From: Anaerolineales bacterium UBA2181
GTDB lineage: Bacteria > Chloroflexota > Anaerolineae > Promineifilales > UBA4811
Assembly: GCA_002328075.1 (NCBI GenBank)
Contig: DCVT01000022.1
Location: forward strand, 9,172-73,171
Direction of reading: 5' to 3'
DNA: 64,000 nucleotides
Shown here: in pieces, positions 1 through 64,000 of the stretch
How positions within the stretch are numbered: the stretch's first letter is position 1
How the letters are laid out: every line of letters begins with the position of its first letter
Position numbers and translations under genes: made by a program
The notes under the pieces: model-generated
What the model was told of the DNA's origin: nothing
Databases searched by the model: none
The model's input: the letters and a program-made list of their open reading frames with translations, nothing else

Positions 1-487
1 CGATGACACCCACCCGCGATTCGGACAGGATTGCCAGCGTGGTCTGCAGCGGCGTGGCGCCCAGCGACCGGATCTGTAGACGGAGCTGGGGATCGACGCC
101 CATCACGGCGGCCATGGTAAAGCCCGCTACCAGTGGAAAGGAGATGATGGTCTGGGCAATCACCATGGCGCCGGGGGTAAAGAGCGCAGGCACAAAGGGG
201 AGGTTCAGCCCGGCCAGCGGTCCACTTCGCGAGAGCATGAGGTACACAAACAGGCCCACCACCACCGGGGGAAAACCCATGCCCGTGTACAGCAACGCGA
301 TGACCAATCGGCGGCCGGCGAAACGACTGAGGCCCATCAAGGCGCCGAGTGGGATGCCGACCAACGTGCTGATCAAGAGCGCAGTGCCCGAAACCAGCAG
401 CGAGAGCACAACAATCTCGGTAACGACCGGATCGGCGTCAACGATGAGTTGGACGGCTTGAATGATGCCCTGGATAATCTTGTCCAT
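1..487 (-). CDS. ABC transporter permease, tungstate/molybdate (TupB/ModB-like), 3' end truncated by the window edge
   Basis: Absent from the ORF track because it runs off the edge. The reverse complement from the ATG at 487 reads MDKIIQGIIQAVQLIVDADPVVTEIVVLSLLVSGTALLISTLVGIPLGALMGLSRFAGRRLVIALLYTGMGFPPVVVGLFVYLMLSRSGPLAGL... and stays open to position 1. The multi-TM pattern is typical of TupB-type permeases. The listed + ORF 3..461 is its antisense shadow. Confidence 0.7.
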   Translation of the reverse strand, partial: MDKIIQGIIQAVQLIVDADPVVTEIVVLSLLVSGTALLISTLVGIPLGALMGLSRFAGRRLVIALLYTGMGFPPVVVGLFVYLMLSRSGPLAGLNLPFVPALFTPGAMVIAQTIISFPLVAGFTMAAVMGVDPQLRLQIRSLGATPLQTTLAILSESRVGVI

Positions 488-618
488 ATACTGATTCGGG
501 CACTAGTTACCGACTTGCATCCGGCAGACTCATCGGCTGTTTAGCAGAGTCAGTCAGAAGACGTATTCGCGCCGATGATGGGCTGGCAGCCATCCGATGC
601 TGGGCGCGTTGAACGGCG

Positions 619-1746
619 TCATGACACCCATGTCGTCTGACCCACGTTAGCCAGGTCATAGCCACCCAGCGCTTCTACCGCCTGAGCAAACCGGTCGGAG
701 CGGATGCACTCGACGAGCGTCCGGACTGGGGCCACGTTCCACTGTTCGTCCGGCACCACCAGGTCGTACTGCTCCTGCGTCAGGGGAATAAACTGCAGCT
801 GGTGGGCGGCGGCCGCCGCCAGGATGCCCAGGCCGACCGATGCCTCTCCGCGCGCCACTGCCCGGGCGACAGCCATGTGCGTCAACTCTTCCCGCTGATA
901 ACCGGCCACCGCGGTGGGCGGGCAGCCCATCGCTTTGAGCTGGGCATCCAGCCACACTCGAGTGCCCGAGCCGGGCTGCCGGTTGACCAGGTTGACTTCT
1001 GGACGCCGGAGGTCTGATAGGCCCTGGATACCCTGCGGGTTGCCGGCCGGCACCATCAGGCCCAGCTCGCGGCGGGCCAGGCTGAGCAGGGCGACGCGCC
1101 GGCCGGGCAAGAGCCGACGCACAAACGGCACGTTGTAGCTGTCAGTGGATTCATCCCACAGGTGCACACCGGCAATGTCGGCTGTTCCCTGATTCAGGGC
1201 CATGAGTCCGCCCAAGCTCCCCCTGAAGTGCACATCCAATTGCACGCTGCCATCCGATTCGCTGACCATCTGGGCCAGCGTCTCCAGCGCCAGGTCGTGG
1301 CTGCCCACAAAGCGGATCGGCTGACCGTGGTCTGGTGCAACCTTCGCCGGGGGAGTCCCAACGCGCTGCAGGTCACGCCACCGTGAGATGGCCACCGACA
1401 GCGCGGCGGATGCCTGCTCCGGGGTCTGACCCTGTCCCAGGGCGTACAGGAGCAGCTGTTCGGCCCGGTTGATCAGGCTGGCCCAGCCCCAGACCGGCCG
1501 GCCGGGCTCCAGCAGGTTGAGGGTGACACGGGTGCCGCTGCCGCGGTGAGCCTCGATCAATCCTTCGTCGGCCAGCGCAGCGTAGGCCCGGCCGACGGTT
1601 CCCGGCGTGCAATTCCACCGCTGCGCCATGCTCCTTACCGGCGGGAGCCGATCGCCGGGCCTGAGTTCTCCGGCCGAGATTCGACGGCGGAGCGACTCGG
1701 CGATTTCCAGGAAAAGGAAAGTGGATGCGGATTTGTTTCTCATCAC
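619..1746 (-). CDS. Transcriptional regulator: GntR-type winged HTH fused to a periplasmic-binding-protein-like (PBP-like) ligand domain
   Basis: The N-terminus LEIAESLRRRISAGELRPGDRLPPVRSMAQRWNCTPGTVGRAYAALADEGLIEAHRGSGTRV matches the GntR HTH pattern. The C-terminal ~270 aa (IRFVGSHDLALE...GTADIAGVHLWD...NRQPGSGTRVWLD) looks like the PBP-like domain found in oxyanion-responsive regulators. It lies next to a TupB-like permease. Confidence 0.8.
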   Translation of the reverse strand: MMRNKSASTFLFLEIAESLRRRISAGELRPGDRLPPVRSMAQRWNCTPGTVGRAYAALADEGLIEAHRGSGTRVTLNLLEPGRPVWGWASLINRAEQLLLYALGQGQTPEQASAALSVAISRWRDLQRVGTPPAKVAPDHGQPIRFVGSHDLALETLAQMVSESDGSVQLDVHFRGSLGGLMALNQGTADIAGVHLWDESTDSYNVPFVRRLLPGRRVALLSLARRELGLMVPAGNPQGIQGLSDLRRPEVNLVNRQPGSGTRVWLDAQLKAMGCPPTAVAGYQREELTHMAVARAVARGEASVGLGILAAAAAHQLQFIPLTQEQYDLVVPDEQWNVAPVRTLVECIRSDRFAQAVEALGGYDLANVGQTTWVS

Positions 1747-1997
1747 CGGCCTTGATCTCTCCTCATGTGCGGGTTGTGATGATACACTCGATGCAAGTTC
1801 CTGTCAAGGGGACGGTTGCCAATACGGCGGCATCAGTCGATAAGGCTGCGATCTGTCATCGAGAGAATAGCGGGGGGCCGGCTCAACAGCGACGAGCACC
1901 CTATGGGCAAACCTGGCCAAACCTGCGCAAATGCGCAACTGACGGTTGACTGATTTGTGCAATGCGTTAGAATGTCGCTCATGATGCAAGGTCCCCG

Positions 1998-2747
1998 ATG
2001 CCGATGTTGAGTACCGAGAGGCAACAGACCATAGCCCGGTTGGTCGCTGAACACGGCGCAGTGGATGTGGCCGATCTGGCCGTTCGGTTGGCGGTGAGCG
2101 GCTCTACCATTCGGCGGGACCTGGAGCGCTTGGAAAGGGACGGACTGGTTCGGCGCGTGCACGGTGGAGCGACCGTACCGGGCGGTATGCGACCCTTGCA
2201 GGCTGACCGGAGTCGCGCCGCGGAGCGGATGGGGCGGGCGGCCGCCAACCGGGTCCGGTCCGATGAGACCGTGTACCTGGGACCGGGCGAGTACTCGCTG
2301 GAGGTGGCCAAAGCACTGTCCGGACGGCCGGGCGTCACGGTGGTGACCAACAGCCTGGATATCTCGCACTGGTTGGCTCACCACTCCAATCTGAAGGTGG
2401 TGGTGACGGGCGGTGCAGTCAACCGGAGCCAGGGCGCTCTTTTTGGCCCGCTGGTGTCGGCCGCGCTGGCCTCGGTGCGCACCGACCGGGTGATTGTGGA
2501 GGCGGTCGGCATCACGCCAGATCAGGGTATAGTGGCAGACGATCTCTCTCAGGCGGCGGTCTGCCGTGACCTGATGGAGGTGACGGGCGAGAGCATTGTG
2601 CTGGTGCCCCCGGATCGGGTGGGCAAACCGGGCGGAGTCTGGGTCGGCCCCGCGTCCGATGCGGATGTGGTGGTCACCACCCGAGAAGCTCCCGGGTCCC
2701 TGCTTTGGGATCTTTCGCAGATGGGCATTGATATTGTGACCGTGTGA
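1998..2747 (+). CDS. DeoR/GlpR family transcriptional regulator
   Basis: RQQTIARLVAEHGAVDVADLAVRLAVSGSTIRRDLERLERDGLVRRVHGGA is the DeoR HTH signature, followed by a sugar-phosphate-sensor-like C-terminal domain. 249 aa. Confidence 0.85.
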   Translation: MPMLSTERQQTIARLVAEHGAVDVADLAVRLAVSGSTIRRDLERLERDGLVRRVHGGATVPGGMRPLQADRSRAAERMGRAAANRVRSDETVYLGPGEYSLEVAKALSGRPGVTVVTNSLDISHWLAHHSNLKVVVTGGAVNRSQGALFGPLVSAALASVRTDRVIVEAVGITPDQGIVADDLSQAAVCRDLMEVTGESIVLVPPDRVGKPGGVWVGPASDADVVVTTREAPGSLLWDLSQMGIDIVTV

Positions 2748-2768
2748 GTGAGTGGTAAGGAGGCTTGA

Positions 2769-3869
2769 ATGGCAAGTGTAACGTATAGGCATGTTACCAA
2801 GCGGTACGGCGATGTGGTTGCGGTCCAGGACCTGGACATCTCTGTCGAAGATAAGGAATTCCTGGTCTTTGTGGGACCTTCGGGGTGCGGCAAGTCCACC
2901 AGTCTCCGCATGCTGGCGGGGTTGGAGGAGATCACCGAAGGCGAAATCCTCATCGGTGACCGGGTGGTCAACGATGTGCCGCCCAAGGACCGGGACATTG
3001 CGATGGTTTTCCAATCGTATGCGCTCTATCCCCACATGTCGGTGTACGACAACATGGCCTTTGGCCTCAAGTTGCGCAAAACGCCCAAGGAAGAAATTGA
3101 TCGGCGGGTCCAGTTAGCGGCCAAAGAGCTGGGCATTGACAACCTGCTGGACCGCAAGCCCAAGCAGCTTTCCGGCGGTCAGCGGCAGCGGGTGGCGGTC
3201 GGCCGTGCCATCGTGCGAGACCCGGCCGTTTTTCTCATGGACGAACCGCTCTCCAACCTGGATGCCAAATTGCGGGTGGAGGCGCGAGCCATGATCGGCC
3301 GGCTACACCACCGGTTGGGGACCACCTTCATCTATGTGACCCACGATCAGACCGAAGCCATGACGATGGGTTCGCGGATTGCAGTCATGAAGGATGGCAT
3401 CTTGCATCAGCTTGACCGGCCGCAGGTGCTGTACGACAGACCGGACAATGTATTTGTGGCGGGTTTCATCGGCAGCCCTTCCATGAACTTTTTCGATGCC
3501 ACGCTGGTGGAAGAGGATGGCAAGGTATGGGTGGATACGGGAGCGTTTCGGGTGGAGGTTCCGCCTCAGAAAATCGCCGTGTACAAACCACACGCCGGAA
3601 AACCGGTCGTTTTTGGCATCCGACCGGAAGACATCCATGATCCCGAATACCGGCCGACCAACATCTTTGAGTCCAAGGTGGAGGCGCGGGTAGAGGTGAC
3701 CGAGCTCATGGGCAACGAGGTCTTTGTCTATTTCAACACCAACGGCAAGGAATACAGCGCCCGGGTCGATCCCCGGACGACTGCTCGCTACGGCGAAACC
3801 ATGCCGGTGGTGTTCAACACCGACAACATGCAGATCTTTGACCGGGAGACCGAGCTGGCGATTCGCTGA
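2769..3869 (+). CDS. Carbohydrate-type ABC transporter ATP-binding protein (MalK/UgpC/MsmK-like)
   Basis: Walker [24 protein letters not shown] signature, Walker B FLMDEPLSNLD, and a C-terminal regulatory (TOBE-like) extension. SD gtaaggagg lies upstream. No permease or binding protein is adjacent. Confidence 0.9.
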   Translation: MASVTYRHVTKRYGDVVAVQDLDISVEDKEFLVFVGPSGCGKSTSLRMLAGLEEITEGEILIGDRVVNDVPPKDRDIAMVFQSYALYPHMSVYDNMAFGLKLRKTPKEEIDRRVQLAAKELGIDNLLDRKPKQLSGGQRQRVAVGRAIVRDPAVFLMDEPLSNLDAKLRVEARAMIGRLHHRLGTTFIYVTHDQTEAMTMGSRIAVMKDGILHQLDRPQVLYDRPDNVFVAGFIGSPSMNFFDATLVEEDGKVWVDTGAFRVEVPPQKIAVYKPHAGKPVVFGIRPEDIHDPEYRPTNIFESKVEARVEVTELMGNEVFVYFNTNGKEYSARVDPRTTARYGETMPVVFNTDNMQIFDRETELAIR

Positions 3870-3899
3870 TTGCCATTCCCACGTGCTTTCGGTACAATG

Positions 3900-3932
3900 C
3901 AGTCCCGTGCCCTGGCACGGGACTGGTTTTTT
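3900..3932 (+). terminator. Rho-independent terminator after the ABC ATPase gene
   Basis: Stem CAGTCCCGTGC (3900-3910), loop CCTG, stem GCACGGGACTG (3915-3925), followed by GTTTTTTG. Confidence 0.8.
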
Positions 3933-3983
3933 GTGCGGCATTTGTGGCCCGGAAAACGGAATGGAGATAAAGGTTAGGCAACC

Positions 3984-5198
3984 ATGGCGGATTTTGACTT
4001 GATGCGCGAACTTGCCAAGAACGACGGCGGCAAGATTGTGCTGTTGGTGATGGACGGCCTGGGTGGGCTCCCAACGGAGAGTGGCGGCGATACCGAGTTG
4101 GAGGCCGCGGCCGTGCCCTATCTGGACCAATTGGCGCGCGAGGGCTGTTGCGGCCTTTCGATGCCTATCGGTCCCGGCATCACGCCGGGCAGTGGTCCGG
4201 CTCACTTGGCGCTTTTCGGATACGACCCACTCCGCTACGTGATTGGCCGCGGGGTGTTGGAAGCCTTTGGCATCGGCCTGTCGGTTGGGCCGCGCGACGT
4301 TGCGGCGCGTGGCAATTTCTGCTCACTGGACGCGGATGGGCTCATCACCGACCGGCGCGCCGGCCGTATCGCCACCGAGCGCTCCGCTGAACTCTGCGAC
4401 CGGCTGTCGTCTATCCGGCTGGCAGGGGTTCAGACGGAGGCCAAACCGGTCAAGGACTATCGCTTTGCGTTGGTGTTGCGGGGCGAAGGCCTTGACCCCC
4501 ATCTGGCGGACACTGACCCGCAGGTGGTGGGCCAGGCGCCGCTGCCGGTCCGGTCGCTGCGCCCGGAAGCAGAACACACCGCACTGCTATTCCAGAGCTG
4601 GGTCGACCAAGCGCGACCCATCCTGGCCGATCAGCATCCGGCCAACGGGGTGACGCTGCGAGGTTTCTCCAGCGATCCCAACCTGCCCAAGTTCGGTGAC
4701 GTGTACCGGTTGCGGGCGGCCTGTGTGGCAGTGTATCCGATGTACCGGGGTCTGGCGCAACTTGTGGGGATGGATGTCCTGCCCACCGATCCCGGCGACA
4801 CGCCGGCGGATGAGTTTGACAGGGTTGCTGCTGCCTGGGACCGTTATGACTTTTTCTTTGTCCACGTCAAATACACCGATAGCCACGGTGAGGACGGCGA
4901 TTTCGACGGCAAAGTCCGGGTGATAGAGCAGGTGGACCAGGGTCTTGACCGTTTGCTGGCGGTGAAACCGGACGTGCTGATTGTCACCGGAGACCATTCA
5001 ACACCATCCAGCATGCGGTCGCACAGTTGGCATCCTGTGCCGACCCTGTTGTGGGCGCCTCAGACCCACCGGCCGGACGCGGCACGCTCCTTTGGCGAGA
5101 GCGAATGCATGAAGGGTAACCTGGGCATCTTCCGGGCGGCCGATCTGATGGTGCTGGCGCTAGCACATGCCAATCGCCTGACCAAATTCGGGGCCTGA
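3984..5198 (+). CDS. apgM: Cofactor-independent phosphoglycerate mutase, archaeal-type (ApgM family)
   Basis: 404 aa. The N-terminus KIVLLVMDGLGGLP and the C-terminal VTGDHSTPSSMRSHSWHPVP metal/phospho-transfer motifs are typical of ApgM-type alkaline-phosphatase-superfamily mutases. Confidence 0.8.
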   Translation: MADFDLMRELAKNDGGKIVLLVMDGLGGLPTESGGDTELEAAAVPYLDQLAREGCCGLSMPIGPGITPGSGPAHLALFGYDPLRYVIGRGVLEAFGIGLSVGPRDVAARGNFCSLDADGLITDRRAGRIATERSAELCDRLSSIRLAGVQTEAKPVKDYRFALVLRGEGLDPHLADTDPQVVGQAPLPVRSLRPEAEHTALLFQSWVDQARPILADQHPANGVTLRGFSSDPNLPKFGDVYRLRAACVAVYPMYRGLAQLVGMDVLPTDPGDTPADEFDRVAAAWDRYDFFFVHVKYTDSHGEDGDFDGKVRVIEQVDQGLDRLLAVKPDVLIVTGDHSTPSSMRSHSWHPVPTLLWAPQTHRPDAARSFGESECMKGNLGIFRAADLMVLALAHANRLTKFGA

Positions 5199-5250
5199 CC
5201 AACCGCCCCCGGGTCGTCGAGCCGTGGACGGCAGGCGACAAGAGCCGTTC

Positions 5251-5275
5251 AAGGGGCGCCAGCTGGGCGCCCCTT
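5251..5275. terminator. GC-rich hairpin between convergent apgM and asnS (possible bidirectional terminator)
   Basis: AAGGGGCGCC-AGCT-GGGCGCCCCTT is a perfect palindromic stem. No clear U-tract on either strand, hence the low confidence. Confidence 0.4.
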
Positions 5276-5279
5276 ACGG

Positions 5280-6617
5280 TTATGGATAGACCCGGTTGAT
5301 CATACGCGGGTACGGAACCGTCTCGCGGATGTGTTTGGTGCCGGTGATCCAGGCGACCGTGCGTTCGACGCCCAAACCAAACCCAGAATGGGGAACACTG
5401 CCGTACTGGCGCAGATCCACGTACCAGGAAAAGGCCTCCGGCGGCAGCTGATGCTCCCGAATCCGCTGTTCCAGGAGGTCGGGGTCGCTGATGCGCTCAC
5501 TTCCACCGGTGATCTCACCGTACCCTTCCGGCGCCAACAGGTCCACACTCTTGCTGACCTCCGGCCGGCCGGGCCAGGGCTCCATGTAAAAAGCCTTGCA
5601 TTGGGTTGGGAATCCGTAAACAAAAACCGGTTTGTCAAACTGCGCGGTGAGCTCGGTCTCGTGCGGCGACCCAAAATCGCTGCCCCACTCTACACTGAGC
5701 AGCTCTTTCAGTTCCGGGTCCTCGGTGCGGGCCTGCACCTCGGCTAACCGGTGCAGCGCGTCATCGTAAGAGATGCGATAGAACGGCGGCGTGACCCGCT
5801 CCAAGGCCCGGATATCCCGCTCGAGCATGGCCAACTCGCTGCGGCGCTCATCCAGGGTCCGCTGGACAATGTAGGAGACAAACTGCTCTTCAATCTCCAT
5901 GAGTTGATCGAGATCGCAAAAGGCGGCCTCGGGCTCTACCATCCAGAACTCGGTCAGGTGACGGCGGGTCTTGGACTTTTCCGCGCGAAACGTGGGACCA
6001 AAGCAGTACACGCGGCCAAAGCTGTAGATATTGGCCTCGTTGTACAACTGACCTGTCTGGGCCAGGTAAGTCGGCTCTCCGAAATAGTCCACCTCAAAGA
6101 GCGTGGTGGTCCCCTCACCGGCTGCCGGGGTAAGGATGGGAGTATCCATGTTGATAAAGCCGTTCTGATCCAGCCATTCCCGGATTGCGCGCACGACGGT
6201 TGCCCGCACGCGCAGGATTGCCCACTGCCGCGAAGACCGTATCCACAAGTGCCGGTTGTCCAGCAGGAATTCGGGACCGTGCTCCTTGGGAGTGATGGGA
6301 TACTCGCCGGCAATCTGCACCAACTGCAGGTCGGTGACTCCCAGTTCATAACCGCCCGGCATTCCAGGCGAGCGATCGTCGGCGCGCACCACCCCAGTGA
6401 CCACCAACGACGACTCCTGGGTCAGACGCCTAGCCGCCTCAAAGACGTCCGCCGGCACGTCCTTTTTGAAAACGACTGCCTGGATGATCCCGGTGCCGTC
6501 GCGGACGCGCAGGAACTGCAATTGGCCCTTTCCGGTTTTCAGCGTCAACCAACCGTGGATGGTCACCGTCTCACCCGGGTAGGACGCGATATCAGCAATA
6601 CGAATCGATCGACTCAT
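5280..6617 (-). CDS. asnS: Asparagine--tRNA ligase
   Basis: 445 aa. N-terminal OB-fold, class II core motifs [21 protein letters not shown] and GSERI, and C-terminal [13 protein letters not shown]...FPR-like end. Length and motifs fit AsnRS better than AspRS. Confidence 0.85.
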
Positions 6618-6689
6618 CTGATCATCTCCCGATCTCGCGGCATACTAGCAGCGCGAATTGTACCTCACAGACTGGCATCGGCAACCAGA

Positions 6690-9600
6690 TCAGCGGGACG
6701 AGGCGCGCGGTGACCTGGTCGGCCAGGATTGGCGCCATTGTGCCGGGACCAACTGAGCCAGCAGAGCTCGCTCGGACGACCCAAACGTGCCCAGGAGCAA
6801 CAACGCGCCGATGTAGACCGCGGTTCCGGCAACCAACCCCAATGACCAGTGGACCTGCCATCCTGCCCAGCAGGAAAAGGCCATGGCGCCGGCGGCCGCT
6901 GCCGGGCGCCAGAGCAATCGCAGCCATGGGACAGCTGCCAGAGCGGGGCGCAGATAATGGTAAAAGGCCAACAGCAGAACCAGCTCAGAAAGGATGGCAA
7001 TGATAGCCGCCGCCGGGTAGCCAAAACGGGGCAGGAAGAGCATGTTGGCGACCACGTTAAAGCCGACGCCCAGCAAAAACGCCCGGGTCAGCATCCGCTG
7101 TTGGCCGAGCGCAATCAGCACATAATTGGTCAGGCTGTTGATCCAGCCGATGGGTATCGACCAGATCAGCAGTTGGAGAGCGTTGGCACCGTGCGGCAGA
7201 TACTCGGCCCCGCCCAGAATCTGAATCAGGAAATGGGCGACGGCCGTGGTCAGGACTGCCAAAGGCAACGCAATGATCACCAGCATCTTGACCGCCAACT
7301 GGTACGTCTCGGCCATCACCTGGCGTGAATCCTTGGCCTGACGGCTCATCAGTGGAAAGATGGCCGCCGTGAACAGCGAAGGCACCAGGTTGAGCGCGTC
7401 CACCCATTTGAAAGCCGTGCTGTACCACCCTACCACCGTGTTGCCGCTTGCCAGCCGGGTTCCTCCCAACCGCTCCAACAGCAAGACGTTGACCTTGAAG
7501 AACAGCGTAGCCAGCAAGTGATTGAGCATCAAGGGCCAACTCTCGCCCACCATCTGCCACTGCAGATGCCAGTCTAGCTGCAGTCGGGGAACGAAAAACA
7601 GGCGGAATGCCAAGGCGGCCAGCAGAACCATGGTCACGAGGTTGACGGTGATGGAAACGCCGGCCAGGCCGACAAAACCACCGCCCACCAGCAGCACCAA
7701 CGTGCCCAAGGTGACCTTGAGGATGGTGGATATACTGGTCAATGCGGCCGGGATTTCGGCCTTTTCGTACGCATAGAACAGACCGGTGAGGCCGGTGCTG
7801 ACGCCGCCCGGGATCATGCCCAACACCAGCAGCCAGATGGCCAGCGTGGTGTCCGATGCCAAGGGTGCAGATCCGCGCGCCAGGACCAGGATATACAGGC
7901 TCACCGGCAGCGCTGCGCCGACGGCGGTGACCAACCTCAACACAGTCGTGTTCATCAGGTATCGGTTGGCAGACGCCCGGTCTCGGGCCACTTCGCGTGT
8001 CAGCAGCGTGTGCAGACCAAAGTTGGCCAGAATCTCAAACCACCCTGCTATATTGATGGCAACGTAATACTTGCCGGAATTCTCCGCACCCAGTATCCGC
8101 AAGGCCAGAGCGGCAAACGCCAGGTCGATCATCCGATTCAGGAGGTTGATGCCCATGGGTGCAAGGCTGTTTTTGGCCAGTCGACGGACGGCCGGGTCGG
8201 TTGCACTCTCCCGGTATATCGCGCGCCAGAGCCAGACAGCGCAAGCAAAAAGGACGACCATGAGCGCCATGAAACTGCCAAACAGCCCCAGCTTGAAGCT
8301 CATGGGTGAATAGCGGAAGCGGACTGACCAGTCGCCCGCGTCCAGCAGAACGCCGCGCAGATTGCCGTCCACCAGCATCACTTCCAGCGCGACCTCGTCA
8401 CACTGCTCGCAACCAAGCGGCCGCCGGTAGGCTTTCCAGCCCGGGAAAAAGCTGTCGCCCAGCACCAGCCACGAACGTTCGAGCACGCTGGCTTGGACTT
8501 TCACCTCCTGGCTGCCGTAATGAGCGATAGTGGCCTCGATCGGCGCGCCGGCGGCGGTCGGTTGGCCGGGTTCGATGCCGGTTGCGGCCGCCGACTCGGG
8601 TTGGACGATCACATAGTACCGCGGGTCGTGTTCGGCCATGGCGGCCAACGGCTCGGGAGATATCACGGTGGCGCTTGCAGGCAAGGAGAAAGCGCGGGGC
8701 GCAACCGCCAGGTTCTCGTAGACGTGCAGTCCCTCTCCCTGCCACACCAACGAAAGCTTGGGCAGTTCCAGCGTCTCGGCGGTGATGATGTACTTGACGT
8801 TGAGCAGGTCCAGGAGTGGGCTGTTGATGCTGGACCACTCCCGAAGCGGTTGGACGCGGTTATACAACAGCTCTAGCTGTGGCTCGATGGCCTCCATATA
8901 GTCGACGTATTGCCGGGAGATGATGGAATCATACCCGCGCACGTCCTGCAGGTCGTAAAGCCAAGGGGTGTTGGCGTGCAGCGGCTGCTCACCGTGCGGG
9001 TCAAAGGTGGTGAGGCGCCACTGGCCCGGCTGCGCCTTGAGAAACTGAATCAGTGCTGGCTCGGACGCGAGCAGGTTGGGGTCGGCCGCCGGGACAAAGC
9101 CCCAGGTGGCTATTGCCAGATCCAGCGCCAAGATCAGCACTGCCAGCAGCTGCCAGCGCCGCGCGCGCCGTGTCGCCAGGTGGAGCACGACCCCGGCCGC
9201 GATCAACGTCAGGGCCGTGATGGCCAGCTGGATGCTCGAATAGCTGAAAAAGGCGGCGGTGCTCGGCACTCCTTCTGGCGCTCTGGCCAGTGAGTGAAAC
9301 ACCCGGTCAATCAGCGGCTCAATCTGGGAGTAAAGCGCCCGGGCCAACACCAGGCAGGCGAGGCCCAGCGCTCCGGCCGCCGTGCTCAGGCGTGCCAACC
9401 ACAAGGTAACCGATCGGCCGGAAGAGTCGGACGCTGCCTGCAACCCCCAACCGGCGAGCAGCGACATACCCAGAGAGAGCGGGAATACCCAACGAAAGGG
9501 CGAGTGCGACTGATTGATGATGGGTATGGCGTGGATGATGGCATAAGCCCCGGTGGGAAAGATAAAGGCCAGCGATATCAGACTCAGCAACGCGGCGAAC

Positions 9601-10811
9601 CAGACTGAGGAGCGGCCGATCTGGCTGCGCCGATCAAAGGAACGGATCACCGCGATGACGGCAAACAGAAGCGTGAGCACTCCAACGTACGCGCCGCCCT
9701 CGACATAGTTCTTCATGCCCCAGTAGATCTGGTTGATTGGCGCGCCCAGGGCGTTGGAGGTTACCGGGCGCACCTGCCAGGAAAAGAGGTCCAAGTAGGT
9801 GTGATGGGTTGGGTTCCCAAAAAAGTTCGGTGCCAGAAACGTGATCAGCCGACGGTAAGGATAGGACCATCCCAACACGTCCGCCAGCGACACCGCCCCT
9901 TCACGAAAGTTGTTGCGAACAACCTCGACAAAGGGGATAAGTTGGACGGAGCCCAGGCCGACACCCGCCGCCACCATGGCGGCGATCCAGAACGCCGGTT
10001 GGACGGCCTCTCGCACTGCCTGCCTCAGTGACTGGGAATGGGGACGAGTTGCCGGCAGGCCGATCAGGCGCCAACCGGCGTACAACCCCACGACAAGCAG
10101 AGTAAAATAGGTGTTCTCCCCGTGGCCGACCAGCAACTGCATGCCAAGACCGGTCGCTCCCAGCGCCGCCCACGGCAGAGACGCCGGCCGGCTAAATGCC
10201 GGCCGGCGCCGGATGACCAGTTCCATCATCGCCAACAGAAACGGAAGCCAGGCGGAACCGGCCAGGATCATGGGGAAGGTGATGCTGACCAGCATATAGG
10301 CGCACAGCTGGTATACCACCGCGGCTGCCAGTGCGGCCGTCCGGCGCATGTTCAACACGCGTGCCAGCAAGAACATAAAGGCGCCGGCCAGGAAAAGTTG
10401 GCTCACCACAAAAACACCGTAAGCGCGAGGCAGAGGCAGCAGCAGGAAAACCAGACCAAAAGGGTAGTACATAGAGTGCTGTCCGGTGGCGGCAAACGGC
10501 GCACCGGCAAACAGGTAGGGGTTCCACAGGGGTATCTCGCGGTTGTGCAGGCCCTGCAGGATGAACCGCTTCCAGGCCAAGTTCTGCAGCAGCAGGTCGC
10601 TCACCAGTTCGTTATGGGGAACAGCAACCCCATAGGCCTCGGCGTAGGATTGCCACGGCTGCCACTGGAACACGTTGTCGGCCGGGATCAGGGTCCGGTT
10701 GCCCAGCGTCACAGGCGCCAGGAGGGCAAGGGGGACGACCAGCAAAACACCCAAGACCAACAGATCGAGGGAAAATCGGCGAAGCAGTCTCATGCCCAGG
10801 GCCCTATCCAA
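6690..10811 (-). CDS. Giant polytopic membrane protein: N-terminal YfhO-family (GT-C-like) glycosyltransferase fused to a C-terminal Wzx/MOP-type polysaccharide flippase domain
   Basis: 1373 aa. The first ~850 aa (NRTLIPADNVFQWQPW...LWNPYLFAGAPFAATGQHSMYYPF) resemble YfhO. The last ~490 aa (LAKNSLAPMGINLLNRMIDLAFAALALRILGAENSGKYYVAINIAGWFEILANFGLHTLLTREVARD..., about 12-14 TM) resemble oligosaccharide flippases. Single uninterrupted ORF. Confidence 0.75.
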   Translation of the reverse strand: MDRALGMRLLRRFSLDLLVLGVLLVVPLALLAPVTLGNRTLIPADNVFQWQPWQSYAEAYGVAVPHNELVSDLLLQNLAWKRFILQGLHNREIPLWNPYLFAGAPFAATGQHSMYYPFGLVFLLLPLPRAYGVFVVSQLFLAGAFMFLLARVLNMRRTAALAAAVVYQLCAYMLVSITFPMILAGSAWLPFLLAMMELVIRRRPAFSRPASLPWAALGATGLGMQLLVGHGENTYFTLLVVGLYAGWRLIGLPATRPHSQSLRQAVREAVQPAFWIAAMVAAGVGLGSVQLIPFVEVVRNNFREGAVSLADVLGWSYPYRRLITFLAPNFFGNPTHHTYLDLFSWQVRPVTSNALGAPINQIYWGMKNYVEGGAYVGVLTLLFAVIAVIRSFDRRSQIGRSSVWFAALLSLISLAFIFPTGAYAIIHAIPIINQSHSPFRWVFPLSLGMSLLAGWGLQAASDSSGRSVTLWLARLSTAAGALGLACLVLARALYSQIEPLIDRVFHSLARAPEGVPSTAAFFSYSSIQLAITALTLIAAGVVLHLATRRARRWQLLAVLILALDLAIATWGFVPAADPNLLASEPALIQFLKAQPGQWRLTTFDPHGEQPLHANTPWLYDLQDVRGYDSIISRQYVDYMEAIEPQLELLYNRVQPLREWSSINSPLLDLLNVKYIITAETLELPKLSLVWQGEGLHVYENLAVAPRAFSLPASATVISPEPLAAMAEHDPRYYVIVQPESAAATGIEPGQPTAAGAPIEATIAHYGSQEVKVQASVLERSWLVLGDSFFPGWKAYRRPLGCEQCDEVALEVMLVDGNLRGVLLDAGDWSVRFRYSPMSFKLGLFGSFMALMVVLFACAVWLWRAIYRESATDPAVRRLAKNSLAPMGINLLNRMIDLAFAALALRILGAENSGKYYVAINIAGWFEILANFGLHTLLTREVARDRASANRYLMNTTVLRLVTAVGAALPVSLYILVLARGSAPLASDTTLAIWLLVLGMIPGGVSTGLTGLFYAYEKAEIPAALTSISTILKVTLGTLVLLVGGGFVGLAGVSITVNLVTMVLLAALAFRLFFVPRLQLDWHLQWQMVGESWPLMLNHLLATLFFKVNVLLLERLGGTRLASGNTVVGWYSTAFKWVDALNLVPSLFTAAIFPLMSRQAKDSRQVMAETYQLAVKMLVIIALPLAVLTTAVAHFLIQILGGAEYLPHGANALQLLIWSIPIGWINSLTNYVLIALGQQRMLTRAFLLGVGFNVVANMLFLPRFGYPAAAIIAILSELVLLLAFYHYLRPALAAVPWLRLLWRPAAAAGAMAFSCWAGWQVHWSLGLVAGTAVYIGALLLLGTFGSSERALLAQLVPAQWRQSWPTRSPRASSR

Positions 10812-10847
10812 TGATCGATCCGTTGACCATTGGTCGCTTTGTGGCGG

Positions 10848-11609
10848 TCAATCGGTAGACGACGGTTCTGGTTTTACCCGGTCGATTGGCGTCAGATGAC
10901 GGTGGCGCCACCAGACCTCCCATACCCGCCATGCCGCCTCCAGCTTGACTCGCATCGTCATCTTGCTACGGCCGCGGTGGCGATCCTCAAAGTGGATGGG
11001 GATTTCCAATATCCGATAGCCCAACCGCTCCGCCACATAGGTCATCTCGACCTGGAAGATGTACCCGTTGGAGCGTATCCGGCTCAGGTCCATGCCCCGC
11101 AAGGTGTCGGCTCGCCAGCACTTGAAACCCGCGGTGGCGTCGCGAGTCTGAATGCGCAGGATGGTGCGGGAATAGACGCTGTTCGCCCACCAACTGAGCA
11201 AATAACGACCCATGCCCCAGTTTTCGTCCAGGCGGCCGCCGGCCACGTAGCGGGAGCCAATCACCACGTCACAGGCCTCCAGCGCCGTCACCATCTGCGG
11301 CAGGTAGAGCGGCGAATGGGAAAAGTCGGCGTCCATCTGGATGATCTGATCCGCTCCCAGCTCGATCGCCCGCCGGAAACCGGCAATGTACGCCGTCCCC
11401 AGCCCCGCCTTGCCGGGCCGGTGTATCACGTGGACGGCGCCCGGCCGGCGAAGAGCCAGGTTCTCGGCTACCTCACCCGTGCCGTCGGGCGAGTTGTCGT
11501 CGACGATGAGGATTTCCAGCCCGGCGACATCTAGCGCCCAAAGCTCGGCTGCGATGAGGGGCAGGTTGTCCGCCTCGTTGTAGGTGGGGATCACGACCAG
11601 GGTTTTCAT
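10848..11609 (-). CDS. Polyprenol-phosphate glycosyltransferase, GT2 family (Ppm1/DPM1-like)
   Basis: [19 protein letters not shown]...[14 protein letters not shown]...[13 protein letters not shown]...IQMDADFSH matches dolichyl/polyprenyl-phosphate mannose synthase-type GT2 enzymes. It ends 36 nt upstream of the YfhO-flippase gene on the same strand. Confidence 0.85.
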
Positions 11610-12099
11610 GGGGTGTCAGGTTGGCCGAGGCCCAGGGCGGTCGTCCGAGTGGCAGACCGTCGGCCGGACTCCTGCCCACCGGGTGCCGACCAGGGTGCAC
11701 CGGCCGATGACATGCCGCATCAAGTCCTCGTCCAACCGCTGATCGTTACCAACGAGCCACGACCCGGCCGGCGCCGATCCGGTGTCCCAGCAGCGACCAA
11801 GGGCGGTGATCCCCGCCGGGCTGAGAGGGACCAACTGGAAACACGTTCACGAACCACGGGGCCGGCTCGTCGGGCGTCTCGGATCCTGTTCAACGGCCAC
11901 CTCCGCTCCTGCATGGACAAGCGCGGCCGCAAATTGGCCCGGCGCAAGAACTGGGTCTCTGGCATGGTGAGCAGTCAGTCGGTAGGTTACCATAGCGGTA
12001 TACGGTTGTCAAGCACTGCCCGACGGCCGTCCGACGGGCGTGCCGATCGCCATTGCTCGTCGGGCGCGCCGGCGGTGAGGCAAAGGTCGGACGTGGCGC

Positions 12100-12139
12100 A
12101 AAAAAAGGTGCCCGCCACCCTATTGGGTGGCGGGCACCT
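12100..12139 (-). terminator. Rho-independent terminator of the secreted-protein gene
   Basis: On the minus strand: AGGTGCCCGCCACCC-AATA-GGGTGGCGGGCACCT, a perfect 15-bp stem, followed by TTTTTTT. It lies 58 nt past the stop codon of 12197..13060. Confidence 0.85.
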
Positions 12140-12196
12140 GAAGGTGCTCACAATTCTCCGCAGCCGCCTAATTGGGGGGCGGAGACCGGCAAAAGC

Positions 12197-13060
12197 TTAC
12201 GGGAGGATCACCGGGCAGGCTACCTCGACTCGCACGTCCCCGTGCACTCCGTAAAAGTTGGCTGCGGGCACAGTCACGCTCGCAGAGCTGCCCGTGATAT
12301 CGTACTTGTAAGCGAACCCGCCCGGGCTGGGGTTGCCCGAGGGCGCCTCATCGTATCCCTGGATTTTCAGGCTTTCCTCAACGGGGTTGAACGACCAGCC
12401 AGGGTTGAGCTCGATGGATATGGTGACCGTGTCGTCTCCATTATCGGTAAATGTCACCCAGCCCGCTTCGTAGGTCTGACCGGCGTAAAAGATCACTTGT
12501 TCGGTGGTGTAGGGGGTGAAAGTGGCCCAGTTGCCCGAGTCTATGTATCGCGTGCCATCCGCCCAAGCGGTCTCGTAATCGTAGCAGACCTCCTCCGGAT
12601 CAGGGTTCCAGCAGAAAGTGACGTGGCTGATACCATAGGGGTTAAGGTTTTTTGGGTTGATTGGTGCATACAGTTCGGTATCGCTGTAGGCCGGTGGAGC
12701 ATAGAAAAAGACGTTGGCCACCGGGCCACCCTTGACGATGACTGCACCGATGGAATTCGTCGCGATCCAATCAAAGGTGATATCGTTGTCATTGCTGATG
12801 GTGATGGAATTCACGTGCTCCAGCACTCCCCACTCATCATAGAACTTGGCGACGTAGATACCATCCATGTAGAAGCCCCCATCGCCCCAAGCATCGATCT
12901 TGTAGGCGTACATGTAGTCGCCTACTTGCGAACACTCGAATGCGGCGTTGCCCGACTGCCAGGGGTTGACCAACACCGGCTCCACCGAAGCGGCCAGCGC
13001 TACACTGCTGAGCCCCATGGCCAACGCCAGGGCCAGGGTCAAAATCATCCGTGTCTTCAT
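12197..13060 (-). CDS. Secreted protein of unknown function (signal peptide, no recognised domain)
   Basis: Sec signal MKTRMILTLALALAMGLSSVALA. Mature part is rich in W/Y/D/N/G with 4 Cys, including ETAWADG and NWATFTPY segments. Coherent codon usage, own terminator. Looks less GC-rich than its neighbours. Confidence 0.7.
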   Translation of the reverse strand: MKTRMILTLALALAMGLSSVALAASVEPVLVNPWQSGNAAFECSQVGDYMYAYKIDAWGDGGFYMDGIYVAKFYDEWGVLEHVNSITISNDNDITFDWIATNSIGAVIVKGGPVANVFFYAPPAYSDTELYAPINPKNLNPYGISHVTFCWNPDPEEVCYDYETAWADGTRYIDSGNWATFTPYTTEQVIFYAGQTYEAGWVTFTDNGDDTVTISIELNPGWSFNPVEESLKIQGYDEAPSGNPSPGGFAYKYDITGSSASVTVPAANFYGVHGDVRVEVACPVILP

Positions 13061-13441
13061 TTCGTATCTCCTTGTGTCTTTCCTTGATTGCTTGCTGTTG
13101 GTTCATCCGGGGGTGCCGTGCCCGCGTTCACCCCCTCAGCCCGGCCAGGCGCCCGGGCACTCGATATCCTTCTGCGTCCAACTGGAATTTTCGCTGGTTT
13201 TCTCTCGATAAGCTGCCCTCCGTGTAGTCTCCCGCCACCCGGCGCCCGCAGGCGCCCCAGCCGCCCGTCCCCCGGTCTCGCCCGGCGGTTCCGGTTGTCC
13301 TCTGTCTCACGCCATCCTCAGAGCCGATAGTACCTTGCTCCTATGGTGTTCATGATTATAATGGGGCCAGCTCGTGAGGCCATTGGACAAAGGGCCTGTC
13401 TTGTCTGGGACATTTGTCGTATAGCCCGTATAGGAGGGGTG

Positions 13442-14086
13442 ATGCGGATTCGGGTCCTGATTGCGGACGACCACGGCGTGGTCCGCCAGGGATTGCGGAT
13501 GTACCTTTCCACGGACCCCGCGTTGGAGGTGGTGGGTGAGGCGGCCAACGGCGCCGAGGCGTTGCGGCTGGCGCACGACCTGAAACCGGACGTGGTGTTG
13601 ATGGACCTGCTGATGCCGGTCATGGACGGGATCGACGCCACCGAGGCGATTCGCCGCGAGCTGCCTCGGGTGGAGGTGGTGGCCCTGACCAGCGTCCTGG
13701 AGGACAGCGCTGTCTATGGGGCGATGCGCGCCGGCGCCATCGGCTATCTGCTCAAGGACACCCAGGCGGACGCCCTGTGCCAGGGGGTCAAGGCCGCGGC
13801 CGCCGGACAGGTGCTCATGTCGCCGGCGGTCACCGCCCGGCTGCTGCGCGAGGTGCCGGCTCCCCCGCACACCCAGCCGCTGACGCCGCGGGAGACCGAG
13901 GTGCTGCGGGCGCTGGCTGCCGGCATGTCCAACCGTGAGATCGCGGCCACGTTGGTCATTGCCGAAAAGACCGTCCGGGCCCACGTTAGCAAGGTCCTGG
14001 CCAAGCTGGGCGTGACCAGCCGGACGCAGGCTGCGCTTCACGCCGTGCGCACCGGCCTGGTGTCGCCCGGGCCGGACAAACCGTGA
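13442..14086 (+). CDS. Response regulator, NarL/FixJ (LuxR-type HTH) family
   Basis: Start refined to the ATG at 13442 (SD taggagggg upstream). MRIRVLIADDHGVVRQGL...DVVLMDLLMPVMDG receiver domain. C-terminal LTPRETEVLRALAAGMSNREIAATLVIAEKTVRAHVSKVLAKLGV LuxR HTH. Confidence 0.85.
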   Translation: MRIRVLIADDHGVVRQGLRMYLSTDPALEVVGEAANGAEALRLAHDLKPDVVLMDLLMPVMDGIDATEAIRRELPRVEVVALTSVLEDSAVYGAMRAGAIGYLLKDTQADALCQGVKAAAAGQVLMSPAVTARLLREVPAPPHTQPLTPRETEVLRALAAGMSNREIAATLVIAEKTVRAHVSKVLAKLGVTSRTQAALHAVRTGLVSPGPDKP

Positions 14087-14228
14087 TGGTCAAGCCGGGA
14101 AGCGGATGGCGGCAGGCTGGTCAGACCGGGGCGGGAGAGACGTGCCGCCGGCACCCAGATGCCGGATCGGGCGGTGGTGTTGGCAGCCGGGACGCGGGAG
14201 CCCGGCCGGGGCGCGGCCGAATCGGTGA

Positions 14229-15872
14229 ATGCCAATGGGCAAATTGATTGACGACGGGACGCCGCTGCGGGTGCTCATCGTCGAGGACTCGGAAGACGAT
14301 ACGCTCTTGATCCTGCGCGAGTTGCGCCGCAGCGGTTTTGCCCCGGTCGCGGATCGGGTGGAGAGCCCGGAAGCGCTGCGGGCGGCGCTGGAGGGGGGCC
14401 AGTGGGATGCGGTGATCTGCGACTATGCCATGCCCCGCCTGGACGGCCTGGCGGCGCTGGCCATTTTAGCAGCCACCGCCTTGGACCTGCCGTTCCTGGT
14501 GGTCTCGGGCGCCATCGGCGAGGAAGTGGCGGTGGGGGCGATGAAGGCGGGCGCCCATGACTATGTGATGAAGGACAACCTGGCGCGGTTGGGTCCGGCG
14601 ATGCGGCGCGAGTTGAAGGAGGCAGAGGTCCGGCGGGCGAAAAGGCGGGCGGAAGCGGAGAACGTCGAGCTGTACCAGGAGACGCGGCGGCAAGCCCACC
14701 GGTTGGCGGCGCTGCTGGAGATAGGCCAAGACGTTTCGGCCACGCTGCACCTGCCCAGTGTGCTCTTGCGGATCGCGACTCACGCTCGGGAGCTGCTGCA
14801 GGCTGACGACAGCGACGTGTACCTGCTGGAGGCCGACGGACGAACGTTACGACCCATCGTGTCGCTGGGCAACTATGCGGAAGAGACGCTGGCGATGTCG
14901 CTGGAACTGGGCCGGGGCATCGTCGGGTCGATTGCGCAGAGCGGCGTGGCCGAGTTGGTCGACCACGCGCAGAACGATCCGCGTGCCGTTCAGGTGCCGG
15001 GGTCGCCGCCCGAGCCGTACGGCATCATGAGTGCTCCGCTGAGGTACCGCGGGCAGCTTTTGGGCGCCATTTCGGTGGGTCGGCTTGGCGACCGCGAGAC
15101 CTTCCGCCCGGCGGACCTTCAGTTTCTGCAGAGCCTTGCCCGGCAGGCGGCCATCGCCATTGAGAACGCCCGGTTGTACGGCCAGGCGCGACGCCTGGCG
15201 GCGTTGGAGGAGCGGCAAAGGCTGGCCCGGGACCTGCACGACTCGGTCTCGCAGGTGCTGTACGGCGTCGGCCTGGGGGCGCGGACCGCCCACGCCTGGC
15301 TGGCTGGCGCCGACATCCCGGCCGAGCTCAAGGCCGGGCTTGAGGAACCGCTGGACTTTCTCCTCTCGCTGGTTGAGGAGGGATTGGCCGAGATGCGGGT
15401 GCTCATCCTAGAGCTGCGACCGGACTTGCTGGAACGTCAGGGGCTGGTGGCGGCGTTGGCGCAGCAGGCGACGGCGGCTCGCGTGCGGCACAAGCTGGAT
15501 GTGCACACCGCGTTCTGCCCGGAGCCGGTTTTGCCCTTTCTGGTCAAGGAGGCGCTGTACCGCATCGCCCAGGAGTCGTTGACCAACGCGGCTATGCATG
15601 CCCAGGCCGGCCGGTTGGAGATCCGGCTGGCGCCGGAGGACGAAGGCATCGCGCTCGAGGTGCAGGACGATGGCGTCGGGTTTGATCCCGAGCGCGAGCA
15701 CCCCGGCCGGCTGGGGCTGCGCTCGATGCGCGAGCGGGCGGCCGAGCTGGGAGGGCACCTGGAGATCGTGAGCTCGCCGGGGCAGGGCGCCCGGGTGCGG
15801 GCGTGGGTGCCGCTGGACCCGACGCCTGACGGACCGGGCCCCGGGCAGACTCGCGCAAGCATGCCATCGTAG
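14229..15872 (+). CDS. Hybrid sensor kinase: N-terminal receiver + GAF + HisKA_3/HATPase (NarX/DegS-type)
   Basis: LRVLIVEDSEDD...VICDYAMPRLDG receiver, central GAF-like region, RLARDLHDSVSQVLYGV H-box typical of HisKA_3, and C-terminal QDDGVGF...GLRSMRERAAELGG ATPase motifs. Confidence 0.85.
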   Translation: MPMGKLIDDGTPLRVLIVEDSEDDTLLILRELRRSGFAPVADRVESPEALRAALEGGQWDAVICDYAMPRLDGLAALAILAATALDLPFLVVSGAIGEEVAVGAMKAGAHDYVMKDNLARLGPAMRRELKEAEVRRAKRRAEAENVELYQETRRQAHRLAALLEIGQDVSATLHLPSVLLRIATHARELLQADDSDVYLLEADGRTLRPIVSLGNYAEETLAMSLELGRGIVGSIAQSGVAELVDHAQNDPRAVQVPGSPPEPYGIMSAPLRYRGQLLGAISVGRLGDRETFRPADLQFLQSLARQAAIAIENARLYGQARRLAALEERQRLARDLHDSVSQVLYGVGLGARTAHAWLAGADIPAELKAGLEEPLDFLLSLVEEGLAEMRVLILELRPDLLERQGLVAALAQQATAARVRHKLDVHTAFCPEPVLPFLVKEALYRIAQESLTNAAMHAQAGRLEIRLAPEDEGIALEVQDDGVGFDPEREHPGRLGLRSMRERAAELGGHLEIVSSPGQGARVRAWVPLDPTPDGPGPGQTRASMPS

Positions 15873-16126
15873 ACCGTGGGTGCGCAACCGGACCCCGGCT
15901 CGGGCCCGGCCGGCCCGCTCTACTGGCAAGCTCTGTTCCGCGCCTGAGGGGCGCGGTGGCTTGGCTGCGGCCGCCGGCCGGGTCGTGGATCTCCGGCCGG
16001 ACCTGGCGTAGCCCGCTGGCGGGGGACCGCTTGTCGGTTGAGCCGGCAGCGGGCTGGCCTCGACCAGGTCGGCCGCGTCGAACCCCTCGAAGAAGCTGCC
16101 ATACGCCCAGTGGTGTCGACCCGGCG

Positions 16127-16598
16127 TCACAGGTTGGTGATGTTACCGGTCGGCCGGGTGTGGGCGTCAATGGCGTCCCTCACAGTCTCGTCCGCGTCAT
16201 AGGCCGCTCGGATGGATAGTGATCGAGTACATGCTGCTTCACCTGGCGCGCCCGCCGGTCCAGATCCGCCACGCCCCGGAACTCGGCTACCCGGTAGGCG
16301 CGGAACTCGCTCTGGTAGGCCTCGAGGGGAGTGGTGGGGTCCGGAGAACGGGCAGGGTTGGTCTCGTGCACCAGCAGCGTCTGGCACCGCCAAAGTGACA
16401 GGCTGCGCAAGTTGCAATAAAGGTGGTGCCGTGAATCTGGAAACCTGCGAGATTGGTCTCGGCACATACCAACTGGGTGGTGCTGCCCGGTAGGTAGTAT
16501 GGGGTCCAATTGGCGGTATCCCGGCGGTAACCGGTCACCAGCGCGTGTCGTGTGCGCCCTCCAGGAGCCTGACGGCACCCATCCGGAGAGATTGACAT
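16127..16598 (-). pseudogene. Possible frameshifted gene of unknown function (three minus-strand frames tile the interval)
   Basis: An ATG at 16598 opens MSISPDGCRQAPGGRTRHALVTGYRRDTANWTPYYLPGSTTQLVCAETNLAGFQIHGTTFIAT. Coding-looking sequence continues in a second frame (TLLVHETNPARSPDPTTPLEAYQSEFRAYRVAEFRGVADLDRRARQVKQHVLDHY) and a third (SIRAAYDADETVRDAIDAHTRPTGNITNL). No family recognised. It could equally be assembly indels. Confidence 0.25.
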
Positions 16599-16696
16599 GA
16601 TGGGTAGGGGGTGTATGATCGGCACTGGAGTGGGAGGCGGAGGGAGGTTGCCCAGCAACCGACTCGTGAATCAGAGGCCGACAGGGAGATCAGACC

Positions 16697-17509
16697 GTGC
16701 TTGATATAGACCAACTGATCGAGATGACCGTTGCGTCCGACCCTCTTCGTGTGCCTGTCCTTCGCTCTGCGATCAGGGCTCTGGGCTTTGCCCCGGGGAG
16801 CCGAGGGCTGGACGCCGGATGCGGCGCCGGTTCACCGGGCTTGTTGCTCGCTGAGGCGGTGGGACCCGGCGGGCACGTGACCGGCCTTGACCTGTTGCCA
16901 GAGCTCCTGGCTCACGCCGGCAACAGCGCAGACCAGGCCAGCCTTTCCGCCAGGGTCTCTTTCCTGGCGGGAGACGCCAACCGGCTTCCCTTTGAGGACC
17001 ACTCCTTCGACTGGGCTTGGAGCGCGGATTGCATCGGGTATGCACCCCTGGGGACCCTGCCGCTGCTGAGGGAGCTGGCGCGGGTGGTCAGGCTGGGTGG
17101 TCGGGTGGCCATCCTCGCCTGGTCCTCCGAAACGCTTCTGCCGGGACACCCACAACTGGAGGCCGGGCTGAATGCTACCTCGGCCGGGATGGCCCCTTTT
17201 GTCGCCGGAAGCAGACCCGAGTCGCATTTCCTGCGGTCGCTGGGCTGGTTCCGCGCCGCCGGCCTGGAGCAACCCGCCGCCCTCACCCTCGCCGGCGGCG
17301 CCCACGCCCCGCTGACGGATGAGATGCGTCGGGCGCTCGTCGCCCTTTTCCAGATGCGCTGGCCTGGAGTGGAGCCCGAGCTGGCCCCGGAGGAGCGTGC
17401 TGAATACCGGCGTCTCTGCCTGCCCAGTTCACCGGATTTCATCGCGGACGGGCCGGACTACTATGCCTTTTTTACCTACTCGCTGTTTCACGGTCGCGTC
17501 AGGCACTGA
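16697..17509 (+). CDS. Class I SAM-dependent methyltransferase
   Basis: GTG start. Motif I LDAGCGAGSPGLLLAE, then a post-I acidic residue (GLDLLPE) and the FDWAWSADCIGY region typical of Methyltransf_11/25-type enzymes. Confidence 0.8.
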   Translation: MLDIDQLIEMTVASDPLRVPVLRSAIRALGFAPGSRGLDAGCGAGSPGLLLAEAVGPGGHVTGLDLLPELLAHAGNSADQASLSARVSFLAGDANRLPFEDHSFDWAWSADCIGYAPLGTLPLLRELARVVRLGGRVAILAWSSETLLPGHPQLEAGLNATSAGMAPFVAGSRPESHFLRSLGWFRAAGLEQPAALTLAGGAHAPLTDEMRRALVALFQMRWPGVEPELAPEERAEYRRLCLPSSPDFIADGPDYYAFFTYSLFHGRVRH

Positions 17510-17579
17510 GCGTTCTTGAGCCGCAGCCATCCTTACACTCGATGTCATGCTGCAGCGCAGCGAAGCATCTCCGTTCTGC

Positions 17580-17638
17580 GGCCACGCAGACCCGTCCCGC
17601 CATCAGGGTGGCATGAGGGCACCGGGCCACGCAGACCC
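17580..17638. repeat. Direct repeat GGCCACGCAGACCC x2 (45-nt period) in a ~770-bp non-coding stretch
   Basis: Identical 14-mers at 17580-17593 and 17625-17638. A small GCCA/TGGC hairpin lies between them. No convincing ORF in 17510-18277. Confidence 0.5.
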
Positions 17639-18277
17639 TTTTAGCTGGACGGTTACATGACCCGACCCGGCCGTCGGATCCGCTGGCACTGACGGGCAGT
17701 TGACGCGGCATCTACCACGTCCCAGTCGCCCTTAGGCAACTGGGGACGCAGCTCGCGCAGGCAGGTGACCGAACCGGCGCAGGCGAGCGCCCGAACCCGA
17801 GTAGGCGGGTTTGGCAGCCTCTGCTGCGGGTTTAACCGTCGGGCGGCGACCGGCGGCGGCGCCGAGAGACCGGCGCACTGACGCCGAGGTGCTGCCCGCG
17901 AGTTGCGACGCTCCTGGTGTTCTGGACGCACGAGTGCATTTCCCGGGGCAGCCAATAGCCTCGCCCACTGGACTACGTTGGCCCCAAGAACCGGCCGGCA
18001 CGGCGGCCGTGATTTGGGCTATGATGTGCACAAGCTAAACCGGATCGAGCGGTGTTTGGTCCGCACCCTGCCCCCCCAACACCTCCACAACCTGGCCGCC
18101 GCCAGCGCCTGTCCAGACACCGAGACGCTCGGGTTCGCGAGCGGACCACCGACGCCCCTTGGCCGCCGTGGCTATGCGTCTCCCGGCTGGGCCAATCGCC
18201 GGCCACCGGTCCGGCGACCTGGTCGGCCCGATCGGCCGGGTAGCCGTGCGCCGGTCTTGCCGAGAGGAGGCAGAAAG

Positions 18278-18838
18278 ATGAAAGCAAGCGACAGGGTGCT
18301 CGCCGGCATCGTCGCCGGCATTGTGCTGTTGGTGGCGTTAGCTCTGGTCCTGACCCTCACGCGGCCGCCGGCCGATTACCAGCCTGAAGACACGCCGGCC
18401 GGGGTGACAAACAACTATCTCCTGGCGCTGCTGAACGAAGAACATGAGCGCGCCTATGGCTACCTCTCGCCGCAGATCAAGTGCTACCCGTCCTCGGTCT
18501 CCGAGTTCAGCGACGCGGTGCGGAGCTATGCGTACATTTTTGGTGCGAGTGATCAGGGCAGGTCGTGGTCGGTTGAGAACACTACGGTGGGACGATGGAG
18601 TGCCGCCGTCAAGGTTTCCGAGCCCCGTTTTCGCGGCGGCGGCCTGTTCGAAACCGGACAGACCTACGAACAGTTCCAAGTCGATCTCGTGCTGGAAGAT
18701 GAAGGGTGGCGCATCATCAGCGCCGACCGGTACTTTGCCAAATACCAATGGACGAGCGCCAACTGCAAGTGGCGGCGCCGGGCCGGCGGAAACCGTGTAG
18801 CCACGAGGGGTGACTGCCATAGCTTCCCTTCGTCCTGA
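18278..18838 (+). CDS. Membrane-anchored protein of unknown function (single N-terminal TM, NTF2/DUF4878-like feel)
   Basis: Start refined to the ATG at 18278, preceded by gagaggagg. MKASDRVLAGIVAGIVLLVALALVLTL TM helix, then a soluble domain. The upstream part of the listed 311-aa ORF is Arg/Pro-rich non-coding-looking sequence. Confidence 0.6.
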   Translation: MKASDRVLAGIVAGIVLLVALALVLTLTRPPADYQPEDTPAGVTNNYLLALLNEEHERAYGYLSPQIKCYPSSVSEFSDAVRSYAYIFGASDQGRSWSVENTTVGRWSAAVKVSEPRFRGGGLFETGQTYEQFQVDLVLEDEGWRIISADRYFAKYQWTSANCKWRRRAGGNRVATRGDCHSFPSS

Positions 18839-18906
18839 ACCAAGCTCAAGGGGGGCATCCGATTTAGCGAATCAACAGGCCGGGTAGCTCAATAGGAGGT
18901 ACGAGA

Positions 18907-20850
18907 ATGGGCAACGTCCGTCGCTGGTACACCTATGGGATCTGTGCGATTGCTTTGCAGGCGCTCGCGTGGGCCTTGATTAACCTGCTGCGCAACCTAT
19001 TGCTCTCACCCCTCCGGCCTCAACCGGAGGCGCTCGCCTTTCAGATCGCGGTGATTGTGGTGGGCGGCGCGCTTTACCTGGGCCACTGGCTTTGGGCCCG
19101 GCGGTTGACCCGCGCGAGCGATGAAGAGCGCCATGCGACGCTGCGCGGGCTGTATCTCTATGGCATGATGGCTGGGTTCCTCGGTCCGATTCTTCCCAAC
19201 CTCTACGACCTCCTCCGCACGCTGATGGGTACCAAACGGGTTTGGTCCGGTTATCCGCGTGTGGAATTGACTCCCCGCGAGTGGTCGGTCTATCACCTGA
19301 TGGCGGTGCTGGTGTTGGGCCTCTGGTGGCTGTACCACTGGATGGAGGTGCGGCAGGAGGGCAAGAGGGAGTCGGATGGCTGGGCAACGGTGCGGCGGTC
19401 GTACATCCTGGGGTTCTCCGCCGCCGGGCTGAAAATCACCACTGTGGCTATGATCTCGCTGATTCAGTGGCTGCTGCTGCTGCCGGGCGCCATTTGGAGC
19501 AGAGGGGCAGCCAGCCAATCGGTGTTGACGCTCGGTGCCCAGCTACTCATTGGGGTGCCGCTGTGGACCGTCTTTTGGTCCCGGGCGCAGGCGTTGTTCG
19601 ATGCCGGGAACGCGTCCGAACGCGATTCTGCGCTGCGCAAGGCATACCTCTATCTCGCTGCCTTGATCGGTTCGATGGGATCCATCTATGCCGCTGCTGC
19701 GTTGGCAGCCAGCCTGATGCGGAGGTTGCTGGGCTGGAGCGCCGTAGCCCAAGGCAGTGAGGGCGACTATCGGCAGGCGCTATCGATCATTGCAGGCCTG
19801 GGGGTGCTGTGGTCTTACCACGCCTATGTGCTTCGCGGGGATGCGGCCAAGGAAGAGACAACCGCGCAAAAAGCGACCGTCCGACACATTTATATCTATC
19901 TGGTGGCAGGCGCCGGTCTGCTTGCCCTCGGGATTGGGCTGGGCGGTGAGGTCACTGTGCTGGTGAACACCCTGGCCAGTGGCGGGTTTGGGAACAGCCA
20001 ACAGGCGGCCTTTGCCTGGGCCACGGCCGCCATCATCGCCGGTCTGCCTGTCCATGTGGTGCAGAGGCGGCGGGCACAGTTGGAGGCCAGGGGGACGGGT
20101 CCGGACAGCACCCATGCCCTGCGCTCCGTTCCCAGGCGAATCTACCTTTACCTGTTTCTGTTTGCCGCCGCCCTGGTCGACCTGGGGGCGTTGGTCTTTA
20201 TTGTGTACAAGATTCTCAGCGCGTTGTTGGGAGGCGAGCCCCTACGGATGGCCGAAATCGCCCAATACATCGGATACGCCGCCATTGGGGCGGCCGTGTG
20301 GGTGAGCCATCTGGTGGTGCTGCGTTCCGACCGGCAACTGCTGGCAGCCACGGAAGAGGCCAAGGCCTTGCGTCTGGTGATGCTGGACGCGGAAGGCTCC
20401 TCCTTGGGACCCGCGATTGTCCGGGCGCTCGCAGAAAGCGTCGGGGGTGTGGACGTGACGCTGGCGCAAGTGGGACAGGCGGGAACGGCAGACGATTCGG
20501 CCGAGGCCGCGCGAGACGAGCTGCTCGGCGCGGCCGATCTGGTTCAGGTCCCATGGCTCCTCCTGCAGGCCGGAAGCGGGGTCCCGGCATCGTTGCCGGG
20601 GGCCGTGGCGCGGAGTCCGGTGCGCAAGCTGTTGCTACCCATCTGGAGCGAAGGTTGGGAGTGGGTCGGCGTCGACCGCTGGGAGCCAGACGAGTGGGCG
20701 AGAGAGGCGGTCAACGCGGTCGGTCGGGCGGTGGAAGGCCGGCCGATCAAACCCCGGCGGCCGTTAGGCGCCGCGGCCATCGCCTGGATCGTGCTGGGTG
20801 GTCTGATGCTGCTATCCGCCTTGGGGGCGGCGATCGCCAACATACTCTAG
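18907..20850 (+). CDS. Polytopic membrane protein built from six tandem two-helix modules (DUF5671-like repeats) plus a C-terminal soluble segment and a terminal TM
   Basis: SD aggagg upstream. Six occurrences of an R-x-x-Y-(L/I/T)-Y motif each open a hydrophobic hairpin: RRWYTYG, LRGLYLYG, RRSYILG, LRKAYLYL, VRHIYIYL, PRRIYLYL. Confidence 0.75.
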   Translation: MGNVRRWYTYGICAIALQALAWALINLLRNLLLSPLRPQPEALAFQIAVIVVGGALYLGHWLWARRLTRASDEERHATLRGLYLYGMMAGFLGPILPNLYDLLRTLMGTKRVWSGYPRVELTPREWSVYHLMAVLVLGLWWLYHWMEVRQEGKRESDGWATVRRSYILGFSAAGLKITTVAMISLIQWLLLLPGAIWSRGAASQSVLTLGAQLLIGVPLWTVFWSRAQALFDAGNASERDSALRKAYLYLAALIGSMGSIYAAAALAASLMRRLLGWSAVAQGSEGDYRQALSIIAGLGVLWSYHAYVLRGDAAKEETTAQKATVRHIYIYLVAGAGLLALGIGLGGEVTVLVNTLASGGFGNSQQAAFAWATAAIIAGLPVHVVQRRRAQLEARGTGPDSTHALRSVPRRIYLYLFLFAAALVDLGALVFIVYKILSALLGGEPLRMAEIAQYIGYAAIGAAVWVSHLVVLRSDRQLLAATEEAKALRLVMLDAEGSSLGPAIVRALAESVGGVDVTLAQVGQAGTADDSAEAARDELLGAADLVQVPWLLLQAGSGVPASLPGAVARSPVRKLLLPIWSEGWEWVGVDRWEPDEWAREAVNAVGRAVEGRPIKPRRPLGAAAIAWIVLGGLMLLSALGAAIANIL

Positions 20851-21289
20851 CAAGTGCCCGGCTGTCTGTACCGGCCGGTTGGTTGGGCCACAACCTGCGT
20901 TGGCTGAATGGGTGGGCGCCGCGCGAACGGCACGCCGGGCGGTTGCCGCGGACGTGCCGAGCAGGTGCCATGTCGGCCGTTCGCCACACGATCCGGCGGG
21001 CAGAACGAGCACCAAACGCCGCCTGACCCGCGGGGCGGGCTTGAGCAATCGATCGTGCGCCTACTGCTCGCGCGAAAATCGGCCGGATGGCGGAATTGAT
21101 GCGTCACCAGCCACGTCTGCAAAGGCCGCGCCTCCAAATCATCGCAGGCTGCCCGGAATGACTTGTGAGCGGCGCGAATATCCGGTCCTGCCTCCCCGGG
21201 CTGCGGCCAACCACAAACCGATCAGGCCCGCACCGATGCAATTCCGTGCGTCTGGTGGCAGCCACGAGACATGCCGCTGAATCCGCGCG

Positions 21290-22030
21290 TCAGGTCAGAA
21301 TTTGTGACAACGCCAGCAGCAGCAAAAAACCCGACAGGAAGCCAAAGGTCGCCTCATGCTCGAAACCATGGCTGTGGCTTTCGGGGATCAGCTCGTCGGA
21401 CACGACGTAGAGCATCGCCCCGCCCGCGAACGCCAGGCTGAACGGCAAAACAGCCCCGAAAAAGGTGACAAAGACAGCACCCAGCAGGGCGGCCAAGGGC
21501 TCGGAGAGCCCAGAGCCAAAGGCCCACGCCAAGTATCGGCGGCGCGGCATGCCACAGGCCCGGAAAGGCCCGGCCACGGCGATGCCCTCCGGTATGTTGT
21601 GCAAGGCGATGGCCAGAGCCAGAAGCAGGCCAAGGCGTGGCTCGGCCGCGTAACCAGTGCCCACTGCCAGGCCCTCGGGGATGTTGTGCAGAGTCAGCGC
21701 CGAAAAAAGGAGAACTCCACGGCGGTAAGCCATGGGTTGAGTGCACTCGAACGATAGGGGCGTATGCTCGTGCGGGAGCCACCGATCGAAACCAAAAAGG
21801 AGAGCGGCTCCGGCGGCCACGCCCAACAGCGCGACCGGTATGTTGCCCAGCGTGACCGCCTCTTGGATGAGTCCGATGGTGGCGATAGCGGTCATCACGC
21901 CGGCAGCAAAGCCGAGGAGCGTGTCATAGATGCGCATGTCCAGCCTGGGGAAGGCAGCCACTACACCTCCACCCAAGCCCGTGGCCAGGCCGGCGATGAG
22001 ACTGAGCAACGCGGCGTTCAGGATTACCAT
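21290..22030 (-). CDS. zupT: ZIP family divalent metal transporter (ZupT-like)
   Basis: 246 aa, about 8 TM, with duplicated LHNIPEGLAVG / LHNIPEGIAVA metal-binding motifs characteristic of ZIP/ZupT. Confidence 0.85.
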   Translation of the reverse strand: MVILNAALLSLIAGLATGLGGGVVAAFPRLDMRIYDTLLGFAAGVMTAIATIGLIQEAVTLGNIPVALLGVAAGAALLFGFDRWLPHEHTPLSFECTQPMAYRRGVLLFSALTLHNIPEGLAVGTGYAAEPRLGLLLALAIALHNIPEGIAVAGPFRACGMPRRRYLAWAFGSGLSEPLAALLGAVFVTFFGAVLPFSLAFAGGAMLYVVSDELIPESHSHGFEHEATFGFLSGFLLLLALSQILT

Positions 22031-22403
22031 AAGCCGTCCGTGTGATGAGCATCGCCGCGCCTCGAGGCGCAGCCTGTCTCGGAATTCGCTGACGGCACAT
22101 TGTATGAGAGAACCGTCGAGGGGTCAAGCGGGGGACAGCAGGCGTTGAACACGGCAAAAAGCCAGCCGATGGCGCCCATGCGTCAACAAGAGCCATGACA
22201 GGTTTCGAGGTGTGAGCAAACCAGCCGGCACGGGCGTTGGTCAGGAATTGGAGATGGGAAAGCTCATGGTGCGGTTGGTCGGGTGAACGCCCCGTGCCGC
22301 AGCATCCTGGGCAGACCGAGTGAGAGCTGCCGCGGAGGCCGCACGCTAGGTGGTTGTGTGGATGATCAGGCACCGCTGCTGCTTGGCATCCGCCAGATCC
22401 AGG

Positions 22404-22904
22404 TTACCCGCCCTGAAGTTTTTTGCGCATGGGTTGAACCGGGAGCCCGTTCCCGTCGAAACTCCACCCGGTCCGCACGCCGGTCGACCTCTTGTAACCC
22501 ATGGCCAGGTAAAAGGGAACGCCGTAAAGGGTGGCCGCCACCCGGATCACCGTCGATCCCCGCCGAAGGCACTCGGGTTCAAATCGCGCGACCAGCCGCC
22601 GCCCAATCCCGTGCCGGTGATGGTCCGCCCGCACAAAGAGGCTGGCCAGCCGATCCTGGCGGCCGCGCAGCACGCCGACGATCTCTCCGTCGTCTTCGGC
22701 CACGAACACCATCGCGGACCGGATCACCCCGGCAATCGCCTGTTGATGCGACAGGTCCTCTGACCGGGCATGGCGAAACGGGCCCAAAAAGAGACCCAGC
22801 TGGGTGGGCGGCACGAAAGAGAGGTTGAACTCGCTATAGGTATCCGCGATGAGCCGACCCACGCTGGCGGCATCGCCCTCTTGATAGTCACGGATCTTGA
22901 TCAT
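22404..22904 (-). CDS. GNAT family N-acetyltransferase
   Basis: 166 aa. The VAEDDGEIVGVL...LFVRADHHRHGIGRRLVARFE acetyl-CoA binding (R/Q-x-x-G-x-G/A) motif is typical of GNAT. Confidence 0.8.
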   Translation of the reverse strand: MIKIRDYQEGDAASVGRLIADTYSEFNLSFVPPTQLGLFLGPFRHARSEDLSHQQAIAGVIRSAMVFVAEDDGEIVGVLRGRQDRLASLFVRADHHRHGIGRRLVARFEPECLRRGSTVIRVAATLYGVPFYLAMGYKRSTGVRTGWSFDGNGLPVQPMRKKLQGG

Positions 22905-22944
22905 GGGAGCTCCCTGCAGTGCCGGCCGCGCCTATCGTCGCGTT

Positions 22945-23016
22945 GGGTTCTATCCAGGACGGCGCATGGTACCCGGGTTCGCTCGGTGGTTGCGTACCGG
23001 CAAGCGCATAGAACCC
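22945..23016. other. 72-nt imperfect inverted repeat / extended hairpin, 40-110 nt upstream of the GNAT start
   Basis: Outer stem GGGTTCTAT (22945-22953) pairs with ATAGAACCC (23008-23016). Inner GCGC/GCGC and GGTAC/GTACC pairings are also seen. Confidence 0.35.
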
Positions 23017-24000
23017 GGTTGGCGGGTGCACGGCCAATCGGCCGCGACCGTTTGAGACTCCTTTGAGGACTGCCTCACAGGGCAATCCTGCAGCAACTGA
23101 CACGCCACGGTCCGAGTGTATCCGGCCTGCGCAGCCGGCGCAAGCACGTTGGCGCTGCGGCTGCCGTGGCGAGGGAATGTCAACGAATGGGAAGCGAATG
23201 ACAAAACGACGCAAGCGGGTACCGGCGAGCCCGGTGCGTCACCGACTGCCCGTGCGTGCGGCCGGGCCGTCCGGACCATGGCGGCGCCGGCCGTGGGACC
23301 GCCTCCGGCGTGCGGTCGTGTGACGGTATAGCCGGTCGCGGTTGCGGCGGGTCGTCGTGCGCCGGGCGCAACCCCGGCCCAGCGGTGCGTATTGGTGAGC
23401 CTATGGGAAGGAGTGAACGATGATAGTTTTCAAACTGCTGGGCAACCTGATCGGAGCGGCGATCTGAGCCGGGCTGATCTACGCCGGGTGCGTACTCTGG
23501 CCTTTTCACCTCAACCAGAACCTGGGTATGGTGATCGCTGTTGCGGTGGGCGCCGGGGCCTTGCTGAGCGGGGTGGCGAGCACGATTAGCAGCTGCGCGC
23601 CGCCAGGCAGTAACATTCCCCGATGGCCACTGCTGGATGGCAGGCCGTGCATAACGGGGTGGCCATTAAACCGGTGCACGGTCCGGGCGTTTTCCAGGTA
23701 AGGTGCGCGGCCAGCCAGGCTCTGACCCACCGTACGCCAACAACGCAAACCAGAGGCCGCCGCCGATGGCGGACCGGTCCTCAGTCGTGTCTGATGCTTT
23801 GGGGTCGAGCCTTCCGCTCTGTGTTGCGGGCAGGTGCACCGGCCCGCCTGCGGTTGTGACCTTGGGTCAGATCGTCGCGCCGTAAATCAAACCTCTAGCC
23901 CGGTGCCTGGGTAGTATTAGGGTAGCTGTACCCAATCAGATGAGGCCAGATGCCGATGGATTCCTGGGTGCGAAGCACTGGCAAACCAATCCGGTGGTCC

Positions 24001-25215
24001 ATGATCCGGCGCGGCATCACCCACGCCGTCCCGTTCCTGCTGTTGGCGGTCATCTCGGCGTGCCGACCGGGCGGTGCGTCCCACACGGAACAGCCTGCGC
24101 GGATTCTGGCGCAGGCGCCAGGTTCCACCGTCGCCGGCTCTTCGGCACGGCTTGAGGAGAAGATTGGCCCGGCCGACCAGCCGTCGGTCGCGCGACCCAG
24201 TGCGTCGGCTGGCGGCATGAAGGCAGCGGAGGGCGAGCCCTCGCCAACCATCGACGCTGCGCCGTCAGCCACGACGCCCTGCAGCCCCGTGGATTTGACC
24301 GGCATCGACGCGCCAAAAGAGCGCCCGGAAGCGGACGCGCCTCCGCCTGCGACTGACCCGACCAAGACGCCGGCAGTCGTCCAGGGTGACACGCGCAGCC
24401 GCTCGGCGGATGGGATGATGGCCGTATATGTTGCCGGCGGGGAGTTTGTGATGGGCAGCTCCGACCATGAGGTGGACCTGGCCCGGGCGCTGTGTGTCCA
24501 ATACAGCCGCGATCCCAACACCGCGCGGGCGGCCTGTCAGCGGACCGCCTTTGAGAACGAGCAACCGTCGCGCCGGGTGAGATTGGCTGGCTTTTGGATT
24601 GACCGCACTGAAGTGACGGTGGGTCAATATCGCCGCTGTGTAGATGATGGCGCATGCACGCCGCCGGTCCGGCTCGATTCGGCCACCAGGGACACGTATT
24701 TCGACGACCCGGGTTACCGTGACTATCCGGTGGTGTGGGTCGATCAGGGCCAGGCGACCTCCTATTGCGCCTGGGCCGGCGGCCGGCTGCCGACCGAGTC
24801 CGAGTGGGAATATGCTGCCCGCGGCCCGGACTCGCTCCTCTTTCCTTGGGGCGACGTCTTTGACGGCAGCCGCCTGAACTATTGCGATGCAAGCTGCACG
24901 GCCGGGCCCAATGACCCGAGCGTGGATGATGGGTACCCCAATACCGCACCCGCGGGAAGCTTTCCGGCGGGCGCCAGTTGGTGTGGGGCGCTGGACCTGG
25001 CGGGCAATGTTCGTGAGTGGGTGGCGGATTGGTATGGGCTCTATCCTATCGGACCGCAAACAAACCCGACTGGGCCACCCGTGGGCGATGCGCGGATACC
25101 GCGCGGTGGGAGCTGGCTGGATACGCCGGATGATGTGCGCAGCACCAATCGCGGCGCCAACGCGGTTGACTATGCCCGGCATAAGGTGGGTTTCCGTTGC
25201 GCGGCCGATGGCTGA
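24001..25215 (+). CDS. Lipoprotein with formylglycine-generating-enzyme (SUMF1/FGE-sulfatase) family domain
   Basis: Start placed at ATG 24001 (the listed ORF starts at 23950). Signal plus lipobox FLLLAVISAC. A Pro/Ala-rich linker. FGE-type motifs: FWIDRTEVTVGQY, YPVVWVDQGQATSYCAWAGGRLPTESEWEYAARG, GNVREWVADWY, RGGSW, GFRCA. Confidence 0.8.
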   Translation: MIRRGITHAVPFLLLAVISACRPGGASHTEQPARILAQAPGSTVAGSSARLEEKIGPADQPSVARPSASAGGMKAAEGEPSPTIDAAPSATTPCSPVDLTGIDAPKERPEADAPPPATDPTKTPAVVQGDTRSRSADGMMAVYVAGGEFVMGSSDHEVDLARALCVQYSRDPNTARAACQRTAFENEQPSRRVRLAGFWIDRTEVTVGQYRRCVDDGACTPPVRLDSATRDTYFDDPGYRDYPVVWVDQGQATSYCAWAGGRLPTESEWEYAARGPDSLLFPWGDVFDGSRLNYCDASCTAGPNDPSVDDGYPNTAPAGSFPAGASWCGALDLAGNVREWVADWYGLYPIGPQTNPTGPPVGDARIPRGGSWLDTPDDVRSTNRGANAVDYARHKVGFRCAADG

Positions 25216-25964
25216 GCGGTCGTGGGCACCCGGCCGGCGCATCGGCATCGCGCTGGCGGCTAAGGCGGGAGCAGAGGCGATGCCCGGCCGGTCACCGGGA
25301 GCGGTCGGGGTAGGGCTTTGCGTGGAAGTGCTGGCCACCAACCAGGTCCAGCAGACCTGCGCCGGCCACCATGTTCAGAGGGGATCGCCAGACCCCGGCT
25401 GCCGCAGCCGGAGCGCCGGTTCTTCAGCCGGCGGACGGGTGGCCCTGACCACACAGGTTTGCGCCCGTCGAGGGCCGCCAGATCTGGCCCCGTCTCCATG
25501 CCTGGGGACCTGCAGGCTTGCCTGAACCTGCCAGGCCCTGTCCGGGATGCGCGGTGCCGGATCTGGCACGGTGCATAATTGCCGCATGCCGGTTGTCCAT
25601 TGAACGGGAGGCGGGCGCACCCGTGGCGGATCGGGGGTGGGTGACCTCATCGCTATTCGACGGATGGCCGTACCAGACTGGACAACCCTTTCGCCGGCCT
25701 TTGAACGACAAGGCTGGCGTAGAAAGGATGGGGCCAGACCGTGCCCATCGATGACGACCGGGCGCTGCATCTGATCAAGGAGTGCCAACAGCGGTACCCG
25801 GGGCGCCACTTGGCCATTGATGCGCTCAAGGCAGCCGGGTGCTCACAGCACGCAACACGGCCGCGCTGGAGGGCGCAGAAACAGGGTGACGGGAGCCCCG
25901 GTGGTGCCCCAAGGTACAAGGTCTGGTCGGCCCTCGACTCCGGCCGGCCGCGAGGAGTCTGGCC

Positions 25965-26413
25965 ATGGCATACAGTGAAGAACCGGCATTTGATCTCCGC
26001 GTCTTGAGGGCAGAGGATGATGGATTCAGGCAGTACCTGCAGGGGATACTGAACCAGTATCACTGGATGGCACATCCTCTGTTGGATATGCCAAAAACCG
26101 CCAGGTAAATCGTCCGCGTGACCGGCGCAGATGGCTCGGTAGTGGGTGGAGCGCTCCTAAGGGCCTACTGGGGCTGGCTGGAGGTAGGTCTGGTCGGTTA
26201 AAAAAGGCGGCGCTCGGGCGTGGGGTGGTGGGACGGCAGTTGATGGCGGTCATCGCAGAACAGGCACGGTAGGAAAGCCACCTCCGGATTTGGGTGGAGA
26301 CCTTTGAACAGGAGTTTGGGTTCTACCTACGCGTGGGTTACCGGATCGTGGGCAAGCCGGAGGACCATCCTAAAGGGCACAGCTACTATTGCTTGCGCAA
26401 AGATCTAGGGTAG
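25965..26413 (+). pseudogene. Decayed GNAT acetyltransferase gene (in-frame stops plus frameshift)
   Basis: Reading from ATG 25965 gives MAYSEEPAFDLRVLRAEDDGFRQYLQGILNQYHWMAHPLLDMPKTAR*, then IVRVTGADGSVVGGALLRAYWGWLEVGLVG*. After a frame change it gives RLKKAALGRGVVGRQLMAVIAEQAR*ESHLRIWVETFEQEFGFYLRVGYRIVGKPEDHPKGHSYYCLRKDLG*. The collinear GNAT motifs (GRGVG-type loop, FY...GY...G end) are broken by at least three stops. Confidence 0.6.
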
Positions 26414-26700
26414 GCGGCGAGCCTTCGGTGCAGGCCGGCCAAGCAAGGGCCGGGCAGATCGGAAATGCCGCTTGCCGTGGAGCGCTTGGGATGCCAGTTC
26501 GGCCGGAGATCGGGGGGGCTTTGCCGACTGGAAGCGCCAAAGGTGCCGCTAATCGGTGGTCTCGCGCTGCGACCGTGTGGGCGGGACATGGTGATGCCGC
26601 TGCTGCATGAGCGTGATACAATGCCCGCCATGCGCGGTCCGGCCCGGCGGGCCATCTGTAGCGGTGCCCGTGGAGGCGCACCACTTTGAAGGTGAGGACC

Positions 26701-27234
26701 ATGACTTGCGTTTTTGTTGCCATGAACCACGAATATGCCACCAGGATTGTGGATGGCTGGAAGTACGCCAACGAGTACGCGATCTATGATTACGCCAACG
26801 AGGCCGACCACATGCTGGATTCGGAGGCGTGGGGCCGAGGGATATTCGCGGTCTTGAACCCGGCCGGAGATCTGATGGGCGAGCTCTCCATCGAGTTCTG
26901 GGATCAACAGGGGCAGTACACCGAATATGCGGATTTTGCTGATGAGGCGCTGATCAACCAGCGCGACTTGTGGGTTGGCTTTGGGCTCAGGCCAGATCAG
27001 GTGGGTCAGGGCTATGGCGCCGATTTTGTGAAGGCATGTGTCGAGTTTGCGGTCCGGCAATGCCGCTATCGAGGCGAATACGCTCGCCTGGGCGTGGCCG
27101 AATTCAACCAACGGGCCATCCGGGCCTATGAGAAGGCCGGATTCGAGATCTGTCTTCACACCGTCGGCCAGATCAATGGCCAGACGTACGATTGCGTGCA
27201 GATGCGAAAAAGGTTGGCGGCCGCAGCTGGTTAA
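26701..27234 (+). CDS. GNAT family N-acetyltransferase
   Basis: Start placed at ATG 26701 (ggtgagga upstream). WVGFGLRPDQVGQGYGADFVKACVEFA acetyl-CoA loop and NQRAIRAYEKAGFE motif. Confidence 0.75.
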   Translation: MTCVFVAMNHEYATRIVDGWKYANEYAIYDYANEADHMLDSEAWGRGIFAVLNPAGDLMGELSIEFWDQQGQYTEYADFADEALINQRDLWVGFGLRPDQVGQGYGADFVKACVEFAVRQCRYRGEYARLGVAEFNQRAIRAYEKAGFEICLHTVGQINGQTYDCVQMRKRLAAAAG

Positions 27235-27461
27235 CCTGGCAATCCGCGCGGTGCCGCGCCGGGCGGCACCTATGTGAGCGACGCGGACGGCTGACCGCCA
27301 ATGCCTGGTGCGCCAGATTTGGGTGTTTCCCGACACGAGCAGGCCACCCCCACCCCACCCCGGCCGCCAGCCTCTTCCCGGTTGCGCAGCGCCTGGTACA
27401 ATGCTTGTTCCGGCCGGCGCAACGCGACCGGTCGCGGTATGGCAAGATGCATACGTGTGAG

Positions 27462-28703
27462 ATGTCAAGGAATCGGTTAATGGCCGGTCTGCTGATTGCG
27501 GGCCTGCTGCTGGCGGGCTGCGGCGCGCTCTCCTGGCGGCAGGACCCGGCGGTGCGAGCGGCCGACCAGGCGTGCCGGGAGCCGGGCCAGACCGATCGGT
27601 ATGCTTGCATCGAACTGAACGCCTTGCAGTCGCTCAACCCGGAGATCTGCCGGCTGGCGGGCATCGCAGTCCACGACATGTGCCTCCAGGCGGTCTATCA
27701 GGCGGCTGATGACCCGGCCGTCTGCGAGCAGCTCTACCTGCAGGGGGTGCGCCCGACCTGCCGCGCCTACTACCAATCGCGGGCCCGCCTCGGCGAGCCA
27801 GATGCGGCCGGGCCGGTCTGGCATAGCATTCTGTTCCTGCGCACCCACGCCAGGGCGACCGAACTCTGGACGGTGAACCTGCTCAGCGAGGCAGCCGAAC
27901 GGCGAGTCCGGCCGGAGCACGTGGTGCAGGACCCGGCCGTCTCGCCGACGGGCGACGCCATCGCCTACGTCCGGGTGACCGGCGACCATGGCGGCGTGGT
28001 CTCTGAGTTGTGGTTGGTAGACCCGGAGGGTACAAACCCGCGCCTGCTCTACACGCCGCCGGCCGGCCAGAGCGTGCTCTCCCGACCGACCTGGTTGCCG
28101 GAGGGCCGGCAGGTGGCGTTTTTGCAGCACGGCAGTGGTACGCGCAGCCAGCTGCTGGGCATCGCCCTCGGCGGTGGCCAACCGACCACGATCCTGACGG
28201 ATTGCCTGGATTACGCGCTGTCCCCGGACGGCGCACTGCTGGTCGGCGTGGACCTGGAGCGGCGGCTCGCGATGTACGATCTGTCTGGCGAGTGGATCGG
28301 CGACCTGGCGCCGCAGAACATCCGATTGACCGACCTTGGCGAGTTGGCTTTTTCCCCAAGCGCTGGCCAGTTGGCGTTTCGGGCCACCGAGCCGGGCATC
28401 GATACCTGGAACTTGTACGTGATGGACTGGTCGGCGCTGTCCGCACGCCGCCTGACCGACCTGAGCGGCTTCCACCCGGCTACTGCCCAGACCGGCCAGG
28501 TCAACGGGCTGAGCTGGACGGAGAACGGCGGGCACCTGGTCTATTCGGTGGACGGTGTCGCGGAGCATGCCGGCATCTGGTTGATCAGCCTGGACGGTCT
28601 GGTGCGCCGGCGGCTGTACGCCGGGGAGGAAGGTGAGTGGGCAGCGGTGCAGGGACCTTGGTACCAGGCGGCCGGCCGGCCCGTGGGGGCGACCGATGGG
28701 TAG
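27462..28703 (+). CDS. Lipoprotein with TolB/PD40-like beta-propeller repeats
   Basis: Start placed at ATG 27462. MSRNRLMAGLLIAGLLLAGC lipobox. A Cys-rich N-terminal module, then repeated ...SP(D/T)G..(I/L)A(Y/F)... blades (AVSPTGDAIAYV, RPTWLPEGRQVAFL, ALSPDGALLVGV, AFSPSAGQLAFR, LSWTENGGHLVYS). Confidence 0.7.
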   Translation: MSRNRLMAGLLIAGLLLAGCGALSWRQDPAVRAADQACREPGQTDRYACIELNALQSLNPEICRLAGIAVHDMCLQAVYQAADDPAVCEQLYLQGVRPTCRAYYQSRARLGEPDAAGPVWHSILFLRTHARATELWTVNLLSEAAERRVRPEHVVQDPAVSPTGDAIAYVRVTGDHGGVVSELWLVDPEGTNPRLLYTPPAGQSVLSRPTWLPEGRQVAFLQHGSGTRSQLLGIALGGGQPTTILTDCLDYALSPDGALLVGVDLERRLAMYDLSGEWIGDLAPQNIRLTDLGELAFSPSAGQLAFRATEPGIDTWNLYVMDWSALSARRLTDLSGFHPATAQTGQVNGLSWTENGGHLVYSVDGVAEHAGIWLISLDGLVRRRLYAGEEGEWAAVQGPWYQAAGRPVGATDG

Positions 28704-29156
28704 GGTTGGTGGCGGCCGGGGTCAGGGTTACTCGCGGCGGTCATAGGCGCCGGTGCAGATAGCTGACCTGACTGTCCACTTGGGGCCAAAGCCTCATGGG
28801 TGGGTCCACGGTCGTGCGGGGCCGTGACGGGCAGGTGCCCTGCTTTGCGCTGAGGTCATCTCGGCATGAACCGCAGTTTACAGGGCAATCCACCTATCTG
28901 GCAGTTGCCGCCGTGAGGCTCCTTTCCGGGCCAGCAATACGATGGCCCATCAAGAGGCAGACTGCGCCTGCGAGCCTCTTGGCGCGGGACGGCCGCCGCG
29001 CAAGGCTTCCGTCATTTGGGGATCTCGGCACACCCTCACCTTCGGCCGAGAATGCCGCATGGCCGCCAACCCGATGACGGGTGGTCACGGCGCGCCTTAT
29101 GCCCGATCGAGCTACAACTCGGCCGGGTCCTTCCCGACCGATTCGTGGTGACGTGT

Positions 29157-29193
29157 GGAAAACGCCCGGCGGGAGCTGCGCCGGCCGGGCGTT
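29157..29193 (-). terminator. Putative intrinsic terminator directly after the dehydrogenase gene
   Basis: Minus strand: AAACGCCCGGC...GCCGGGCGTTTTCC, an 11-bp GC-rich stem followed by a short U-tract. It starts at the TAA stop (29193-29195). Confidence 0.55.
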
Positions 29194-30092
29194 TACTCTC
29201 GGGTGCGCGCCTCCACCCGCGCCAGGTCCTCCAACACGGTGATCAGGGCCGCGTGGTCCCACTCGCCCCGGCCGGCGGCCAGCAGCGCGGAAAATAGCTC
29301 CCGCACCAGGCCAGCCACGGGCAGCGGAACTCCGAGCTCGGCGCCGGCCTGGAGGGTGATGTTGAGGTCCTTGAAATGCAGCCGCGCTTTGAAACCGGGC
29401 GCAAAGTCTCCCCGGATCACCTTGGGCCCGCGCGCGTCCATCAGACGGCTCTGCGCCAAGCCGCCGCCCAGGACCTGCAGCAGGACCGAGGGGTCAACGC
29501 CCGCCTTGGCGCCCAGGACCAACGCCTCCGCCATGCCGGCTATGTGGAGCGCCACCATGATCTGGTTGCAGGCCTTGACGGTTTGACCGGCGCCGGATGG
29601 TCCGCAATGGGTGATGGTCTGGCCCAGCGCCTCCAGGACCGGCCGGGCTTGATTGAACACCTCTGCTTCGCCTCCTACCATGATTGAGAGCGTCGCGTCG
29701 ATGGCGCCCAGTTCGCCGCCGCTGACCGGCGAGTCCAGGCACAAGACCCCCTTTTCCCTCAGCGCAGCCGCCGCGCGAATGGCCACAGCCGGCGCGATCG
29801 TGCTCATGTCTACCCAAATGGCGCCCGGCGCGAGCCCATGAATCAGGCCGTCCGGTCCCAGGGCAACCTGCTCCACGTCCGGGCCGTCTGGCAGCATGGT
29901 GATGACCAGACCGCTCTGACGTCCTATCTCGGCCGGCGAGTGGGCGGCCCAGGCGCCGGCCTCCACCAATTCCTCCACCGCGCTGCGGCTGCGGTTGTGA
30001 ACCACTAGCGCATAGCCGCTCCGCAACAGGTTGTGCGCCATCGGTTTGCCCATGATTCCCAGCCCGATGAATCCCACCACCGGTTTTTCCAT
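29193..30092 (-). CDS. NAD(P)-dependent 3-hydroxyisobutyrate / 2-hydroxy-3-oxopropionate (tartronate semialdehyde) reductase family dehydrogenase
   Basis: Start refined to the ATG at 30092 (SD gagaggag). MEKPVVGFIGLGIMGKPMAHNL Rossmann motif, DSPVSGG and KACNQIMVA motifs of the beta-hydroxyacid dehydrogenase family. The upstream 63 codons of the listed ORF look non-coding. Confidence 0.85.
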   Translation of the reverse strand: MEKPVVGFIGLGIMGKPMAHNLLRSGYALVVHNRSRSAVEELVEAGAWAAHSPAEIGRQSGLVITMLPDGPDVEQVALGPDGLIHGLAPGAIWVDMSTIAPAVAIRAAAALREKGVLCLDSPVSGGELGAIDATLSIMVGGEAEVFNQARPVLEALGQTITHCGPSGAGQTVKACNQIMVALHIAGMAEALVLGAKAGVDPSVLLQVLGGGLAQSRLMDARGPKVIRGDFAPGFKARLHFKDLNITLQAGAELGVPLPVAGLVRELFSALLAAGRGEWDHAALITVLEDLARVEARTRE

Positions 30093-30381
30093 TGGACACT
30101 CCTCTCTCGCCGTTGCCGGCGTGTCAACCGCAGCCCACCAATGGGTACGGCGCGGGCTGATCGGCCAGGTCACCGCGCGCCAGTATAGCAGGCGTGCGGG
30201 CGGCTGCCAATCACAGGGCAGGCCATGGCGTCCTCGGGTTGGCAGTTCACGGTGGTCTGCTGACCTCCAGGCGGTCGGCAATGGCTCACGCGTGCCGGCC
30301 TGTACGCTTCTCCGATTGCCTGCCCGCCGTCACCTGGTACAATGACGCGGTTGGATTCGTTACTGTCCTGGAGGAACGACC

Positions 30382-31083
30382 ATGCAACAGGATTTGTGGA
30401 GACTGCGCCAGGAAAAGCAGTGGACGGTCAACGAGTTGGCGGCACAGTCCGGGGTGCCCGCGCTCTCGATCTACGAATACGAACAAGGCCGCGCTGTGCG
30501 CAGCGCTGACCTTCCCAAGCTTGCCCAGGTGCTGGGGGTCCGGCCGGAAGAGATCAAAACCCAATCGGCGCCCAAACCGCGCAAAGCGCGGCCTGCCGGC
30601 CGGACCGCTGCGCGTCCGGCGTCTCCTGCTCCAGAATTGCAGCCGGCCACCACCACGCAGGTGCAACACCTGGTGGCGCTATCCATTCGGCTGGGGGAAT
30701 CCCGCGAGCACCTGGAGGAAAAGGTCGGGCAACCGTTGGACCGGCTGACGCGAGTGGAGATCAGCAGATGGCTGACGGACTATGCTGCCGCCATCAAGGA
30801 ACGCAAGGCCCAGATTGCCGCCGACCCGGCCGGAGCCAAGCGCTGGCGGGCGCATCTGCCGGAGGGGGTTGACGGGTACGAGTTGACCTACCTGACCGAG
30901 CAACGCAAGGCTGGCCATCCGGTGACCTTTACGCTCTTTGACGGTCAGCGGTTGACCGGCCGAATCCTCGGCTTTGGCCCGTACAGCATCACCATCCGCA
31001 CCGACTCGGGAACGGAGACGACCCTGCAAAAGCTGGCCATTGCCTACTATGCCGTGGCGGCCGGGGGAGACGAGCCGACATGA
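30382..31083 (+). CDS. XRE-type HTH protein with Pro/Ala-rich linker, helical middle domain and C-terminal Sm/Hfq-like domain
   Basis: SD ggagga. N-terminus LRQEKQWTVNELAAQSGVPALSIYEYEQGRAVRSADLPKLAQVLGV is an XRE HTH. C-terminus YLTEQRKAGHPVTFTLFDGQRLTGRILGFGPYSITIRTDSGTETTLQKLAIAYYAV follows the Hfq Sm1 (L-x-N/D-G-x-x-L-x-G-x-I-x-x-F-D/G) and Sm2 (Y-K-H-A-I) pattern. Confidence 0.75.
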   Translation: MQQDLWRLRQEKQWTVNELAAQSGVPALSIYEYEQGRAVRSADLPKLAQVLGVRPEEIKTQSAPKPRKARPAGRTAARPASPAPELQPATTTQVQHLVALSIRLGESREHLEEKVGQPLDRLTRVEISRWLTDYAAAIKERKAQIAADPAGAKRWRAHLPEGVDGYELTYLTEQRKAGHPVTFTLFDGQRLTGRILGFGPYSITIRTDSGTETTLQKLAIAYYAVAAGGDEPT

Positions 31084-31481
31084 GCCTGGGCGACCACCTC
31101 CGGTTTCTCCGTGCCATGAAGGGTGGGGTGGGCACGGCCACCATCGCCCGCGCGATCGGGTTGGAGCGACCGTGGCCCATCAACGAGATCGAGGTCCGTT
31201 ACCGCGAAACCGGCGCTGACGAACTGGTCGGCCGGTTGGCCGAGTACTTGAGCCGGCCGGTAGAGGAGCTATTCTGGCACCGTGAGCGCAGCCGGACAAT
31301 GCTCACTCGGCACATCCAACACGCACTCCAGCACGCTCAACCGATAGTCCTCCACCTGCGCTCGGGCGAGACGCTATCCGGCCTGCCGGCCTGGTGGGAT
31401 CTGGGCAGCATAGGGCTGGTGGTGGAAGGAGAAGCCCAGTTGACCGTGGTGCAGCGGCACGCGGTGATTGACTGGGGCTAG
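31080..31481 (+). CDS. Small protein with degenerate HTH-like N-terminus and Sm/Hfq-like C-terminus, translationally coupled to the preceding gene
   Basis: ATGA start/stop overlap with 30382..31083. N-terminus LGDHLRFLRAMKGGVGTATIARAIGLERPWPINEIE. C-terminus QPIVLHLRSGETLSGLPAWWDLGSIGLVVEGEAQLTVVQRHAVIDW repeats the Sm1/Sm2 pattern. Confidence 0.65.
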   Translation: MSLGDHLRFLRAMKGGVGTATIARAIGLERPWPINEIEVRYRETGADELVGRLAEYLSRPVEELFWHRERSRTMLTRHIQHALQHAQPIVLHLRSGETLSGLPAWWDLGSIGLVVEGEAQLTVVQRHAVIDWG

Positions 31482-32005
31482 GAGCGCGTGGGCGGCGGCG
31501 CCGACCGGCCGGCAAGCCATTGCGCCAAGATCTGGTGCGTGCTGGCAAAGGCGAGTTCGGGTAACTCGTCGGGACCGAAAAAGCGGGCGGCGTCCGCGTC
31601 GTCGGCCGGGCTGAGGGCCTGGGTGAGCGCGCGGCCGGCATAGACAATCAGGATGTCCGCGCCCTCGGCGTGCTCCTGGCCGTAATACAGGTCCACCAGG
31701 CCGGTGATCTCCACCTCCAGTCCGGTCTCCTCGAGGCATTCCCGCGCGGCCGCCAAGCGGGGGTCCTCGCCGCAGTCCACAAAACCACCCGGCAGAGTCC
31801 AGCGGCCGCTGCCCGGGTTCCAGACCCGGCGCACCAAAAGCACCCGGCCATCGTGCTCTACCAGGGCTACCGAAGCCACCTTGGGGTCGCAATAGTGGAC
31901 AAAGTGGCAGGCGGGACAGGCCGGTCGCTCCTTGCTGTTGGCGAGCCGGCTCTCCAGCCGAGCGCCGCACACCGGGCAAAAGCTCATGGGATAGTGCCGG
32001 GCCAT
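31478..32005 (-). CDS. NUDIX hydrolase with N-terminal zinc ribbon
   Basis: Start placed at the ATG at 32005, 2 nt after the anti-sigma stop. CPVCGARL...CPACHFVHY zinc ribbon. Nudix box GGFVDCGEDPRLAAARECLEETGLEV. Confidence 0.8.
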   Translation of the reverse strand: MARHYPMSFCPVCGARLESRLANSKERPACPACHFVHYCDPKVASVALVEHDGRVLLVRRVWNPGSGRWTLPGGFVDCGEDPRLAAARECLEETGLEVEITGLVDLYYGQEHAEGADILIVYAGRALTQALSPADDADAARFFGPDELPELAFASTHQILAQWLAGRSAPPPTRS

Positions 32006-32007
32006 GG

Positions 32008-33000
32008 CTACCACCCGGCGCGACGCGCCAACAGGGTGCCGCCCAGCAGGAGCAAGGCCAGCATCCCGGTTGCCCATCGCGCCAGCGGCTCCCAGTTCAC
32101 CGGCTGGTCCGGCTCTGCCGGCTCGGCCATCAGCGGCGCAAGAGCCTCTTTGGGCGTCGTGGTGTCGACCGGCCTCAGCGCCGGCGTCGTGGCTGGCAGA
32201 GGGCTGATCAATTCCGCAGTGCCGGTGGGGACCGCGTAGGCCTGCTGCGCCAGCTCGGCCGCCGCCGCGGTTGCCGTCATTGTGTCACCCGCCGTTGCGC
32301 CCAACATGCCGTCGCCTGAGTCAGCCGCCTCGGCCGCTGGCGGAGCGGCGGCGACCGCCGCCGCCGTCGGCAGGGGCGCGGCAGTGGACGTCGGCGATGA
32401 GGACTCGGCCGGCGCTCCGGCAACGTTCCTGGCCACGGCTTCCGATTCTGGCGCAACCGCCAGCTCCACCTGCCGCGTCACCGGCACGTGAATTGTGTCG
32501 GCACCCGGTCCTGCCACGGCCTTTTCTGCCGCTGGTTCCGGCGCCTGAAGGCCGAATGTTGTCTCTACAGCTACAACCTGTTCATCGTTGGCTGCCTGCG
32601 GCGCGAATTCCATGGCGACCGACTCGGGAGCCTGGGCCGCCCTGGGGCCAACGCCGGAGGGCAGGGTGCCCGCGGTGATCACCAGGAAAAGCAGCGTGGC
32701 AGCGACGGTGGCTGCCCTCAGAGCCGGATACAGGTGGAGGGACCTGGGCTGCACCCGGGCGTACACCGCCGGATTGAGCGTGAACGACCGCGGCAGCGGG
32801 GCCATTGGTGTGCTGCGCAGCAACCGGACGGTCTGGAGCAGCATTTCGTGCTCGGCCCGAAGCGCTGCGTCCTGCTGCAACCGCGCATTCAGGCGGGCGC
32901 GCTCGTCCGGCCGGAGCGCTCCGTCGATCAGCGCCGATAGCGCCTCACGATCCCGCTCCGTGCTGCTGGTCTTATCCCGCGAAAACCACCTGAACATCAA
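32008..33000 (-). CDS. Anti-sigma factor (two TM segments, Ala/Pro-rich extracytoplasmic region)
   Basis: It starts 2 nt after the ECF sigma stop. The N-terminus LSALIDGALRPDERARLNARLQQDAALRAEHEMLLQTVRLLR is the usual anti-sigma N-terminal helix pattern. TM at ATVAATLLFLVITAG. A low-complexity A/P/T-rich region. Second TM at the extreme C-terminus. Confidence 0.7.
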   Translation of the reverse strand: MMFRWFSRDKTSSTERDREALSALIDGALRPDERARLNARLQQDAALRAEHEMLLQTVRLLRSTPMAPLPRSFTLNPAVYARVQPRSLHLYPALRAATVAATLLFLVITAGTLPSGVGPRAAQAPESVAMEFAPQAANDEQVVAVETTFGLQAPEPAAEKAVAGPGADTIHVPVTRQVELAVAPESEAVARNVAGAPAESSSPTSTAAPLPTAAAVAAAPPAAEAADSGDGMLGATAGDTMTATAAAAELAQQAYAVPTGTAELISPLPATTPALRPVDTTTPKEALAPLMAEPAEPDQPVNWEPLARWATGMLALLLLGGTLLARRAGW

Positions 33001-33001
33001 T

Positions 33002-33622
33002 CTAATCCATCGTGCCTGTTGGCTCGTTCGTCTTGGAGTTAAGACGATACCGGCCGGGGATAAGTTCCCCCTTGCTCCGGAGGCAATCGCGCAGCCGGGC
33101 CCGAGCCCGGCTCAACCGCGATTTGACGGTGCCTAGGGATATCCGCGCGATGGCGGTGATCTCCTCGTAAGAGTACCCCTGAACGTCCGAAAGGATGGCG
33201 GTCATGCGTTGGTCCGGCGGCAGGCGATTCAGGCAATCCTGGATCGCCTGCGCCAGCTCGTTCCGCTGCGCATAGGACTCGGGGGATTCGGTCTGGGCGG
33301 TCAGCGCCGGGTTGGCGTCCTCCTCCACCACATACAGCGCCTCGAGCGAGGTTTGGCGTTGGCGCTGGTGGCGGCGTAGCTCGTCGTAGCAGAGGTTGGT
33401 GGCGATCCGCAAGAGCCAGGCTTTGAACGATCCGCCCTGAAAACGGCGAATGTTCTTGTACGCCCGAATAAACGTATCCTGGGTCGCATCGGCCGCCGAT
33501 TCGCGCTCACCCATCATGCGGTAGGCGAGGTTGTACACCAGGGTCTGGTAGTGCAAGACCAGCGAGTTGAATGCCTGGAGATCACCCCGGCGGGCTTGCT
33601 GAATCAGGGAGGACTCATCCAT
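33002..33622 (-). CDS. ECF-type RNA polymerase sigma-70 family factor
   Basis: Start refined to the ATG at 33622 (MDESSLIQQARRGDLQAFNSLVLHYQ...). Region 2 DATQDTFIRAYKNIRRF and region 4 LSDVQGYSYEEITAIARISLGTVKSRLSRAR. The longer listed ORF reads through the tRNA gene on the other strand. Confidence 0.85.
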   Translation of the reverse strand: MDESSLIQQARRGDLQAFNSLVLHYQTLVYNLAYRMMGERESAADATQDTFIRAYKNIRRFQGGSFKAWLLRIATNLCYDELRRHQRQRQTSLEALYVVEEDANPALTAQTESPESYAQRNELAQAIQDCLNRLPPDQRMTAILSDVQGYSYEEITAIARISLGTVKSRLSRARARLRDCLRSKGELIPGRYRLNSKTNEPTGTMD

Positions 33623-33665
33623 TTGGGTTGACGGAACTACCGATCTCCCGTATACTATGGACCGA

Positions 33666-33748
33666 GCCGAAGTGGCGGAACTGGCAGACGCGCACGACTC
33701 AAACTCGTGTGAGCTTAGCTCGTGTGGGTTCGATTCCCACCTTCGGCA
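33666..33748 (+). tRNA. tRNA-Leu (anticodon CAA), type II with long variable arm
   Basis: Acceptor GCCGAAG/CTTCGGC plus discriminator A. D-arm GCG..CGC. Anticodon stem CACGA/TCGTG with loop CTCAAAC. Variable arm GAGC-TTA-GCTC. T-arm GTGGG-TTCGATT-CCCAC. No encoded CCA. Confidence 0.9.
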
Positions 33749-33819
33749 TGCTATCCGATTATAAACGGCCACCGGCATTGGGGCAAGTCTATTGTGGGGC
33801 TATCGCGGGATAGCCCGGT

Positions 33820-34188
33820 TTGGTAGTGCGCAAAATCGTTCTCCTCTCATTGGCCGCGATGGCGGTTGGCCTGGCCCTGGGGTTGGTGCTGGGCTGGGTG
33901 GTGTGGCCGGTCCAATATTACGACACCGATTTCGCCTCGTTGCATCCGGAGCACCGACTCGATTACGTGCTGATGGTAGCGGCCGTCTATCAGGATGACG
34001 GCGATTGGCCCCGGGCGCTGACCCGGTTGCAGGCGTTGGATGAACCTGACCTGCCGGGTTGGGTGCGTGACCTGACGCACCGGGCTATAGCCGAGGCACG
34101 TGACCTGTCACAGATACGCCGGCTGGTCGCGTTATCCTCTGCCCTGGGAGTCCGGAGTGACCTGATGGAGCCGTTTGCCCGTGACTAA
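33820..34188 (+). CDS. Single-pass membrane protein of unknown function (paralog of the next gene)
   Basis: TTG/GTG start. TM LLSLAAMAVGLALGLVLGWVVW, then a ~90-aa helical domain with GDWPRALTRLQALDEPDLPGWVRDLTHRAIAE. Confidence 0.6.
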   Translation: MVVRKIVLLSLAAMAVGLALGLVLGWVVWPVQYYDTDFASLHPEHRLDYVLMVAAVYQDDGDWPRALTRLQALDEPDLPGWVRDLTHRAIAEARDLSQIRRLVALSSALGVRSDLMEPFARD

Positions 34189-35038
34189 TAGCCGGTTTTG
34201 GGTTGGCCAACCCGTTGTGCTGGCGGCCAGCCTCGCTCTGGGAGTGGTACTGGGCCTGGTGTACGCCTGGCTCATTGCTCCGGTCCACTATGTTGACACC
34301 GCACCGGATCGATTGCGCACCGACCTCAAAGAAGAGTACATCGTGTTGGCCAGCGAGGCGTTCGCGGCTGACGGCGATTGGCCGGCTTTGGAGCAACGGC
34401 TGGGTGCGCTACATGAACCTGACTGGGCGGGATCAGTGCGGACGCTTGCCGGCAAGGCGATCGCTGAAGGGCGGCCGGTGGGCGTTGTGCGCAGCCTAGC
34501 GGTCGTCGCGCAACGCCTCGGGTTGGAGGATCCGGCTTTCGCTCCATTTGCACCCCTTCCGTCGCCTACCGTGAAAGCCACGTCGACGCCCGGCGCTTTA
34601 GCGTCGCAACCCAGCCCAACCCCGCCGCGCTTGCCGAGTGCTAGTGCAACTGCCTGGCCTACCAGCACAGCCCCTCCGCCACCACGCCCCACGGCCACTC
34701 CGGGCGTGAATTACCGCTTGGTGACCCAGCAAGGGATCTGTGACCCGGATCGGCCGGAGCCGTTGCTGCAAGTGGTGGTGCGCGACTCCCAGGGCAACCA
34801 CCTGCCCGGTGTTCAGGTCCTGGTGGGTTGGGACGGTGGATCCTCGCGGCTGCACACCGGACTCAAGCCGGAGCTGGGCTGGGGATATGCCGACCTAGTC
34901 ATGCAGGCCGACCACGTCTACCAGGTCCGGTTGGCAGCCGGAAGCGAAATCGTGAACGGGATCTCGGCCTCGCCCTGCAACAGCCGAGCGGGCGAGCGCC
35001 TGCTCTCAATACGCCTGATCTTTGAGCGGATCCGCTGA
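34175..35038 (+). CDS. Single-pass membrane protein, paralog of 33820..34188, with Pro-rich linker and extra C-terminal domain
   Basis: It aligns without gaps to the upstream protein (GDWPALEQRLGALHEPDWAGSVRTLAGKAIAE). After that come PSPTVKATSTPGALASQPSPTPPRLP... and a ~110-aa C-terminal domain. It overlaps the upstream gene by 14 nt. Confidence 0.65.
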   Translation: MPVTNSRFWVGQPVVLAASLALGVVLGLVYAWLIAPVHYVDTAPDRLRTDLKEEYIVLASEAFAADGDWPALEQRLGALHEPDWAGSVRTLAGKAIAEGRPVGVVRSLAVVAQRLGLEDPAFAPFAPLPSPTVKATSTPGALASQPSPTPPRLPSASATAWPTSTAPPPPRPTATPGVNYRLVTQQGICDPDRPEPLLQVVVRDSQGNHLPGVQVLVGWDGGSSRLHTGLKPELGWGYADLVMQADHVYQVRLAAGSEIVNGISASPCNSRAGERLLSIRLIFERIR

Positions 35039-35224
35039 CCGCAATCGGCGGCCACGAACCCGGATACGGGCGTCGTCACCGCGTTCATCAACACGGTCTG
35101 CCCGGGCGGAACACACGACTGCGAGAACTTAACCGAGCAGCTCGACGCTTCTTCAGCTGTGCTGTACAATCCGCCATATCTGACCAAGTGTGCGCTGACT
35201 GCCTCAGGACGAAAGGTGATTGGT

Positions 35225-36034
35225 ATGAACAGGGTGTTAAATATTGCACATCGCGGAGCCCGCAGCCTGGCGCCCGAGAACACGCTGTCCGCGGCGCGAA
35301 AAGCGTTGTCCCTGGGCGCCGATCTCTGGGAGACGGACGTCCTGGTGACCTGGGATGGGGAACTGGTTTTGCTCCACGATGACACGCTGGCGCGCACCAC
35401 CAATGTGGCCGACCGTTTTCCCGAACGCACCCCTTGGGCCGTCACCGCCTTCACACTGGCCGAGGTCCGTTCGTTGGATGTGGGTTCCTGGTTTGTGGAG
35501 CACGATCCATTTGGTCAGATTGCGGCCGGCGCGGTGACCCCGGGCGAGCTACTGTCCTTCGTCTGTCAGAGCATCCCGACGCTCCGCGAGGCACTCGAGT
35601 TTACCCGCGATGCCGGCTGGACGATCAATCTGGAACTCAAGCCCATCCCTGAGCCGATGGACCGTTTCCCGGTGGTGGAACGGGTGCTGGCGACTATCGA
35701 CGACGTCGGGATGGATGCCGACCAGGTCATCATCTCCTCCTTTCACCATGACTGGCTGCACGAGGTCCGGCAACGGCGGCCGGGTATGGTGGTCCAGGCG
35801 CTGGTGGGAGACCTGATCAGCGCGATTCGCAATCCCGAGTTCACCACCTACAATGCCTGGGATCTGATGGTGGACGAGGATCAGATCCGGCAGGCGGTCG
35901 GCCACAACCTGGTGGTCAACCTCTTTACGGTCAACGACGAGGACGACATGCGCCGGTGGATCGCGGCCGGGGTGACCGGGCTGTTCACCGATTTTCCTCA
36001 GCGGCTGCGATCCGTCTTGGCCGAATCGCGCTGA
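35225..36034 (+). CDS. Glycerophosphodiester phosphodiesterase (GDPD family)
   Basis: Start refined to ATG 35225. NIAHRGARSLAPENTLSA...ETDVLVTWDGELVLLHDDTL and ...NLELK... motifs of GlpQ/UgpQ-type enzymes. Confidence 0.85.
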   Translation: MNRVLNIAHRGARSLAPENTLSAARKALSLGADLWETDVLVTWDGELVLLHDDTLARTTNVADRFPERTPWAVTAFTLAEVRSLDVGSWFVEHDPFGQIAAGAVTPGELLSFVCQSIPTLREALEFTRDAGWTINLELKPIPEPMDRFPVVERVLATIDDVGMDADQVIISSFHHDWLHEVRQRRPGMVVQALVGDLISAIRNPEFTTYNAWDLMVDEDQIRQAVGHNLVVNLFTVNDEDDMRRWIAAGVTGLFTDFPQRLRSVLAESR

Positions 36035-36050
36035 GGCCGGTCAACCGAAC

Positions 36051-37406
36051 CTAGGTTGCCAGGCTTTTGGCGAGGCGACCGCTGCGGTTGGCGCGCTGTT
36101 CCCGCCAGGCAAGCCAGACTGCCTCGACCAGCGCGGAGAGCATCGTCGCGATGGAACCGATGGCGACACCCGAGAGTGAACCTACGCGGGGACCAACCAG
36201 GACCACCAGCGCCACCCCGCCCAGCGCAATCAACATTGCAGTGCGCGCGTCTTGGGTGCGTTCCTGTCCGATGGCAGTTCCTCGCCAGAGCGCCTGCAGA
36301 CTCTGAATCAGCGGAAGCGCTGCGGTCCACCGAAGCGCGACGACCACCATGGGTTCGATATCGGCCGGCATGTTGAACAGGACCCTGAGCGTCGGATGAA
36401 CCAGCGGGGTGTATGCGACCAACACCAACAACGCGCTCAAGAAGAGACCGGTGCCCCAGACAAACCGCCGCACCTGGGCCAGCGACGGGGGAGTGCGCCC
36501 TTTGGCGATGGCGACCTGCTCCAATCCCAAGGTCACGCCGAACGGCAGCATGGAAAAACTCCAGGCAATGGACCAGGCAGCCAATGACCGCTGGGGCAAC
36601 AGCGCCGCGGCAATGCCGGCGTTCATGAGCGGTCGGCTGACCTGCCTCATCAGGGTCATGACAGCCAGAGGTTGATAGTACCCGGCCAACCATCTCCAGG
36701 AGAAAACCGGCTCACCCGCGCTGGAGGGCAATTGGCGTACCACTGCCAGCGCGGGCCCGGTGATGACCAGCGACTCGGCCAGCACGGCGATCTGCATGGC
36801 GATGGCGCTGATGGTAAGCATCCGGTTGGGCGCGATGGCACTGCCGACGGCCAAGGTGACCGCCAACGCGAGGATGCGCGCCACCGTGGCGGCGGTGACC
36901 ACCGGGGTCCGGTCATGGGCGATGAGAACCCCCTGCAACGTTCGTCGCCACGCGATGGGCAGAGGCCAGAGCGCCATGATCGCCTGGGCGGGACGTGCCG
37001 CCGCAGCCACCTCGGGCGGGATGTTCATCAGGTCGACCAGCAACCAACCATAAAGCGGCGTCAACGAGATCACCAAGCCGATGGTCACCACCGTGCCCGC
37101 CAAGACAACGGTAAACTGCAGCAGGCGCCGAACCGAAGCCTGGGTCTGAGCCAGGGCGGTAGAGACCGAAAGCAGCATCAAAACCGGAGCCTCAATGACC
37201 AGGGCAACGGCAAACATGACGTTGAACGCGGCCAGTTGGAGTTCGGCGCTGGGCCCACGGGAAATGGCCGAGTTGATGATCAGGGGCTCCAGGGTCATCA
37301 GTGAGCTGCTGACGGCGAGGGGAAAGAAAAAGAGCAATAGCTGGGCATAACCGGGCATTCTCGGCCGGACGGGCTGGCTGACGGCTACGCTCTTCATCGC
37401 GCTCAT
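36051..37406 (-). CDS. MATE/MOP-superfamily-like polytopic membrane transporter
   Basis: 451 aa, about 12 TM, with internal two-fold repeat architecture. N-terminus LLLFFFPLAVSSSLMTLEPLIINSAISR resembles MatE-type N-termini. Family assignment is by eye only. Confidence 0.6.
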   Translation of the reverse strand: MSAMKSVAVSQPVRPRMPGYAQLLLFFFPLAVSSSLMTLEPLIINSAISRGPSAELQLAAFNVMFAVALVIEAPVLMLLSVSTALAQTQASVRRLLQFTVVLAGTVVTIGLVISLTPLYGWLLVDLMNIPPEVAAAARPAQAIMALWPLPIAWRRTLQGVLIAHDRTPVVTAATVARILALAVTLAVGSAIAPNRMLTISAIAMQIAVLAESLVITGPALAVVRQLPSSAGEPVFSWRWLAGYYQPLAVMTLMRQVSRPLMNAGIAAALLPQRSLAAWSIAWSFSMLPFGVTLGLEQVAIAKGRTPPSLAQVRRFVWGTGLFLSALLVLVAYTPLVHPTLRVLFNMPADIEPMVVVALRWTAALPLIQSLQALWRGTAIGQERTQDARTAMLIALGGVALVVLVGPRVGSLSGVAIGSIATMLSALVEAVWLAWREQRANRSGRLAKSLAT

Positions 37407-37507
37407 GCTACCCTATCCGGCCGGGTTGTCAAGAGTTGGTGCGCGTCCTCACCATCTGTTAGAATACTGCCCGTCGTAACCACCAATACGATCCAGAGGA
37501 ATGAACT

Positions 37508-38341
37508 ATGGAGTCGCCGATGATGATCACTGCCGCCGCGGTGCAGATGGCGCCCAGATTGGGCGACCTGACCCAAAACCGGAATGCCATTCTGGACTGG
37601 TTGGAGCAGGCAGCCGCGCAGGGCGCCGATCTGGTCGTCTTTCCCGAGTGCGCCCTCTCGGGGTATGTGTTCCAGAACCGCGTCGAGGGAATGGCAGCCG
37701 CCGAGCCAGTCCCGGGACCTTCCTCGGCGGCGTTGGTGCAAGCGTGTCAGGACCTGAACCTCTGTGCAGTTGTGGGTATGCTGGAGGTGGAGGGGGATGC
37801 ACTGTACAACACTGCTTTGGTGGCTGGCCAAGGCCGGATACTCGGGAGGTATCGCAAGGCGCACCTACCGTTTCTGGGTGTGGATCGGTACGCCAACCGC
37901 GGCCCCTCTTTGGACGTCGTGCGGACTCGGGCCGGAGTTCTTGGGCCGCTCATCTGTTATGACATGCGGTTTCCAGAGGCGCCTCGGGTGCTTGCGCTCC
38001 TGGGAGCAGAGATCATCGTGCATCCGACCAATTGGCCCAATTCGTCGGTCGATTTTCCCGGGTTTGTCACCAAGGCAACTGCCCGCAGTAGCCAGGTCTT
38101 TGTCATATCGGCCGACCGGGTGGGAACGGAGCGCGGCACGACCTTTCTGGGCCGAAGCCAGATCATTGCGCCCAGCGGTCAGCCCCTGGCAGAAGCTGAC
38201 GACCATAGCGAGATGATCATCACGGCCGGGTTGGAACTGGGGCTGGCTCACCGGAAAAAGCTTGTGATGGTTCCCGGCGAGTTTGAGATGGACCTGTTCG
38301 GCGACCGCCGTCCAGAGCTGTACGGGCGGTTGATGCAGTAA
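37508..38341 (+). CDS. Carbon-nitrogen hydrolase (nitrilase superfamily) amidohydrolase
   Basis: The catalytic E-K-C triad context is visible: VVFPECALSGY (Glu), YRKAHL (Lys), LICYDMRFPE (Cys). Confidence 0.85.
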   Translation: MESPMMITAAAVQMAPRLGDLTQNRNAILDWLEQAAAQGADLVVFPECALSGYVFQNRVEGMAAAEPVPGPSSAALVQACQDLNLCAVVGMLEVEGDALYNTALVAGQGRILGRYRKAHLPFLGVDRYANRGPSLDVVRTRAGVLGPLICYDMRFPEAPRVLALLGAEIIVHPTNWPNSSVDFPGFVTKATARSSQVFVISADRVGTERGTTFLGRSQIIAPSGQPLAEADDHSEMIITAGLELGLAHRKKLVMVPGEFEMDLFGDRRPELYGRLMQ

Positions 38342-38612
38342 GTTTGACGCTCGTTGGGGGGAGGTTGCTGCCCTGGCGCACTTTGCCCAAGGGGACTTGT
38401 TCGGCCGGTTTCAGCAGAGCTTTGCTCCTGTGGTCGTCAATGAACAGCGTGATCGGTCACGCCGAGCCACGGTGGCAACAAGGCCTGCGCCCAAGCAGAT
38501 TGTGGGTGCCGGCCGGTCACTGCGTCAACTGCGGAGCGGTTGGGCTTCGGCCGGTCAGCAGACGGCACCGTGCGGTGCTGTGGGCCAGCAACCGCGGGCC
38601 GCGAACGCCGAT

Positions 38613-39881
38613 CTAGCGGTCCTCCTCCCAATCGTCATCCAGATCCAGATCGTCAAAGACGTCCTCGCCGTCAGTGGTTGACGCCTCCAGCCAGTCAGAC
38701 TCTAGATATTCGTCGGACGCAACCTTGCGGATGCTGAGCGACAGCCGCCGCCGTTGGGTGTCCACACCGATGACTCGCGCCGTCACCAACTGTCCCTTTT
38801 TGAGCACGTCTCCCGGGTGGGTGATTCGTTCCTCGGAAACCTCAGAGATGTGAATAAGGCCCTCCACCTCAGCCATGGCGATCGGCCGGGCAAAAGCGCC
38901 AAACGCGGTGAGGTTGGTGATGGTGGCCTCGATCAGTTTCCCTACTGGCAACTGCTCCGCTACGGCCAACCAGGGGTCCTCATCCAGCCGTTTGATGCTC
39001 AGGCCGATGCGTTCCTGATCCGGGTCCACGCTGAGAACATAGACCTGCACCTCGTCTCCGACGCTCACCACCTCTTTCGGATGGCTGATCGGGCGCCATG
39101 AGAGCTCAGACACGTGGACCAGGCCGTCCAACCCACCCAGGTCCACAAAAGCGCCGAAATCTGCCAGGTTGCTCACCCGGCCGGTGCGAATCTGTCCTTC
39201 GTGTAGGTCGTCGAGCAATTGGGCGCGGTCGCGAGCGCGGCGCTCGCGGACAGCCGCGCGCTCTGAAAAGATCAACCGGTTCTGCTCTCTATCGACCTCG
39301 ATGACCTTGAACCAGATGGGCTTGCCGATCAACGGCGACCATCGCTCGCTGGGTGTGGCTGCGCCACCCGGGCCCTGCCGGGCGCTCTCCAACTGTGAGC
39401 TGGGCACAAAGCCCCGCAATTTCCCCAACTCCACCAACAGGCCACCCCGGTTGTACCCGACGATGGTGCTCTCCAAAGCCTGCCTGCTCTGCATCAGTGC
39501 TTCGGCCCGACGCCAATCTACCTCCTCCCGTGCTTGCTCCAACGAAAGGATCAGGTTGTGCTCTCGGTCCCGGGTGGTGACCACATAGACCAGCACCTTG
39601 GCGCCCACCGTGAGTTGGTCCCGGTCCTGGGGAGACATCGAAGCCAGTTCGCGTGGATCAATCAACCCTTCCGACTTGCCGTGGATGTCTACCAGGACGC
39701 CGTCCGGATTGACACTGACAATGATGCCGTCCAGCACGTCGCCCTGGTGGGCTACCTGCACCGCATCATGGTCGCCCAGCCAGTCCGCGGCGGGTTCGGG
39801 CGGCGGCGCCGTCCGCAGCGCGGCGTATTCCTGGGCATCGCGTGGGTCGGCCACTGTATTCGGGGTTGATTCTTCTGTCAT
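38613..39881 (-). CDS. rpsA: 30S ribosomal protein S1 (four S1 domains, acidic C-terminal tail)
   Basis: Start refined to the ATG at 39881 (SD aggag). Repeated S1 motifs (GDVLDGIIVSV..GVLVDI, G..ESTIVGYNRGGLLVEL, GQIRTGRVSNLADFGAFVDLGGLDGLVHVSE, GKLIEATITNLTAFGAFARP...GLIHISE). The tail is DDLDLDDDWEEDR. Confidence 0.85.
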   Translation of the reverse strand: MTEESTPNTVADPRDAQEYAALRTAPPPEPAADWLGDHDAVQVAHQGDVLDGIIVSVNPDGVLVDIHGKSEGLIDPRELASMSPQDRDQLTVGAKVLVYVVTTRDREHNLILSLEQAREEVDWRRAEALMQSRQALESTIVGYNRGGLLVELGKLRGFVPSSQLESARQGPGGAATPSERWSPLIGKPIWFKVIEVDREQNRLIFSERAAVRERRARDRAQLLDDLHEGQIRTGRVSNLADFGAFVDLGGLDGLVHVSELSWRPISHPKEVVSVGDEVQVYVLSVDPDQERIGLSIKRLDEDPWLAVAEQLPVGKLIEATITNLTAFGAFARPIAMAEVEGLIHISEVSEERITHPGDVLKKGQLVTARVIGVDTQRRRLSLSIRKVASDEYLESDWLEASTTDGEDVFDDLDLDDDWEEDR

Positions 39882-40460
39882 CAGGACTCCTGTGCGTTCG
39901 CCAGAGGCGGACACCGGTCGGCTGGTTACCTCGACCGACGAGCTGGCCGAAGAACTTGTGGGCGTCACGCTGTTGACCTCTAGGCATGCTTCATCACGCA
40001 TTCTATCACACGAAACCAGACTGTCAACCGGGGAGGCCGGGCAGCCGAGCGACGTCTCCAGAAAGGTTGGGGGTGGCGCCACGGGCCACTACTCGGTGGC
40101 CGGACCTGCTGAGACGCGTCGCCATCGATCTGACAAAGGGTCCGTGCCACAGGCCGGGGTGAGCGGTTGCGCCTTTGGCGGTCCGGCCGGCCACCTCCAG
40201 TCCGGTTCGGCACGATTTCCCCCGCCGGGACGTCAGATAGCGCCCAAGAGCATGGGTTGTTCAACGCGAGAGCAGAGCACCACGTCTCCGACCTGGGCCG
40301 TGGCCGAACTCGCAAACCTGACGAGATGGCTTTCAACCGCCACGCGGGTCGGGTACGAGGCAGTCGGTGCCGGAAGGGGCGTATCCGGAGGCGGTCATTT
40401 CTGCGACGAGTTGAATAACATTGGCGTGGCTGCCGCACCCGCCCCGGTCGTCGACAGGCC

Positions 40461-41339
40461 TCAAGGGCGGCTGGCCGGCGCCAGAGCCATGAACCCGGCC
40501 AGCATATCGGCCCCGGAGGTTGCGCCCAGCCTCATTACCGACTGGACGGCCGTCTTGACCCGCGCCGTTCCCGAAGCCAGCTCGGCCAGGAGCCGGTGCC
40601 ACGCCGGGGTGCATTCACCGGCCGCGGCCGCCTGCAGCCACGCGGCCGATAGCATGGTGGTGCGCGGAGCGGCCGCCACAGCGATCGGTTGGCAAAAAGC
40701 CGTCGGGTCGGGGTGGGCCAACCACGCGGCCAGCATGGCGCCGCACAGATAGTCGTCCCCGGCCGGCGTGAGGCCGGGTCCCCACCCGGCCAACTGCTCC
40801 GCGGCCCAATGCAGGCCGGTCAAGTCACCCGCCCAACCGGCCCGCAGCGCAACAACTGCGTTCGCCAGCCGTTGGGCGCGGTTGCTTACCACATGGTCGT
40901 CAATCGCTGCCTGACCCGTTACTGCCAGAAGGCTCCCGGCGGGGGCCAGAGCGATGAACCGCTTGTCCGTTCCCAGGTGCGCCCACATTCTCGCCTGCAG
41001 CGGGCGCAGCCTTTCCCAACCTGGCCGGGGTTCCCAGGCGGTGGCCCCTGACAGGTCCACGACCATTGGACCGGTGCGCAAACAGTCCGGCGTGGCCTCG
41101 GCTGGCGTGTTCGGCTCCGCCAACTGGAAGGGAAGCATGCTATGGGTCGGCGCCAGCACGATGTTGAGCGGACCGTCCCCCACTGCGGAACTGACCAGCG
41201 CGATGACTTGGCCCGATGACCCGACCAGGTTGCAGGCCTGTTCAAACGCCGCCAGCACGCGCCAATCGTTTGCCGACCGGGTGGCAAGCTGTTCACGAAC
41301 GGGCCGGCTGACCGACCGCGCCGCCAGGTACCAGGTCAT
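40461..41339 (-). CDS. Hypothetical protein, DUF2877/AllH-like (tentative)
   Basis: Start at the ATG at 41339 overlaps the IMPase stop (ATGA). It contains GWGPGLTPAGDDYLCGAMLAAW, which I associate with the G-x-G-x-G-L-T-P-x-G-D-D motif of DUF2877. This assignment is from memory and needs an HMM check. Confidence 0.55.
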   Translation of the reverse strand: MTWYLAARSVSRPVREQLATRSANDWRVLAAFEQACNLVGSSGQVIALVSSAVGDGPLNIVLAPTHSMLPFQLAEPNTPAEATPDCLRTGPMVVDLSGATAWEPRPGWERLRPLQARMWAHLGTDKRFIALAPAGSLLAVTGQAAIDDHVVSNRAQRLANAVVALRAGWAGDLTGLHWAAEQLAGWGPGLTPAGDDYLCGAMLAAWLAHPDPTAFCQPIAVAAAPRTTMLSAAWLQAAAAGECTPAWHRLLAELASGTARVKTAVQSVMRLGATSGADMLAGFMALAPASRP

Positions 41340-42103
41340 GTCATCAGGCGCATCACGTCCGGAAAGAGCAACCCGTTGGTGCCGATGGCGGAACCGGTCC
41401 ATATCGTAGGGTTGCCTTGCCAGTCGGTCAGGGTACCGCCCGCCTCTTCCAGGATCACCTGCAGCGGGGCGCTGTCCCACACCGCCATGGCCGGGTCCAC
41501 CATGATCTCGGCCCGGCCGGTGGCCACTAACGCATAGCCGTAAGCGTCACCCCAGGTTCGCTGAATGTAGGTCGCGTCGCGCAGACGCTCCCACGCCTCG
41601 GCCTGACCCGGTTTTTCCATCTGGTTCAGGCAGGTGATCAGCGCCACTGCCTGGCCAAGATCGCTCACGGCCGAGACCCGCGCACGCCGGCCGTTCCAGA
41701 AGCAGCCGGCGCCGGCGGCCGCGTAGACGGTTTCGCCCAGCGCAGGCAGGTGAATGACGCCCACCACCGGCCGTTGCGTCTGCCCGTCAACCAGGGCCAG
41801 CAGCGTTGCATACAGGGGCACGCCACAGACAAAGGACCGGGTACCATCGATCGGGTCTATGACCCAGGTGAGACCGGTCAGGTCGCCCTGTTGCCCGTAC
41901 TCCTCGCCGATGATGGCATGGTCGGGCCATCGCTGCGATATTCGCCGGCGTATCTCCCCTTCCGACTCCCGGTCGGCTGCGGTCACGGGCGTATTGTCTG
42001 GCTTGCGGTCCTCGGCCAGCGGGCGCTGAAAATAGCCCAGGGTGATCCGGCCGGCCGCCCAGGTGGCCTCCAGGGCGAACTCAAGGTAGGGTCGCAGGTC
42101 CAT
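41336..42103 (-). CDS. Inositol monophosphatase family phosphatase (SuhB/HisN-like)
   Basis: EE..G (IIGEEYG), WVIDPIDGTRSF and WDSAP motifs characteristic of the IMPase/FBPase fold. Confidence 0.85.
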   Translation of the reverse strand: MDLRPYLEFALEATWAAGRITLGYFQRPLAEDRKPDNTPVTAADRESEGEIRRRISQRWPDHAIIGEEYGQQGDLTGLTWVIDPIDGTRSFVCGVPLYATLLALVDGQTQRPVVGVIHLPALGETVYAAAGAGCFWNGRRARVSAVSDLGQAVALITCLNQMEKPGQAEAWERLRDATYIQRTWGDAYGYALVATGRAEIMVDPAMAVWDSAPLQVILEEAGGTLTDWQGNPTIWTGSAIGTNGLLFPDVMRLMT

Positions 42104-42112
42104 GATCGTTTT

Positions 42113-43477
42113 TCACGCCTCACGCTCGGCTAACTCGTGCAGCATTGCCCGGTGATAGTCCCGGGATATGGGGTAGCGCCAGGCAAAAAGTATAGAGAGC
42201 GCCAGCAGGATCGCCGGCACCAGGCCGACAAACATCCTAATTGCCTGCACTGCGCTCGCGGGTTGGACGGGAAGCGGTACCCCGGCCAGAGGGGTGATGT
42301 ACCCGGTACGGGCCAGCGCCTGGCCCATGGCCCAGATCGCCAGGCCGGTGCCCAGTTTCTGGAAAAAGGAGGCAAATGCATAATAGGACCCTTCCCGCCG
42401 CTGTCCGGTCTCAAGCTGGTCGTGTTCGATGATGTCCGGCAGCATGGACCAGGGGACCACATAGGCAGTGGCTATCCCCAACCCGGAGAGCGCCGCCAGA
42501 AGGTAGCCCAGCGCCACCTGGTCGGGCCTGAGACCGGCGATGAACAGGAGAACGACCATCCAACTGGCGGTGCCGATCACGAACGCGCGCCTCTTGTCCA
42601 ACCGTCGCGCCAGCCAGACGACAATAGGGATGAAAGCGATGGCCGAACCCTGGGCCACCAACACGAAATAGTTGGCCTGCTCGGGTACCCGCAGATGGTA
42701 GCTGGCAAAGTAGACCAGCACCGCCGAGAGGATGCTAGCGGTTGTCCAACTCAGGAGGTAAAGGCCCATGACAAGCCGAAAAGGTCGGTTGCGCAGCGTG
42801 TACGCCAAGGCCTGCCGGAACGCAAGCGGCCGTTGCGGCGCCGTGGCGGTGAGTCCTCGCGTCACCCGAAAAACGATCAGGGGAGGAACGATGGAAACCA
42901 GGCCGAGCGCGACCCCCACCAATGCATATAGCAGGCGGCGGTCGGTGATGTACCAACCCAACACAGTGGCCAGGATGATGGCGCCCAGCGTGCCAGCGAT
43001 GGAAAACACCATGCGGTAGCCATTCAGTGCGCTTCTCTCGTCGTAATCTGCTGTCAGTTCGGGCGTCAGTGCGTTGTAACCCACATGGACCGCGGTGAAA
43101 GCGGTGTCGAACAGGATAAAGGTCACAGCATAGTACAAGGTGAGTCCCACGGGGTCCAACGGCGGGACCAGCCACATGAGCATGAAAGCCAGACCCAGCG
43201 GCGCCGCGCCAAATAGCAGCAGGACCCGGCGCCGGCCCCAGCGGCTGCGTATACGGTCAGAGAGCAGGCCAAACAGCGGGTCGTTGACGGCGTCCCACAC
43301 CCTGCCGGCCGCGACGGCCCAGGCGGCATAGTCCGGCCGAAGCCCGGCGACGTCGGTCAGAAAATAGAGCTGGAAGAACATGATGATGGCCAGCGGGATG
43401 CTGGTGCTCAGATCGCCGGTGCTGAAAAGCACTTTGAGTCGAACGGGCAATCGGACCGACGGGGTTGTGGCGCTCAT
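42113..43477 (-). CDS. MFS transporter of the glycoside-pentoside-hexuronide (GPH) cation symporter type
   Basis: Start refined to the ATG at 43477 (SD aggag). WDAVNDPLFGLLSDRIRSRWGRRR is the GPH signature (D-x-x-x-D-P-x-x-G-x-x-S-D-R). 12 TM. Confidence 0.8.
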   Translation of the reverse strand: MSATTPSVRLPVRLKVLFSTGDLSTSIPLAIIMFFQLYFLTDVAGLRPDYAAWAVAAGRVWDAVNDPLFGLLSDRIRSRWGRRRVLLLFGAAPLGLAFMLMWLVPPLDPVGLTLYYAVTFILFDTAFTAVHVGYNALTPELTADYDERSALNGYRMVFSIAGTLGAIILATVLGWYITDRRLLYALVGVALGLVSIVPPLIVFRVTRGLTATAPQRPLAFRQALAYTLRNRPFRLVMGLYLLSWTTASILSAVLVYFASYHLRVPEQANYFVLVAQGSAIAFIPIVVWLARRLDKRRAFVIGTASWMVVLLFIAGLRPDQVALGYLLAALSGLGIATAYVVPWSMLPDIIEHDQLETGQRREGSYYAFASFFQKLGTGLAIWAMGQALARTGYITPLAGVPLPVQPASAVQAIRMFVGLVPAILLALSILFAWRYPISRDYHRAMLHELAEREA

Positions 43478-43485
43478 GGCATCTC

Positions 43486-46035
43486 CTAATCCGTTTCCGG
43501 GTTGGGTGTACAATTCACCAGTGATAGGGGAAAGACGTCCAGCATGACCGCCGCCTGCAGGTTTTTGGGCAGTCGGGTGCCGGCCGGAATGCAAAGACTG
43601 GCGGAGGTCAACTGGCCGCGATCATCCGCCGTGGCGGAAAGGTTGGCATGGTAATCCAGAGGGACTGCCTCGGTGCGGTCCCCGTCAAGCAGCAACAATG
43701 CCGGCCGGTGTTCCTCCAGCGGGTATTCGAAGCCGGGTTGCAGGGCAAACGTGGCTGATGCCTGGCCATCGCGATGGCGTTTGGGCGCAGTGAATGAAAA
43801 GCCAGCAAGATCGACGCCGGCCGGCCGGCGGTTCGCAGGGCCGGTGGGGTCATACCGGCGGGAGAGGTAGGTTCCCTTCGCCACCAGCTTTTTCCAGCCT
43901 CGGTTGGCCAACCCCGCCAGGACCAACAGGGGGCCGAAGGTAGGAATGGAGAGCACCCGGGTCTCGGCATACGCCGTCGCACCCCGGCCGACGCTCAGGT
44001 CAGAACCCAATGTGCCGCGCAGTTCGAAAAGATCAAATGGAATCGGAATACCGGTGATTTTCATGGAAAAGCGCCGGTTGGTTACGATGAACGAACTACG
44101 GCGAAAGCGGCCGGAGAGCGGTAACGCGAAATCTGACCGCGGGTCCGCCACGAGCGTGCCCTCCTGATTACGCCGGCCGCCGATGGCCCACAGAACGCAG
44201 CGCCCCTCGGCCGACACGGCGACCGTCCCGATGATCCAGTCCATGTAGTCGAACCCGATCTGGTTCAGGCTGGGCAGCATCGTGGGGATCGGAACGGCCA
44301 ATCGCGTCCATTCGATGGCGCTGACCTGGTCTTCACCCACCACCAGCGGCCAGTCCTCAGGCACTGCCTCGACCTGCAGCGGCAAGGTGGCAGACACCTT
44401 ACCGCAGCGGCGGCCGCCGATGGTGAGGTTGCCTATGGAGAGCCCGCCCCGATATAGACGAGCAGCCAACCGGAGCGTATAGCGGAAGCCAGACCGCAGC
44501 ATGTCCTCCGGGATCAGGTGAAAGTAGCGCCCGCCGGCCGAGGTCTCCAGCCTGAACTCGAAGGGCGGCTCGGCCAGGACCTCCAGGGCAGAACCGGGTC
44601 GGGGCAAGGGGCTATCGTGGAGGTGAGCCCGTTGGCGGGCACCGGCGCGGGGCGCCAGCAATTCGAACGTGAGGACCGTGGCCGGGCAGACCAGCGGGGT
44701 GGCGGAACGGTCGCGGTTGCCGCCGGGCGTCAAGAAACAGAACGTCGCCGCCGTTGCCTGACCGGTTTCACCGCGGGAGGTCTCGCCTCGTGGGTCTGGC
44801 ACGTGCAGTGGGTAGTCGTACGGGATGTAGAAGAGCTGGCCATGCTCCCCGCCAATGTACACACCGGTTTCCCCCAGTGCCGGAGACCCGTTCAGGTCGT
44901 TGCGGTCGCGCAGTTCGGCCTGGTCCGGTGTGGTGTCAAAGGACCAGCGGAAACTACCATCGACCGCATGTATGGCGTACAGCCGGCCGTTGCCGCAGCC
45001 AACATAGACCAGGTTGCCCGCCTGTCCCGGCGGCATCCGGCCGACGACTGGTGACGACCGGATGGGCGCCCCGGCGTCAAAGGACCACTGGAGGCGGCCC
45101 GCCGGGTCCAAAGCGTAGAGGACACCATCCGTGGAGCCAACGAAGATGGCGGTGGTTCGGCCATCCGACCCTTCGGACAGGGCGGCCGAAGCATAGATAT
45201 GGTCGCCGGTTTTGAACTTCCAGCGGATCCGGCCGGTCTCGGGATCCAGTGCATAGATGTGGCTGTCAAAGGAGCCGATGTAGACCGCGCCGTCGGAGCC
45301 GATGGCGGCCGAGGCTGCCACAAAGCCGAGGGTGCGGCGGCTCCATTTTTCACGCCCGTCCGGCCGCACAGCGCGCACCCGCGCGTCACACCCGCCCCAG
45401 AAGATGGTGCCGTCGGAGCCGAAAGCCGCATTGGACCAGCAGTTTGATCCGGTCGGGTAGGTCCAGCTCAAGTTCCCATCCGGCGACAGCGCGTAATAGT
45501 TGAAATTCGTGTTGCCGGCGTACAGCGTGCCGTCAGGTCCCACTGCAACGTTGCCTTCGAACCAGTTGTTGTAGCTGGCTCGTGGTGCCTGACGGGCGTC
45601 GAACACCCACAAAAGGGAGCCATCGAGCGTGGCCAGGCAGCGGAGGAAGCCGTCCCCGGAAGGCAAGACAACGGCTGGTTGGCCCACCCGCTCGGCATCC
45701 AGCAACGCGGCTGCCGAGTCAATGATCTCTCCAGTTCGATACTCCCACTGTAGCGATCCCTGGCGAGCGAGGGCATAAAAGATGTGGTCGGCCGAGCCGA
45801 AATAGATGCTTCCGTGACCGTCCAACACGGGGGTGGAAAAGATGCCCTTGCCGGTCTGAAACGACCAGGGCTGGTCTCCGTGGTAGGCAGCCGGCAGCGG
45901 GCTGTTTCCGCTGTTCCGATGGTCGCGCCGGAACGTCGGCCAGGGAGAGTCGGGCTGCGCCGGCACCTGGTATCCGTAGGAACGACGTGAGGCCGGCGTA
46001 CGAGAGATGGGATCAGAGGGGCTATCTGTAGCCAA
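43486..46035 (-). CDS. PQQ-like (BamB-type) beta-propeller repeat protein with ~450-aa C-terminal region of unknown function; no signal peptide seen
   Basis: The N-terminal ~400 aa contain repeated ...G.IY.GS.D...YAL...G...W blades (GSIYFGSADHIFYALARQGSLQW, GTLYAGNTNFNYYALSPDGNLSW, GAVYIGSFDSHIYALDPETGRIRW, IFVGSTDGVLYALDPAGRLQW, VYVGCGNGRLYAIHAVDGSFRW). I recognise no domain in the C-terminal half. Confidence 0.75.
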   Translation of the reverse strand: MATDSPSDPISRTPASRRSYGYQVPAQPDSPWPTFRRDHRNSGNSPLPAAYHGDQPWSFQTGKGIFSTPVLDGHGSIYFGSADHIFYALARQGSLQWEYRTGEIIDSAAALLDAERVGQPAVVLPSGDGFLRCLATLDGSLLWVFDARQAPRASYNNWFEGNVAVGPDGTLYAGNTNFNYYALSPDGNLSWTYPTGSNCWSNAAFGSDGTIFWGGCDARVRAVRPDGREKWSRRTLGFVAASAAIGSDGAVYIGSFDSHIYALDPETGRIRWKFKTGDHIYASAALSEGSDGRTTAIFVGSTDGVLYALDPAGRLQWSFDAGAPIRSSPVVGRMPPGQAGNLVYVGCGNGRLYAIHAVDGSFRWSFDTTPDQAELRDRNDLNGSPALGETGVYIGGEHGQLFYIPYDYPLHVPDPRGETSRGETGQATAATFCFLTPGGNRDRSATPLVCPATVLTFELLAPRAGARQRAHLHDSPLPRPGSALEVLAEPPFEFRLETSAGGRYFHLIPEDMLRSGFRYTLRLAARLYRGGLSIGNLTIGGRRCGKVSATLPLQVEAVPEDWPLVVGEDQVSAIEWTRLAVPIPTMLPSLNQIGFDYMDWIIGTVAVSAEGRCVLWAIGGRRNQEGTLVADPRSDFALPLSGRFRRSSFIVTNRRFSMKITGIPIPFDLFELRGTLGSDLSVGRGATAYAETRVLSIPTFGPLLVLAGLANRGWKKLVAKGTYLSRRYDPTGPANRRPAGVDLAGFSFTAPKRHRDGQASATFALQPGFEYPLEEHRPALLLLDGDRTEAVPLDYHANLSATADDRGQLTSASLCIPAGTRLPKNLQAAVMLDVFPLSLVNCTPNPETD

Positions 46036-46201
46036 GTGCTGCTCCTTGTTGGCCGATGCATCCTATCACACGGGCAAAAGGCTGTCAACCGGCCGCACAG
46101 ACCCGGTTTGACTCGCTCATCGTTGTGGTCTAGAATCGCTGTGGCAATCAGCCGCGCGGCTTGCTCCGAGCGGCTGCCCGGGTCGGAGTGAGGATACAAA
46201 G

Positions 46202-46762
46202 GTGCAGATTGAGGAATGCGTCAACCTGTTGCTCACCGTAGGTGCGTTGAAACGTTTGCCGCGCACTGGATGGCGTCTGGCGGGCATTGAGAATTGCGAA
46301 AGCGTCGCCGACCACAGCTTTCGCGTGGCCATAGTGGCCCTGCTGTTAGGCGACTTGGTTCCTGGGGTCAACCGGGAACGGTTACTTCGGATGGCACTGG
46401 TTCATGAACTGCCGGAAAGCCTGATCACTGACCTGCCGTGGTCGTCGGTAAATCACCTAGGCAAGGAGGCCAAGCAACAGGCTGAACGGTCTGCTTTTCG
46501 CGCGCTGGCAACCGCCGGCACGCCAGCGGATGACTGGCGTGCCCTGTGGGAGGAGTTTGAAGCCGGCCATACTGCCGAGGCTCGCCTGGCTCGCGCCGCC
46601 GACCGGCTGGAACTGCTGCTGCAGGCATATGAATACGAGCGGACGGGCTACCGGGACCTGGACAGCTTTTGGCGCCTGGGCGACCGCGACCACCAAGGGT
46701 TTGAGGTAGTAGGCCGGCTGTTCGAGGAGTTGGCGCATCGCCGTTCCGCGCTGGGGCAGTGA
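46202..46762 (+). CDS. HD-domain phosphohydrolase (YfbR-like 5'-deoxynucleotidase family)
   Basis: GTG start. LKRLPRTGW...ESVADHSFRVAIVALLL...ALVHELPESLITDLP carries the H...HD...D metal motif of the HD_3/YfbR type. Confidence 0.8.
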   Translation: MQIEECVNLLLTVGALKRLPRTGWRLAGIENCESVADHSFRVAIVALLLGDLVPGVNRERLLRMALVHELPESLITDLPWSSVNHLGKEAKQQAERSAFRALATAGTPADDWRALWEEFEAGHTAEARLARAADRLELLLQAYEYERTGYRDLDSFWRLGDRDHQGFEVVGRLFEELAHRRSALGQ

Positions 46763-46825
46763 CGTGCTGGCCGTCGCGGCTGCCGGGGGTTGGATCACCA
46801 CGAGTGCGGAAGGAAAGGGACAACG

Positions 46826-47593
46826 ATGACAGCGCTTGCCGATACTCCGTTGATGGCTCAGATGCGGCAGCATCGGTCGATCCGGCAGTTCAGGCCCGAT
46901 CCGCTTCCAGAGGGAGTGTTAGAGTCCCTGGTGAGCGCCGGCCAAGCTGCCTCCACCTCATCATTTATGCAGCAATACAGTGTCATTGCGGTGCAGGATG
47001 CGGCACGGAAGGAGCGTCTGGCGCGCTTGTGCGGCAATCAAGAACAAATCCGCCAGTGCCCGGTTTTTCTGGCTTTTTGCGCGGACCTGCACCGCCTGCG
47101 GCTGATCTGCGAGGGGGAGGGCACGCAGATACAGACGCGCTACGTGGAGGCCTTTCTGACGGCTGTGGTGGACGCAGTGCTGGTCGCGCAAAATGTGGCA
47201 CTGGCGGCCGAAAGTATGGGCCTGGGGATCGTTTACATCGGGGCCCTCCGCAACCACCCGGCGGAGATCGTGGTGGAGCTAGCGCTCCCGGATCTGGTCT
47301 TTGCGGTCACCGGAATGTGCCTGGGTTACCCGGAAGAGGACCCGGCCCTCAAGCCACGGATTCCCCTGCCGGCCGTGTTGTTCCGGGAGCAGTACTCGGA
47401 CGATGAGGTGCGCACCCACCTGGACGCGTACGATGTCCAGATCAAGGGGCTGCAGATGTTCCGCCGGGCGGAGACCGGCGAGGTGTACGGCTGGATGGCC
47501 CGCGCCGCGCGCCGGATGGCGTACACTGATCCGAAACAACTCCGGGTAGCCGTGGGCCAGGTCCTGCGCAGTCAGGGATTCCTGCTGGAGTGA
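46826..47593 (+). CDS. NADPH-dependent nitroreductase (NfsA-like)
   Basis: Start refined to ATG 46826. HRSIRQFRPDPLPEGVLESLVSAGQAASTSSFMQQYSVIAV is the NfsA-family FMN-binding N-terminus. Confidence 0.8.
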   Translation: MTALADTPLMAQMRQHRSIRQFRPDPLPEGVLESLVSAGQAASTSSFMQQYSVIAVQDAARKERLARLCGNQEQIRQCPVFLAFCADLHRLRLICEGEGTQIQTRYVEAFLTAVVDAVLVAQNVALAAESMGLGIVYIGALRNHPAEIVVELALPDLVFAVTGMCLGYPEEDPALKPRIPLPAVLFREQYSDDEVRTHLDAYDVQIKGLQMFRRAETGEVYGWMARAARRMAYTDPKQLRVAVGQVLRSQGFLLE

Positions 47594-47605
47594 CGAAAGG
47601 ACAGC

Positions 47606-48052
47606 ATGACCATTGAAATACCGCTGCGGGCGCGCCCGGCCGGCGACGCCGGATACCTGGAAGAGATGACCAAGGCCATATTTCGTTCCGGTTTTAGCTG
47701 GCAGGTCATCCGGGACAAGTGGCCTAACTTTCAACGAGCATTTGGTGACTTTGTGGTGGAGCGGGTAGCGGATTACGACGACCGTGACGTGGACCGGTTG
47801 CTGGCGGATCCAGGAATTGTCCGCAACGGCCGCAAGATCGAGGCCACCATCCAAAACGCGCGCCAGATGCGGACCCTCATTGCCCGGCACAACTCGTTCT
47901 TCAGCTACCTCCGCACCCTGGACGGCCAGAGTTACTCAGCCCGCCGGGCAGAGCTGTGCCGCCGGTTTCGGCAGATGGGTCCCACGGCAGCGTTTGTCTT
48001 TTTGTACTGCGTGGACGAAGAGGTTCCCGCCTGGCAAGACCGCAACCTGTAG
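47606..48052 (+). CDS. DNA-3-methyladenine glycosylase I-like protein (Tag/Adenine_glyco fold), apparently lacking the zinc-snap residues
   Basis: IFRSGFSWQVIRDKWPNFQRAFGDF...DVDRLLADPGIVRNGRKIEATIQNARQ parallels E. coli Tag QAGLSW..VLKKRENYRACFHQF...DVERLVQDAGIIRHRGKIQAIIGNAR. The N-terminal C-x-W...H-D-x-E-W-G and C-terminal H/C ligands are not visible. Confidence 0.7.
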   Translation: MTIEIPLRARPAGDAGYLEEMTKAIFRSGFSWQVIRDKWPNFQRAFGDFVVERVADYDDRDVDRLLADPGIVRNGRKIEATIQNARQMRTLIARHNSFFSYLRTLDGQSYSARRAELCRRFRQMGPTAAFVFLYCVDEEVPAWQDRNL

Positions 48053-48085
48053 GCGCGATTGTTCCCACGGATTGGAGGTGGTGAG

Positions 48086-49828
48086 ATGCAGATACTCAGT
48101 GAACGGCAAGAAGCATTGCTCAAGGAGGAGCGCCAATTCCTGGGCGATCTGCGGGTTGCCCTGGCGGCCTTTGGCGCCGCCCCGGAGGACCAGCAGACGT
48201 TGGCCGATTCCATCGAACAACTAGACGATTTTTTCCTGTTGGTGGTGGTGGGTGAGTTCAATGCAGGCAAGAGCGCGTTCATCAACGCGTTGTTGGGCGA
48301 CGCCGTGTTAGAAGAGGGCGAAGTGCCCACTACCGCCCAGGTCCAAATTCTGCGCCATGGTCACGAGCGCCAACGCACAGTGATCAGCGACCAATTGCAC
48401 GTTCTGACCGCCCCAGTGCCCATGCTGCGCGAACTGAGCATTGTGGATACGCCGGGCACCAACTCGATCATCCAACGCCATCAGGAAATTACGTCGAGGT
48501 TTGTGCCCCGTTCCGATTTGGTGCTCTTTGTCACCTCGGCCGACCGCCCTTTTACCGAGAGCGAGCGCATCTTTTTGGAGCGCATCCGGGACTGGGGGAA
48601 AAAGGTCACCGTGGTCATCAACAAGATAGATATCCTGCGAAGCGAGGCAGCGCTGGAGAGCGTTCGCCGTTTTGTGGAGCAAGGGGTCAGGGATACGCTG
48701 GGTCTCGAACTCCAGATTCTGCCGGTCAGCGCCCTGTTGGCGCAGCAGGCCAAGCACGGCCACCCGGAGCGCTGGCAGCAGAGCCGCTTTGAGCCGTTGG
48801 AGCGCTATATCCACGACACGTTGGACGAAAGCGGCCGGCTCCACCTCAAGCTGGAAAGCCCGTTGGGGGTTGGGCTCTTTTTGGTTGACAAATACCTGGC
48901 GGCGACCAACCAGCAGATGAGCCTCCTGCAGGAAGACCTAGGGATGCTGCAGGACGTGGAGAGCCAGTTGACGGTCTACCAAGAGGACATGGAGCGGGAC
49001 TTTGGCCTGCACATGAAGGGGATCGAAAACGTTCTGTACGAGATGGAAAGGCGCGGTCGAGATTATTTCGAGGAGACGTTCCGCCTCCGACGCGTACTGG
49101 ACTTGTTGGACAAGAAGCGGATCGAGCGTGAATTCCAGGAACAGGTGGTGGCGGACGTTCCCCAGCGCGTGGAGCAGCGGGTCAACGAGCTGGTGGACTG
49201 GGTGGTCGAATCGGACTTGCGTCAGTGGCAGGCAGTGACCGACTATCTGGCTGAGCGACGACGGCAGTTCAAAGCGCGCATCGTCGGCGAAGGCGGAACC
49301 GGGTTTCAATACGACCGGGCGCGCCTGTTTGAAGGACTTGGAAGGCAAGCTCAGGAACTGGTGGACGGGTACGATAGGGTGGCGGAAGCTCGCCAGATCG
49401 CTGCCGGCGCCCAATCGGCCGTGGCCGCAGTGGCAGCGCTGGAGGTGGGTGCGGTTGGGCTGGGTGCTCTTGTCGTGGCGCTGGCCACGACTGTGGCAGC
49501 CGACGTCACGGGAGTGCTCATGGCCAGCTTGGTCGCTTTTCTCGGCCTCTTTATCATCCCTAATCGGCGCCGCCAGGCAGAGCATGAGATGAGAGACAAG
49601 ATAACGGCAATGCGCAACCGGTTGGCCGGCGCCTTGCGCAGCCAGTTCGAGGCTGAGATGGGGCGGATCATGCAGCGAATCGGCAATACCATTGCGCCAT
49701 ATACCCGCTTTGTGCGGGCTGAGAGGGATAAGCAACAGGCCGTTCAGGTGGAGCTGGGTCGGATTCGCGCCGGAATGACGCGCCTGCGGGTTGAGGTGCA
49801 GGAAAAAAGCGCTCATGGCGGGAACTGA
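48086..49828 (+). CDS. Bacterial dynamin-like protein (large GTPase with membrane-insertion hairpin)
   Basis: Start refined to ATG 48086 (SD ggaggtggtgag). G1 GEFNAGKSAFINALLG, G3 VDTPG, G4 NKID. Long helical stalk. Hydrophobic paddle AVAAVAALEVGAVGLGALVVALATTVAADVTGVLMASLVAFLGLFII. Confidence 0.8.
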   Translation: MQILSERQEALLKEERQFLGDLRVALAAFGAAPEDQQTLADSIEQLDDFFLLVVVGEFNAGKSAFINALLGDAVLEEGEVPTTAQVQILRHGHERQRTVISDQLHVLTAPVPMLRELSIVDTPGTNSIIQRHQEITSRFVPRSDLVLFVTSADRPFTESERIFLERIRDWGKKVTVVINKIDILRSEAALESVRRFVEQGVRDTLGLELQILPVSALLAQQAKHGHPERWQQSRFEPLERYIHDTLDESGRLHLKLESPLGVGLFLVDKYLAATNQQMSLLQEDLGMLQDVESQLTVYQEDMERDFGLHMKGIENVLYEMERRGRDYFEETFRLRRVLDLLDKKRIEREFQEQVVADVPQRVEQRVNELVDWVVESDLRQWQAVTDYLAERRRQFKARIVGEGGTGFQYDRARLFEGLGRQAQELVDGYDRVAEARQIAAGAQSAVAAVAALEVGAVGLGALVVALATTVAADVTGVLMASLVAFLGLFIIPNRRRQAEHEMRDKITAMRNRLAGALRSQFEAEMGRIMQRIGNTIAPYTRFVRAERDKQQAVQVELGRIRAGMTRLRVEVQEKSAHGGN

Positions 49829-49986
49829 TTGGGAATGGTACGGGAAATCGGCGAAATGCCGGACCTTGGTCGGGTCGCGCGCTGTTGTGACCACCGACCG
49901 CGATCATCACCGCTCCGGTGGATGTTTAATTCTCCAGCGCGGCATGGTCTGCTGTCCCACAATACCTTTGTGCAAGGAGAGCCCGA

Positions 49987-50751
49987 GTGAATCGAGATGA
50001 CCGCGATCGCTCCAAGGACGAGATTTCCCAGGCGTCGCAAAAGGCGCGCATCCTGGTGGTGGAGGATGAGACCGCGCTGCTTCAGACCATTGCCTACAAC
50101 CTGGAGCGCCAGGGTTACGAGGTCCACACCGCTACTGACGGGTTGGCAGCCCTGGATATCGCGCGTTCCCAGAAAAAGCTGGATCTCATCCTGTTGGACG
50201 TCATGCTGCCCCGGTTTGATGGATTTGAGGTCTGCCGGCTGGTGCGCCAGGACATGAACGTGCCCATCATCATGCTGACGGCGCGCGCCGATGAGGTGGA
50301 CAGGGTCGTTGGCCTGGAAGTGGGGGCGGATGACTATATCACCAAGCCCTTTAGCATGCGAGAGCTGATGGCCCGCGTCAAAGCGATGCTCCGCCGCGTG
50401 CGTTTGGTTCGCGAGGAGCGGCTGACTGGAGGAGATGGAGCGCCCGGACGGGCAGCTTTGGAATTCGGCGATCTGGTCATTGACCCGGTGCGGTGGGAGG
50501 TCACCCTCAAAAGGGAGGTGCTGTCATTGAAACCCAAGGAGTATGAACTCTTGCTCTTCCTGGCCCGCAACCGGGGTGCGGTGCTCTCGCGCGATCTGAT
50601 ACTGGAGAGGGTCTGGGGTTGGGATTATGGTGGCGGCTCGAGGACGGTGGACGTGCACGTGCGGTGGTTGCGCGAAAAGATCGAACGAGATCCCGCACAA
50701 CCCGATCGAATTGTCACTGTCCGGGGCGTGGGATACCGGTTTGAAGGGTAA
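49987..50751 (+). CDS. OmpR/PhoB-family response regulator (probable phosphate regulon regulator)
   Basis: GTG start with aaggagag SD. ILVVEDE...[15 protein letters not shown] receiver. Winged-helix C-terminus [31 protein letters not shown]...[15 protein letters not shown]...[11 protein letters not shown]. Adjacent to a PhoR-like kinase and near pstSCAB-phoU. Confidence 0.9.
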
Positions 50752-50754
50752 AAG

Positions 50755-52536
50755 TTGCTTCGCAGTATCCGCCAACGAATAGCGGTTCCCTATGCCGCTC
50801 TGATCCTGGTGTCTACCGTGGTACTGGCATTGTTCGTCTCCACCTATGTCAGGGCCGAGTATCTGACCGACCTGGAGTCGCATCTGGTGGCCGATGCCCG
50901 CATGGTCGGTCAGGCGGTGCTGCCCGCGCTTCGCGCGGACAGCGCCGGTGCTCAGGTTCTTCAGACTCTGGCGGGGCAGTTGGGAGATTCGCTGGGAGCG
51001 CGGGTTACATTGATCGGAGTGGATGGGTGGGTGCTGGGCGATTCATACGAGGACCCGCTTGGCATGGATAACCACCTGACGCGGCCGGAGGTGCAAGCCG
51101 CGCTGGCCGACGGTGTTGGAGTATCGACTCGTCGCAGCCCCACCTTGGGTTACGACCTCATGTACGCGGCGGTACCGGTGATTCTTGAGGGCGAGACCGT
51201 GGCCATTTCTCGGGTCTCCTTGCCTCTCACCCGGGTGCAGGAGCGGGTGGATCGACTGCGGAACACAGTTCTTCTGACCGCCGCGGCGGTGCTGCTGCTG
51301 GCTGGCCCCCTGGTGGTGCTCACGGCTGAAGGGATCGCCCGGCCGGTGCGCACGCTGACCCAACTGGCCGAGCGCGCATCGCAGGGCGAGAGGTCCGGCC
51401 GCATTCGCACCGCTAGCCACGACGAGACCGGTCGGCTGGCAGACGCCTTCAACCGCATGATTGAAGAAACGGATCGACAGATGGATGCCTTGGCCAGCCA
51501 GAGGAACGCCCTGACCGCGGTGCTGACCCACATGGCGGACGGAGTCATCATCACCGGAGCGGACGAGCGGGTCAGGTTGATCAACCCAGCCGCTGCACGG
51601 CTGCTGGATACCGCTGAAGCCTCGGCGGTGGGCGAGCGGTTCGTCACGGTCGCGCGCGATCATCAGGTGGTCGAAATCTGGCGCCGGTGCCTGGCGAGCA
51701 ATACGGAGCAAACCGCCGCCGTCGAGATGGTCGGCGCGCGCCCTTTTCTGCAGGTGGTGGTCACCCCATTGGACGGCGATAGCTGTCTGGTGCTGCTTCA
51801 GGACCTGACCCGAATCCGCCGGTTGGAAACGGTGCGGCGAGACTTCATCAGCAACATCTCGCACGAGTTGCGTACTCCCCTGGCCTCATTGCGCGCGCTA
51901 GTAGAAACGTTGCAGGACGGAGCGTTGGCTGATCCCCCCGCCGCCACGCAATTCCTGGGCCTGATGCAGACCGAGGTGGATGCACTGGCGCAGTTGGTGG
52001 AAGAGCTGCTCGAACTCTCGCGCATCGAATCCGGCCGGGCGCCGCTGCGGCTATGCCCTACTCCGGTGGCGGACGTGATCCATCCGCCTGTCGCGCGTCT
52101 TCAACCGCAGGCCAAGCGGGCCCACCTGCGTCTATTCGTCGAATTGCCGGAGGGCCTGCCGGATGTGTTGGCCGACGTCGAACGCGTGCGCCAGGTGGTG
52201 ACCAACCTGGTTCACAACGCCATCAAGTTCACCCCCCTCAAGGGCACAATCCGGGTCTGGGCAGAGCCGGCTGGAGATATGGTGCGCATCGCGGTGCAGG
52301 ACAATGGGATTGGCATTGCCACCGATGACCTTGCCCGTGTCTTTGAGCGGTTTTACAAGGTGGATCACGCTCGCAGCGGCAAAGGAACCGGGCTGGGTCT
52401 GGCCATTGCCCGTCACCTGGCCCGGGCTCACGGAGGTGATATCCGAGTGGAAAGCGTGGAGGGAAGCGGCAGCACCTTTAGTTTCACCCTGCCGTTCGCG
52501 CACGATCGTCCAGTTGACTCGGTACAGCAAGGCTAG
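50755..52536 (+). CDS. Sensor histidine kinase (extracytoplasmic loop, HAMP, PAS, HisKA, HATPase), PhoR-like
   Basis: TTG start 3 nt after the regulator stop. Two TM segments flank a ~150-aa loop. H-box FISNISHELRTPLASL. N, G1 and G2 boxes (NLVHNAIKFT, DNGIGI, GTGLGLAI). Confidence 0.85.
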   Translation: MLRSIRQRIAVPYAALILVSTVVLALFVSTYVRAEYLTDLESHLVADARMVGQAVLPALRADSAGAQVLQTLAGQLGDSLGARVTLIGVDGWVLGDSYEDPLGMDNHLTRPEVQAALADGVGVSTRRSPTLGYDLMYAAVPVILEGETVAISRVSLPLTRVQERVDRLRNTVLLTAAAVLLLAGPLVVLTAEGIARPVRTLTQLAERASQGERSGRIRTASHDETGRLADAFNRMIEETDRQMDALASQRNALTAVLTHMADGVIITGADERVRLINPAAARLLDTAEASAVGERFVTVARDHQVVEIWRRCLASNTEQTAAVEMVGARPFLQVVVTPLDGDSCLVLLQDLTRIRRLETVRRDFISNISHELRTPLASLRALVETLQDGALADPPAATQFLGLMQTEVDALAQLVEELLELSRIESGRAPLRLCPTPVADVIHPPVARLQPQAKRAHLRLFVELPEGLPDVLADVERVRQVVTNLVHNAIKFTPLKGTIRVWAEPAGDMVRIAVQDNGIGIATDDLARVFERFYKVDHARSGKGTGLGLAIARHLARAHGGDIRVESVEGSGSTFSFTLPFAHDRPVDSVQQG

Positions 52537-55500
52537 TAGCCCAACTCACGCCCCAGCACCATCAGCGCCATGGCCAACGTTCGGCCGGCGCCGGCCAACT
52601 TGTCCTCTGAAATCGCCTCCACTGAGTCGGCCGGCTGTTGGGAGAACCCCTCCCACCCTTGCCAGCGGACGGACACCATGGGCGCCTCCTGACCAGACCG
52701 TGTAAAGGTGCGACCCTGGTCGTAGATCATGCTGATGTCGATGGCCTCGCGGGCCCTTGCCGTGCTCACGCCCATCTGCTGCGCGGACTTTTCCAGCAGT
52801 TCGGCCAGACGCAGACTGCTGCCGGCCGTGACCTCCAGCCCATCACCCGTACCCGCGCCCACACCCCGCACGTGGATCACCGCCTCCAGTTTGAAATTGG
52901 AGAACGCCGGCCGCGCCTGCAGGAACTTGGAAACGTCGGTGTAGGAGACCAGTTCGCCACCCTCGCGGCCCTGTCCGGCGTAGGCGATGAACATGATGCT
53001 GCGGTTGGCTTGATAGCCCGACTCTTGCAGCACGCGGATGGCCTCCAAAATCACCGCCACGCCGCTGGCGTTGTCATTGGCTGCCGACAGACTCTTGCCC
53101 GGAACGGGCGGTGGGCTGTCGTACGGCGCCATCACCACCACCAGGTAACGGGCGAGGCAGTCCACACAGTTGTCAAAACTGACTGACCCCGGTATGTAAC
53201 CGATGACGTTCTGTACTGGAAAGCGCTCCTCGATCTGCGCCTGGACTTCCACGTCGACGGTGGGCACCAGGTCCAACTGCCAGACCTCCTCGGCCGCCAG
53301 GCGCTCGCGCTGGTCCCGCACCTGGCTCAGCGTGTACCCGGATCCGTCCAGCAGTCGCTCGGCCGCAGAATTCGATAACCAGAGAGAGGGATAGTCCTGG
53401 CCAATAGGTTCACTGTTGAACCAGTGGAAGAAGGCGGCCGCGCTGGCCCCTGAGAGACTGGGCTGAATCTCAAACTGGTGCTCGTCTGGTGCAACCACCA
53501 GCAACCCCTGATCCACCCTCCTAGCCACCTCCAGCGCATCCTGGGCGTCCAAGGTCAGGATCACCTGGCCGTCGAAATCGACTTTGGCCAGATCCACAAA
53601 TCGGGTCTGGATGATGCCTGTGGCCTGTACCAGAGGAACTCCCAAGGCGATGAGTTTCACTGGCCCGCTGCCCACGCCCAACGATACCCAACTCCCCGAA
53701 TAGGCGGCAATGTCCTTGAGAAAGCTCACCGGCGGGCCGTCGTCATGGATCACCAGTTCCGGCTCTGCTACCAGGTACCCAAAGCTGCGTGTTCGGTCCT
53801 GGAACCAGGTACCCCGCTGGCCGCCGGATTGGAGGCCCAGGTCCTGGAACTCCTCGGCGATGTATTTAGCCGCCGCCGCCACCCCAACGGTTCCCAAGGC
53901 TCGGCCCTCCATTTCCGGAGCGGTAAGCGCCAAGACGTGCTGCATGGCGCGGTCGGCTTCGAACTGCTGGGCGTATGCCCTGTAGTAGGGAGTGGAGCCG
54001 CTGTTGTCCATGAGCCAGCTCAGAACCAGAGCCGCCACCACGGTCGCCGCCACGGTGTACCAACTGACCAGCCGGTTGATGACCAGGTTACCCTCTTCCA
54101 CCAGGCGTCGTAAGCCTTCTCCAAAGAGGTTAAAGCTGAGGATCGAGACGAAAAAGGCCAACATGGGGTATAGCGCCGTCCATGGGTAACTGCGGGCCTG
54201 ATAGCGGATGTTGGCCAGCAGGGCGCCCCACTCAGGAACGTCCGAATAGAGCGCAACCCCCGCAGGCAGGTGGAATAGGGTGCCCCCGCCGATAAAGATG
54301 CTGATGAAACCCAGTTCTCCCAAGGTCATCAGCACAGCGCCCATCTCCAACGCGATGATGGAGATGAGGGCAGAAAAGAGGTTGGGAAGGATGTGCCGGC
54401 CCAAGATGCGGGCAGTGCGGGCCCCAGTTGCCACTGCACTCTCGATGTATGGCTGCGGCCGCAATTTGATCACCTCACCCCGCACGAATTGCATGATTTC
54501 GCCCCATCCCACGAAACAGAGGGCCAGGACAAAGGGCACCATCCCCTGCCGGATATCCAAAGCCAGGATCAGAATCATCGCCAGCAGCAAGGTCGGGAAG
54601 GCAGAAATGATCTCGGCCGCGCCCAGAATCCAGCGGTCCAGCTGGCCGCCGTGAGTCCATCCTGCCAGCGCTCCCAGCACCACGCCAACTACGGTTCGGG
54701 TGGCTACGGCCAGGGCTGCCAGGATCAGCGTCTGCTGGGCGCCAGCCAGCAACAGGCTCATCATGCACCGGCCCAGCATATCCGTGCCCCATGGGTAGGC
54801 TTCGCCCGGCTCGAACGGCGGCAGTGCGAGTTTGCCGTCGATAAAGACCAAACCCTCCGTTCGGTAAGGGTTGTTGGGCGTAATGGAGGGGCCCACAAAA
54901 ACCAAGAGGGCCAATCCCAGTACCACCAGGCCGCCCACCATGAAAGGCAGATTGGTCAGCGCCGACTTCCAGGCCGAACGCGTGCGGGTCTCCCAAACAG
55001 TTTGATTTGGCCGGGGAAAGGACCGGTCTGCTAGCTCTTCTGGGCGCAACTCGGCCGCCTGTCTGGCTTGCCGTTTTCGACGCCAGCGAACTAGCAGGTT
55101 ATCATCCGCCCAGTCCCTCAATTCGTCCCTGGCGTCACGCAGGGTCGCCACCAACCCCCGGCGCTCCCGCAGGGCGACGTGGGCCGGTCCCTCTGAAAGG
55201 CGCGGATCCAGGATGCGGTAGCAGAGTTCCAGTATGAGGTTCACCAGGATGAATAACGAACCCAGGCAAAGCACGAGCGCGACGGTCAGATTATGGTCGT
55301 GCCGGGCGATGCTCTTGAGCAGCGTGAAACCCGCTCCCGGCCATCCGAAATAGAGCTCGACGACGGGCAGACTGCTCAGGGAGAATCGCAGCGAGACGCC
55401 GATGGTTGTGAGAATCGGGATGGCTGCGTTGCGCAGGACGTGTACCGCCAACACCCGATGACGCCTCAGTCCCTTGCTGCGTGCGGTCCGCACATAGTCC

Positions 55501-56444
55501 TGGTCCAGGACCTGCCGCACGGCGATGAAGGTCATACGGGTTATCTGCGCGACCGGCCGCGCCGATAACACCAATGCTGGCAGCAGCAGGTGGTTGTCCC
55601 AACCAAAGCCGCCGACTGGCAGCAGGGCGCGCCCCGCGTGGCGTGTCAGCGTGATGACAGCCCACTGGAGCAGATAAGCAGCGAAGAAGCTGGGGACGGA
55701 CATGCCAATGATCGTGGCGATGAGGACATAGAGCGACCGCTGAGCTTTGGAACGGGCCGCAAGCACTCCCAGGCTCACCCCCACCAGCGCAGCCAGCAGG
55801 AGTGAGACCCCCAGCAGTCCCAAGCTGCGTGGCAGCCGTTCCCGGATCACCCCCAACACCGGCACTGCGAGCAGGGTCTCTCCGCCAGCGGTCGAAAGCC
55901 CCAAGTCTCCCTGCACCAGGTTTGTTAGGTACGCACCGGTCCGAGAAAGGGCCTGACTGGCGGCTGGTCCAAAGGGTGTGCCCCCGGCCATATCCAGGCC
56001 GAGGTAGGTCAGCAGGATGATGGTCAGCAATATGAGCGCACCGAAAGCCAGTCGTCGGCCCGCCAGCAGCACCAAACCCCAGCCGGGTCGGCCACGTCGG
56101 TCGCGCCCGCGCGCGGCGGTTTCAACGCTGGCAAAACCTGCCCAGTCCGGCCGAATCGGTTCTGCGACCGGTGGGGCTAGAGGGACGGATACCAGGGGGC
56201 GTGGCGCCAGCCGTTTTCCCAGCGCTTGCACCCCACGCCGCGCTGTCTGGTTCTGCGGCTCAATGCGCTGCACCTGCTCAAGGCAGAATAGCTTGTCGGC
56301 ATCCGCCTCAACCACGCGGGCCAACCAGAGCCACGTCGGGACATCAGTCGGGTGCTCCCGGAGGTGTTGGGCCAATAGCGCTATCGCGTCTGCCCGCCGC
56401 CCGGCCTGCGCTTGCCGGATGCCTTGCTGCAAAAGATCAACCAT
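52533..56444 (-). CDS. 1303-aa fusion: N-terminal TPR-like segment + DppB/OppB-type ABC permease + DppC/OppC-type ABC permease + C-terminal extracytoplasmic M28-peptidase-like domain
   Basis: Single ORF. TPR-like DAIALLAQHLREHPTDVPTWLWLARVV. Permease 1 with YVRTARSKGLRRHRVLAVHVLRNAAIPILTTIG (EAA-loop region). Permease 2 with YPWGTDMLGRCMMS and YIESAVATGARTARILGRHILPNLF. Then a TM, followed by NVIGYIPGS, VVVMAPYDS, AANDNASGVAVILEAIRVL and MFIAYAGQGREGGE, which are collinear with M28 motifs. Confidence 0.75.
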   Translation of the reverse strand: MVDLLQQGIRQAQAGRRADAIALLAQHLREHPTDVPTWLWLARVVEADADKLFCLEQVQRIEPQNQTARRGVQALGKRLAPRPLVSVPLAPPVAEPIRPDWAGFASVETAARGRDRRGRPGWGLVLLAGRRLAFGALILLTIILLTYLGLDMAGGTPFGPAASQALSRTGAYLTNLVQGDLGLSTAGGETLLAVPVLGVIRERLPRSLGLLGVSLLLAALVGVSLGVLAARSKAQRSLYVLIATIIGMSVPSFFAAYLLQWAVITLTRHAGRALLPVGGFGWDNHLLLPALVLSARPVAQITRMTFIAVRQVLDQDYVRTARSKGLRRHRVLAVHVLRNAAIPILTTIGVSLRFSLSSLPVVELYFGWPGAGFTLLKSIARHDHNLTVALVLCLGSLFILVNLILELCYRILDPRLSEGPAHVALRERRGLVATLRDARDELRDWADDNLLVRWRRKRQARQAAELRPEELADRSFPRPNQTVWETRTRSAWKSALTNLPFMVGGLVVLGLALLVFVGPSITPNNPYRTEGLVFIDGKLALPPFEPGEAYPWGTDMLGRCMMSLLLAGAQQTLILAALAVATRTVVGVVLGALAGWTHGGQLDRWILGAAEIISAFPTLLLAMILILALDIRQGMVPFVLALCFVGWGEIMQFVRGEVIKLRPQPYIESAVATGARTARILGRHILPNLFSALISIIALEMGAVLMTLGELGFISIFIGGGTLFHLPAGVALYSDVPEWGALLANIRYQARSYPWTALYPMLAFFVSILSFNLFGEGLRRLVEEGNLVINRLVSWYTVAATVVAALVLSWLMDNSGSTPYYRAYAQQFEADRAMQHVLALTAPEMEGRALGTVGVAAAAKYIAEEFQDLGLQSGGQRGTWFQDRTRSFGYLVAEPELVIHDDGPPVSFLKDIAAYSGSWVSLGVGSGPVKLIALGVPLVQATGIIQTRFVDLAKVDFDGQVILTLDAQDALEVARRVDQGLLVVAPDEHQFEIQPSLSGASAAAFFHWFNSEPIGQDYPSLWLSNSAAERLLDGSGYTLSQVRDQRERLAAEEVWQLDLVPTVDVEVQAQIEERFPVQNVIGYIPGSVSFDNCVDCLARYLVVVMAPYDSPPPVPGKSLSAANDNASGVAVILEAIRVLQESGYQANRSIMFIAYAGQGREGGELVSYTDVSKFLQARPAFSNFKLEAVIHVRGVGAGTGDGLEVTAGSSLRLAELLEKSAQQMGVSTARAREAIDISMIYDQGRTFTRSGQEAPMVSVRWQGWEGFSQQPADSVEAISEDKLAGAGRTLAMALMVLGRELGY

Positions 56445-56844
56445 CAGGATGCATTCCGCACGGCAGCACTCGCCGCACCAACCCTCACATGCCGGCCATC
56501 TCCAACCATCCTGGGTTTGGTCTCACTGGCTCACCGATGCCGGCGACATGGTGGTTTGCTGGGCCAACGCCGACCACGGTGGTCGGCTGGTGGCCTCGTC
56601 CGCGCATAGTACTCCTGGGCGCCTGAAGAGGTTCATCGGGAACAATCGGCAGGTTCTGGCCTGGCACCTCCAAGGCTCTGGCGAGTAGGTGCCGGCCGCA
56701 CTCCCGACCTGCTAGTTTCTGGCCGTGGCTATCCCGAGGCGGGTTGCGGCCTACAGCATGGCGACGCGTCGACAGATCGGATTGTGGTCCAGATGTCATG
56801 GCACTGGATAGGCGTTGGCTGGGTTGTCACCGGCCTGCAATCAT

Positions 56845-57495
56845 TTATCGGTTGCCGGCTCTGAATATCACGTCTTCCCTTCCCGCCAGCATATCCAGCA
56901 TCCGGTCGGTGACAATGTCCAGATGAGGGGGTCTGTGGACAAAGTCCAGGTCGTCGGTGCGGATGGTCAACACAGGGCAGAGATCAAAGGATTGCATCCA
57001 CTCCTCGTAGAAACTCGCCAGCAAACCCAGATAATCGGAAGTGATTCCGGTTTCCATGCCCCGTCCACGGCTTTGAATGCGCTCCAAGAGCACGGAGACC
57101 GGCGCATCCAGGTAGATGAGCAAATCCGGCCGGGGGAGCTCCCGGATAATGAGCTCAAAGACGCGCCGGTAAGCCAGGTAATCACGCTCACTCAGGTTGT
57201 CCAGGTGGTGCAGTGCGCGGGCAAAGATGCATGCGTCCTCGTAGATGCTGCGGTCCGCGATGGCGGACTGCGCGTCCTGTGCCAAGTCCAAGTGCTGCTC
57301 AGCGCGGTGACCCAGGAAGAACACCTGCAGGTGGAACGACCATTTTCGCATATCGGCGTAGAAATCGGCCAGGTAGGGGTTGTCTGAGACCGACTCAAAC
57401 GCGGTGCGCCAACCCAGCCGCGCTCCCAAACGCTCGGTCAACGATGTCTTGCCAACGCCAATGTTGCCTGCCACCAGGACGAACCGCTTGGTCAC
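56845..57495 (-). CDS. Deoxynucleoside kinase (dAK/dGK/dCK family)
   Basis: P-loop VAGNIGVGKTSL, NPYLADFY, FHLQVFFL and DRSIYED motifs typical of bacterial deoxynucleoside kinases. 216 aa. Confidence 0.85.
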   Translation of the reverse strand: MTKRFVLVAGNIGVGKTSLTERLGARLGWRTAFESVSDNPYLADFYADMRKWSFHLQVFFLGHRAEQHLDLAQDAQSAIADRSIYEDACIFARALHHLDNLSERDYLAYRRVFELIIRELPRPDLLIYLDAPVSVLLERIQSRGRGMETGITSDYLGLLASFYEEWMQSFDLCPVLTIRTDDLDFVHRPPHLDIVTDRMLDMLAGREDVIFRAGNR

Positions 57496-57844
57496 AGCAC
57501 ACTCCCGAATGATGTCTCCGCGGTATTATACCACACTGCCTGGGGCGCGCCGAAAACTGGCCCGACGCAATCTGTGCAGCGTGCCCGACTTTGGCCAGGC
57601 GGCCGATTGTCAACCATCTGTTCATAACTCCTTTATCCATGACTCACTGCGGGATGACAATCGATGCGAAACGAAGCCCTGGGCTTCGGTGGCCTCGAGC
57701 GATGCCGACCGGTTTGGAGCTGCTCTGCAGCTTCCAGTTTCATCATCTCCTCACGTCGGGGCGGGGGCCTTGTCCTGCTCCCCCGACTGTCTCCAGAGGC
57801 AAATTCGGCGATTTAACTGAACCATGACCGGCGGTTATTGGATC

Positions 57845-57887
57845 GTTAACACTGTTTTCAAACCCCGTTAATCTGGCCGTGTTAACC
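57845..57887 (+). promoter_or_regulatory. Putative Pho-box array upstream of pstS
   Basis: TTAACA (57846), TTCAAA (57857) and TTAATC (57868) are phased exactly 11 bp apart. A fourth TTAACC sits at 57882. The array is ~75-115 nt upstream of the pstS ATG in an AT-richer stretch. It resembles the direct-repeat TT(A/T/C)ACA boxes bound by PhoP/PhoB-type regulators. Confidence 0.4.
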
Positions 57888-57958
57888 TCAAGGGTAGATT
57901 TGTTCAGATTGGACCCGTCTTGGGTAGCTAACATGAAAACAGAAAGAGGAGAGAAGTA

Positions 57959-58861
57959 ATGCATCGTATTGGCTTGATTCTGGCCATATCTCTGGCCGTA
58001 CTGATCCAGGTGTCCTGTGGTGCGGCGGATGCCACATCGGCGCCAGCCCAGGTGCCCGCACAGGCTCCAGCGACTCTGGCGCCGGCAGGGTTGGCCGGGC
58101 TGACTGGTCAGATCCAAATCGCAGGTTCGACCACGGTTCAGCCGCTGGCGGAGCAGTTGGCAGAGGCCTTTATGGCGCTCAATCCGGACGTGATGGTTGA
58201 GGTCCAGGGCGGTGGATCCAGCCAGGGGGTGACCATGGCGGGCGAGGGGACGGTGGACATTGGAAATGCGTCACGCGACGTGAAACAGAGCGAGTTCGCC
58301 AAGTTCACCAGTTTGACGGTGCACACCATTGCCTACGATGGGATAGCCATTGTGACGCACCCTGGTGTGACGTTGCCTACGCTCACGGTGGAGCAGGTGC
58401 GGGACATCTTTGCCGGCGAGATCATGAACTACTCTGAGGTAGGCGGACCGAACGCGGATATTGTGGTGGTATCGCGTGAAGAAGGCTCCGGGACGCGGGC
58501 GGCGTTCGAGGAGTTGGTGATGGCGTACAAGGACGCGGCGGGAGAGAGCAAGACCAAGCTGATCTACGAGCGGGCGCTTTTGCAGCAGTCGAACGGGCAG
58601 GTGCGGACGGCAGTATCGACGACGTCCAATGCAATAGCATACTTGTCGTTTGGGTTTCTGGATAGCTCGGTGCGCGCGGTGCCCATCAATGGGTTCGAGC
58701 CGACGGCGGGCAACGTCAAAGCGGCCACTTATCCGATTGTGCGACCACTGAACATGCTGACCAACGGTGCCCCCAATGCTCTGTCGCAGGCTTTCCTGGA
58801 CTTTATCCTGAGCGACGCGGGCCAGGCCATTGTGGGTGAGGAATATATCACGGTGCATTAG
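57959..58861 (+). CDS. pstS: Phosphate ABC transporter substrate-binding protein PstS
   Basis: SD agaggagag. Signal peptide. GSTTVQPLAEQLAEAF and GGGSSQG motifs typical of the PstS family. First gene of pstSCAB. Confidence 0.9.
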   Translation: MHRIGLILAISLAVLIQVSCGAADATSAPAQVPAQAPATLAPAGLAGLTGQIQIAGSTTVQPLAEQLAEAFMALNPDVMVEVQGGGSSQGVTMAGEGTVDIGNASRDVKQSEFAKFTSLTVHTIAYDGIAIVTHPGVTLPTLTVEQVRDIFAGEIMNYSEVGGPNADIVVVSREEGSGTRAAFEELVMAYKDAAGESKTKLIYERALLQQSNGQVRTAVSTTSNAIAYLSFGFLDSSVRAVPINGFEPTAGNVKAATYPIVRPLNMLTNGAPNALSQAFLDFILSDAGQAIVGEEYITVH

Positions 58862-58973
58862 GCAAGGATGCTTGTCTCTCGAGGGAGCATCGGACGGTGG
58901 CCGTTAGCTTGGCCCGGTCAGGTGTTCCCTTTTTGCCGTCTCTGGTACGTGTGCCAATGAGGAGTGAGGGCAG

Positions 58974-60341
58974 TTGAACATCAGAGCAGCAGTTGTGGGC
59001 TCGAGGCAACGCCCAGTGCTGGCAACAGGGCTTGCTGTGCTGCTCGCTGTGGGCGCCCTGGCGTGGCTGGTTCGCGGGTTAGTGTTGGCGGTTTCAGCGG
59101 CCGAGGGGAAACTGGGCGCGCTGCAGGGCCTTTTGATCACAGTTGTGGTGACTGGCGCTGCTTTGACCCTGGCCTGGGGAATGTGGCAATTACAGAACTG
59201 GGCACGGTCCGGGGTTCTGTTCCTACTGATCGGCGTCGGCCTCTACTATGGCCTGAGCCAGGTCTTTGCCGGCGCAAGCGAGATCTTTGCCGGGGAGCAA
59301 GTCAAAAGCCTTGGTGAGATACTGCTGGTTGCCGTGCGCTCGCTGGGCCGGCTGGCGGCAACCGGCGCCGTGCCGGCCGCAATCATCTTTGGGCTGTTGC
59401 GGCTGGACTCGGATTTTGAGGAGACGCGCCGGCAGCGCGTGCTGGTGGATCGCACGGTGCGCTACATCCTTTTTTCCTCGGCATTGAGCGCCATCCTGAT
59501 CGTGTTCCTGATCCTGCTGTTCACCATGCGGGAGGCCTGGGATTCCATTCGACACGTAGGGCTGGACACCATGTTGCTGGGCACAATCTGGCGCCCCGGC
59601 TCAATCATCGGCAATTCCGAAGCCCAGCTGGGCCTGGTTCCCATGATTATTGGTTCTATCCTCAGCACCATAGGGGCGGCGGCCTTGGGAGTTCCCATCT
59701 CAATCGGCACGGCCATTCTGCTGGCCGAGGTAGCGCCCGACAAAGTGCGGGAGGTAGTTCGGCCCGCCATCGAGCTCTTGGCCGGCATTCCGTCGGTGGT
59801 CTACGGCCTGTTTGGGATGGTGGTCCTGGCCCCTTTCATCAGCAAGACGTTCCTGATTAGGTACAATACCGGGTACGGCCTGCTAAATGCCGCCATCATC
59901 CTGGCCGTAATGATTGTGCCCACCATCACCAACATCACCGAAGATGCAATTCGGGCAGTGCCCAAGCGTTACAAAGAGGGCTCGCTGGCGTTGGGCGCTA
60001 CCCATTGGCAGACTATTGTGAATGTCATCTTGCCCGCGGCCCGATCCGGAATTGTGGCTGCCATCATCTTGGGCATCGGTCGGGCTCTGGGCGAAACCAT
60101 GGCGTTGATCATGGTCATCGGTAACTCGATTGCCATACCCACTCCGCTCAACAACAACCCATTGACCCTGTTCCTCAGCGCAGCGCGCACCCTCACTGGA
60201 AACATCGCCGTCGAGATTGCCTACGCGGCTGGTCTACATCGGAGCGCACTCTTTTTCACCGGTGTGCTGCTGTTCGTGATGATTCTTCTCACCAATGTGC
60301 TGGCGCGCCACTTTATGCGTGAGCGGCAGCCTTTGCGTTAG
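58974..60341 (+). CDS. pstC: Phosphate ABC transporter permease PstC with ~150-aa N-terminal multi-TM extension
   Basis: TTG start with gaggag SD. The C-terminal ~300 aa are canonical PstC (EAA-type loop YKEGSLALGATHWQTIVNVILPAARSGIVAAIILGIGRALGETMA). The first ~150 aa add about four hydrophobic helices. Confidence 0.85.
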   Translation: MNIRAAVVGSRQRPVLATGLAVLLAVGALAWLVRGLVLAVSAAEGKLGALQGLLITVVVTGAALTLAWGMWQLQNWARSGVLFLLIGVGLYYGLSQVFAGASEIFAGEQVKSLGEILLVAVRSLGRLAATGAVPAAIIFGLLRLDSDFEETRRQRVLVDRTVRYILFSSALSAILIVFLILLFTMREAWDSIRHVGLDTMLLGTIWRPGSIIGNSEAQLGLVPMIIGSILSTIGAAALGVPISIGTAILLAEVAPDKVREVVRPAIELLAGIPSVVYGLFGMVVLAPFISKTFLIRYNTGYGLLNAAIILAVMIVPTITNITEDAIRAVPKRYKEGSLALGATHWQTIVNVILPAARSGIVAAIILGIGRALGETMALIMVIGNSIAIPTPLNNNPLTLFLSAARTLTGNIAVEIAYAAGLHRSALFFTGVLLFVMILLTNVLARHFMRERQPLR

Positions 60342-60359
60342 GAGAGGTGGAGCAAAGCC

Positions 60360-61292
60360 ATGGCTTCGATCGCTCAGGTAGTGCAGTCCCGTTGGAGCGC
60401 ACGCGCTGCAGGCGGCAACCATCTGCAGCGCAAACTTGCCCAAAAAGCCGCATTCGGGTTGTTGTGGTTGTCAGCTGCGATCGTGGTGGTTCTGTTGCTC
60501 TGGATCACTGGCTACGTTCTGTGGAACGGAGCCCGCGCGATCAACTTGGAGTTCCTTACTACTCGGCCGGCCGGCGGGGTTTCGGGCGAGGGTGGAATGT
60601 CGACGACCATCGTTACGACGCTCTACCTGGTGGTGTTGACCATCTGCCTGGCGACGCCGTTGGGCGTGTTTGGGGCCGTATTTTTGGCAGAGTACGCCGG
60701 AGAGGCGCAACAAATCAACCCGCTGGTTCGGCGCCTGATCGCCGTCTCGCGCACCGGGGTGGAGATCCTGGCCGGGGTGCCGTCCATTATTTTCGGCCTC
60801 TTTGGCTTTGCGGTCTTTGTTTCGCTGATGAAACTCAAACTCTCGCTGCTTTCGGCCGGCCTAAGCGGTGCCTGCCTGGTTCTGCCAGTGATCATCCGTA
60901 CGACTGAAGAGGCGTTGATGGCGGTGCCCGGTTCCTACCGCGAGGCCAGTCTGGGGTTAGGCGCCACCAAGTGGCAGACTATATCGGGCGTGGTGATTCC
61001 GGCCGCCATGCCGGGCATCATCACCGGCGTGATCCTCAGCGTTGGCAGAATTGTTGCCGAGACTGCGATCTTCTGGGTGACGCTGGGCGGAAGCTATCGC
61101 CTGCCCAAGAATCTGCTGTCGGCCGGCCGGACCATGGCGCTTCACGTCTACAGCCTGGCTACCGAGACCCGTGCTTTTGACAAAGCTATGGGCACGGCCG
61201 CCATTCTAATCCTGACCATCATGCTGCTTAACCTGGCCATCAACATTGTTTCGCGGCGTTTGGCTGCGAGGTCCATGGGCAAACTGGGGTAA
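60360..61292 (+). CDS. pstA: Phosphate ABC transporter permease PstA
   Basis: [47 protein letters not shown] loop. 6 TM. Its position between pstC and pstB fits. Confidence 0.9.
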
Positions 61293-62065
61293 TGGCAATG
61301 GAAGCCACAAAACTGGAAGTCAACCACTGCGATTTTTACTATGGCGGGTTTCGCGCGCTGAAAGACGTGCAAGTTCAGATCCCTGCCAATCGGATCACCT
61401 CGATTATCGGCCCATCTGGTTGCGGCAAGAGCACCTTTCTTCGTCTCTTTAACCGCATGAACGATCTGATTCCCGGCGCCAGGGCCGAGGGCGAGATCCG
61501 CATGGACGGACAGCAGTTGTATGACCTGGATATTGTCGAACTGCGCAAGCGGGTGGGCATGGTGTTTCAACGGCCAAACCCGTTCCCGAAATCGATCATG
61601 GACAACGTGGCTTACGGACCCCGCGCGCACGGTGTGCGTGACCGGGTCCGGCTGGAAGAGATCGTCGAGCGTAGCCTGCGCGACGCAGCGCTGTGGGATG
61701 AGGTAAAGGACAACCTCGACAAATCCGGACTGGCGCTCTCTGGCGGGCAGCAACAGCGGTTGTGCATTGCCCGGGCTCTGGCGGTTGAACCCGAGGTGAT
61801 TCTCATGGACGAGCCGGCATCGGCGTTGGATCCGGTGGCTACCCTGCGCATCGAAGAATTGATTCAGACCCTCAAGAAACACTATACAATCGTCATTGTG
61901 ACGCACAACATGCAGCAGGCGGCCCGCGCCTCCGACTATACTGCCTTTTTTATGATGGGCGAGGATCGGGAAGGATATCTGGTAGAGTATGGCCCAACCC
62001 GCGAGGTCTTTACCAATCCCAAGGACCGGCGCACCGAAGACTATATAACGGGCAAGTTCGGCTAA
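61292..62065 (+). CDS. pstB: Phosphate ABC transporter ATP-binding protein PstB
   Basis: It overlaps the pstA stop by 1 nt. [53 protein letters not shown] and [13 protein letters not shown] make a textbook PstB. Confidence 0.95.
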
Positions 62066-62078
62066 ATCGGAGGCGTAC

Positions 62079-62567
62079 ATGGCAAGGCGACGGGTTCTCT
62101 TCTTGTGCACGGGCAATTCGTGTCGCAGCCAGATGGCTGAAGGGTTGGTGAATGCGCACCTTCCGGGGCAATGGCAGGCTTTTTCGGCCGGCACACGACC
62201 GGCCGGCCAGGTCCATGAGCTGGCAACACGGGTAATGGCCGAACTGGGTGTTGATATTGGGCCGCAGATTCCCAAATCGTTGGATGCGCTCCGCGGCGTC
62301 GACCTGGACCTGGTGATCACACTGTGCGACAGCGCGGCACAAGAGTGTCCCTTGTGGCCGGGAGGCGGTCAGCGAGTGCACATGGCCTTTCCCGACCCGG
62401 CGGAAGCGACTGGCTCCGAAGAGCAACGTATCGCAAAGTTCCGCAGTGTTCGGGATGCCATTCACCTACAGGTGCTTGAGCTTCTCGGCCAATACGTCGC
62501 TCATCCACCCGGTCCCGGAACAGACGGGAACGACAGACGGACAGGAGCATTTGTACGCAGGGCGTAG
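62079..62567 (+). CDS. arsC: Arsenate reductase, thioredoxin-coupled LMW-PTPase type (ArsC)
   Basis: VLFLCTGNSCRSQMAEG P-loop (C-x5-R) plus the downstream Cys pair in ITLCDSAAQECP, seven residues apart as in pI258/B. subtilis-type ArsC. It starts 13 nt after pstB. Confidence 0.8.
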   Translation: MARRRVLFLCTGNSCRSQMAEGLVNAHLPGQWQAFSAGTRPAGQVHELATRVMAELGVDIGPQIPKSLDALRGVDLDLVITLCDSAAQECPLWPGGGQRVHMAFPDPAEATGSEEQRIAKFRSVRDAIHLQVLELLGQYVAHPPGPGTDGNDRRTGAFVRRA

Positions 62568-62786
62568 ATTGTTCACGCCGGCATGATGCGAAGGCCGGTG
62601 CGCTGTGACCTGGGTCTGGAGCAAGGCTGGATTGACACCGGGGCGAACCGTTTTGCCTGGCCAGCAGGGTGGAAAGGGCGCTTACCAACACGATCAGCGC
62701 GGTGGTCAGGGTCGGCCCGGCGACAGCCCGGACGGGAATCGACGAGCAACTCGCCCGGAAACGCCAAGGCAAAAACAAATGACGGG

Positions 62787-63122
62787 ATGCGCTCTGTGAT
62801 GTCCACTCAGCACCCTGTCGCCGGCGACCGACGCGTGCTGGCAGCCTGCGTCAAGTTCACGAACGAGCTGGGGGATGTGGGCGGGGATCTGCGAGATGTA
62901 TACCCATTGGTGTTGATCATGGGATCGGTGTCGTTGCCGACCCAGATCAGCGCCATCCCGCGTATGGCCGAGCAGATCCAAGGTATGTTACGCCAGGAAT
63001 TGGCGGCCCTGGTCGACCGCGACCTGGAAACGGTCCGGGTGACTGCTCGCCAAGGCGACTGGGATCCCCTTCAAGCGGGCGCACCATGCGCTTCCGGTGC
63101 TCAGTCTGGAAGCTCAAGTTGA
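62787..63122 (+). pseudogene. Truncated PhoU paralog (internal fragment only)
   Basis: VMSTQHPVAGDRRVLAACVKFTNELGDVGGDLRDVYPLVLIMGSVSLPTQISAIPRMAEQIQGMLRQELAALVDRDLETVRVTARQGD aligns without gaps to residues ~66-150 of the intact PhoU downstream (LIATQQPVAGDMRVLAAVLEIATELERLGDYAKGI...LLDLPVMAQKGVDMLRRALDAFAHRDVEQARQIPHEDD). The N-terminal ~65 aa and the second PhoU repeat are missing. Confidence 0.55.
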
Positions 63123-63304
63123 CACCCTTGCTTTCGTCCGCTGCGGGCGGGCATTACTTAAAGCACACGGGTGTTCGGGTCACCCAGATCTGTGAACCGA
63201 TTGTCAACATGGTTCCGGGTCAGATTCACGGGCTTGTCGGTGTTTGTCCTTTGGCCTCCATGCCGGTATAATCCAGGTGGCTGGAGGTTGTGCGAGGTGA
63301 TGCT

Positions 63305-63982
63305 ATGATCAGAGAAGCGTATGCCAAAGAGCTGCAGCGGATCCAGGATGAGGTCATGTTATTGGGGAGCATGGTGGGGGATGCGATCCTCAAGTCGGTT
63401 GAGGTGTTAAAACGGCGCGACCACGAAGGGGCCAAGTGCCTACGGAAGGCAGATCGGGAGATCAACCAACGACGATATGCCATCGAGTCGGACGTCCTCA
63501 CGCTGATCGCCACCCAGCAACCTGTGGCCGGGGATATGCGTGTCCTGGCAGCGGTGCTAGAGATCGCCACCGAGCTGGAGCGGCTGGGCGATTACGCCAA
63601 GGGGATCGCCAAGATCAGCCTCAAAATCGGCGATGAGCCGCTCATCAAACCGCTGTTGGACCTGCCGGTTATGGCCCAGAAAGGGGTGGACATGTTGCGC
63701 CGGGCACTGGATGCGTTTGCCCACCGGGACGTGGAGCAGGCTCGCCAAATCCCGCACGAGGATGACGCGGTCGACGACCTGTACGACCAGGTCTACCGAG
63801 AGTTGATTGCGATCATCATGGGCAATCCGCGAACCATTGACCAGGCCAACTATTTGATGTGGGCGGCGCATAATCTGGAGCGGACCGCGGACCGGGTGAC
63901 CAACATCTGCGAGCGGGTGATCTTTATGGTCACGGGCGAAATGGTGGAGATCGGACGCAAAGGGGTTCGCGAATACAACTGA
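63305..63982 (+). CDS. phoU: Phosphate signalling complex protein PhoU
   Basis: Start refined to ATG 63305. Two PhoU repeats with ATELERLGDYAKGIA and AHNLERTADRVTNICERV (E/D-x-x-x-D metal motifs). 225 aa. Confidence 0.9.
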   Translation: MIREAYAKELQRIQDEVMLLGSMVGDAILKSVEVLKRRDHEGAKCLRKADREINQRRYAIESDVLTLIATQQPVAGDMRVLAAVLEIATELERLGDYAKGIAKISLKIGDEPLIKPLLDLPVMAQKGVDMLRRALDAFAHRDVEQARQIPHEDDAVDDLYDQVYRELIAIIMGNPRTIDQANYLMWAAHNLERTADRVTNICERVIFMVTGEMVEIGRKGVREYN

Positions 63983-64000
63983 CCTGGCTTCCTGACCAGG

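Follow-up and report, generated by a model that had tools for sequence, protein, structure and literature searches.

Does a pair of adjacent genes in a Chloroflexota contig encode a complete system for extracytoplasmic glycosylation, with the flippase built into the glycosyltransferase? The window, a 64,000-nucleotide stretch of contig DCVT01000022.1 from Anaerolineales bacterium UBA2181, carries on its minus strand a GT2 gene followed by a single long gene. The first-pass annotation described the pair as a two-gene module in which a YfhO-like transferase is fused to a Wzx/MOP-type flippase. All three predicted functions (synthase, flippase and GT-C) are found in the window as two adjacent, co-directional genes.

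The long gene occupies one uninterrupted frame on the minus strand, as originally described. ORF calling gives a TTG-start version at 6690..10811 (-), which is open throughout, with no stop over 1373 aa. Homologue alignments begin at the ATG at 10793, which is M7 of this ORF, and a database copy (P0001) contains 1367 aa and is 100% identical to the fusion protein. By alignment and sequence, the protein probably starts at this ATG, giving 1367 aa rather than 1373 (6690..10793 (-), with the stop codon at 6690-6692). Residues are numbered from M7 below. The GT2 gene (10848..11609 (-), 253 aa) sits exactly 36 nt upstream of the TTG at 10811, which is the gap first reported. Since the homologue alignments and P0001 start at the ATG, the true intergenic gap is probably 54 nt. 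Two further signals come from a consensus scan only. An intrinsic-terminator-like hairpin (12106..12139 (-), a 15-bp stem and then a T run) putatively ends an upstream secreted-protein gene and may delimit the GT2-fusion transcription unit on its upstream side. A promoter-like site lies between the fusion gene and asnS (6684..6657). The asparaginyl-tRNA synthetase gene asnS (5280..6617 (-); Pfam tRNA-synt_2 and tRNA_anti-codon) does follow on the same strand, but its position is incidental. Only about 4 of 80 relatives have asnS downstream of the fusion, and with this lack of conserved linkage it is placed outside the module.

The N-terminal half of the fusion protein, approximately 860 aa, matches a single Pfam family at E<=1. 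This family is YfhO (PF09586), as proposed for the N-terminal ~850 aa. Scanned alone, the half scores 37.4 bits (E 1.4e-9); in the whole-protein scan, the match covers aa 364-711 with 31.7 bits (Pfam cut-off 28.5). The score is modestly over the cut-off and profile coverage is partial (positions 266-595 of 835). A precomputed PF09586 match is present in 68 of the 120 homologues listed. The AF2 model of this half has a pLDDT of 93.4 and a pTM of 0.93. Foldseek with this model returns AftD as the best match (E 3e-8), followed by ArnT, STT3, AglB, AftA and Pmt, and all top matches are GT-C enzymes with polyprenyl-phosphate-linked donors. A PDB sequence search with the N-half profile returned no meaningful matches, and the link to solved structures is by fold alone. 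By profile and modelled fold, the half is assigned as a GT-C glycosyltransferase of the YfhO family.

Two parts can be distinguished within this half. The GT-C transmembrane module (9099..10793 (-), aa 1-565) has 13 TM helices in the AF2 model and is matched by Foldseek. It is followed by a predicted extracytoplasmic, beta-rich C-terminal domain (8304..9098 (-), aa 566-830; AF2 and Pfam), which is strand-rich in AF2 secondary structure with pLDDT >90. The YfhO match reaches into this domain, to aa ~705 in the N-half scan, and the domain and the TM module are equally conserved. A PAD39N motif is invariant in loop 1 of the TM module; D39 (codon 10677-10679) is invariant in 78 sequences. The model helices and the K/R-rich loops (positive-inside rule) suggest that D39 and loop 1 lie on the extracytoplasmic face. 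Other invariant residues, H224/E226, R297, E365, R434 and D558, are also predicted on the outer side.

The C-terminal half (6693..8177 (-), aa 873-1367, ~495 aa) is clearly assigned by sequence and modelled fold to the MOP superfamily as a PST/Wzx-like flippase domain, and translocation itself is predicted. In the whole-protein Pfam scan, Polysacc_synt covers aa 878-1157 (E 1.3e-23), with additional matches to Polysacc_synt_3 and MatE. Scanned alone, the half scores 87.3 bits against Polysacc_synt (PF01943; cut-off 28.2), 50.4 bits against Polysacc_synt_3 (PF13440) and approximately 31 bits each against MurJ and MatE. The profile check thus agrees with the flippase domain of ~490 aa that had been read from the sequence. 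Foldseek with a two-domain AF2 model returns MATE transporters and the lipid III flippase WzxE (9g95, 9g9m, 9g9o, 9g9p) with probability 1.00; the target-normalised TM values for these fold matches are 0.48-0.56, from a model in which the MOP domain is represented by its first ~330 aa. A PDB sequence search with the MOP half returned no meaningful relatives. MurJ and SpoVB orthology were considered for this domain. The MurJ match (PF03023, 31 bits) falls in two stretches and the SpoVB score (TIGR02900) is 27.9 against a cut-off of 372, so the domain is not an orthologue of either.

The two halves are equally conserved. Mean column conservation is 0.64 in one half and 0.66 in the other, and the MOP domain has its own set of invariant charged residues (R899, R933, R953, E1010, E1013 and R1151). 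These observations bear on the reading in which one half is non-catalytic or non-transporting and serves as a scaffold, chaperone or regulatory domain. Such a remnant would fit the partial YfhO match, with nothing specific in its favour. The equal conservation and the many invariant charged residues in both the GT-C module and the MOP domain argue against it, and we consider it very unlikely.

The junction between the two halves falls in TM helix 14 and a short basic cytoplasmic linker (8178..8303 (-), aa 831-872; AF2 and alignment), in agreement with the first estimate of ~8150-8300. The helix at 831-859 is present in both AF2 models (N-half and two-domain). The segment from W856 to N875 is 20 aa long in 76 of 78 homologues and has a mean K+R count of 4.3. 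The linker is conserved in frame, and a check of the junction for a hidden stop or frameshift found neither. At least 120 full-length homologues are known (1324-1468 aa, 46-65% identity), and the identical fusion protein is present on 9 contigs from public assemblies. Orthologues of a thermophilic, Thermoflexus-type kind are among the relatives (L033 and L048). In 80 Chloroflexota species-representative genomes, the N-half and the MOP domain share one ORF at essentially every complete locus. At the only locus that looks split (L029), a MAG assembly contains two frameshifts that compensate each other. This locus shows that frameshifts occur in some MAG assemblies, and nothing else favours a merger of two adjacent genes through an overlooked stop or a frameshift. 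The nine identical contigs, the single frame across the 80 genomes and the conserved junction rule out an assembly or annotation artefact, to which we give a negligible probability. The fusion is confirmed as genuine and as conserved across the genomes of hundreds of relatives. No published description of a YfhO-like/MOP fusion was found in open-access papers and preprints, an absence that is not proof.

Current annotation overlooks the 860-aa glycosyltransferase half. Source records call the full-length protein "oligosaccharide flippase family protein" or "O-antigen/teichoic acid export membrane protein".

The arrangement of the two halves was assessed by structure prediction. The two-domain AF2 model, made with a 1200-aa construct that stops ~170 aa short of the end of the MOP domain, has a pTM of 0.91; by our estimate, domains with no defined placement relative to each other would give ~0.7. 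From this pTM, the two membrane modules are predicted to be packed rigidly. The two halves also co-diverge (r = 0.87). Together, the fixed linker length, the co-divergence and the high two-domain pTM suggest a fixed physical interface, not a loose tether. Relatives of the N-half, fused or unfused, number ~23,000. Unfused relatives of 828-963 aa end just past the 14th TM helix. The fusion may have arisen from a complete 14-TM YfhO-like protein that already ended in the cytoplasm, to which a MOP domain, itself starting in the cytoplasm, would have been appended via a fixed basic linker of ~12-20 residues. No separate MOP gene was found beside the unfused relatives at the five loci examined, and thus no split-gene counterpart backs the link between the two functions.

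The GT2 protein matches Pfam Glycos_transf_2 (PF00535) with E 6e-26. Its best PDB relative is the dolichol-P-mannose synthase of P. furiosus (5mlz, E 6.9e-31, aa 1-230), and the DAD and GSRYVxGG motifs align with this structure. The score is 111 bits against the solved Dol-P-Man synthase and ~40 bits against ArnC. Of the 374 aa in the PfDPMS chain, only the catalytic domain (residues 23-244) is aligned, and the 253-aa GT2 has no C-terminal hydrophobic segment or TM anchor. Homologues are named "polyprenol monophosphomannose synthase" or "dolichol-phosphate mannosyltransferase" in the sources, and the protein reaches no NCBIfam equivalog cut-off. On these grounds, GT2 is classified by sequence as a soluble cytoplasmic polyprenyl-phosphate hexose synthase of the DPM1/Ppm1 type, unlike the GtrB/CsbB/ArnC form. 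The Ppm1-like label of the first-pass annotation is therefore retained. The sugar is probably mannose, from GDP-mannose, with names transferred by homology.

The gene neighbourhood varies among the 80 relatives. GT2 is directly upstream of the fusion in approximately 25 of them (about a third), and a second GT-C (PMT_2) is directly downstream in approximately 30. The two-gene module thus holds in the window but is only one of several layouts. Other companions of the fusion in relatives are V4R, RR-type and GH1 genes; a search of the window for these and for PMT_2 returned only an unrelated receiver-domain match. Among five unfused relatives examined, two are adjoined by a GT2 of ~255-272 aa.

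These neighbours bear on what the MOP domain carries. The domain might flip an oligosaccharide on a polyprenyl-PP (or Dol-P-like) carrier, or else a lipid-linked acceptor, with the GT-C acting as an oligosaccharyltransferase, ligase, polymerase or decorator and GT2 supplying a separate donor. In favour of this reading, the C-half scores best against PST/Wzx families in Pfam, its fold matches WzxE, a flippase for PP-linked lipid III, and the oligosaccharyltransferase subunits STT3 and AglB are among the GT-C matches. One unfused relative (P0137) has a Wzy_C/TPR protein and several GT4/GT2 genes as neighbours. However, the recurring neighbour families of the relatives include no initiating phosphoglycosyltransferase and no set of oligosaccharide-building cytoplasmic GTs, and AftD and ArnT rank over the oligosaccharyltransferases in Foldseek. 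The recurrent partners are a DPM1-like GT2 and a PMT_2 GT-C, which indicate a monophosphate-sugar route. We regard the oligosaccharide reading as rather improbable.

The same neighbours suggest a different role for the fusion. The MOP domain might be a general polyprenyl-P-sugar flippase that feeds several GT-Cs, including the downstream PMT_2, with fusion serving co-expression, stability or localisation and not direct hand-off. The frequent PMT_2 neighbour is consistent with this. GT2 is 65-78% identical among relatives and its gene is often unlinked to the fusion, as expected of a housekeeping donor pool. The invariant linker length, tight co-divergence and high two-domain pTM, which suggest a fixed interface, weigh against it. 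A shared supply of this kind is unlikely, although it deserves some weight, and it is compatible with the three-component interpretation given below except on channelling.

We favour, with somewhat better than even confidence, the interpretation that the two-gene locus is a compacted three-component system for extracytoplasmic glycosylation. The gene structure, the two folds, the conservation of the fusion and its topology all agree with such a system. At the inner membrane face, the soluble DPM1/Ppm1-type GT2 would charge polyprenyl phosphate with a hexose, most likely mannose with GDP-mannose as its source. The C-terminal MOP/Wzx-like domain would move the polyprenyl-P-sugar to the outer leaflet. 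There, the YfhO-like GT-C domain at the N-terminus would transfer the sugar to an envelope acceptor, which could be a glycopolymer, a glycolipid or a protein; the active site of this domain, with invariant D39 of extracytoplasmic loop 1 as a part, is predicted to face outward. The GT-C fold and the donors of its Foldseek matches, the MOP fold, the DPM-like GT2, the conserved fusion and the gene context argue for this interpretation. Several points count against it. The YfhO match is partial and of modest score, GT2 is non-adjacent in about two thirds of the relatives, and homology of a GT2 does not reveal its sugar specificity. The classical cargo of PST/Wzx-family flippases is a polyprenyl-PP-oligosaccharide and not a monophosphate-monosaccharide, and the monophosphate-sugar role of GacK, ORF14 and AglR, the last probably a member of the Wzx/MOP family, is itself a proposal.

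A stronger version of this interpretation is held only tentatively. Here the MOP domain would be a dedicated polyprenyl-phosphate-mannose flippase that hands its donor straight into the attached GT-C active site, and the "Rosetta stone" fusion would unite synthesis, flipping and transfer in one membrane machine. We know of no PPM flippase identified in mycobacteria or corynebacteria and of no identified eukaryotic Dol-P-mannose carrier. If the dedicated-flippase reading is true, the MOP half offers a search handle for polyprenyl-P-mannose and dolichol-P-mannose flippases in actinobacteria and eukaryotes. GtrA/GtcA, GacK, the Citrobacter MATE protein and AglR were assigned as flippases from genetics and context (PMC7389260, 10.1101/180810, PMC11127046, PMC3871713), and no polyprenyl-monophosphate sugar flippase is known to have been demonstrated by biochemistry. 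A conserved MOP and GT-C fusion beside a DPM1/Ppm1-type synthase points strongly, through guilt by association, to the family that does the flipping. As one stable polypeptide whose model has high confidence, the fusion would suit cryo-EM or reconstitution of the hand-off from flippase to transferase. It also flags a core, unstudied pathway of envelope glycosylation in Anaerolineae-type Chloroflexota (Ardenticatenales, Promineifilaceae and Thermoflexales).

Among known systems, the same logic is found in the glycosylation of LTA, and to our knowledge teichoic acids have not been described in Chloroflexota. CsbB, the GT2 of the B. subtilis system, is membrane-anchored. In CsbB-GtcA-YfhO (B. subtilis) and GtlA-GtcA-GtlB (Listeria), a GT2 forms C55-P-sugar, which a flippase carries across for transfer to LTA by a YfhO-family GT-C outside the membrane (PMC7389260). 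The flippase of these systems is a separate small GtrA-family protein, whereas here it is a fused MOP domain, and GttA, the GT2 of a related Listeria system, is membrane-anchored, whereas here the GT2 is of the soluble DPM1/Ppm1 type (PMC7389260). The likeness between YfhO itself and the N-half is distant (37 bits, partial profile coverage).

The use of a different flippase superfamily, as first claimed, holds relative to GtrA/GtcA but is not new, with GacK, Citrobacter ORF14 and probably AglR as precedents. The Wzx-type GacK of Streptococcus pyogenes is a proposed polyprenyl-P-sugar flippase; in the GacI/GacJ/GacK/GacL system, this Wzx-family (MOP) protein is proposed to flip GlcNAc-P-Und, a polyprenyl-monophosphate sugar, for the GT-C GacL (bioRxiv 10.1101/180810). 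The Gac components are all separate and the GT2 depends on GacJ, a small protein of the membrane; the system adds GlcNAc to polyrhamnose (bioRxiv 10.1101/180810). The pentofuranose system of Citrobacter youngae O1/O2 likewise modifies a finished glycan outside the membrane with a polyprenyl-phosphate sugar synthase, a flippase of the MATE family (MOP superfamily) and a GT-C, and its ORF14 is the proposed polyprenyl-P-sugar flippase (PMC11127046). These are three separate proteins, the synthase is of another type and uses PRPP to make the donor, and the GT-C, which is not YfhO-like, founds family GT136 (PMC11127046).

In Haloferax volcanii N-glycosylation, AglD/AglR/AglS carry out an equivalent set of three steps with mannose, the likely sugar here as well (PMC3871713, PMC4335974). 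AglD is the Dol-P-mannose synthase, AglS is a Dol-P-Man-dependent transferase outside the membrane and AglR, a proposed polyprenyl-P-sugar flippase (PMC3871713), is proposed as the Dol-P-mannose flippase or its helper (PMC3871713, PMC4335974). This system is archaeal, its proteins are separate and its acceptor is a protein-bound N-glycan (PMC3871713, PMC4335974). Mycobacterial and corynebacterial Ppm1 is the same soluble synthase type as the GT2 here, and the PPM-dependent GT-Cs PimE, MptA/B and Pmt use polyprenyl-P-mannose outside the membrane, as proposed here (PMC3485146, PMC12041525). AftD, the best structural match of the N-half, belongs to the same envelope machinery. In M. tuberculosis, the known fusion partner of the synthase is an Lnt-like membrane domain, whereas here the flippase is joined to the GT-C. 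The three-component logic is already known, and what is new here is the covalent architecture of a MOP domain and a YfhO-like GT-C.

The GT2 gene (10848..11609, 253 aa), the fusion ORF (6690..10811, 1373 aa) and asnS (5280..6617) are co-directional on the minus strand. The first-pass annotation placed the GT2 36 nt upstream of the fusion gene. This is correct for the 1373-aa ORF, but in the alignment of homologues the conserved protein begins at M7 of the ORF (ATG at 10793), which gives 1367 aa and a gap of 54 nt; residues are numbered from this methionine unless stated otherwise. P0001, the database copy of the protein, is 100% identical and is also 1367 aa long. A strong terminator-like hairpin with a 15-bp stem (12139..12106) ends the gene upstream of the GT2, and the GT2 therefore opens the transcription unit. 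The product of that upstream gene (12197..13060, minus strand) is a secreted protein of 287 aa that has a clear signal peptide but matches no Pfam family, and could be a candidate glycosylation acceptor.

The fusion is real and old. A genome scan with one genome per GTDB species yielded at least 550 confirmed stretches, of which one locus may contribute as many as two, and the counts of context and reading frame rest on its best 80 loci. As first read from the window, the N-half and the MOP domain share one ORF, and they do so in all complete loci among these 80 with a single exception, L029. This locus, on a MAG contig, carries two compensating frameshifts in the MOP-coding part (10800-11620) and still encodes every residue; it was rejected as a natural split gene and is likely an assembly indel error or a pseudogene. 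Nine contigs from public assemblies carry the identical fusion protein, and composition and GC3 are even along the whole gene. The basic junction segment (W856..N875) is 20 residues long in 76 of 78 sequences, with no unrecognised split. Neither half is better conserved than the other, and identities in the two, compared pair by pair, are correlated (r = 0.87, 2926 pairs). An artefactual fusion is thus exceedingly improbable.

Full-length homologues number at least 120, with lengths of 1324-1468 aa and identities of 46-65%. Where their sources name them, the name is solely "oligosaccharide flippase family protein" or "O-antigen/teichoic acid export membrane protein". In the record titles of 79 of the 80 best loci, the lineage given belongs to Chloroflexota (Ardenticatenales, Promineifilaceae, Thermoflexales, Anaerolineae). 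The fusion is widespread in one phylum and under-annotated. Locus L021 (DATLAB010000023.1), titled "Patescibacteria group bacterium", has a Chloroflexota-type GH1-V4R-GT2-fusion-PMT_2 arrangement syntenic with locus L025, and its contig is probably mis-binned.

In Pfam searches, the whole ORF matches Polysacc_synt (aa 878-1157 of the ORF, E 1.3e-23), Polysacc_synt_3 and MatE, and weakly YfhO (31.7 bits, cut-off 28.5). Each half alone matches the family proposed for it. The C-half scores as a MOP flippase (Polysacc_synt, 87.3 bits; MurJ and MatE weaker), and the N-half matches YfhO (37.4 bits, E 1.4e-9, profile positions 266-595 of 835) and no other Pfam family at E<=1. In NCBIfam, the whole ORF has a sub-threshold SpoVB match and nothing else. 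The GT2 matches PF00535. Its closest solved relative is the Pyrococcus furiosus dolichol-phosphate-mannose synthase 5mlz (E 6.9e-31, aa 1-230), with which its DAD and GSRYVxGG motifs align; ArnC-type enzymes reach only ~40 bits. PfDPMS, GtrB and ArnC have a TM region at the C-terminus that the GT2 does not. Homologues 65-78% identical to it are named "polyprenol monophosphomannose synthase" or "dolichol-phosphate mannosyltransferase".

The AF2 model of the N-half (77 homologues in the alignment) has a pLDDT of 93.4 and a pTM of 0.93. At E <= 0.001, Foldseek matches in the PDB are exclusively GT-C glycosyltransferases: AftD (E 3e-8), ArnT, STT3 of yeast and human OST, AglB and AftA. Pmt4 and Pmt1/2 follow at E 0.01-0.06. 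A PDB sequence search with the N-half returns no solved protein that is a sequence relative. The modelled helices and K/R-rich loops suggest 13 TM helices, a beta-rich extracytoplasmic domain (aa ~566-830) and TM14 (831-859), which would bring the chain back to the cytoplasm. The PAD39N motif of the first loop, H224/E226, R297, E365, R434 and D558, among others, are invariant in 78/78 aligned sequences and are predicted to sit in outward-facing loops. With this probable topology, the residue pattern is as expected of an active GT-C enzyme, and it is very unlikely that one half is inactive.

In the two-domain model (aa 1-1200; the GT-C module and about the first 330 aa of the MOP domain), pLDDT is 90.5 and pTM is 0.91. 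By our own estimate (d0 about 11 Å at 1200 residues), pTM would have a ceiling near 0.7 if the inter-domain orientation were undefined. The value therefore points to a fixed arrangement, predicted with confidence. With this model as query, Foldseek retrieves GT-C enzymes as well as MATE/WzxE transporters. One loop, PLWNPYLFAGxPFLAxGQ (fusion aa 94-104, about nt 10482..10514), is highly conserved, with P88, W90, G97, P99, F100 and G104 invariant. Its pLDDT is about 89 in the N-half-only model versus <50 in the two-domain model, and it may be a mobile part of the active site or of the interface.

An exhaustive N-half search finds 22,960 representative proteins at E<=1e-3, of which 1,267 reach E<=1e-30. 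The best 150 relatives include 40 complete fusions, down to ~33% identity, and about 15 genuine unfused proteins (828-963 aa, about 28-42% identity). The latter end just past TM14, a few basic residues beyond it. The fusion therefore arose when a complete YfhO-like protein gained the MOP domain at its C-terminus, on the cytoplasmic side. Because MOP flippases start in the cytoplasm, no topological adjustment was necessary. At five loci of unfused relatives, no MOP gene adjoins; a ~255-272-aa GT2 is a neighbour at two, and one has a PMT_2 gene, a Wzy_C/TPR gene and several GTs.

The recurrent order in relatives is a divergent GH1 gene, then a V4R protein, a response regulator (GGDEF match weak, below cut-off), in some loci a GT2, the fusion and a PMT_2-type GT-C. 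This neighbourhood extends from roughly 3 kb before the fusion to 2.5 kb after it. It is found in L005-L008, L014 and about 45 other loci, and may mark a regulated locus for envelope glycans that has two GT-C enzymes. The two-gene layout and the adjoining asnS, both described from the window, hold there; in relatives, the GT2 is directly upstream at only ~25/80 of the best loci and asnS downstream at about 4/80.

The overall first reading, a fused flippase and transferase beside a GT2, is confirmed as an observation and supported, with corrections, as an interpretation. On the inner face of the membrane, the GT2 would make a polyprenyl-P-hexose, with mannose as the probable sugar. The MOP domain would flip this lipid, and the fused GT-C domain would pass the hexose to an outside acceptor; we consider this sequence of steps somewhat probable as a whole. 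PMT_2 lies directly downstream of the fusion at ~30/80 of the best loci. A flippase that supplies several GT-C enzymes, with the fusion serving co-localisation and not channelling, is unlikely. The recurring neighbour families include no initiating phosphoglycosyltransferase and no oligosaccharide-building GT set, and it is unlikely that the MOP domain flips a PP-linked oligosaccharide or lipid acceptor with the GT-C domain as OTase or polymerase.

No V4R, RR-type, GH1 or PMT_2 neighbour is found in the window. A second unusually long membrane fusion is present (52533..56444, minus strand), a 1303-aa ORF in which two ABC-permease domains (BPD_transp_1) and an OppC_N segment are joined to an M28 peptidase domain at the C-terminus. 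A 647-aa protein (18907..20850, plus strand) contains three DUF5671 stretches. One tRNA gene (33666..33748, plus strand) is the sole Rfam match at gathering threshold within the 64 kb.

The architecture, a flippase-GT-C fusion, appears to be new; the three-component system itself is already known. A full-text search of open-access papers and preprints found no description of a covalent flippase-GT-C fusion. The value of the fusion lies mainly in a Rosetta-stone argument on the flipping of polyprenyl-P-sugars and their hand-over to GT-C enzymes, and in a structural target for the same question. In M. tuberculosis, Ppm1 is fused with an Lnt-like domain, that is, with partners other than a flippase and a GT-C. 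GacI-GacJ, a known fusion in these pathways, also joins other partners (10.1101/180810). The GT2 and the fusion follow the same logic as the GtrA/B/C, CsbB-GtcA-YfhO and GtlA-GtcA-GtlB systems (PMC7389260). The use of a different flippase superfamily, noted in the first-pass annotation, stands in that the C-half is MOP-type, but it is not novel. The Wzx-family GacK is the proposed flippase of GlcNAc-P-Und (10.1101/180810), and for the Citrobacter pentofuranose system the flippase role is proposed for a MATE-family protein (PMC11127046). Haloferax AglR has been put forward as the flippase, or a helper of the flippase, for Dol-P-mannose between AglD and AglS (PMC3871713).

Follow-up and report, generated by a model that had tools for sequence, protein, structure and literature searches.

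The A/B gene pair and its genomic setting

The window, meaning the whole 64,000-nt stretch of DNA analysed, carries two same-strand genes, A and B, together with the signals listed below. The two reading frames, the peptides quoted from them and the ATGA overlap at 31080-31083 are all as the earlier note described.

30316..30343, + strand: promoter-like site, TTGCCT, 16-nt spacer and TGgTACAAT (extended -10), from a consensus scan
30369..30374, + strand: Shine-Dalgarno-like GGAGGA, 7 nt 5' of the gene A ATG, by direct reading
30382..31083, + strand: gene A, 233 aa, ATG start, a fusion of XRE-HTH, linker, three-helix domain and Hfq fold
31080..31481, + strand: gene B, 133 aa, ATG start, a fusion of divergent XRE-HTH and Hfq fold
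31080..31083, + strand: ATGA stop/start overlap of A and B, read from the sequence

The codon-position GC content of the pair follows the order GC3 > GC1 > GC2, which is consistent with real coding sequence, and no second Hfq-like gene was found in the window. Upstream of gene A the consensus scan returned two promoter-like sites against 0.3 expected in shuffles, and extended -10 elements resembling that of the window also lie 5' of A in its closest orthologues, L001 and L002; the segment 30316..30343 is, on these sequence grounds, a putative promoter. AAGGAG/AGGAGG is enriched 5' of A across loci. The ATGA overlap would be expected to couple the translation of A and B such that both proteins are made together. 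At the distal end of the pair, a NUDIX gene on the minus strand (31478..32077) converges on B and the two gene ends share 4 nt, an overlap that the earlier note had reported correctly.

The searches yielded 63 homologues for A and 81 for B; the family scans covered 56 A and 69 B members, and the genomic setting was read from 59 Chloroflexota loci, or from 60 loci (these 59 and the window) in the neighbourhood comparison. Conservation of the two genes as neighbours, a check proposed in the earlier note, was found throughout, as B lies directly 3' of A on the same strand in 59/59 loci. The 4-nt ATGA/GTGA overlap is present in 53/59, the remaining six displaying gaps of -8 to +4 nt, and it is kept despite the variable C-terminal tail of A. 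The pair is conserved down to ~35% identity within one phylum and was found only in Chloroflexota. It also occurs in a divergent lineage that has no A middle domain, and the two HTH-Hfq paralogs thus constitute the conserved core. The setting is chromosomal and non-viral. The neighbours differ between genomes and are of housekeeping character (ScpB, TldD/PmbA, thioesterase, NUDIX), so that the context points to no regulated target. The convergent ECF sigma / anti-sigma / NUDIX operon pointed out earlier is present in the window but incidental: a NUDIX gene lies near the pair in 7/60 loci and a sigma factor in 6/60, and a functional link to the operon was therefore rejected as a general feature.

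No operator could be recognised upstream of A, as the 58 upstream regions compared (57 loci and the window) displayed neither a shared k-mer nor palindrome enrichment (115 palindromes versus 114 in controls). The words that are enriched there correspond to the ribosome-binding site and to the 3' coding end of a TldD/PmbA gene lying upstream. In one subclade the leader of gene A contains a conserved stem-loop with compensatory changes; no Rfam family was found near the pair in the window or in the loci with the upstream stem-loop.

Domain organisation of proteins A and B

The two proteins divide into the following segments, which for A include a linker and a middle domain between the HTH and the C-terminal Hfq fold.

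30382..30555, + strand: A residues 1-58, canonical XRE/Cro-C1 HTH (Pfam, family profile)
30556..30651, + strand: A residues 59-90, basic Pro/Ala/Arg/Lys-rich disordered linker (pI 12, low pLDDT)
30652..30822, + strand: A residues 91-147, conserved three-helix domain (AlphaFold2 model, family alignment)
30862..31056, + strand: A residues 161-225, Hfq-fold domain (AlphaFold2, Foldseek, Pfam, family profile)
31080..31289, + strand: B residues 1-70, divergent XRE-type five-helix HTH (family-level matches)
31293..31475, + strand: B residues 72-132, Hfq-fold domain, nearest to the cyanobacterial 'Hfq related' proteins

The clean XRE HTH previously read at the start of protein A scores above the Pfam cutoffs of both HTH_31 (E 2.8e-8, 34.4 bits, cutoff 27) and HTH_3 (E 3.4e-8, 33.8 bits, cutoff 23), and HTH_3 is matched by 56/56 A-family members. 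Through this HTH the A-family profile matches structures of the 434 repressor, and the recognition-helix region displays near-invariance across the family. The Pro/Ala/Arg-rich linker and helical middle domain that had been proposed by eye are both seen in the AlphaFold2 model. Linker residues 71-90 fall to block-mean pLDDT values of 54 and 75; the linker varies in length and sequence within the family, and in the divergent lineage very long Pro/Gly/Arg-rich repeats take its place. The middle domain is formed by helices 91-103, 108-115 and 124-147, modelled at pLDDT ~90, with Q93, H96, L97, G116 and E126 as conserved residues. It is missing in the divergent lineage and present twice in P0058. 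No significant match to it was obtained among Pfam families or PDB sequences, and a possible likeness to DUF3072/Toprim_C_rpt was unsupported, as each was matched by a single member (E 0.15 and 0.03).

The Hfq-fold domain of A comprises a helix (161-177) followed by five strands (180-185, 190-198, 202-207, 212-216 and 220-225) in the AlphaFold2 model, which has a mean pLDDT of 85.5 and a pTM of 0.34 and displays a beads-on-a-string arrangement. The Pfam scores of this domain lie under the 27-bit cutoff for both Hfq PF17209 (E 1.5e-4, 21.8 bits) and Hfq_1 PF21979 (E 1.5e-3, 19.1 bits); at the family level, Hfq is matched at E <= 1 by 42/56 members and the A-family profile matches 3hfn (E 0.0014). 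The best 50 Foldseek matches of the model in the PDB are all Hfq, with RMSD values typically of 0.7-1.1 Å over ~60 residues and target TM scores of 0.74-0.95. The automatic JGI annotation of protein A reads 'XRE-family HTH / sRNA-binding regulator protein Hfq'. Of the short matches that suggested stand-alone A-type Hfq proteins, two were resolved by ORF analysis, both as mis-called starts of full-length fusions.

The N-terminus of B, which the earlier note called degenerate, is indeed divergent, and the window copy gave no HTH match in the Pfam scan, but at the family level it is a true XRE-type HTH. Thus, HTH_31 is matched by 31/69 and HTH_3 by 18/69 B-family members, the B-family profile matches the ICEBs1 Xre regulator 7t8i (E 0.0055) as well as tandem canonical XRE repeat proteins of the representative library, and the HTH retains basic residues that are invariant in the family. 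The Hfq-fold domain of B consists of helix 72-84 and strands 89-93, 98-106, 110-115, 121-125 and 129-132. It scores marginally over the 27-bit cutoff of Hfq_1 PF21979 (E 3e-6, 27.6 bits), a family matched at E <= 1 by 69/69 members, and the B-family profile matches the solved Hfq structures 3hfo, 5szd and 3hfn. In the AlphaFold2 model of B (pLDDT 93.3, pTM 0.83) the HTH packs against the Hfq domain, resulting in one compact unit, and the best 50 Foldseek PDB matches are again all Hfq (RMSD 1.0-2.6 Å).

The C-termini of A and B are therefore both genuine Hfq folds, a conclusion carried by the family-wide HMM matches, the profile matches to solved Hfq structures, the AlphaFold2 models, in which block-mean pLDDT exceeds 90 over most of either Hfq-fold domain, and the Foldseek comparisons. 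This bears out the Hfq/Sm-like C-termini claimed from the sequence by eye, for which HMM and structural similarity is significant in both proteins (Pfam, profiles, Foldseek) and well outside what chance would produce; the Sm-fold check suggested at the time, when run, gave predicted folds of a helix and five strands whose best 50 Foldseek matches are all Hfq. The NCBIfam Hfq models score far under their cutoffs on A and B, and neither the Pfam scan (E <= 10) nor the family-member scans returned a WYL-family match. Only the Hfq domains of A and B align with each other by profile (17% identity, hhalign E 2.4e-5), and BLASTP of A against B gave no significant match. A recent tandem duplication was accordingly discarded, and the low identity points to ancient paralogy, as expected of specialised subunits.

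RNA-contact residues and the possible A/B assembly

Residues of A and B were mapped onto E. coli Hfq by hand, anchored on the HMM alignments. At the corresponding Hfq positions A displays Glu8, Tyr42, Lys56 and Leu57, and B displays Leu8, Asp40, Gly42, Arg56 and His57, each of them invariant or near-invariant in its family. The full proximal uridine pocket (Gln8, Phe/Tyr42, Lys56, His57) is absent from A alone and from B alone, the pocket residues being divided between them, with Tyr42 and Lys56 kept by A and Asp40, Arg56 and His57 by B. The rim positions Arg16, Arg17 and Arg19 are mostly occupied by Gln/Glu/Gly in A and by Leu/Glu/Gly in B. Both families have lost the distal A-tract site (Tyr25, Ile30): Tyr25 has become Thr in A, and in B the position varies. 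The Gly34 of Sm1 is invariant in A and B alike, and the pore-lining Sm2 motif [YF]-K-H-A-[IV] reads Q-R-H-A-V in B, a near match, with R126 in 69/69 and H127 in 67/69 members, and Q-K-L-A-I in A, where K217 is invariant and Leu replaces His. The Hfq-fold domains are near neutral, with a pI of ~6. The loss of the rim arginines and of the distal Tyr25, together with this pI, argues that A and B are not classical chaperones; the loss of these contact residues weakens the description 'RNA-chaperone-like' given earlier.

In the reading that we favour, which is about as likely as not, A and B would constitute one heteromeric, ring-based and multivalent DNA-binding regulator, possibly a nucleic-acid sensor, and not a classical chaperone. 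A and B would be partner subunits in a single chromosomal regulatory complex, produced together through translational coupling. Their Hfq-fold domains would assemble, most likely into an Hfq/Sm-type ring that contains both A and B, through edge pairing of beta4 with beta5. The ring would provide an oligomerisation hub from which several XRE HTH domains and the basic linker of A are presented, allowing multivalent DNA binding, and the complex may act on any, presumptive, target genes as a transcription factor or nucleoid-associated regulator. The central pocket would be composite, with Tyr42 and Lys56 contributed by A and Asp40, Arg56 and His57 by B, and may bind single-stranded nucleic acid or a nucleotide signal, as proposed for the Sm-fold WYL domain in PafBC-type regulators. 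The A/B complex would not be a canonical sRNA-matchmaking Hfq.

The strict adjacency of the genes and their near-constant overlap argue for an obligate A/B partnership and thereby for a heteromeric assembly, the complementary pocket residues favour a mixed one, and the paralogous PafB/PafC heterodimer sets a precedent for an A/B complex. Counting against the ring is the compact model of B, in which the HTH packed on the Hfq domain may obstruct the ring-forming edges, while the lack of operator or palindrome enrichment upstream of A counts against a DNA regulator. A more specific form of the model, that A/B is a heteromeric Hfq/Sm ring (for example A3B3), the first to become known from bacteria, tethered to DNA by six XRE HTH domains and sensing RNA or single-stranded DNA in the composite pocket, is put forward tentatively, as less likely than not.

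The pair could instead be primarily RNA-binding, serving as the Hfq equivalent of these Chloroflexota, with the HTH domains recruiting the ring to DNA or nascent transcripts and so coupling transcription with RNA regulation. This appears unlikely, if still a serious contender. True membership of the Hfq family, beyond mere Sm-likeness, speaks for it, as do the retained Sm2-type motif (QRHAV in B, invariant K217 in A) and the pI 12 linker of A, and the leader stem-loop of the one subclade could be an autoregulatory RNA target. The same idea was put forward by Krupovic et al. for zinc-finger-Hfq fusions (PMC3543421). The divergent lineage fits it better than it fits the favoured reading: that lineage displays RGG/PGG-rich tails and linkers, including RG-rich linker stretches, and its B has a canonical-looking rim patch, 'FLEALKKERRP', in which KKERR is kept, features that suggest RNA binding there. 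In the window lineage, in contrast, the rim arginines and distal Tyr25 are gone, Gln8 is replaced by Glu (A) or Leu (B), Phe42 by Gly (B) and His57 by Leu (A), and the Hfq-fold domains are near neutral. In addition, A and B stand nearest in sequence to the cyanobacterial 'Hfq related' proteins 3hfo and 3hfn, for which poor RNA binding and action through a protein partner have been reported.

A mixed ring might also not form at all, A being a homo-oligomeric DNA-binding regulator and B a co-expressed modulator (antagonist, decoy or anti-repressor) acting by capping A or by competing with it. The divergent HTH of B, without a Pfam match in the window copy, would fit such a role, as would the compact fold of B (pTM 0.83) beside the beads-on-a-string model of A (pTM 0.34) and the distance between their Hfq domains at 17% identity. 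We nevertheless regard it as improbable: the kept 4-nt overlap suggests matched production and not a regulated antagonist, the HTH of B retains invariant basic residues and can be recognised as XRE once the whole family is considered, and the complementary pocket residues are more easily understood under mixed assembly. Finally, the pair could be a module of mobile elements, whether as a cI/Cro-like repressor pair of phage type (the earlier note had entertained a phage-repressor-like module), as toxin and antitoxin or as a regulator of anti-phage defence; this reading is largely refuted and scarcely credible. Although phage repressors and antitoxins typically carry XRE HTH domains, the weak matches of A to phage repressor PHROGs, to the PADLOC models RmrA and capH and to NCBIfam RstR and antitoxin models are all confined to its generic HTH, and B matches no toxin or defence family (Pfam, PADLOC, PHROGs). 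Among 2.9 million viral contigs no relative of A or B came up, and there is no viral structure that matches both domains. No toxin-like partner gene is present, the neighbours are housekeeping genes that vary between genomes, and within one phylum the pair is vertically conserved to ~35% identity.

Hfq is seen as a stand-alone RNA chaperone that forms homohexamers, and it is chiefly through the WYL domain that Sm-fold regulators are known from bacteria. What would be new here is the presence of two specialised Hfq paralogs, each welded to a DNA-binding domain, strictly co-inherited and joined by a conserved stop/start overlap. In the literature on HTH-Hfq fusions or Pfam PF21979 no description of the XRE-Hfq pair architecture was found, and in surveys of Hfq/Sm diversity only the zinc-finger-Hfq precedent was met with; the XRE-Hfq pair thus appears unstudied. 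The broader statement that no architecture combining a DNA-binding domain with an Sm fold had been described was, however, overstated in view of PafBC (PMC6789036), the zinc-finger-Hfq fusions (PMC3543421, PMC3710371) and the JGI annotation. With A/B, bacteria would have their first candidate heteromeric Hfq ring, and the pair would add a new way to build a multivalent transcription factor or nucleoid protein. If true, the heteromeric ring would be a Chloroflexota regulator in which DNA binding and nucleic-acid sensing are physically coupled, and it would parallel in bacteria the way in which heteromeric Sm rings evolved in eukaryotes. Wastewater, sediment and soil are rich in Chloroflexota (Anaerolineae and relatives), whose regulators are, to our knowledge, almost entirely uncharacterised; the pair provides an entry point to their gene regulation.

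Comparison with known HTH, Sm and Hfq systems

WYL regulators are widespread among bacteria and carry a winged HTH, whereas the HTH of A and B is of the XRE/Cro-C1 type. Like PafBC, A and B join a DNA-binding HTH to an Sm fold in one polypeptide and occur as paired paralogs in one operon. PafB and PafC, paralogous proteins with an HTH and an Sm fold that share an operon, function as a heterodimer, and in WYL regulators such as these the beta4/beta5 (Sm2) loop of the Sm-fold domain is the proposed ligand site (PMC6789036). Unlike PafBC, which is built as HTH - WYL/Sm-fold - WCX, A and B have a Sm fold of the bona fide Hfq family, with no WYL match in the above scans and no WCX; both end directly after the Sm-fold domain, and their best structural matches are Hfq, not WYL. 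WYL domains lie at the dimer periphery and form no rings, whereas A and B may form an Hfq-type ring.

The archaeal zinc-finger-Hfq fusions, found on Thermococcus and Methanococcales plasmids (Krupovic et al. 2013; PMC3543421, PMC3710371) and suggested to recruit Hfq to DNA (PMC3543421), share with A and B an N-terminal nucleic-acid-binding domain followed by a C-terminal Hfq-like domain. They are, however, encoded by single genes on archaeal plasmids, 3' of a helicase gene, and carry a C2H2 zinc finger, while A and B are bacterial and chromosomal, carry an XRE HTH and form a coupled pair of two specialised paralogs.

The cyanobacterial Hfq proteins (Synechocystis Ssr3341, 3hfo; Anabaena Asl2047, 3hfn; PF21979 Hfq_1, NCBIfam Hfq_rel_Cyano) are the nearest sequence relatives of the A and B domains and have the same fold, and in them, as in A and B, the canonical RNA-site residues are poorly conserved. 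They are stand-alone proteins of ~70 aa that form homohexamers, in contrast to the A/B domain, which is always found behind an HTH and in two divergent paralogs. With canonical Hfq (E. coli, S. aureus, Listeria, Caulobacter) A and B share the N-terminal helix and bent five-stranded sheet, superposing at 0.7-1.5 Å, as well as the invariant Sm1 Gly34 and a partly kept Sm2 motif. They differ in having no rim Arg patch and no distal Tyr25/Ile30, in a proximal pocket that is incomplete in each protein singly, in the near-neutral charge of the domains, in their fusion to DNA-binding domains, and in being two paralogs where canonical Hfq is one homohexamer gene. In eukaryotic Sm/Lsm heteroheptamers, specialised Sm-fold paralogs form one mixed ring through beta4-beta5 contacts (PMC3710371). 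These rings, which contain seven different subunits and no DNA-binding domains, provide by analogy the template for the hypothesised heteromeric A/B ring.

Domain architecture of proteins A and B

The two ORFs, the peptide segments that the earlier note quoted from each and the ATGA overlap that joins them were confirmed in the window, with a promoter-like site and a ribosome-binding site ahead of gene A.

30382..31083, + strand: gene A, 233-aa ORF
31080..31481, + strand: gene B, 133-aa ORF
31080-31083, + strand: ATGA stop/start overlap of A and B, read from the sequence
30316-30343, ahead of gene A: promoter-like site with an extended -10 (TTGCCT, 16 nt, TGgTACAAT)
Ahead of gene A: GGAGGA ribosome-binding site

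Codon-position G+C in both genes follows the order GC3 > GC1 > GC2, the order that genuine coding sequence should show at a genomic G+C content of 64%. At their 3' ends, B and a convergent NUDIX gene overlap by 4 nt.

The C-terminus of A matches Hfq (PF17209, E 1.5e-4) and Hfq_1 (PF21979, E 1.5e-3) under the curated cutoffs, B lies marginally over the Hfq_1 cutoff (27.6 bits against 27), and among PDB sequences the closest relatives are two cyanobacterial Hfq proteins, 3hfn and 3hfo. At the level of sequence families, these weak single-sequence signals turn solid: Hfq_1 is matched by 69/69 aligned B homologues and Hfq by 42 of the 56 A homologues, and both family profiles find Hfq proteins of known structure from cyanobacteria, Aquifex, Caulobacter and Bacillus. 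For A, the AlphaFold2 model (mean pLDDT 85.5) displays an Hfq part composed of a helix (residues 161-177) followed by five strands (180-225), and B is modelled as a compact unit (pLDDT 93.3, pTM 0.83) with an Hfq helix at 72-84 and five strands. In Foldseek searches against the PDB the top 50 matches were all Hfq for either model, with an RMSD typically of 0.7-1.1 Å over ~60 residues and a target-normalised TM of 0.74-0.95 for A, and an RMSD of 1.0-2.6 Å and a TM of 0.63-0.85 for B. The earlier note had staked its reading on an Sm/Hfq fold at both C-termini, and this fold was found by HMM and by structure alike. The Hfq domains of A and B are old, specialised paralogs (hhalign E 2.4e-5); at just 17% identity, a recent duplication as the origin of the pair is ruled out.

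The N-terminus of A scores above the Pfam cutoffs for HTH_31 (E 2.8e-8) and HTH_3 (E 3.4e-8), the latter matched by 56/56 A homologues, and the HTH occupies residues 1-58 of the model. Its recognition helix is nearly invariant across the family, which would imply a conserved DNA target. In B the HTH domain comprises five helices (residues 3-68). The start of B had been described as a degenerate HTH; its HTH identity stands, while "degenerate" is to be dropped for a true XRE relative, since HTH_31 is matched by 31/69 B-family members and the family profile matches both the ICEBs1 Xre regulator and, when 1.84 billion representative proteins were searched exhaustively, tandem canonical XRE HTH repeat proteins. 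Residues 59-90 of A form a basic linker (pI 12) of low confidence in the model, followed by a confidently modelled three-helix domain at 91-147. The tandem duplication of this domain in P0058, a 295-aa A homologue (columns about 190-300 of the A-family alignment, A1), suggests a modular, independently folding unit.

Conservation and surroundings of the gene pair

Scanning a single genome for each GTDB species with two exact peptide patterns returned at least 59 loci with an A relative, all in Chloroflexota MAGs labelled Anaerolineae, Anaerolineales, Ardenticatenaceae or "Chloroflexia". A B relative follows directly on the same strand in 59/59, so that the two genes are conserved as neighbours, a point on which the earlier note had made its proposal depend. 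The C-terminal tail of A differs in length and sequence among loci, yet the 4-nt ATGA/GTGA junction is kept in 53/59 (in the remaining six the gap ranges from -8 to +4 nt), which argues strongly that translational coupling is under selection. B belongs to a small family, for which the 1.84 billion proteins yield 40 representative clusters at E <= 1e-10. In MAG CWP4-1.bin.112 the pair occurs on two contigs (loci L014 and L017) with near-identical upstream regions, which points either to a recent duplication or to heterogeneous strains within the bin.

Comparison of the loci shows that the neighbourhood beyond the pair is not conserved. The gene seen most often beside the pair is scpB, which encodes a condensin subunit (Pfam SMC_ScpB, E 1e-53). 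It adjoins the pair in 22/59 loci, in 20 of them directly upstream of A and co-oriented with it (e.g. L006:5144-5983) and in two convergent just downstream of B (L003:4496-4885 and L053:982-1416); the window holds no scpB. This recurrent adjacency hints weakly at a role connected with the chromosome or nucleoid. TldD/PmbA, 4HBT thioesterase and other housekeeping genes are next in frequency. ECF sigma, anti-sigma and NUDIX genes recur beside the pair in just 6-7 loci, and their presence next to the window copy is therefore incidental. The 258-aa ECF sigma ORF (33002..33778, minus strand) contains a tRNA-Leu (anticodon CAA; 33666-33748, + strand) within its 5' extension, and public gene calls give a 206-aa protein ending before the tRNA, so that the longer start is spurious. 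Comparison of upstream regions across loci revealed no operator conserved ahead of the gene pair, and autoregulation is thus not supported.

In one Anaerolineae subclade a conserved extended stem-loop lies between scpB and A, 20-30 nt upstream of the gene A ribosome-binding site.

L005:5939-5976, stem-loop
L007:1919-1956, stem-loop
L019:5938-5975, stem-loop
L042:3124-3161, stem-loop
L049:5937-5974, stem-loop
L006, about 5935-5975, stem-loop
L021:2747-2819, stem-loop, longer version

It reads TCACGGTCGGATCGTG, a variable hairpin and CAGATCGGCCGGG; RNAalifold predicts 16 pairs from six sequences, 5 with compensatory changes. The element has no Rfam match and no counterpart in the window, and may represent either a transcript-boundary hairpin or an RNA element of the leader.

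Members of a divergent lineage also possess the pair, at L066:2930-4276 (Chloroflexi bacterium GCA_028287745.1), L064:3255-4732 and L065:360-2050. Here A, up to 448 aa in total, is devoid of the three-helix domain and carries a linker of ~300 aa built from Pro/Gly/Arg-rich tandem repeats (GYEPRPGGPERA and similar), and B combines an RGG-rich low-complexity C-terminal tail with a canonical-looking Hfq rim patch, FLEALKKERRP. Because this pair does without the three-helix domain, the conserved core is two paralogous HTH-Hfq proteins to which the middle domain was added later. Two apparent stand-alone A-type Hfq proteins proved on ORF analysis to be mis-called starts of full-length fusions: P0265 (L066:4001-4276, 91 aa) and P0269 (L069:4001-4354, 117 aa) are public calls from internal starts within true ORFs of 448 and 290 aa, and in L066 a spurious 241-aa ORF was called in another frame across the repeat linker. 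Such truncated calls could make the A family pass for stand-alone Hfq in databases.

Residue sites and the proposed complex

Both families were mapped to E. coli Hfq numbering, anchored on HMM alignments.

Residues of the A and B families at E. coli Hfq positions
Sm1 Gly34: invariant in A; invariant in B
Phe39: Phe, invariant, in A; Trp in B
Asp40: Ser/Gly in A; Asp in 69/69 B
Gln8 (proximal): Glu in 56/56 A; Leu in B
Phe42 (proximal): Tyr in 56/56 A; Gly in B
Lys56 (proximal): Lys in 56/56 A; Arg in 69/69 B
His57 (proximal): Leu in A; His in 67/69 B
Rim Arg16/17/19: lost in A; lost in B
Distal Tyr25/Ile30: lost in A; lost in B

Judged from these alignments, neither A nor B alone presents a complete canonical RNA site, the proximal-pocket residues being split between the two; both Hfq domains are near neutral (pI ~6). 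The Hfq proximal pocket is built at subunit interfaces, and A and B alternating in one ring would therefore account for the split. The β4-β5 subunit interface of Hfq/Sm proteins has been reviewed (PMC3710371).

The best-supported reading, held with moderate confidence, is that A and B form one heteromeric regulatory complex, in which the Hfq-fold domains would drive ring-type oligomerisation and possibly create a composite pocket that binds a nucleic acid or nucleotide, and the XRE HTH domains together with the basic linker of A would confer multivalent DNA binding. The main rival, an RNA-centred function in which Hfq is tethered to DNA, is a tentative option that draws on the RGG-rich regions and rim-like patch of the divergent lineage and on the compensatory changes in the subclade's leader stem-loop. 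A modulator model that places A and B in separate assemblies seems unlikely. A mobile-element origin is highly improbable, as PADLOC and PHROGs matches are limited to generic HTH, no relatives of A or B were found among 2.9 million viral contigs and viral predicted structures gave no match to both B domains together.

Relation to known systems

The earlier note knew of no architecture in which a DNA-binding HTH and an Sm fold share one polypeptide; this novelty does not hold, as WYL-domain regulators are HTH and Sm-fold proteins (PMC6789036) and C2H2 zinc-finger-Hfq fusions of archaeal plasmids have been proposed as a means of recruiting Hfq to DNA (PMC3543421, PMC3710371). Protein A, moreover, is already labelled XRE HTH / Hfq in JGI automatic annotation. 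A full-text literature search returned no description of an XRE-HTH-Hfq fusion or of the A/B gene pair, and among surveys of Hfq/Sm diversity only the zinc-finger-Hfq precedent surfaced, from which the A/B pair is distinct. The paralogs PafB and PafC share an operon and function together as a heterodimer, whose proposed ligand site is an Sm2-like loop (PMC6789036). Like PafBC, A and B are paired paralogous HTH regulators that contain an Sm-fold module. In contrast to the WYL proteins, they possess neither WYL nor WCX domains, carry an XRE instead of a winged HTH and have Hfq as their structural nearest neighbour. The A/B pair stands apart in having a genuine Hfq domain as this module, which could form a heteromeric ring.

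Follow-up and report, generated by a model that had tools for sequence, protein, structure and literature searches.

To our knowledge, every characterised type I ABC importer receives its substrate from a receptor of the periplasmic-binding-protein fold. FtsEX-EnvC is an ABC-like complex that controls a catalytically dead LytM/M23 domain, and the M28-fold ectodomain of transferrin receptor 1 (TfR1) serves as a receptor and not as an enzyme. Likewise, the M28-fold ectodomains of nicastrin, in gamma-secretase, and of nicalin, in the BOS complex of the ER translocon, have gatekeeper or scaffold roles and are not enzymes (PMC4326451, PMC2647162). In OpuA and GlnPQ, binding domains are tethered covalently to the transmembrane domain of a type I importer through an added TM helix (PMC7673798, PMC8025302).

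Here we analyse a gene of Anaerolineales bacterium UBA2181, within a 64-kb stretch of contig DCVT01000022.1 that is referred to below, in its entirety, as the window. Its product fuses two Dpp/Opp-like permease halves to an extracytoplasmic domain of predicted M28 fold. The attachment of this domain through an extra C-terminal TM helix is alike in placement to that of OpuA and GlnPQ. However, the tethered domains of those importers have the periplasmic-binding-protein fold, whereas that of the fusion is predicted to be M28 and its binding role is putative; we therefore rejected an assignment as a fused binding domain of the OpuA/GlnPQ type. With TfR1, nicastrin and nicalin the protein shares a membrane-tethered M28(+PA) ectodomain that lacks metal ligands, although those proteins are eukaryotic and single-pass and have non-covalent partners, whereas the fusion is bacterial and covalent, and no direct descent is implied. 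FtsEX-EnvC resembles it in pairing an ABC-type membrane complex with a degenerate metallopeptidase domain on the outside; there, however, FtsX is of type VII (MacB-like) and the M23 domain resides in a protein of its own, EnvC, while here a type I importer fold and a dead M28 domain are fused.

A permease pair and an M28-like domain in one polypeptide

The gene is a single reading frame from ATG to TAG at 52533..56444 (-), comprising 1303 codons and a stop. Contigs from Logan, JGI and ENA, 11 in all and from at least three assemblies, encode an identical 1303-aa protein, and the fusion is thus not chimeric. The original prediction had described one uninterrupted frame, and its anatomy of that frame is also correct by Pfam, NCBIfam and hydropathy: a weak TPR-like head is followed by a DppB-like permease, a charged linker, a DppC-like permease, a 13th TM helix and the M28 ectodomain. 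All coordinates given below for parts of the protein are on the same minus strand.

The cytoplasmic N-terminal head (residues 1-120; 56085..56444) has only weak TPR-like matches, at residues 11-44, to TPR_14 (E 0.002, 19.1 bits against a gathering score of 23.5) and TPR_19 (E 0.01, 16.6 bits against 25), and Pfam gave no TPR match above the gathering score in the 1303-aa protein. The head was found in only 21 of 120 homologues, with a mean identity of 32%, and matches to the TPR families PF13432 or PF07719 are recorded in some homologues that carry the same head.

Each permease half has six TM helices. The DppB/OppB-like half (residues 125-417; 55194..56072) was assigned from BPD_transp_1, NCBIfam, alignment of the EAA loop and fold, and the DppC/OppC-like half (residues 491-790; 54075..54974) from OppC_N, a second BPD_transp_1 match, NCBIfam and fold. 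BPD_transp_1 is matched twice (E 5e-50), with the first stretch at 222-417, and OppC_N (PF12911) is matched at 488-529 with 24.8 bits against a cut-off of 23.9. NCBIfam models of the B-type Opp/Nik proteins (Opp2B/NikB-type) fall on 167-416 and those of the C-type (Opp4C/NikC-type) on 489-780. None of the named permeases that were considered (NikB/C, Opp1-4 B/C, DppB/C and GsiC/D) could be adopted, as all lie far below their equivalog cut-offs, the top score being that of Opp2B with 186 bits against 350. The EAA coupling loops are intact in both halves (DYVRTARSKGL...HVLRNAAIP in B and YIESAVATGA...RHILPN in C); they match the canonical DppB and DppC of related genomes nearly residue for residue and are highly conserved among the 120 homologues. 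The permease model matches DppB/OppB and DppC/OppC chains with TMt 0.74-0.79 at 27-30% identity. Across the family no part of the protein is better conserved than the permease halves (64-67% identity), which fit a type I ABC importer of the peptide/opine/nickel family (TC 3.A.1.5).

The charged cytoplasmic linker between the halves (residues 418-490; 54975..55193) is poorly conserved, with a mean identity of 24% among homologues and a pLDDT below 50 in the AlphaFold model, and the loop 405-498 holds 20 K/R and 15 D/E residues. The 13th TM helix (residues about 792-812; 54000..54074), across which the chain passes from the cytoplasm to the outside, has a hydropathy peak at 792-810, is preceded by the basic loop RRLVEEGNLVINR and is helical in the model. 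The resulting 6+6+1 arrangement, drawn from hydropathy and the known Dpp topology, places residues 816-1303 outside the cell. The outward orientation that had been proposed for the ectodomain is thereby upheld, while its length, put at ~420 aa, has to be revised to ~488 aa.

The fusion therefore has the permease fold, domains and EAA loops of DppBCDF/OppBCDF (E. coli, 8z1v and 8z21; M. tuberculosis DppABCD, 8wd9, and OppABCD, 8j5q), and in some relatives the gene belongs to an operon that also includes dppD, dppF and the gene for a family-5 substrate-binding protein (SBP). Unlike those transporters, the fusion carries B and C in one chain, lengthened by a 13th TM helix and an M28-like ectodomain of 488 aa, and it has no adjacent ATPase or SBP gene.

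Fold and metal-ligand positions of the ectodomain

An AF2 model, Foldseek and profile searches assign the ectodomain (residues 816-1303; 52536..53999) to the M28 fold with a putative PA-like insert. Pfam Peptidase_M28 (PF04389) is matched at residues 1101-1292 (52569..53144; E 2e-11) over profile positions 14-191 of 193, and a profile search of PDB sequences matched AAP, YwaD and Nicalin (E 0.0017 for Nicalin). The model of the domain (pLDDT 86.8, pTM 0.86) gave as top Foldseek matches PaAP, Aneurinibacillus AP (2ek8), BSAP, TfR1 and GCPII, all of them PA-bearing M28 proteins (lowest E 7.6e-23). The PA-like insert itself (residues about 890-1050, boundaries approximate; 53295..53777) appears in the model as a beta-rich block between N-terminal helices and the catalytic-like core; its mean identity among homologues is 32%, and no match to Pfam PA (PF02225) was found in the 1303-aa protein at E up to 1. 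We are confident in the predicted M28 fold, with a probable PA-like insert, of the ectodomain, the position of which on the permease is not confidently fixed by AlphaFold (pTM 0.59).

Ligand positions were aligned to 1amp by phmmer and hmmsearch, and the ligand columns of 120 homologues, in AAP numbering, were cross-checked against canonical relatives. Four motifs had originally been read by eye, three as replaced and GAxDNASG as retaining its Asp, and profile alignment to canonical relatives bears out all four. The canonical GHYDH is APYDS in the fusion, with P1107 (53124..53126) at the His97 site, where canonical relatives have H and the family has Q in 110, P in nine and R in one. GANDNASG reads AANDNASG and retains the bridging Asp (AAP Asp117) as D1124 (53073..53075; family D in 107, N in 11). 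AWDAEE is AYAGQG, so that Q1158-G1159 (52968..52973) stand at the Glu151 and Glu152 sites, at which canonical relatives have EE and all 120 homologues have Gly at the second position. The catalytic Glu (AAP Glu151) is kept in 119 of the 120 homologues, and the fusion studied here is the single Q. QLDMVG is replaced by HVRGVG, with R1193 (52866..52868) at the Asp179 site (R in 114/120 of the family, D in canonical relatives). Finally, SDH corresponds to YDQG, with Q1243-G1244 (52713..52718) in the His256 region, where the family has E or D; model confidence is low at this loop.

The replacements thus affect four of the five zinc ligands, both in this protein and in the family, and leave only the bridging Asp; of the six catalytic residues of an active enzyme, the fusion studied retains a single carboxylate. 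An active M28 enzyme, with zinc ligands His-Asp-Glu-Asp-His, was rejected on this basis, the residues here being P1107, D1124, G1159, R1193 and Q1243/G1244. Furthermore, the 120-homologue alignment contains no conserved His across the whole ectodomain. The fusion still shares the M28 core and a probable PA-like insert with the PA-domain M28 proteins (P. aeruginosa PaAP 8ack, Aneurinibacillus AP 2ek8, B. subtilis BSAP/YwaD 6hc6; Foldseek E ~1e-22), and with these and Vibrio AAP (1amp) the GAxDNASG motif with its bridging Asp. It differs from those aminopeptidases in the replacement of four of the five ligands and of the catalytic Glu, and in being tethered to a 13-TM permease instead of secreted.

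The residues of the former active site (D1109, D1124/N1125, E1158, G1159 and R1193) are strongly conserved in the family, and identity across it is 51% for the ectodomain core as against 24% for the linker. Because the replacement residues are themselves conserved, this sequence pattern points to a pocket that is probably not decaying but selected for a new role.

Relatives, split genes and gene neighbourhoods

There are more than 120 full-length homologues of the fusion, 251 clusters match it at E≤1e-30, and relatives are present in at least 275 species-level genomes. The homologues are nearly all from the Chloroflexota class Anaerolineae, and their sole annotation is "ABC transporter permease subunit". 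The fusion design is common in Anaerolineae and so far unstudied. It had been called an orphan, a description that has to be given up in the face of a large family already in databases under a generic name; the word remains apt only for the absence of partner genes from the window.

The family also includes split-gene relatives, in which a dppB-like gene is accompanied by a dppC-M28 gene with the full H-D-E-E-D ligand set (P0257 in locus L007; locus L069), whereas all fully fused B-C-M28 proteins examined, including the one studied here, have degenerate ligands. The original prediction had offered two readings, and these are best seen as two states of one family: the split genes fit an aminopeptidase-permease couple and the fusions fit a pseudo-peptidase. 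Some family forms carry two tandem ectodomains. In a distant clade a degenerate LolD/MacB-type NBD is fused to the permease-M28 body, and an FtsX permease and an HlyD adaptor precede it; this MacB-type link was seen in few loci only.

As had been described, the gene lies between a deoxynucleoside kinase gene upstream (56845..57495 (-)) and a convergent gene for a PhoR-like kinase (50755..52536 (+)). The reported lack of cognate partners nearby holds for the whole window, which contains no Opp-type ATPase, its only ABC ATPases being PstB and one of MalK type about 50 kb away, and no SBP_bac_5 gene by tblastn. In most relatives, too, no ATPase or family-5 SBP gene adjoins the fusion gene. About ten relatives, however, lie directly 3' of a canonical dppD-dppF-SBP5-dppB-dppC cluster. 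In L033 and L040 the genes for two ATPases, SBP_bac_5, dppB, dppC, a protein X and the fusion follow one another on one strand, and partial versions of this order occur in L024, L026, L027, L028, L039, L048 and L066. Paired DppD/DppF-type ATPases are found near the fusion gene in L024, L026, L028, L048 and L068, and SBP_bac_5 genes adjoin it in about 11 loci of relatives. This operon order points to a tie between the fusion and peptide import. Other neighbours recur as well, namely protein X, a membrane protein of roughly 600 aa and unknown role, and a MoxR-DUF58-TgpA trio; together with the LolD-like NBD, FtsX and membrane-fusion protein of the distant clade, they point to other extracytoplasmic roles.

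Possible roles of the tethered domain

The interpretation that we favour, at a little less than an even chance, is that the protein is a fused DppBC-like importer module (TC 3.A.1.5) with a dead M28/PA ectodomain tethered outside by the 13th TM helix; that it works as an importer with a binding or docking domain we infer. According to this model, the design would have started from a peptide permease paired with an exopeptidase that was still active, and in the fused clade the peptidase domain would now work without catalysis, an evolutionary series based on the split forms with H-D-E-E-D ligands (L007, L069) and the degenerate fusions. Power would come from DppD/DppF-type ATPases whose genes lie elsewhere in the genome; with none in the 64 kb nor beside the gene in most relatives, this energy source is an assumption. 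The dead domain may be a peptide-capturing receptor or a docking or gating platform at the permease mouth, and may stand in for, or work beside, a free family-5 binding protein.

We regard as rather unlikely the more specific proposal that the dead ectodomain captures peptides, perhaps by their termini in the conserved Asp/Glu/Arg pocket, and passes them to the DppBC channel. By analogy, such a domain would be a bacterial counterpart of the pseudo-peptidase receptors TfR1 and nicastrin, derived from an active couple of the split-gene type. The chemistry of the pocket may differ in the fusion studied, as the Glu of the family at position 1158 is lost here as well. Replacement of a free SBP by the ectodomain, as originally proposed, stays tentative and is weakened by the adjacent canonical dpp clusters, which have their own SBP and their own permeases: an SBP and ATPases are at hand in about ten related genomes. 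AlphaFold, moreover, leaves the placement of the domain unfixed.

The same clusters bear on a competing account, to which we also give a minor share of the probability, that the protein is an ordinary SBP-dependent Dpp/Opp paralogue whose dead M28 domain is an accessory for stability, envelope anchoring or oligomerisation and delivers no substrate. L033 and L040 carry SBP_bac_5 and two ATPase genes in the operon of the fusion, about eight other loci carry them nearby, periplasmic and EAA loops look canonical, and AlphaFold leaves the ectodomain undocked. However, these clusters already encode a DppB and a DppC, with no more than 26-30% identity to the fusion halves, and the ectodomain core and former active-site residues are too conserved for a passive appendage; a 488-aa domain beside the SBP docking face would, moreover, hardly be neutral.

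Less probable still is a non-transporter, in which the permease would relay a conformational signal across the membrane to the dead ectodomain, which would control another extracytoplasmic enzyme or sense peptides, an arrangement comparable to FtsEX and its dead LytM partner EnvC. The lack of fixed ATPase or SBP neighbours, the distant clade with its LolD/MacB-type NBD fusion after FtsX and HlyD genes, the recurrence of protein X and of the TgpA transglutaminase trio, envelope proteins of unknown role, as neighbours, and the TPR head of a subclade, typical of protein-protein contacts, would all be in keeping with signalling. Against this, the halves that are best conserved have the type I importer fold, for which we know of no role in mechanotransmission, the dppDF-SBP5-dppBC operon link and the relatives with active peptidases indicate peptide handling, and the MacB-type link is confined to few loci. 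Finally, it is very improbable that the ectodomain is still a non-canonical enzyme that trims peptides before uptake by single-metal or metal-free hydrolysis or cyclisation through D1124 and nearby carboxylates, since despite the bridging Asp, general-base Glu (119/120) and acidic residue at the His256 site kept by the family, and the presence among its phmmer matches of a glutaminyl cyclase, a class in which the M28 fold works with one zinc, it has no conserved His, carries Arg at the Asp179 site and Gly at the Glu152 site, and in the fusion studied also lacks the general base (Q1158) and shows Q at 1243.

If a dead peptidase does deliver substrate to the importer module or gate its channel, substrate capture would have been solved here in a new way, and bacteria would provide a clear example of an enzyme that became a receptor on a membrane machine. 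How this came about can be tested along a natural series within the family, from split genes with an active peptidase to fused proteins with a dead one and on to forms bearing two ectodomains in tandem. Anaerolineae are abundant degraders of protein and necromass in sludge, sediments and soils, and a conserved module for peptide handling, specific to this class and masked until now by the label "ABC transporter permease subunit", would bear on how these bacteria feed.

Architecture of the fused permease pair

The fusion gene (52533-56444, reverse strand) runs in one frame from ATG to TAG over 1303 codons, the uninterrupted ORF of the original prediction, and Logan, JGI and ENA assemblies together include 11 contigs that encode an identical 1303-aa protein. 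Because these contigs were assembled independently and the domain order is common to more than 120 homologues, the chimeric assembly or hidden frameshift that had been raised as a concern is excluded. The TPR-like head, DppB-like and DppC-like permeases, extra transmembrane helix and M28-like ectodomain originally read from the sequence are also recovered by Pfam, NCBIfam and hydropathy analysis. Pfam detects BPD_transp_1 twice (E 5e-50), OppC_N at residues 488-529, Peptidase_M28 at residues 1101-1292 (E 2e-11) and a TPR match at residues 11-44 that is sub-threshold; the NCBIfam Opp/Nik 'B' and 'C' models align to residues 167-416 and 489-780, respectively. Every Opp/Nik score lies far below the NCBIfam equivalog cut-offs, and the protein therefore cannot be assigned to a named transporter.

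Hydropathy, interpreted with the known six-helix, N-in/C-in topology of DppB and DppC as a guide, resolves 6 + 6 transmembrane helices and a thirteenth at about 792-812, which follows a short basic loop. In this topology residues 816-1303 lie outside the cell. Conservation across the family is highest in the permease halves (64-67% identity), and their EAA loops, which couple permeases to the ATPase, align almost residue for residue with those of canonical DppB/C. In a near-full-length model these halves match chains of E. coli DppBCDF/OppBCDF and M. tuberculosis DppABCD/OppABCD with TM-scores of 0.74-0.79; the 1184-residue AlphaFold model has a pLDDT of 78 and a pTM of only 0.59, and does not settle the geometry between ectodomain and permease. 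On its defining features the protein qualifies as a type I peptide-family ABC permease. It is a 13-TM fused Dpp-type pair with intact ATPase-coupling loops and an outward-facing M28/PA domain. Where relatives lie next to canonical DppB/C, the fused halves are only 26-30% identical to them. At this level of identity a recent duplication of neighbouring dppBC genes is rejected, and the fused halves are an old, separate lineage.

The metal site of the ectodomain

For residues 816-1303 AlphaFold gives a confident model (pLDDT 86.8, pTM 0.86), whose best PDB matches are M28 proteins with a PA domain (E down to 7.6e-23), including P. aeruginosa PaAP, the Aneurinibacillus aminopeptidase 2ek8, B. subtilis BSAP, human transferrin receptor 1 (TfR1) and GCPII. 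Compared with PDB sequences, a family profile matches the Vibrio aminopeptidase (AAP; 1amp), YwaD and, weakly, the pseudo-peptidase Nicalin.

We read the catalytic columns from an alignment of 120 full-length homologues against the residues of the Vibrio enzyme. The bridging zinc ligand, AAP Asp117, is kept as Asp1124 (Asp in 107 and Asn in 11 of the 120). Each of the other zinc ligands is replaced: His97 by Pro1107 (Gln in 110, Pro in nine), Glu152 by Gly1159 (Gly in all 120), Asp179 by Arg1193 (Arg in 114) and His256 by Gln1243/Gly1244, in a variable column of Glu or Asp. The general base, Glu151, is Glu in 119 homologues and Gln only in the fusion protein itself (Gln1158), which has thus gone one step beyond its family. 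No column of the ectodomain in this alignment holds a conserved His. The column assignment was checked against three canonical M28 domains from the same search, P0164, P0223 and P0257, which at the ligand motifs read GHYDH, GANDNASG, AWDAEE, QLDMVG and SDH; the fusion protein reads APYDS, AANDNASG, AYAGQG, HVRGVG and YDQG. The substitutions originally assigned by eye are therefore correct.

On these residues the ectodomain is predicted to be incapable of binding the two catalytic zinc ions. The protein has the M28 fold but lacks the catalytic features that define M28, and is best classed with the M28 non-peptidase homologues, not with the aminopeptidases. The Gln, Gly and Arg that took the place of the ligands are in turn conserved across the family, and the catalytic-like core is 51% identical as against 24% for the cytoplasmic linker, a pattern suggestive of selection for a new role rather than of decay.

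Distribution, variants and genomic setting

A word-indexed search found at least 120 full-length homologues (1138-1496 aa, 48-60% identity), all with PF00528 plus PF04389 and, where named, called 'ABC transporter permease subunit' in Anaerolineae or Chloroflexota MAGs. With the ectodomain as profile, an exhaustive search yielded 251 representatives of 50% identity clusters at E≤1e-30, and a scan of one genome per species placed relatives in at least 275 genomes; of the best 80, nearly all belong to Anaerolineales, Caldilineaceae, Ardenticatenales and Promineifilaceae. The relative P0063 is encoded in the complete Anaerolineae genome CP070822.1. The original interpretation stands in part: the loss of zinc ligands holds, and the description of the gene as an orphan, taken to mean unique, is wrong, the fusion being common under a generic permease name. 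Literature searches for M28 with ABC permeases, or in Chloroflexi or Anaerolineae, returned nothing on this fusion, and as far as the searchable literature shows a dead M28 domain fused to an ABC importer is undescribed.

Relatives were sorted with local HMMs for the DppB-like, DppC-like and ectodomain modules. Fusions of all three always have a degenerate ligand pattern, Q/P/K-D/N-E-G-R in about 50 of about 60, and two others (at loci L027 and L064) also have Gln at the general-base position. In split forms a dppB-like gene (~300 aa) precedes a dppC-ectodomain gene (~800 aa), and some of these keep the full canonical H-D-E-E-D set (P0257 at L007/L008; L069). Other split forms, with degenerate ligands, are followed by a giant protein of 1.7-2.3 kaa that carries a DUF418 membrane anchor, PA, canonical M28, Peptidase_MA_2 and a second M28 domain (operons at L076:6997-15619, L081:3515-13231, L087:2373-13204 and L077:65-3697); in P0142 a second, canonical M28 domain lies behind the degenerate one. 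The simplest reading of this history is that an active membrane-tethered exopeptidase was joined to DppC, after which the B and C halves fused and catalysis was lost.

A clade with P0163 (L009:3-7032), and also P0166 and P0234, has a degenerate LolD/MacB-type NBD fused before the permeases, in which LSGGQ reads LTEEQ and the Walker B Glu is Asp; P0166 has no Walker A. The L009 gene is encoded after an FtsX/MacB_PCD permease and an HlyD adaptor. MacB/FtsX adjacency looked promising in L004 and L011, yet is limited to a few loci. Some genomes carry two tandem permease-M28 genes (L006:10001-18234, which is the same as L017; L018:1-5705; L027:6878-14147), and one L027 copy shares the P-D-Q-G-R pattern of the window's protein.

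The neighbours are those originally described, a deoxynucleoside kinase gene and a convergent PhoR-like kinase gene; the former lies upstream on the same strand, and the stop codon of the latter overlaps that of the fusion by 4 nt. The predicted lack of a nearby cognate ATPase or binding protein was also borne out: as its only ABC ATPases the 64-kb window encodes PstB and, 50 kb from the fusion, a MalK-type protein, and it has no family-5 binding protein. The MalK-type ATPase (2769-3869) is an unlikely partner, given this distance and its sugar-type OB_MalK tail. It stands alone beside a GntR regulator with a fused PBP_like domain (619-1746), with no permease gene near the pair (619-3869).

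A Pho regulon cluster (49987-52536 and 57959-63982) encloses the fusion and deoxynucleoside kinase genes, with PhoB- and PhoR-like genes on one side and pstS, pstC, pstA, pstB, a low-molecular-weight phosphatase and PhoU on the other. A link to this regulon was rejected as not conserved, because six other genomic contexts differ; no neighbour is fixed across these six. Around the fusion gene a promoter and terminator scan gave nothing over shuffled background, and the sole Rfam match in the window is a tRNA elsewhere. The window also encodes a bacterial dynamin-like GTPase (589 aa, 48059-49828, forward strand) just upstream of the PhoB-like regulator, a 1373-aa membrane protein fusing a YfhO-like region to a Polysacc_synt/MatE-type flippase domain (6690-10811, reverse strand), a 647-aa protein with three DUF5671 repeats (18907-20850, forward strand) and a 503-aa ORF without Pfam match (27192-28703, forward strand).

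Candidate partners and function

When 923 flanking ORFs from 86 loci were clustered all against all, no universal neighbour emerged and no family exceeded 11 loci. L033 and L040 share the order dppD, dppF, SBP_bac_5, dppB, dppC, 'X', fusion on one strand, the fusion following after gaps of 13-22 nt, and parts of the Dpp cluster recur in L024, L026, L027, L028, L039, L048 and L066. 'X', a ~600-aa membrane protein without Pfam match, begins with a TM, continues in a beta-rich external part and ends in TM helices, and adjoins the permease-M28 gene in 11 loci (among them L033:6047-7849, L040:6002-7807, L042:50-1852, L039:5209-6897, L045:2318-4084 and, on the reverse strand, L048:5986-7767, L024:5566-7326, L027:4715-6586 and L028:5722-7446). 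A MoxR (AAA_3)-DUF58-TgpA-like transglutaminase trio lies within a few kb in nine loci, including a distant split-gene form (L032:3505-7175, L027:14260-17931, L042:7268-10995, L048:1262-4998, L039:11527-16070 and L007:6430-8850 among them). The Dpp cluster, 'X' and the trio are all absent from the window.

The reading we tentatively prefer, at somewhat less than an even chance, is a peptide-family importer module in which the fused permeases would be powered by DppD/F-type ATPases encoded elsewhere and the dead peptidase domain would still serve at the periplasmic entrance, in binding or docking. The ectodomain could be a platform working with a free family-5 binding protein, or a tethered receptor; in the latter case it would occupy the same position as the binding domains fused to the importers OpuA and GlnPQ (PMC7673798, PMC8025302). 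By functional analogy it comes closest to TfR1, nicastrin and nicalin, eukaryotic pseudo-peptidases that serve on membrane machines as receptors or scaffolds (PMC4326451); the fused-SBD importers offer another analogy.

That the importer dispenses with a binding protein altogether, the pseudo-peptidase being its receptor, is on the unlikely side. Equally doubtful is an ordinary SBP-dependent paralogue with the ectodomain as a passive accessory; the SBP_bac_5 genes of L033 and L040 speak for it, the conserved pocket residues against it. A device for signalling or regulation rather than transport, along the lines of FtsEX-EnvC, is improbable, and a non-canonical enzyme, for all that Asp1124 is kept, is very improbable. 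The design is widespread, conserved and unstudied, and the role proposed for it is testable and potentially surprising.
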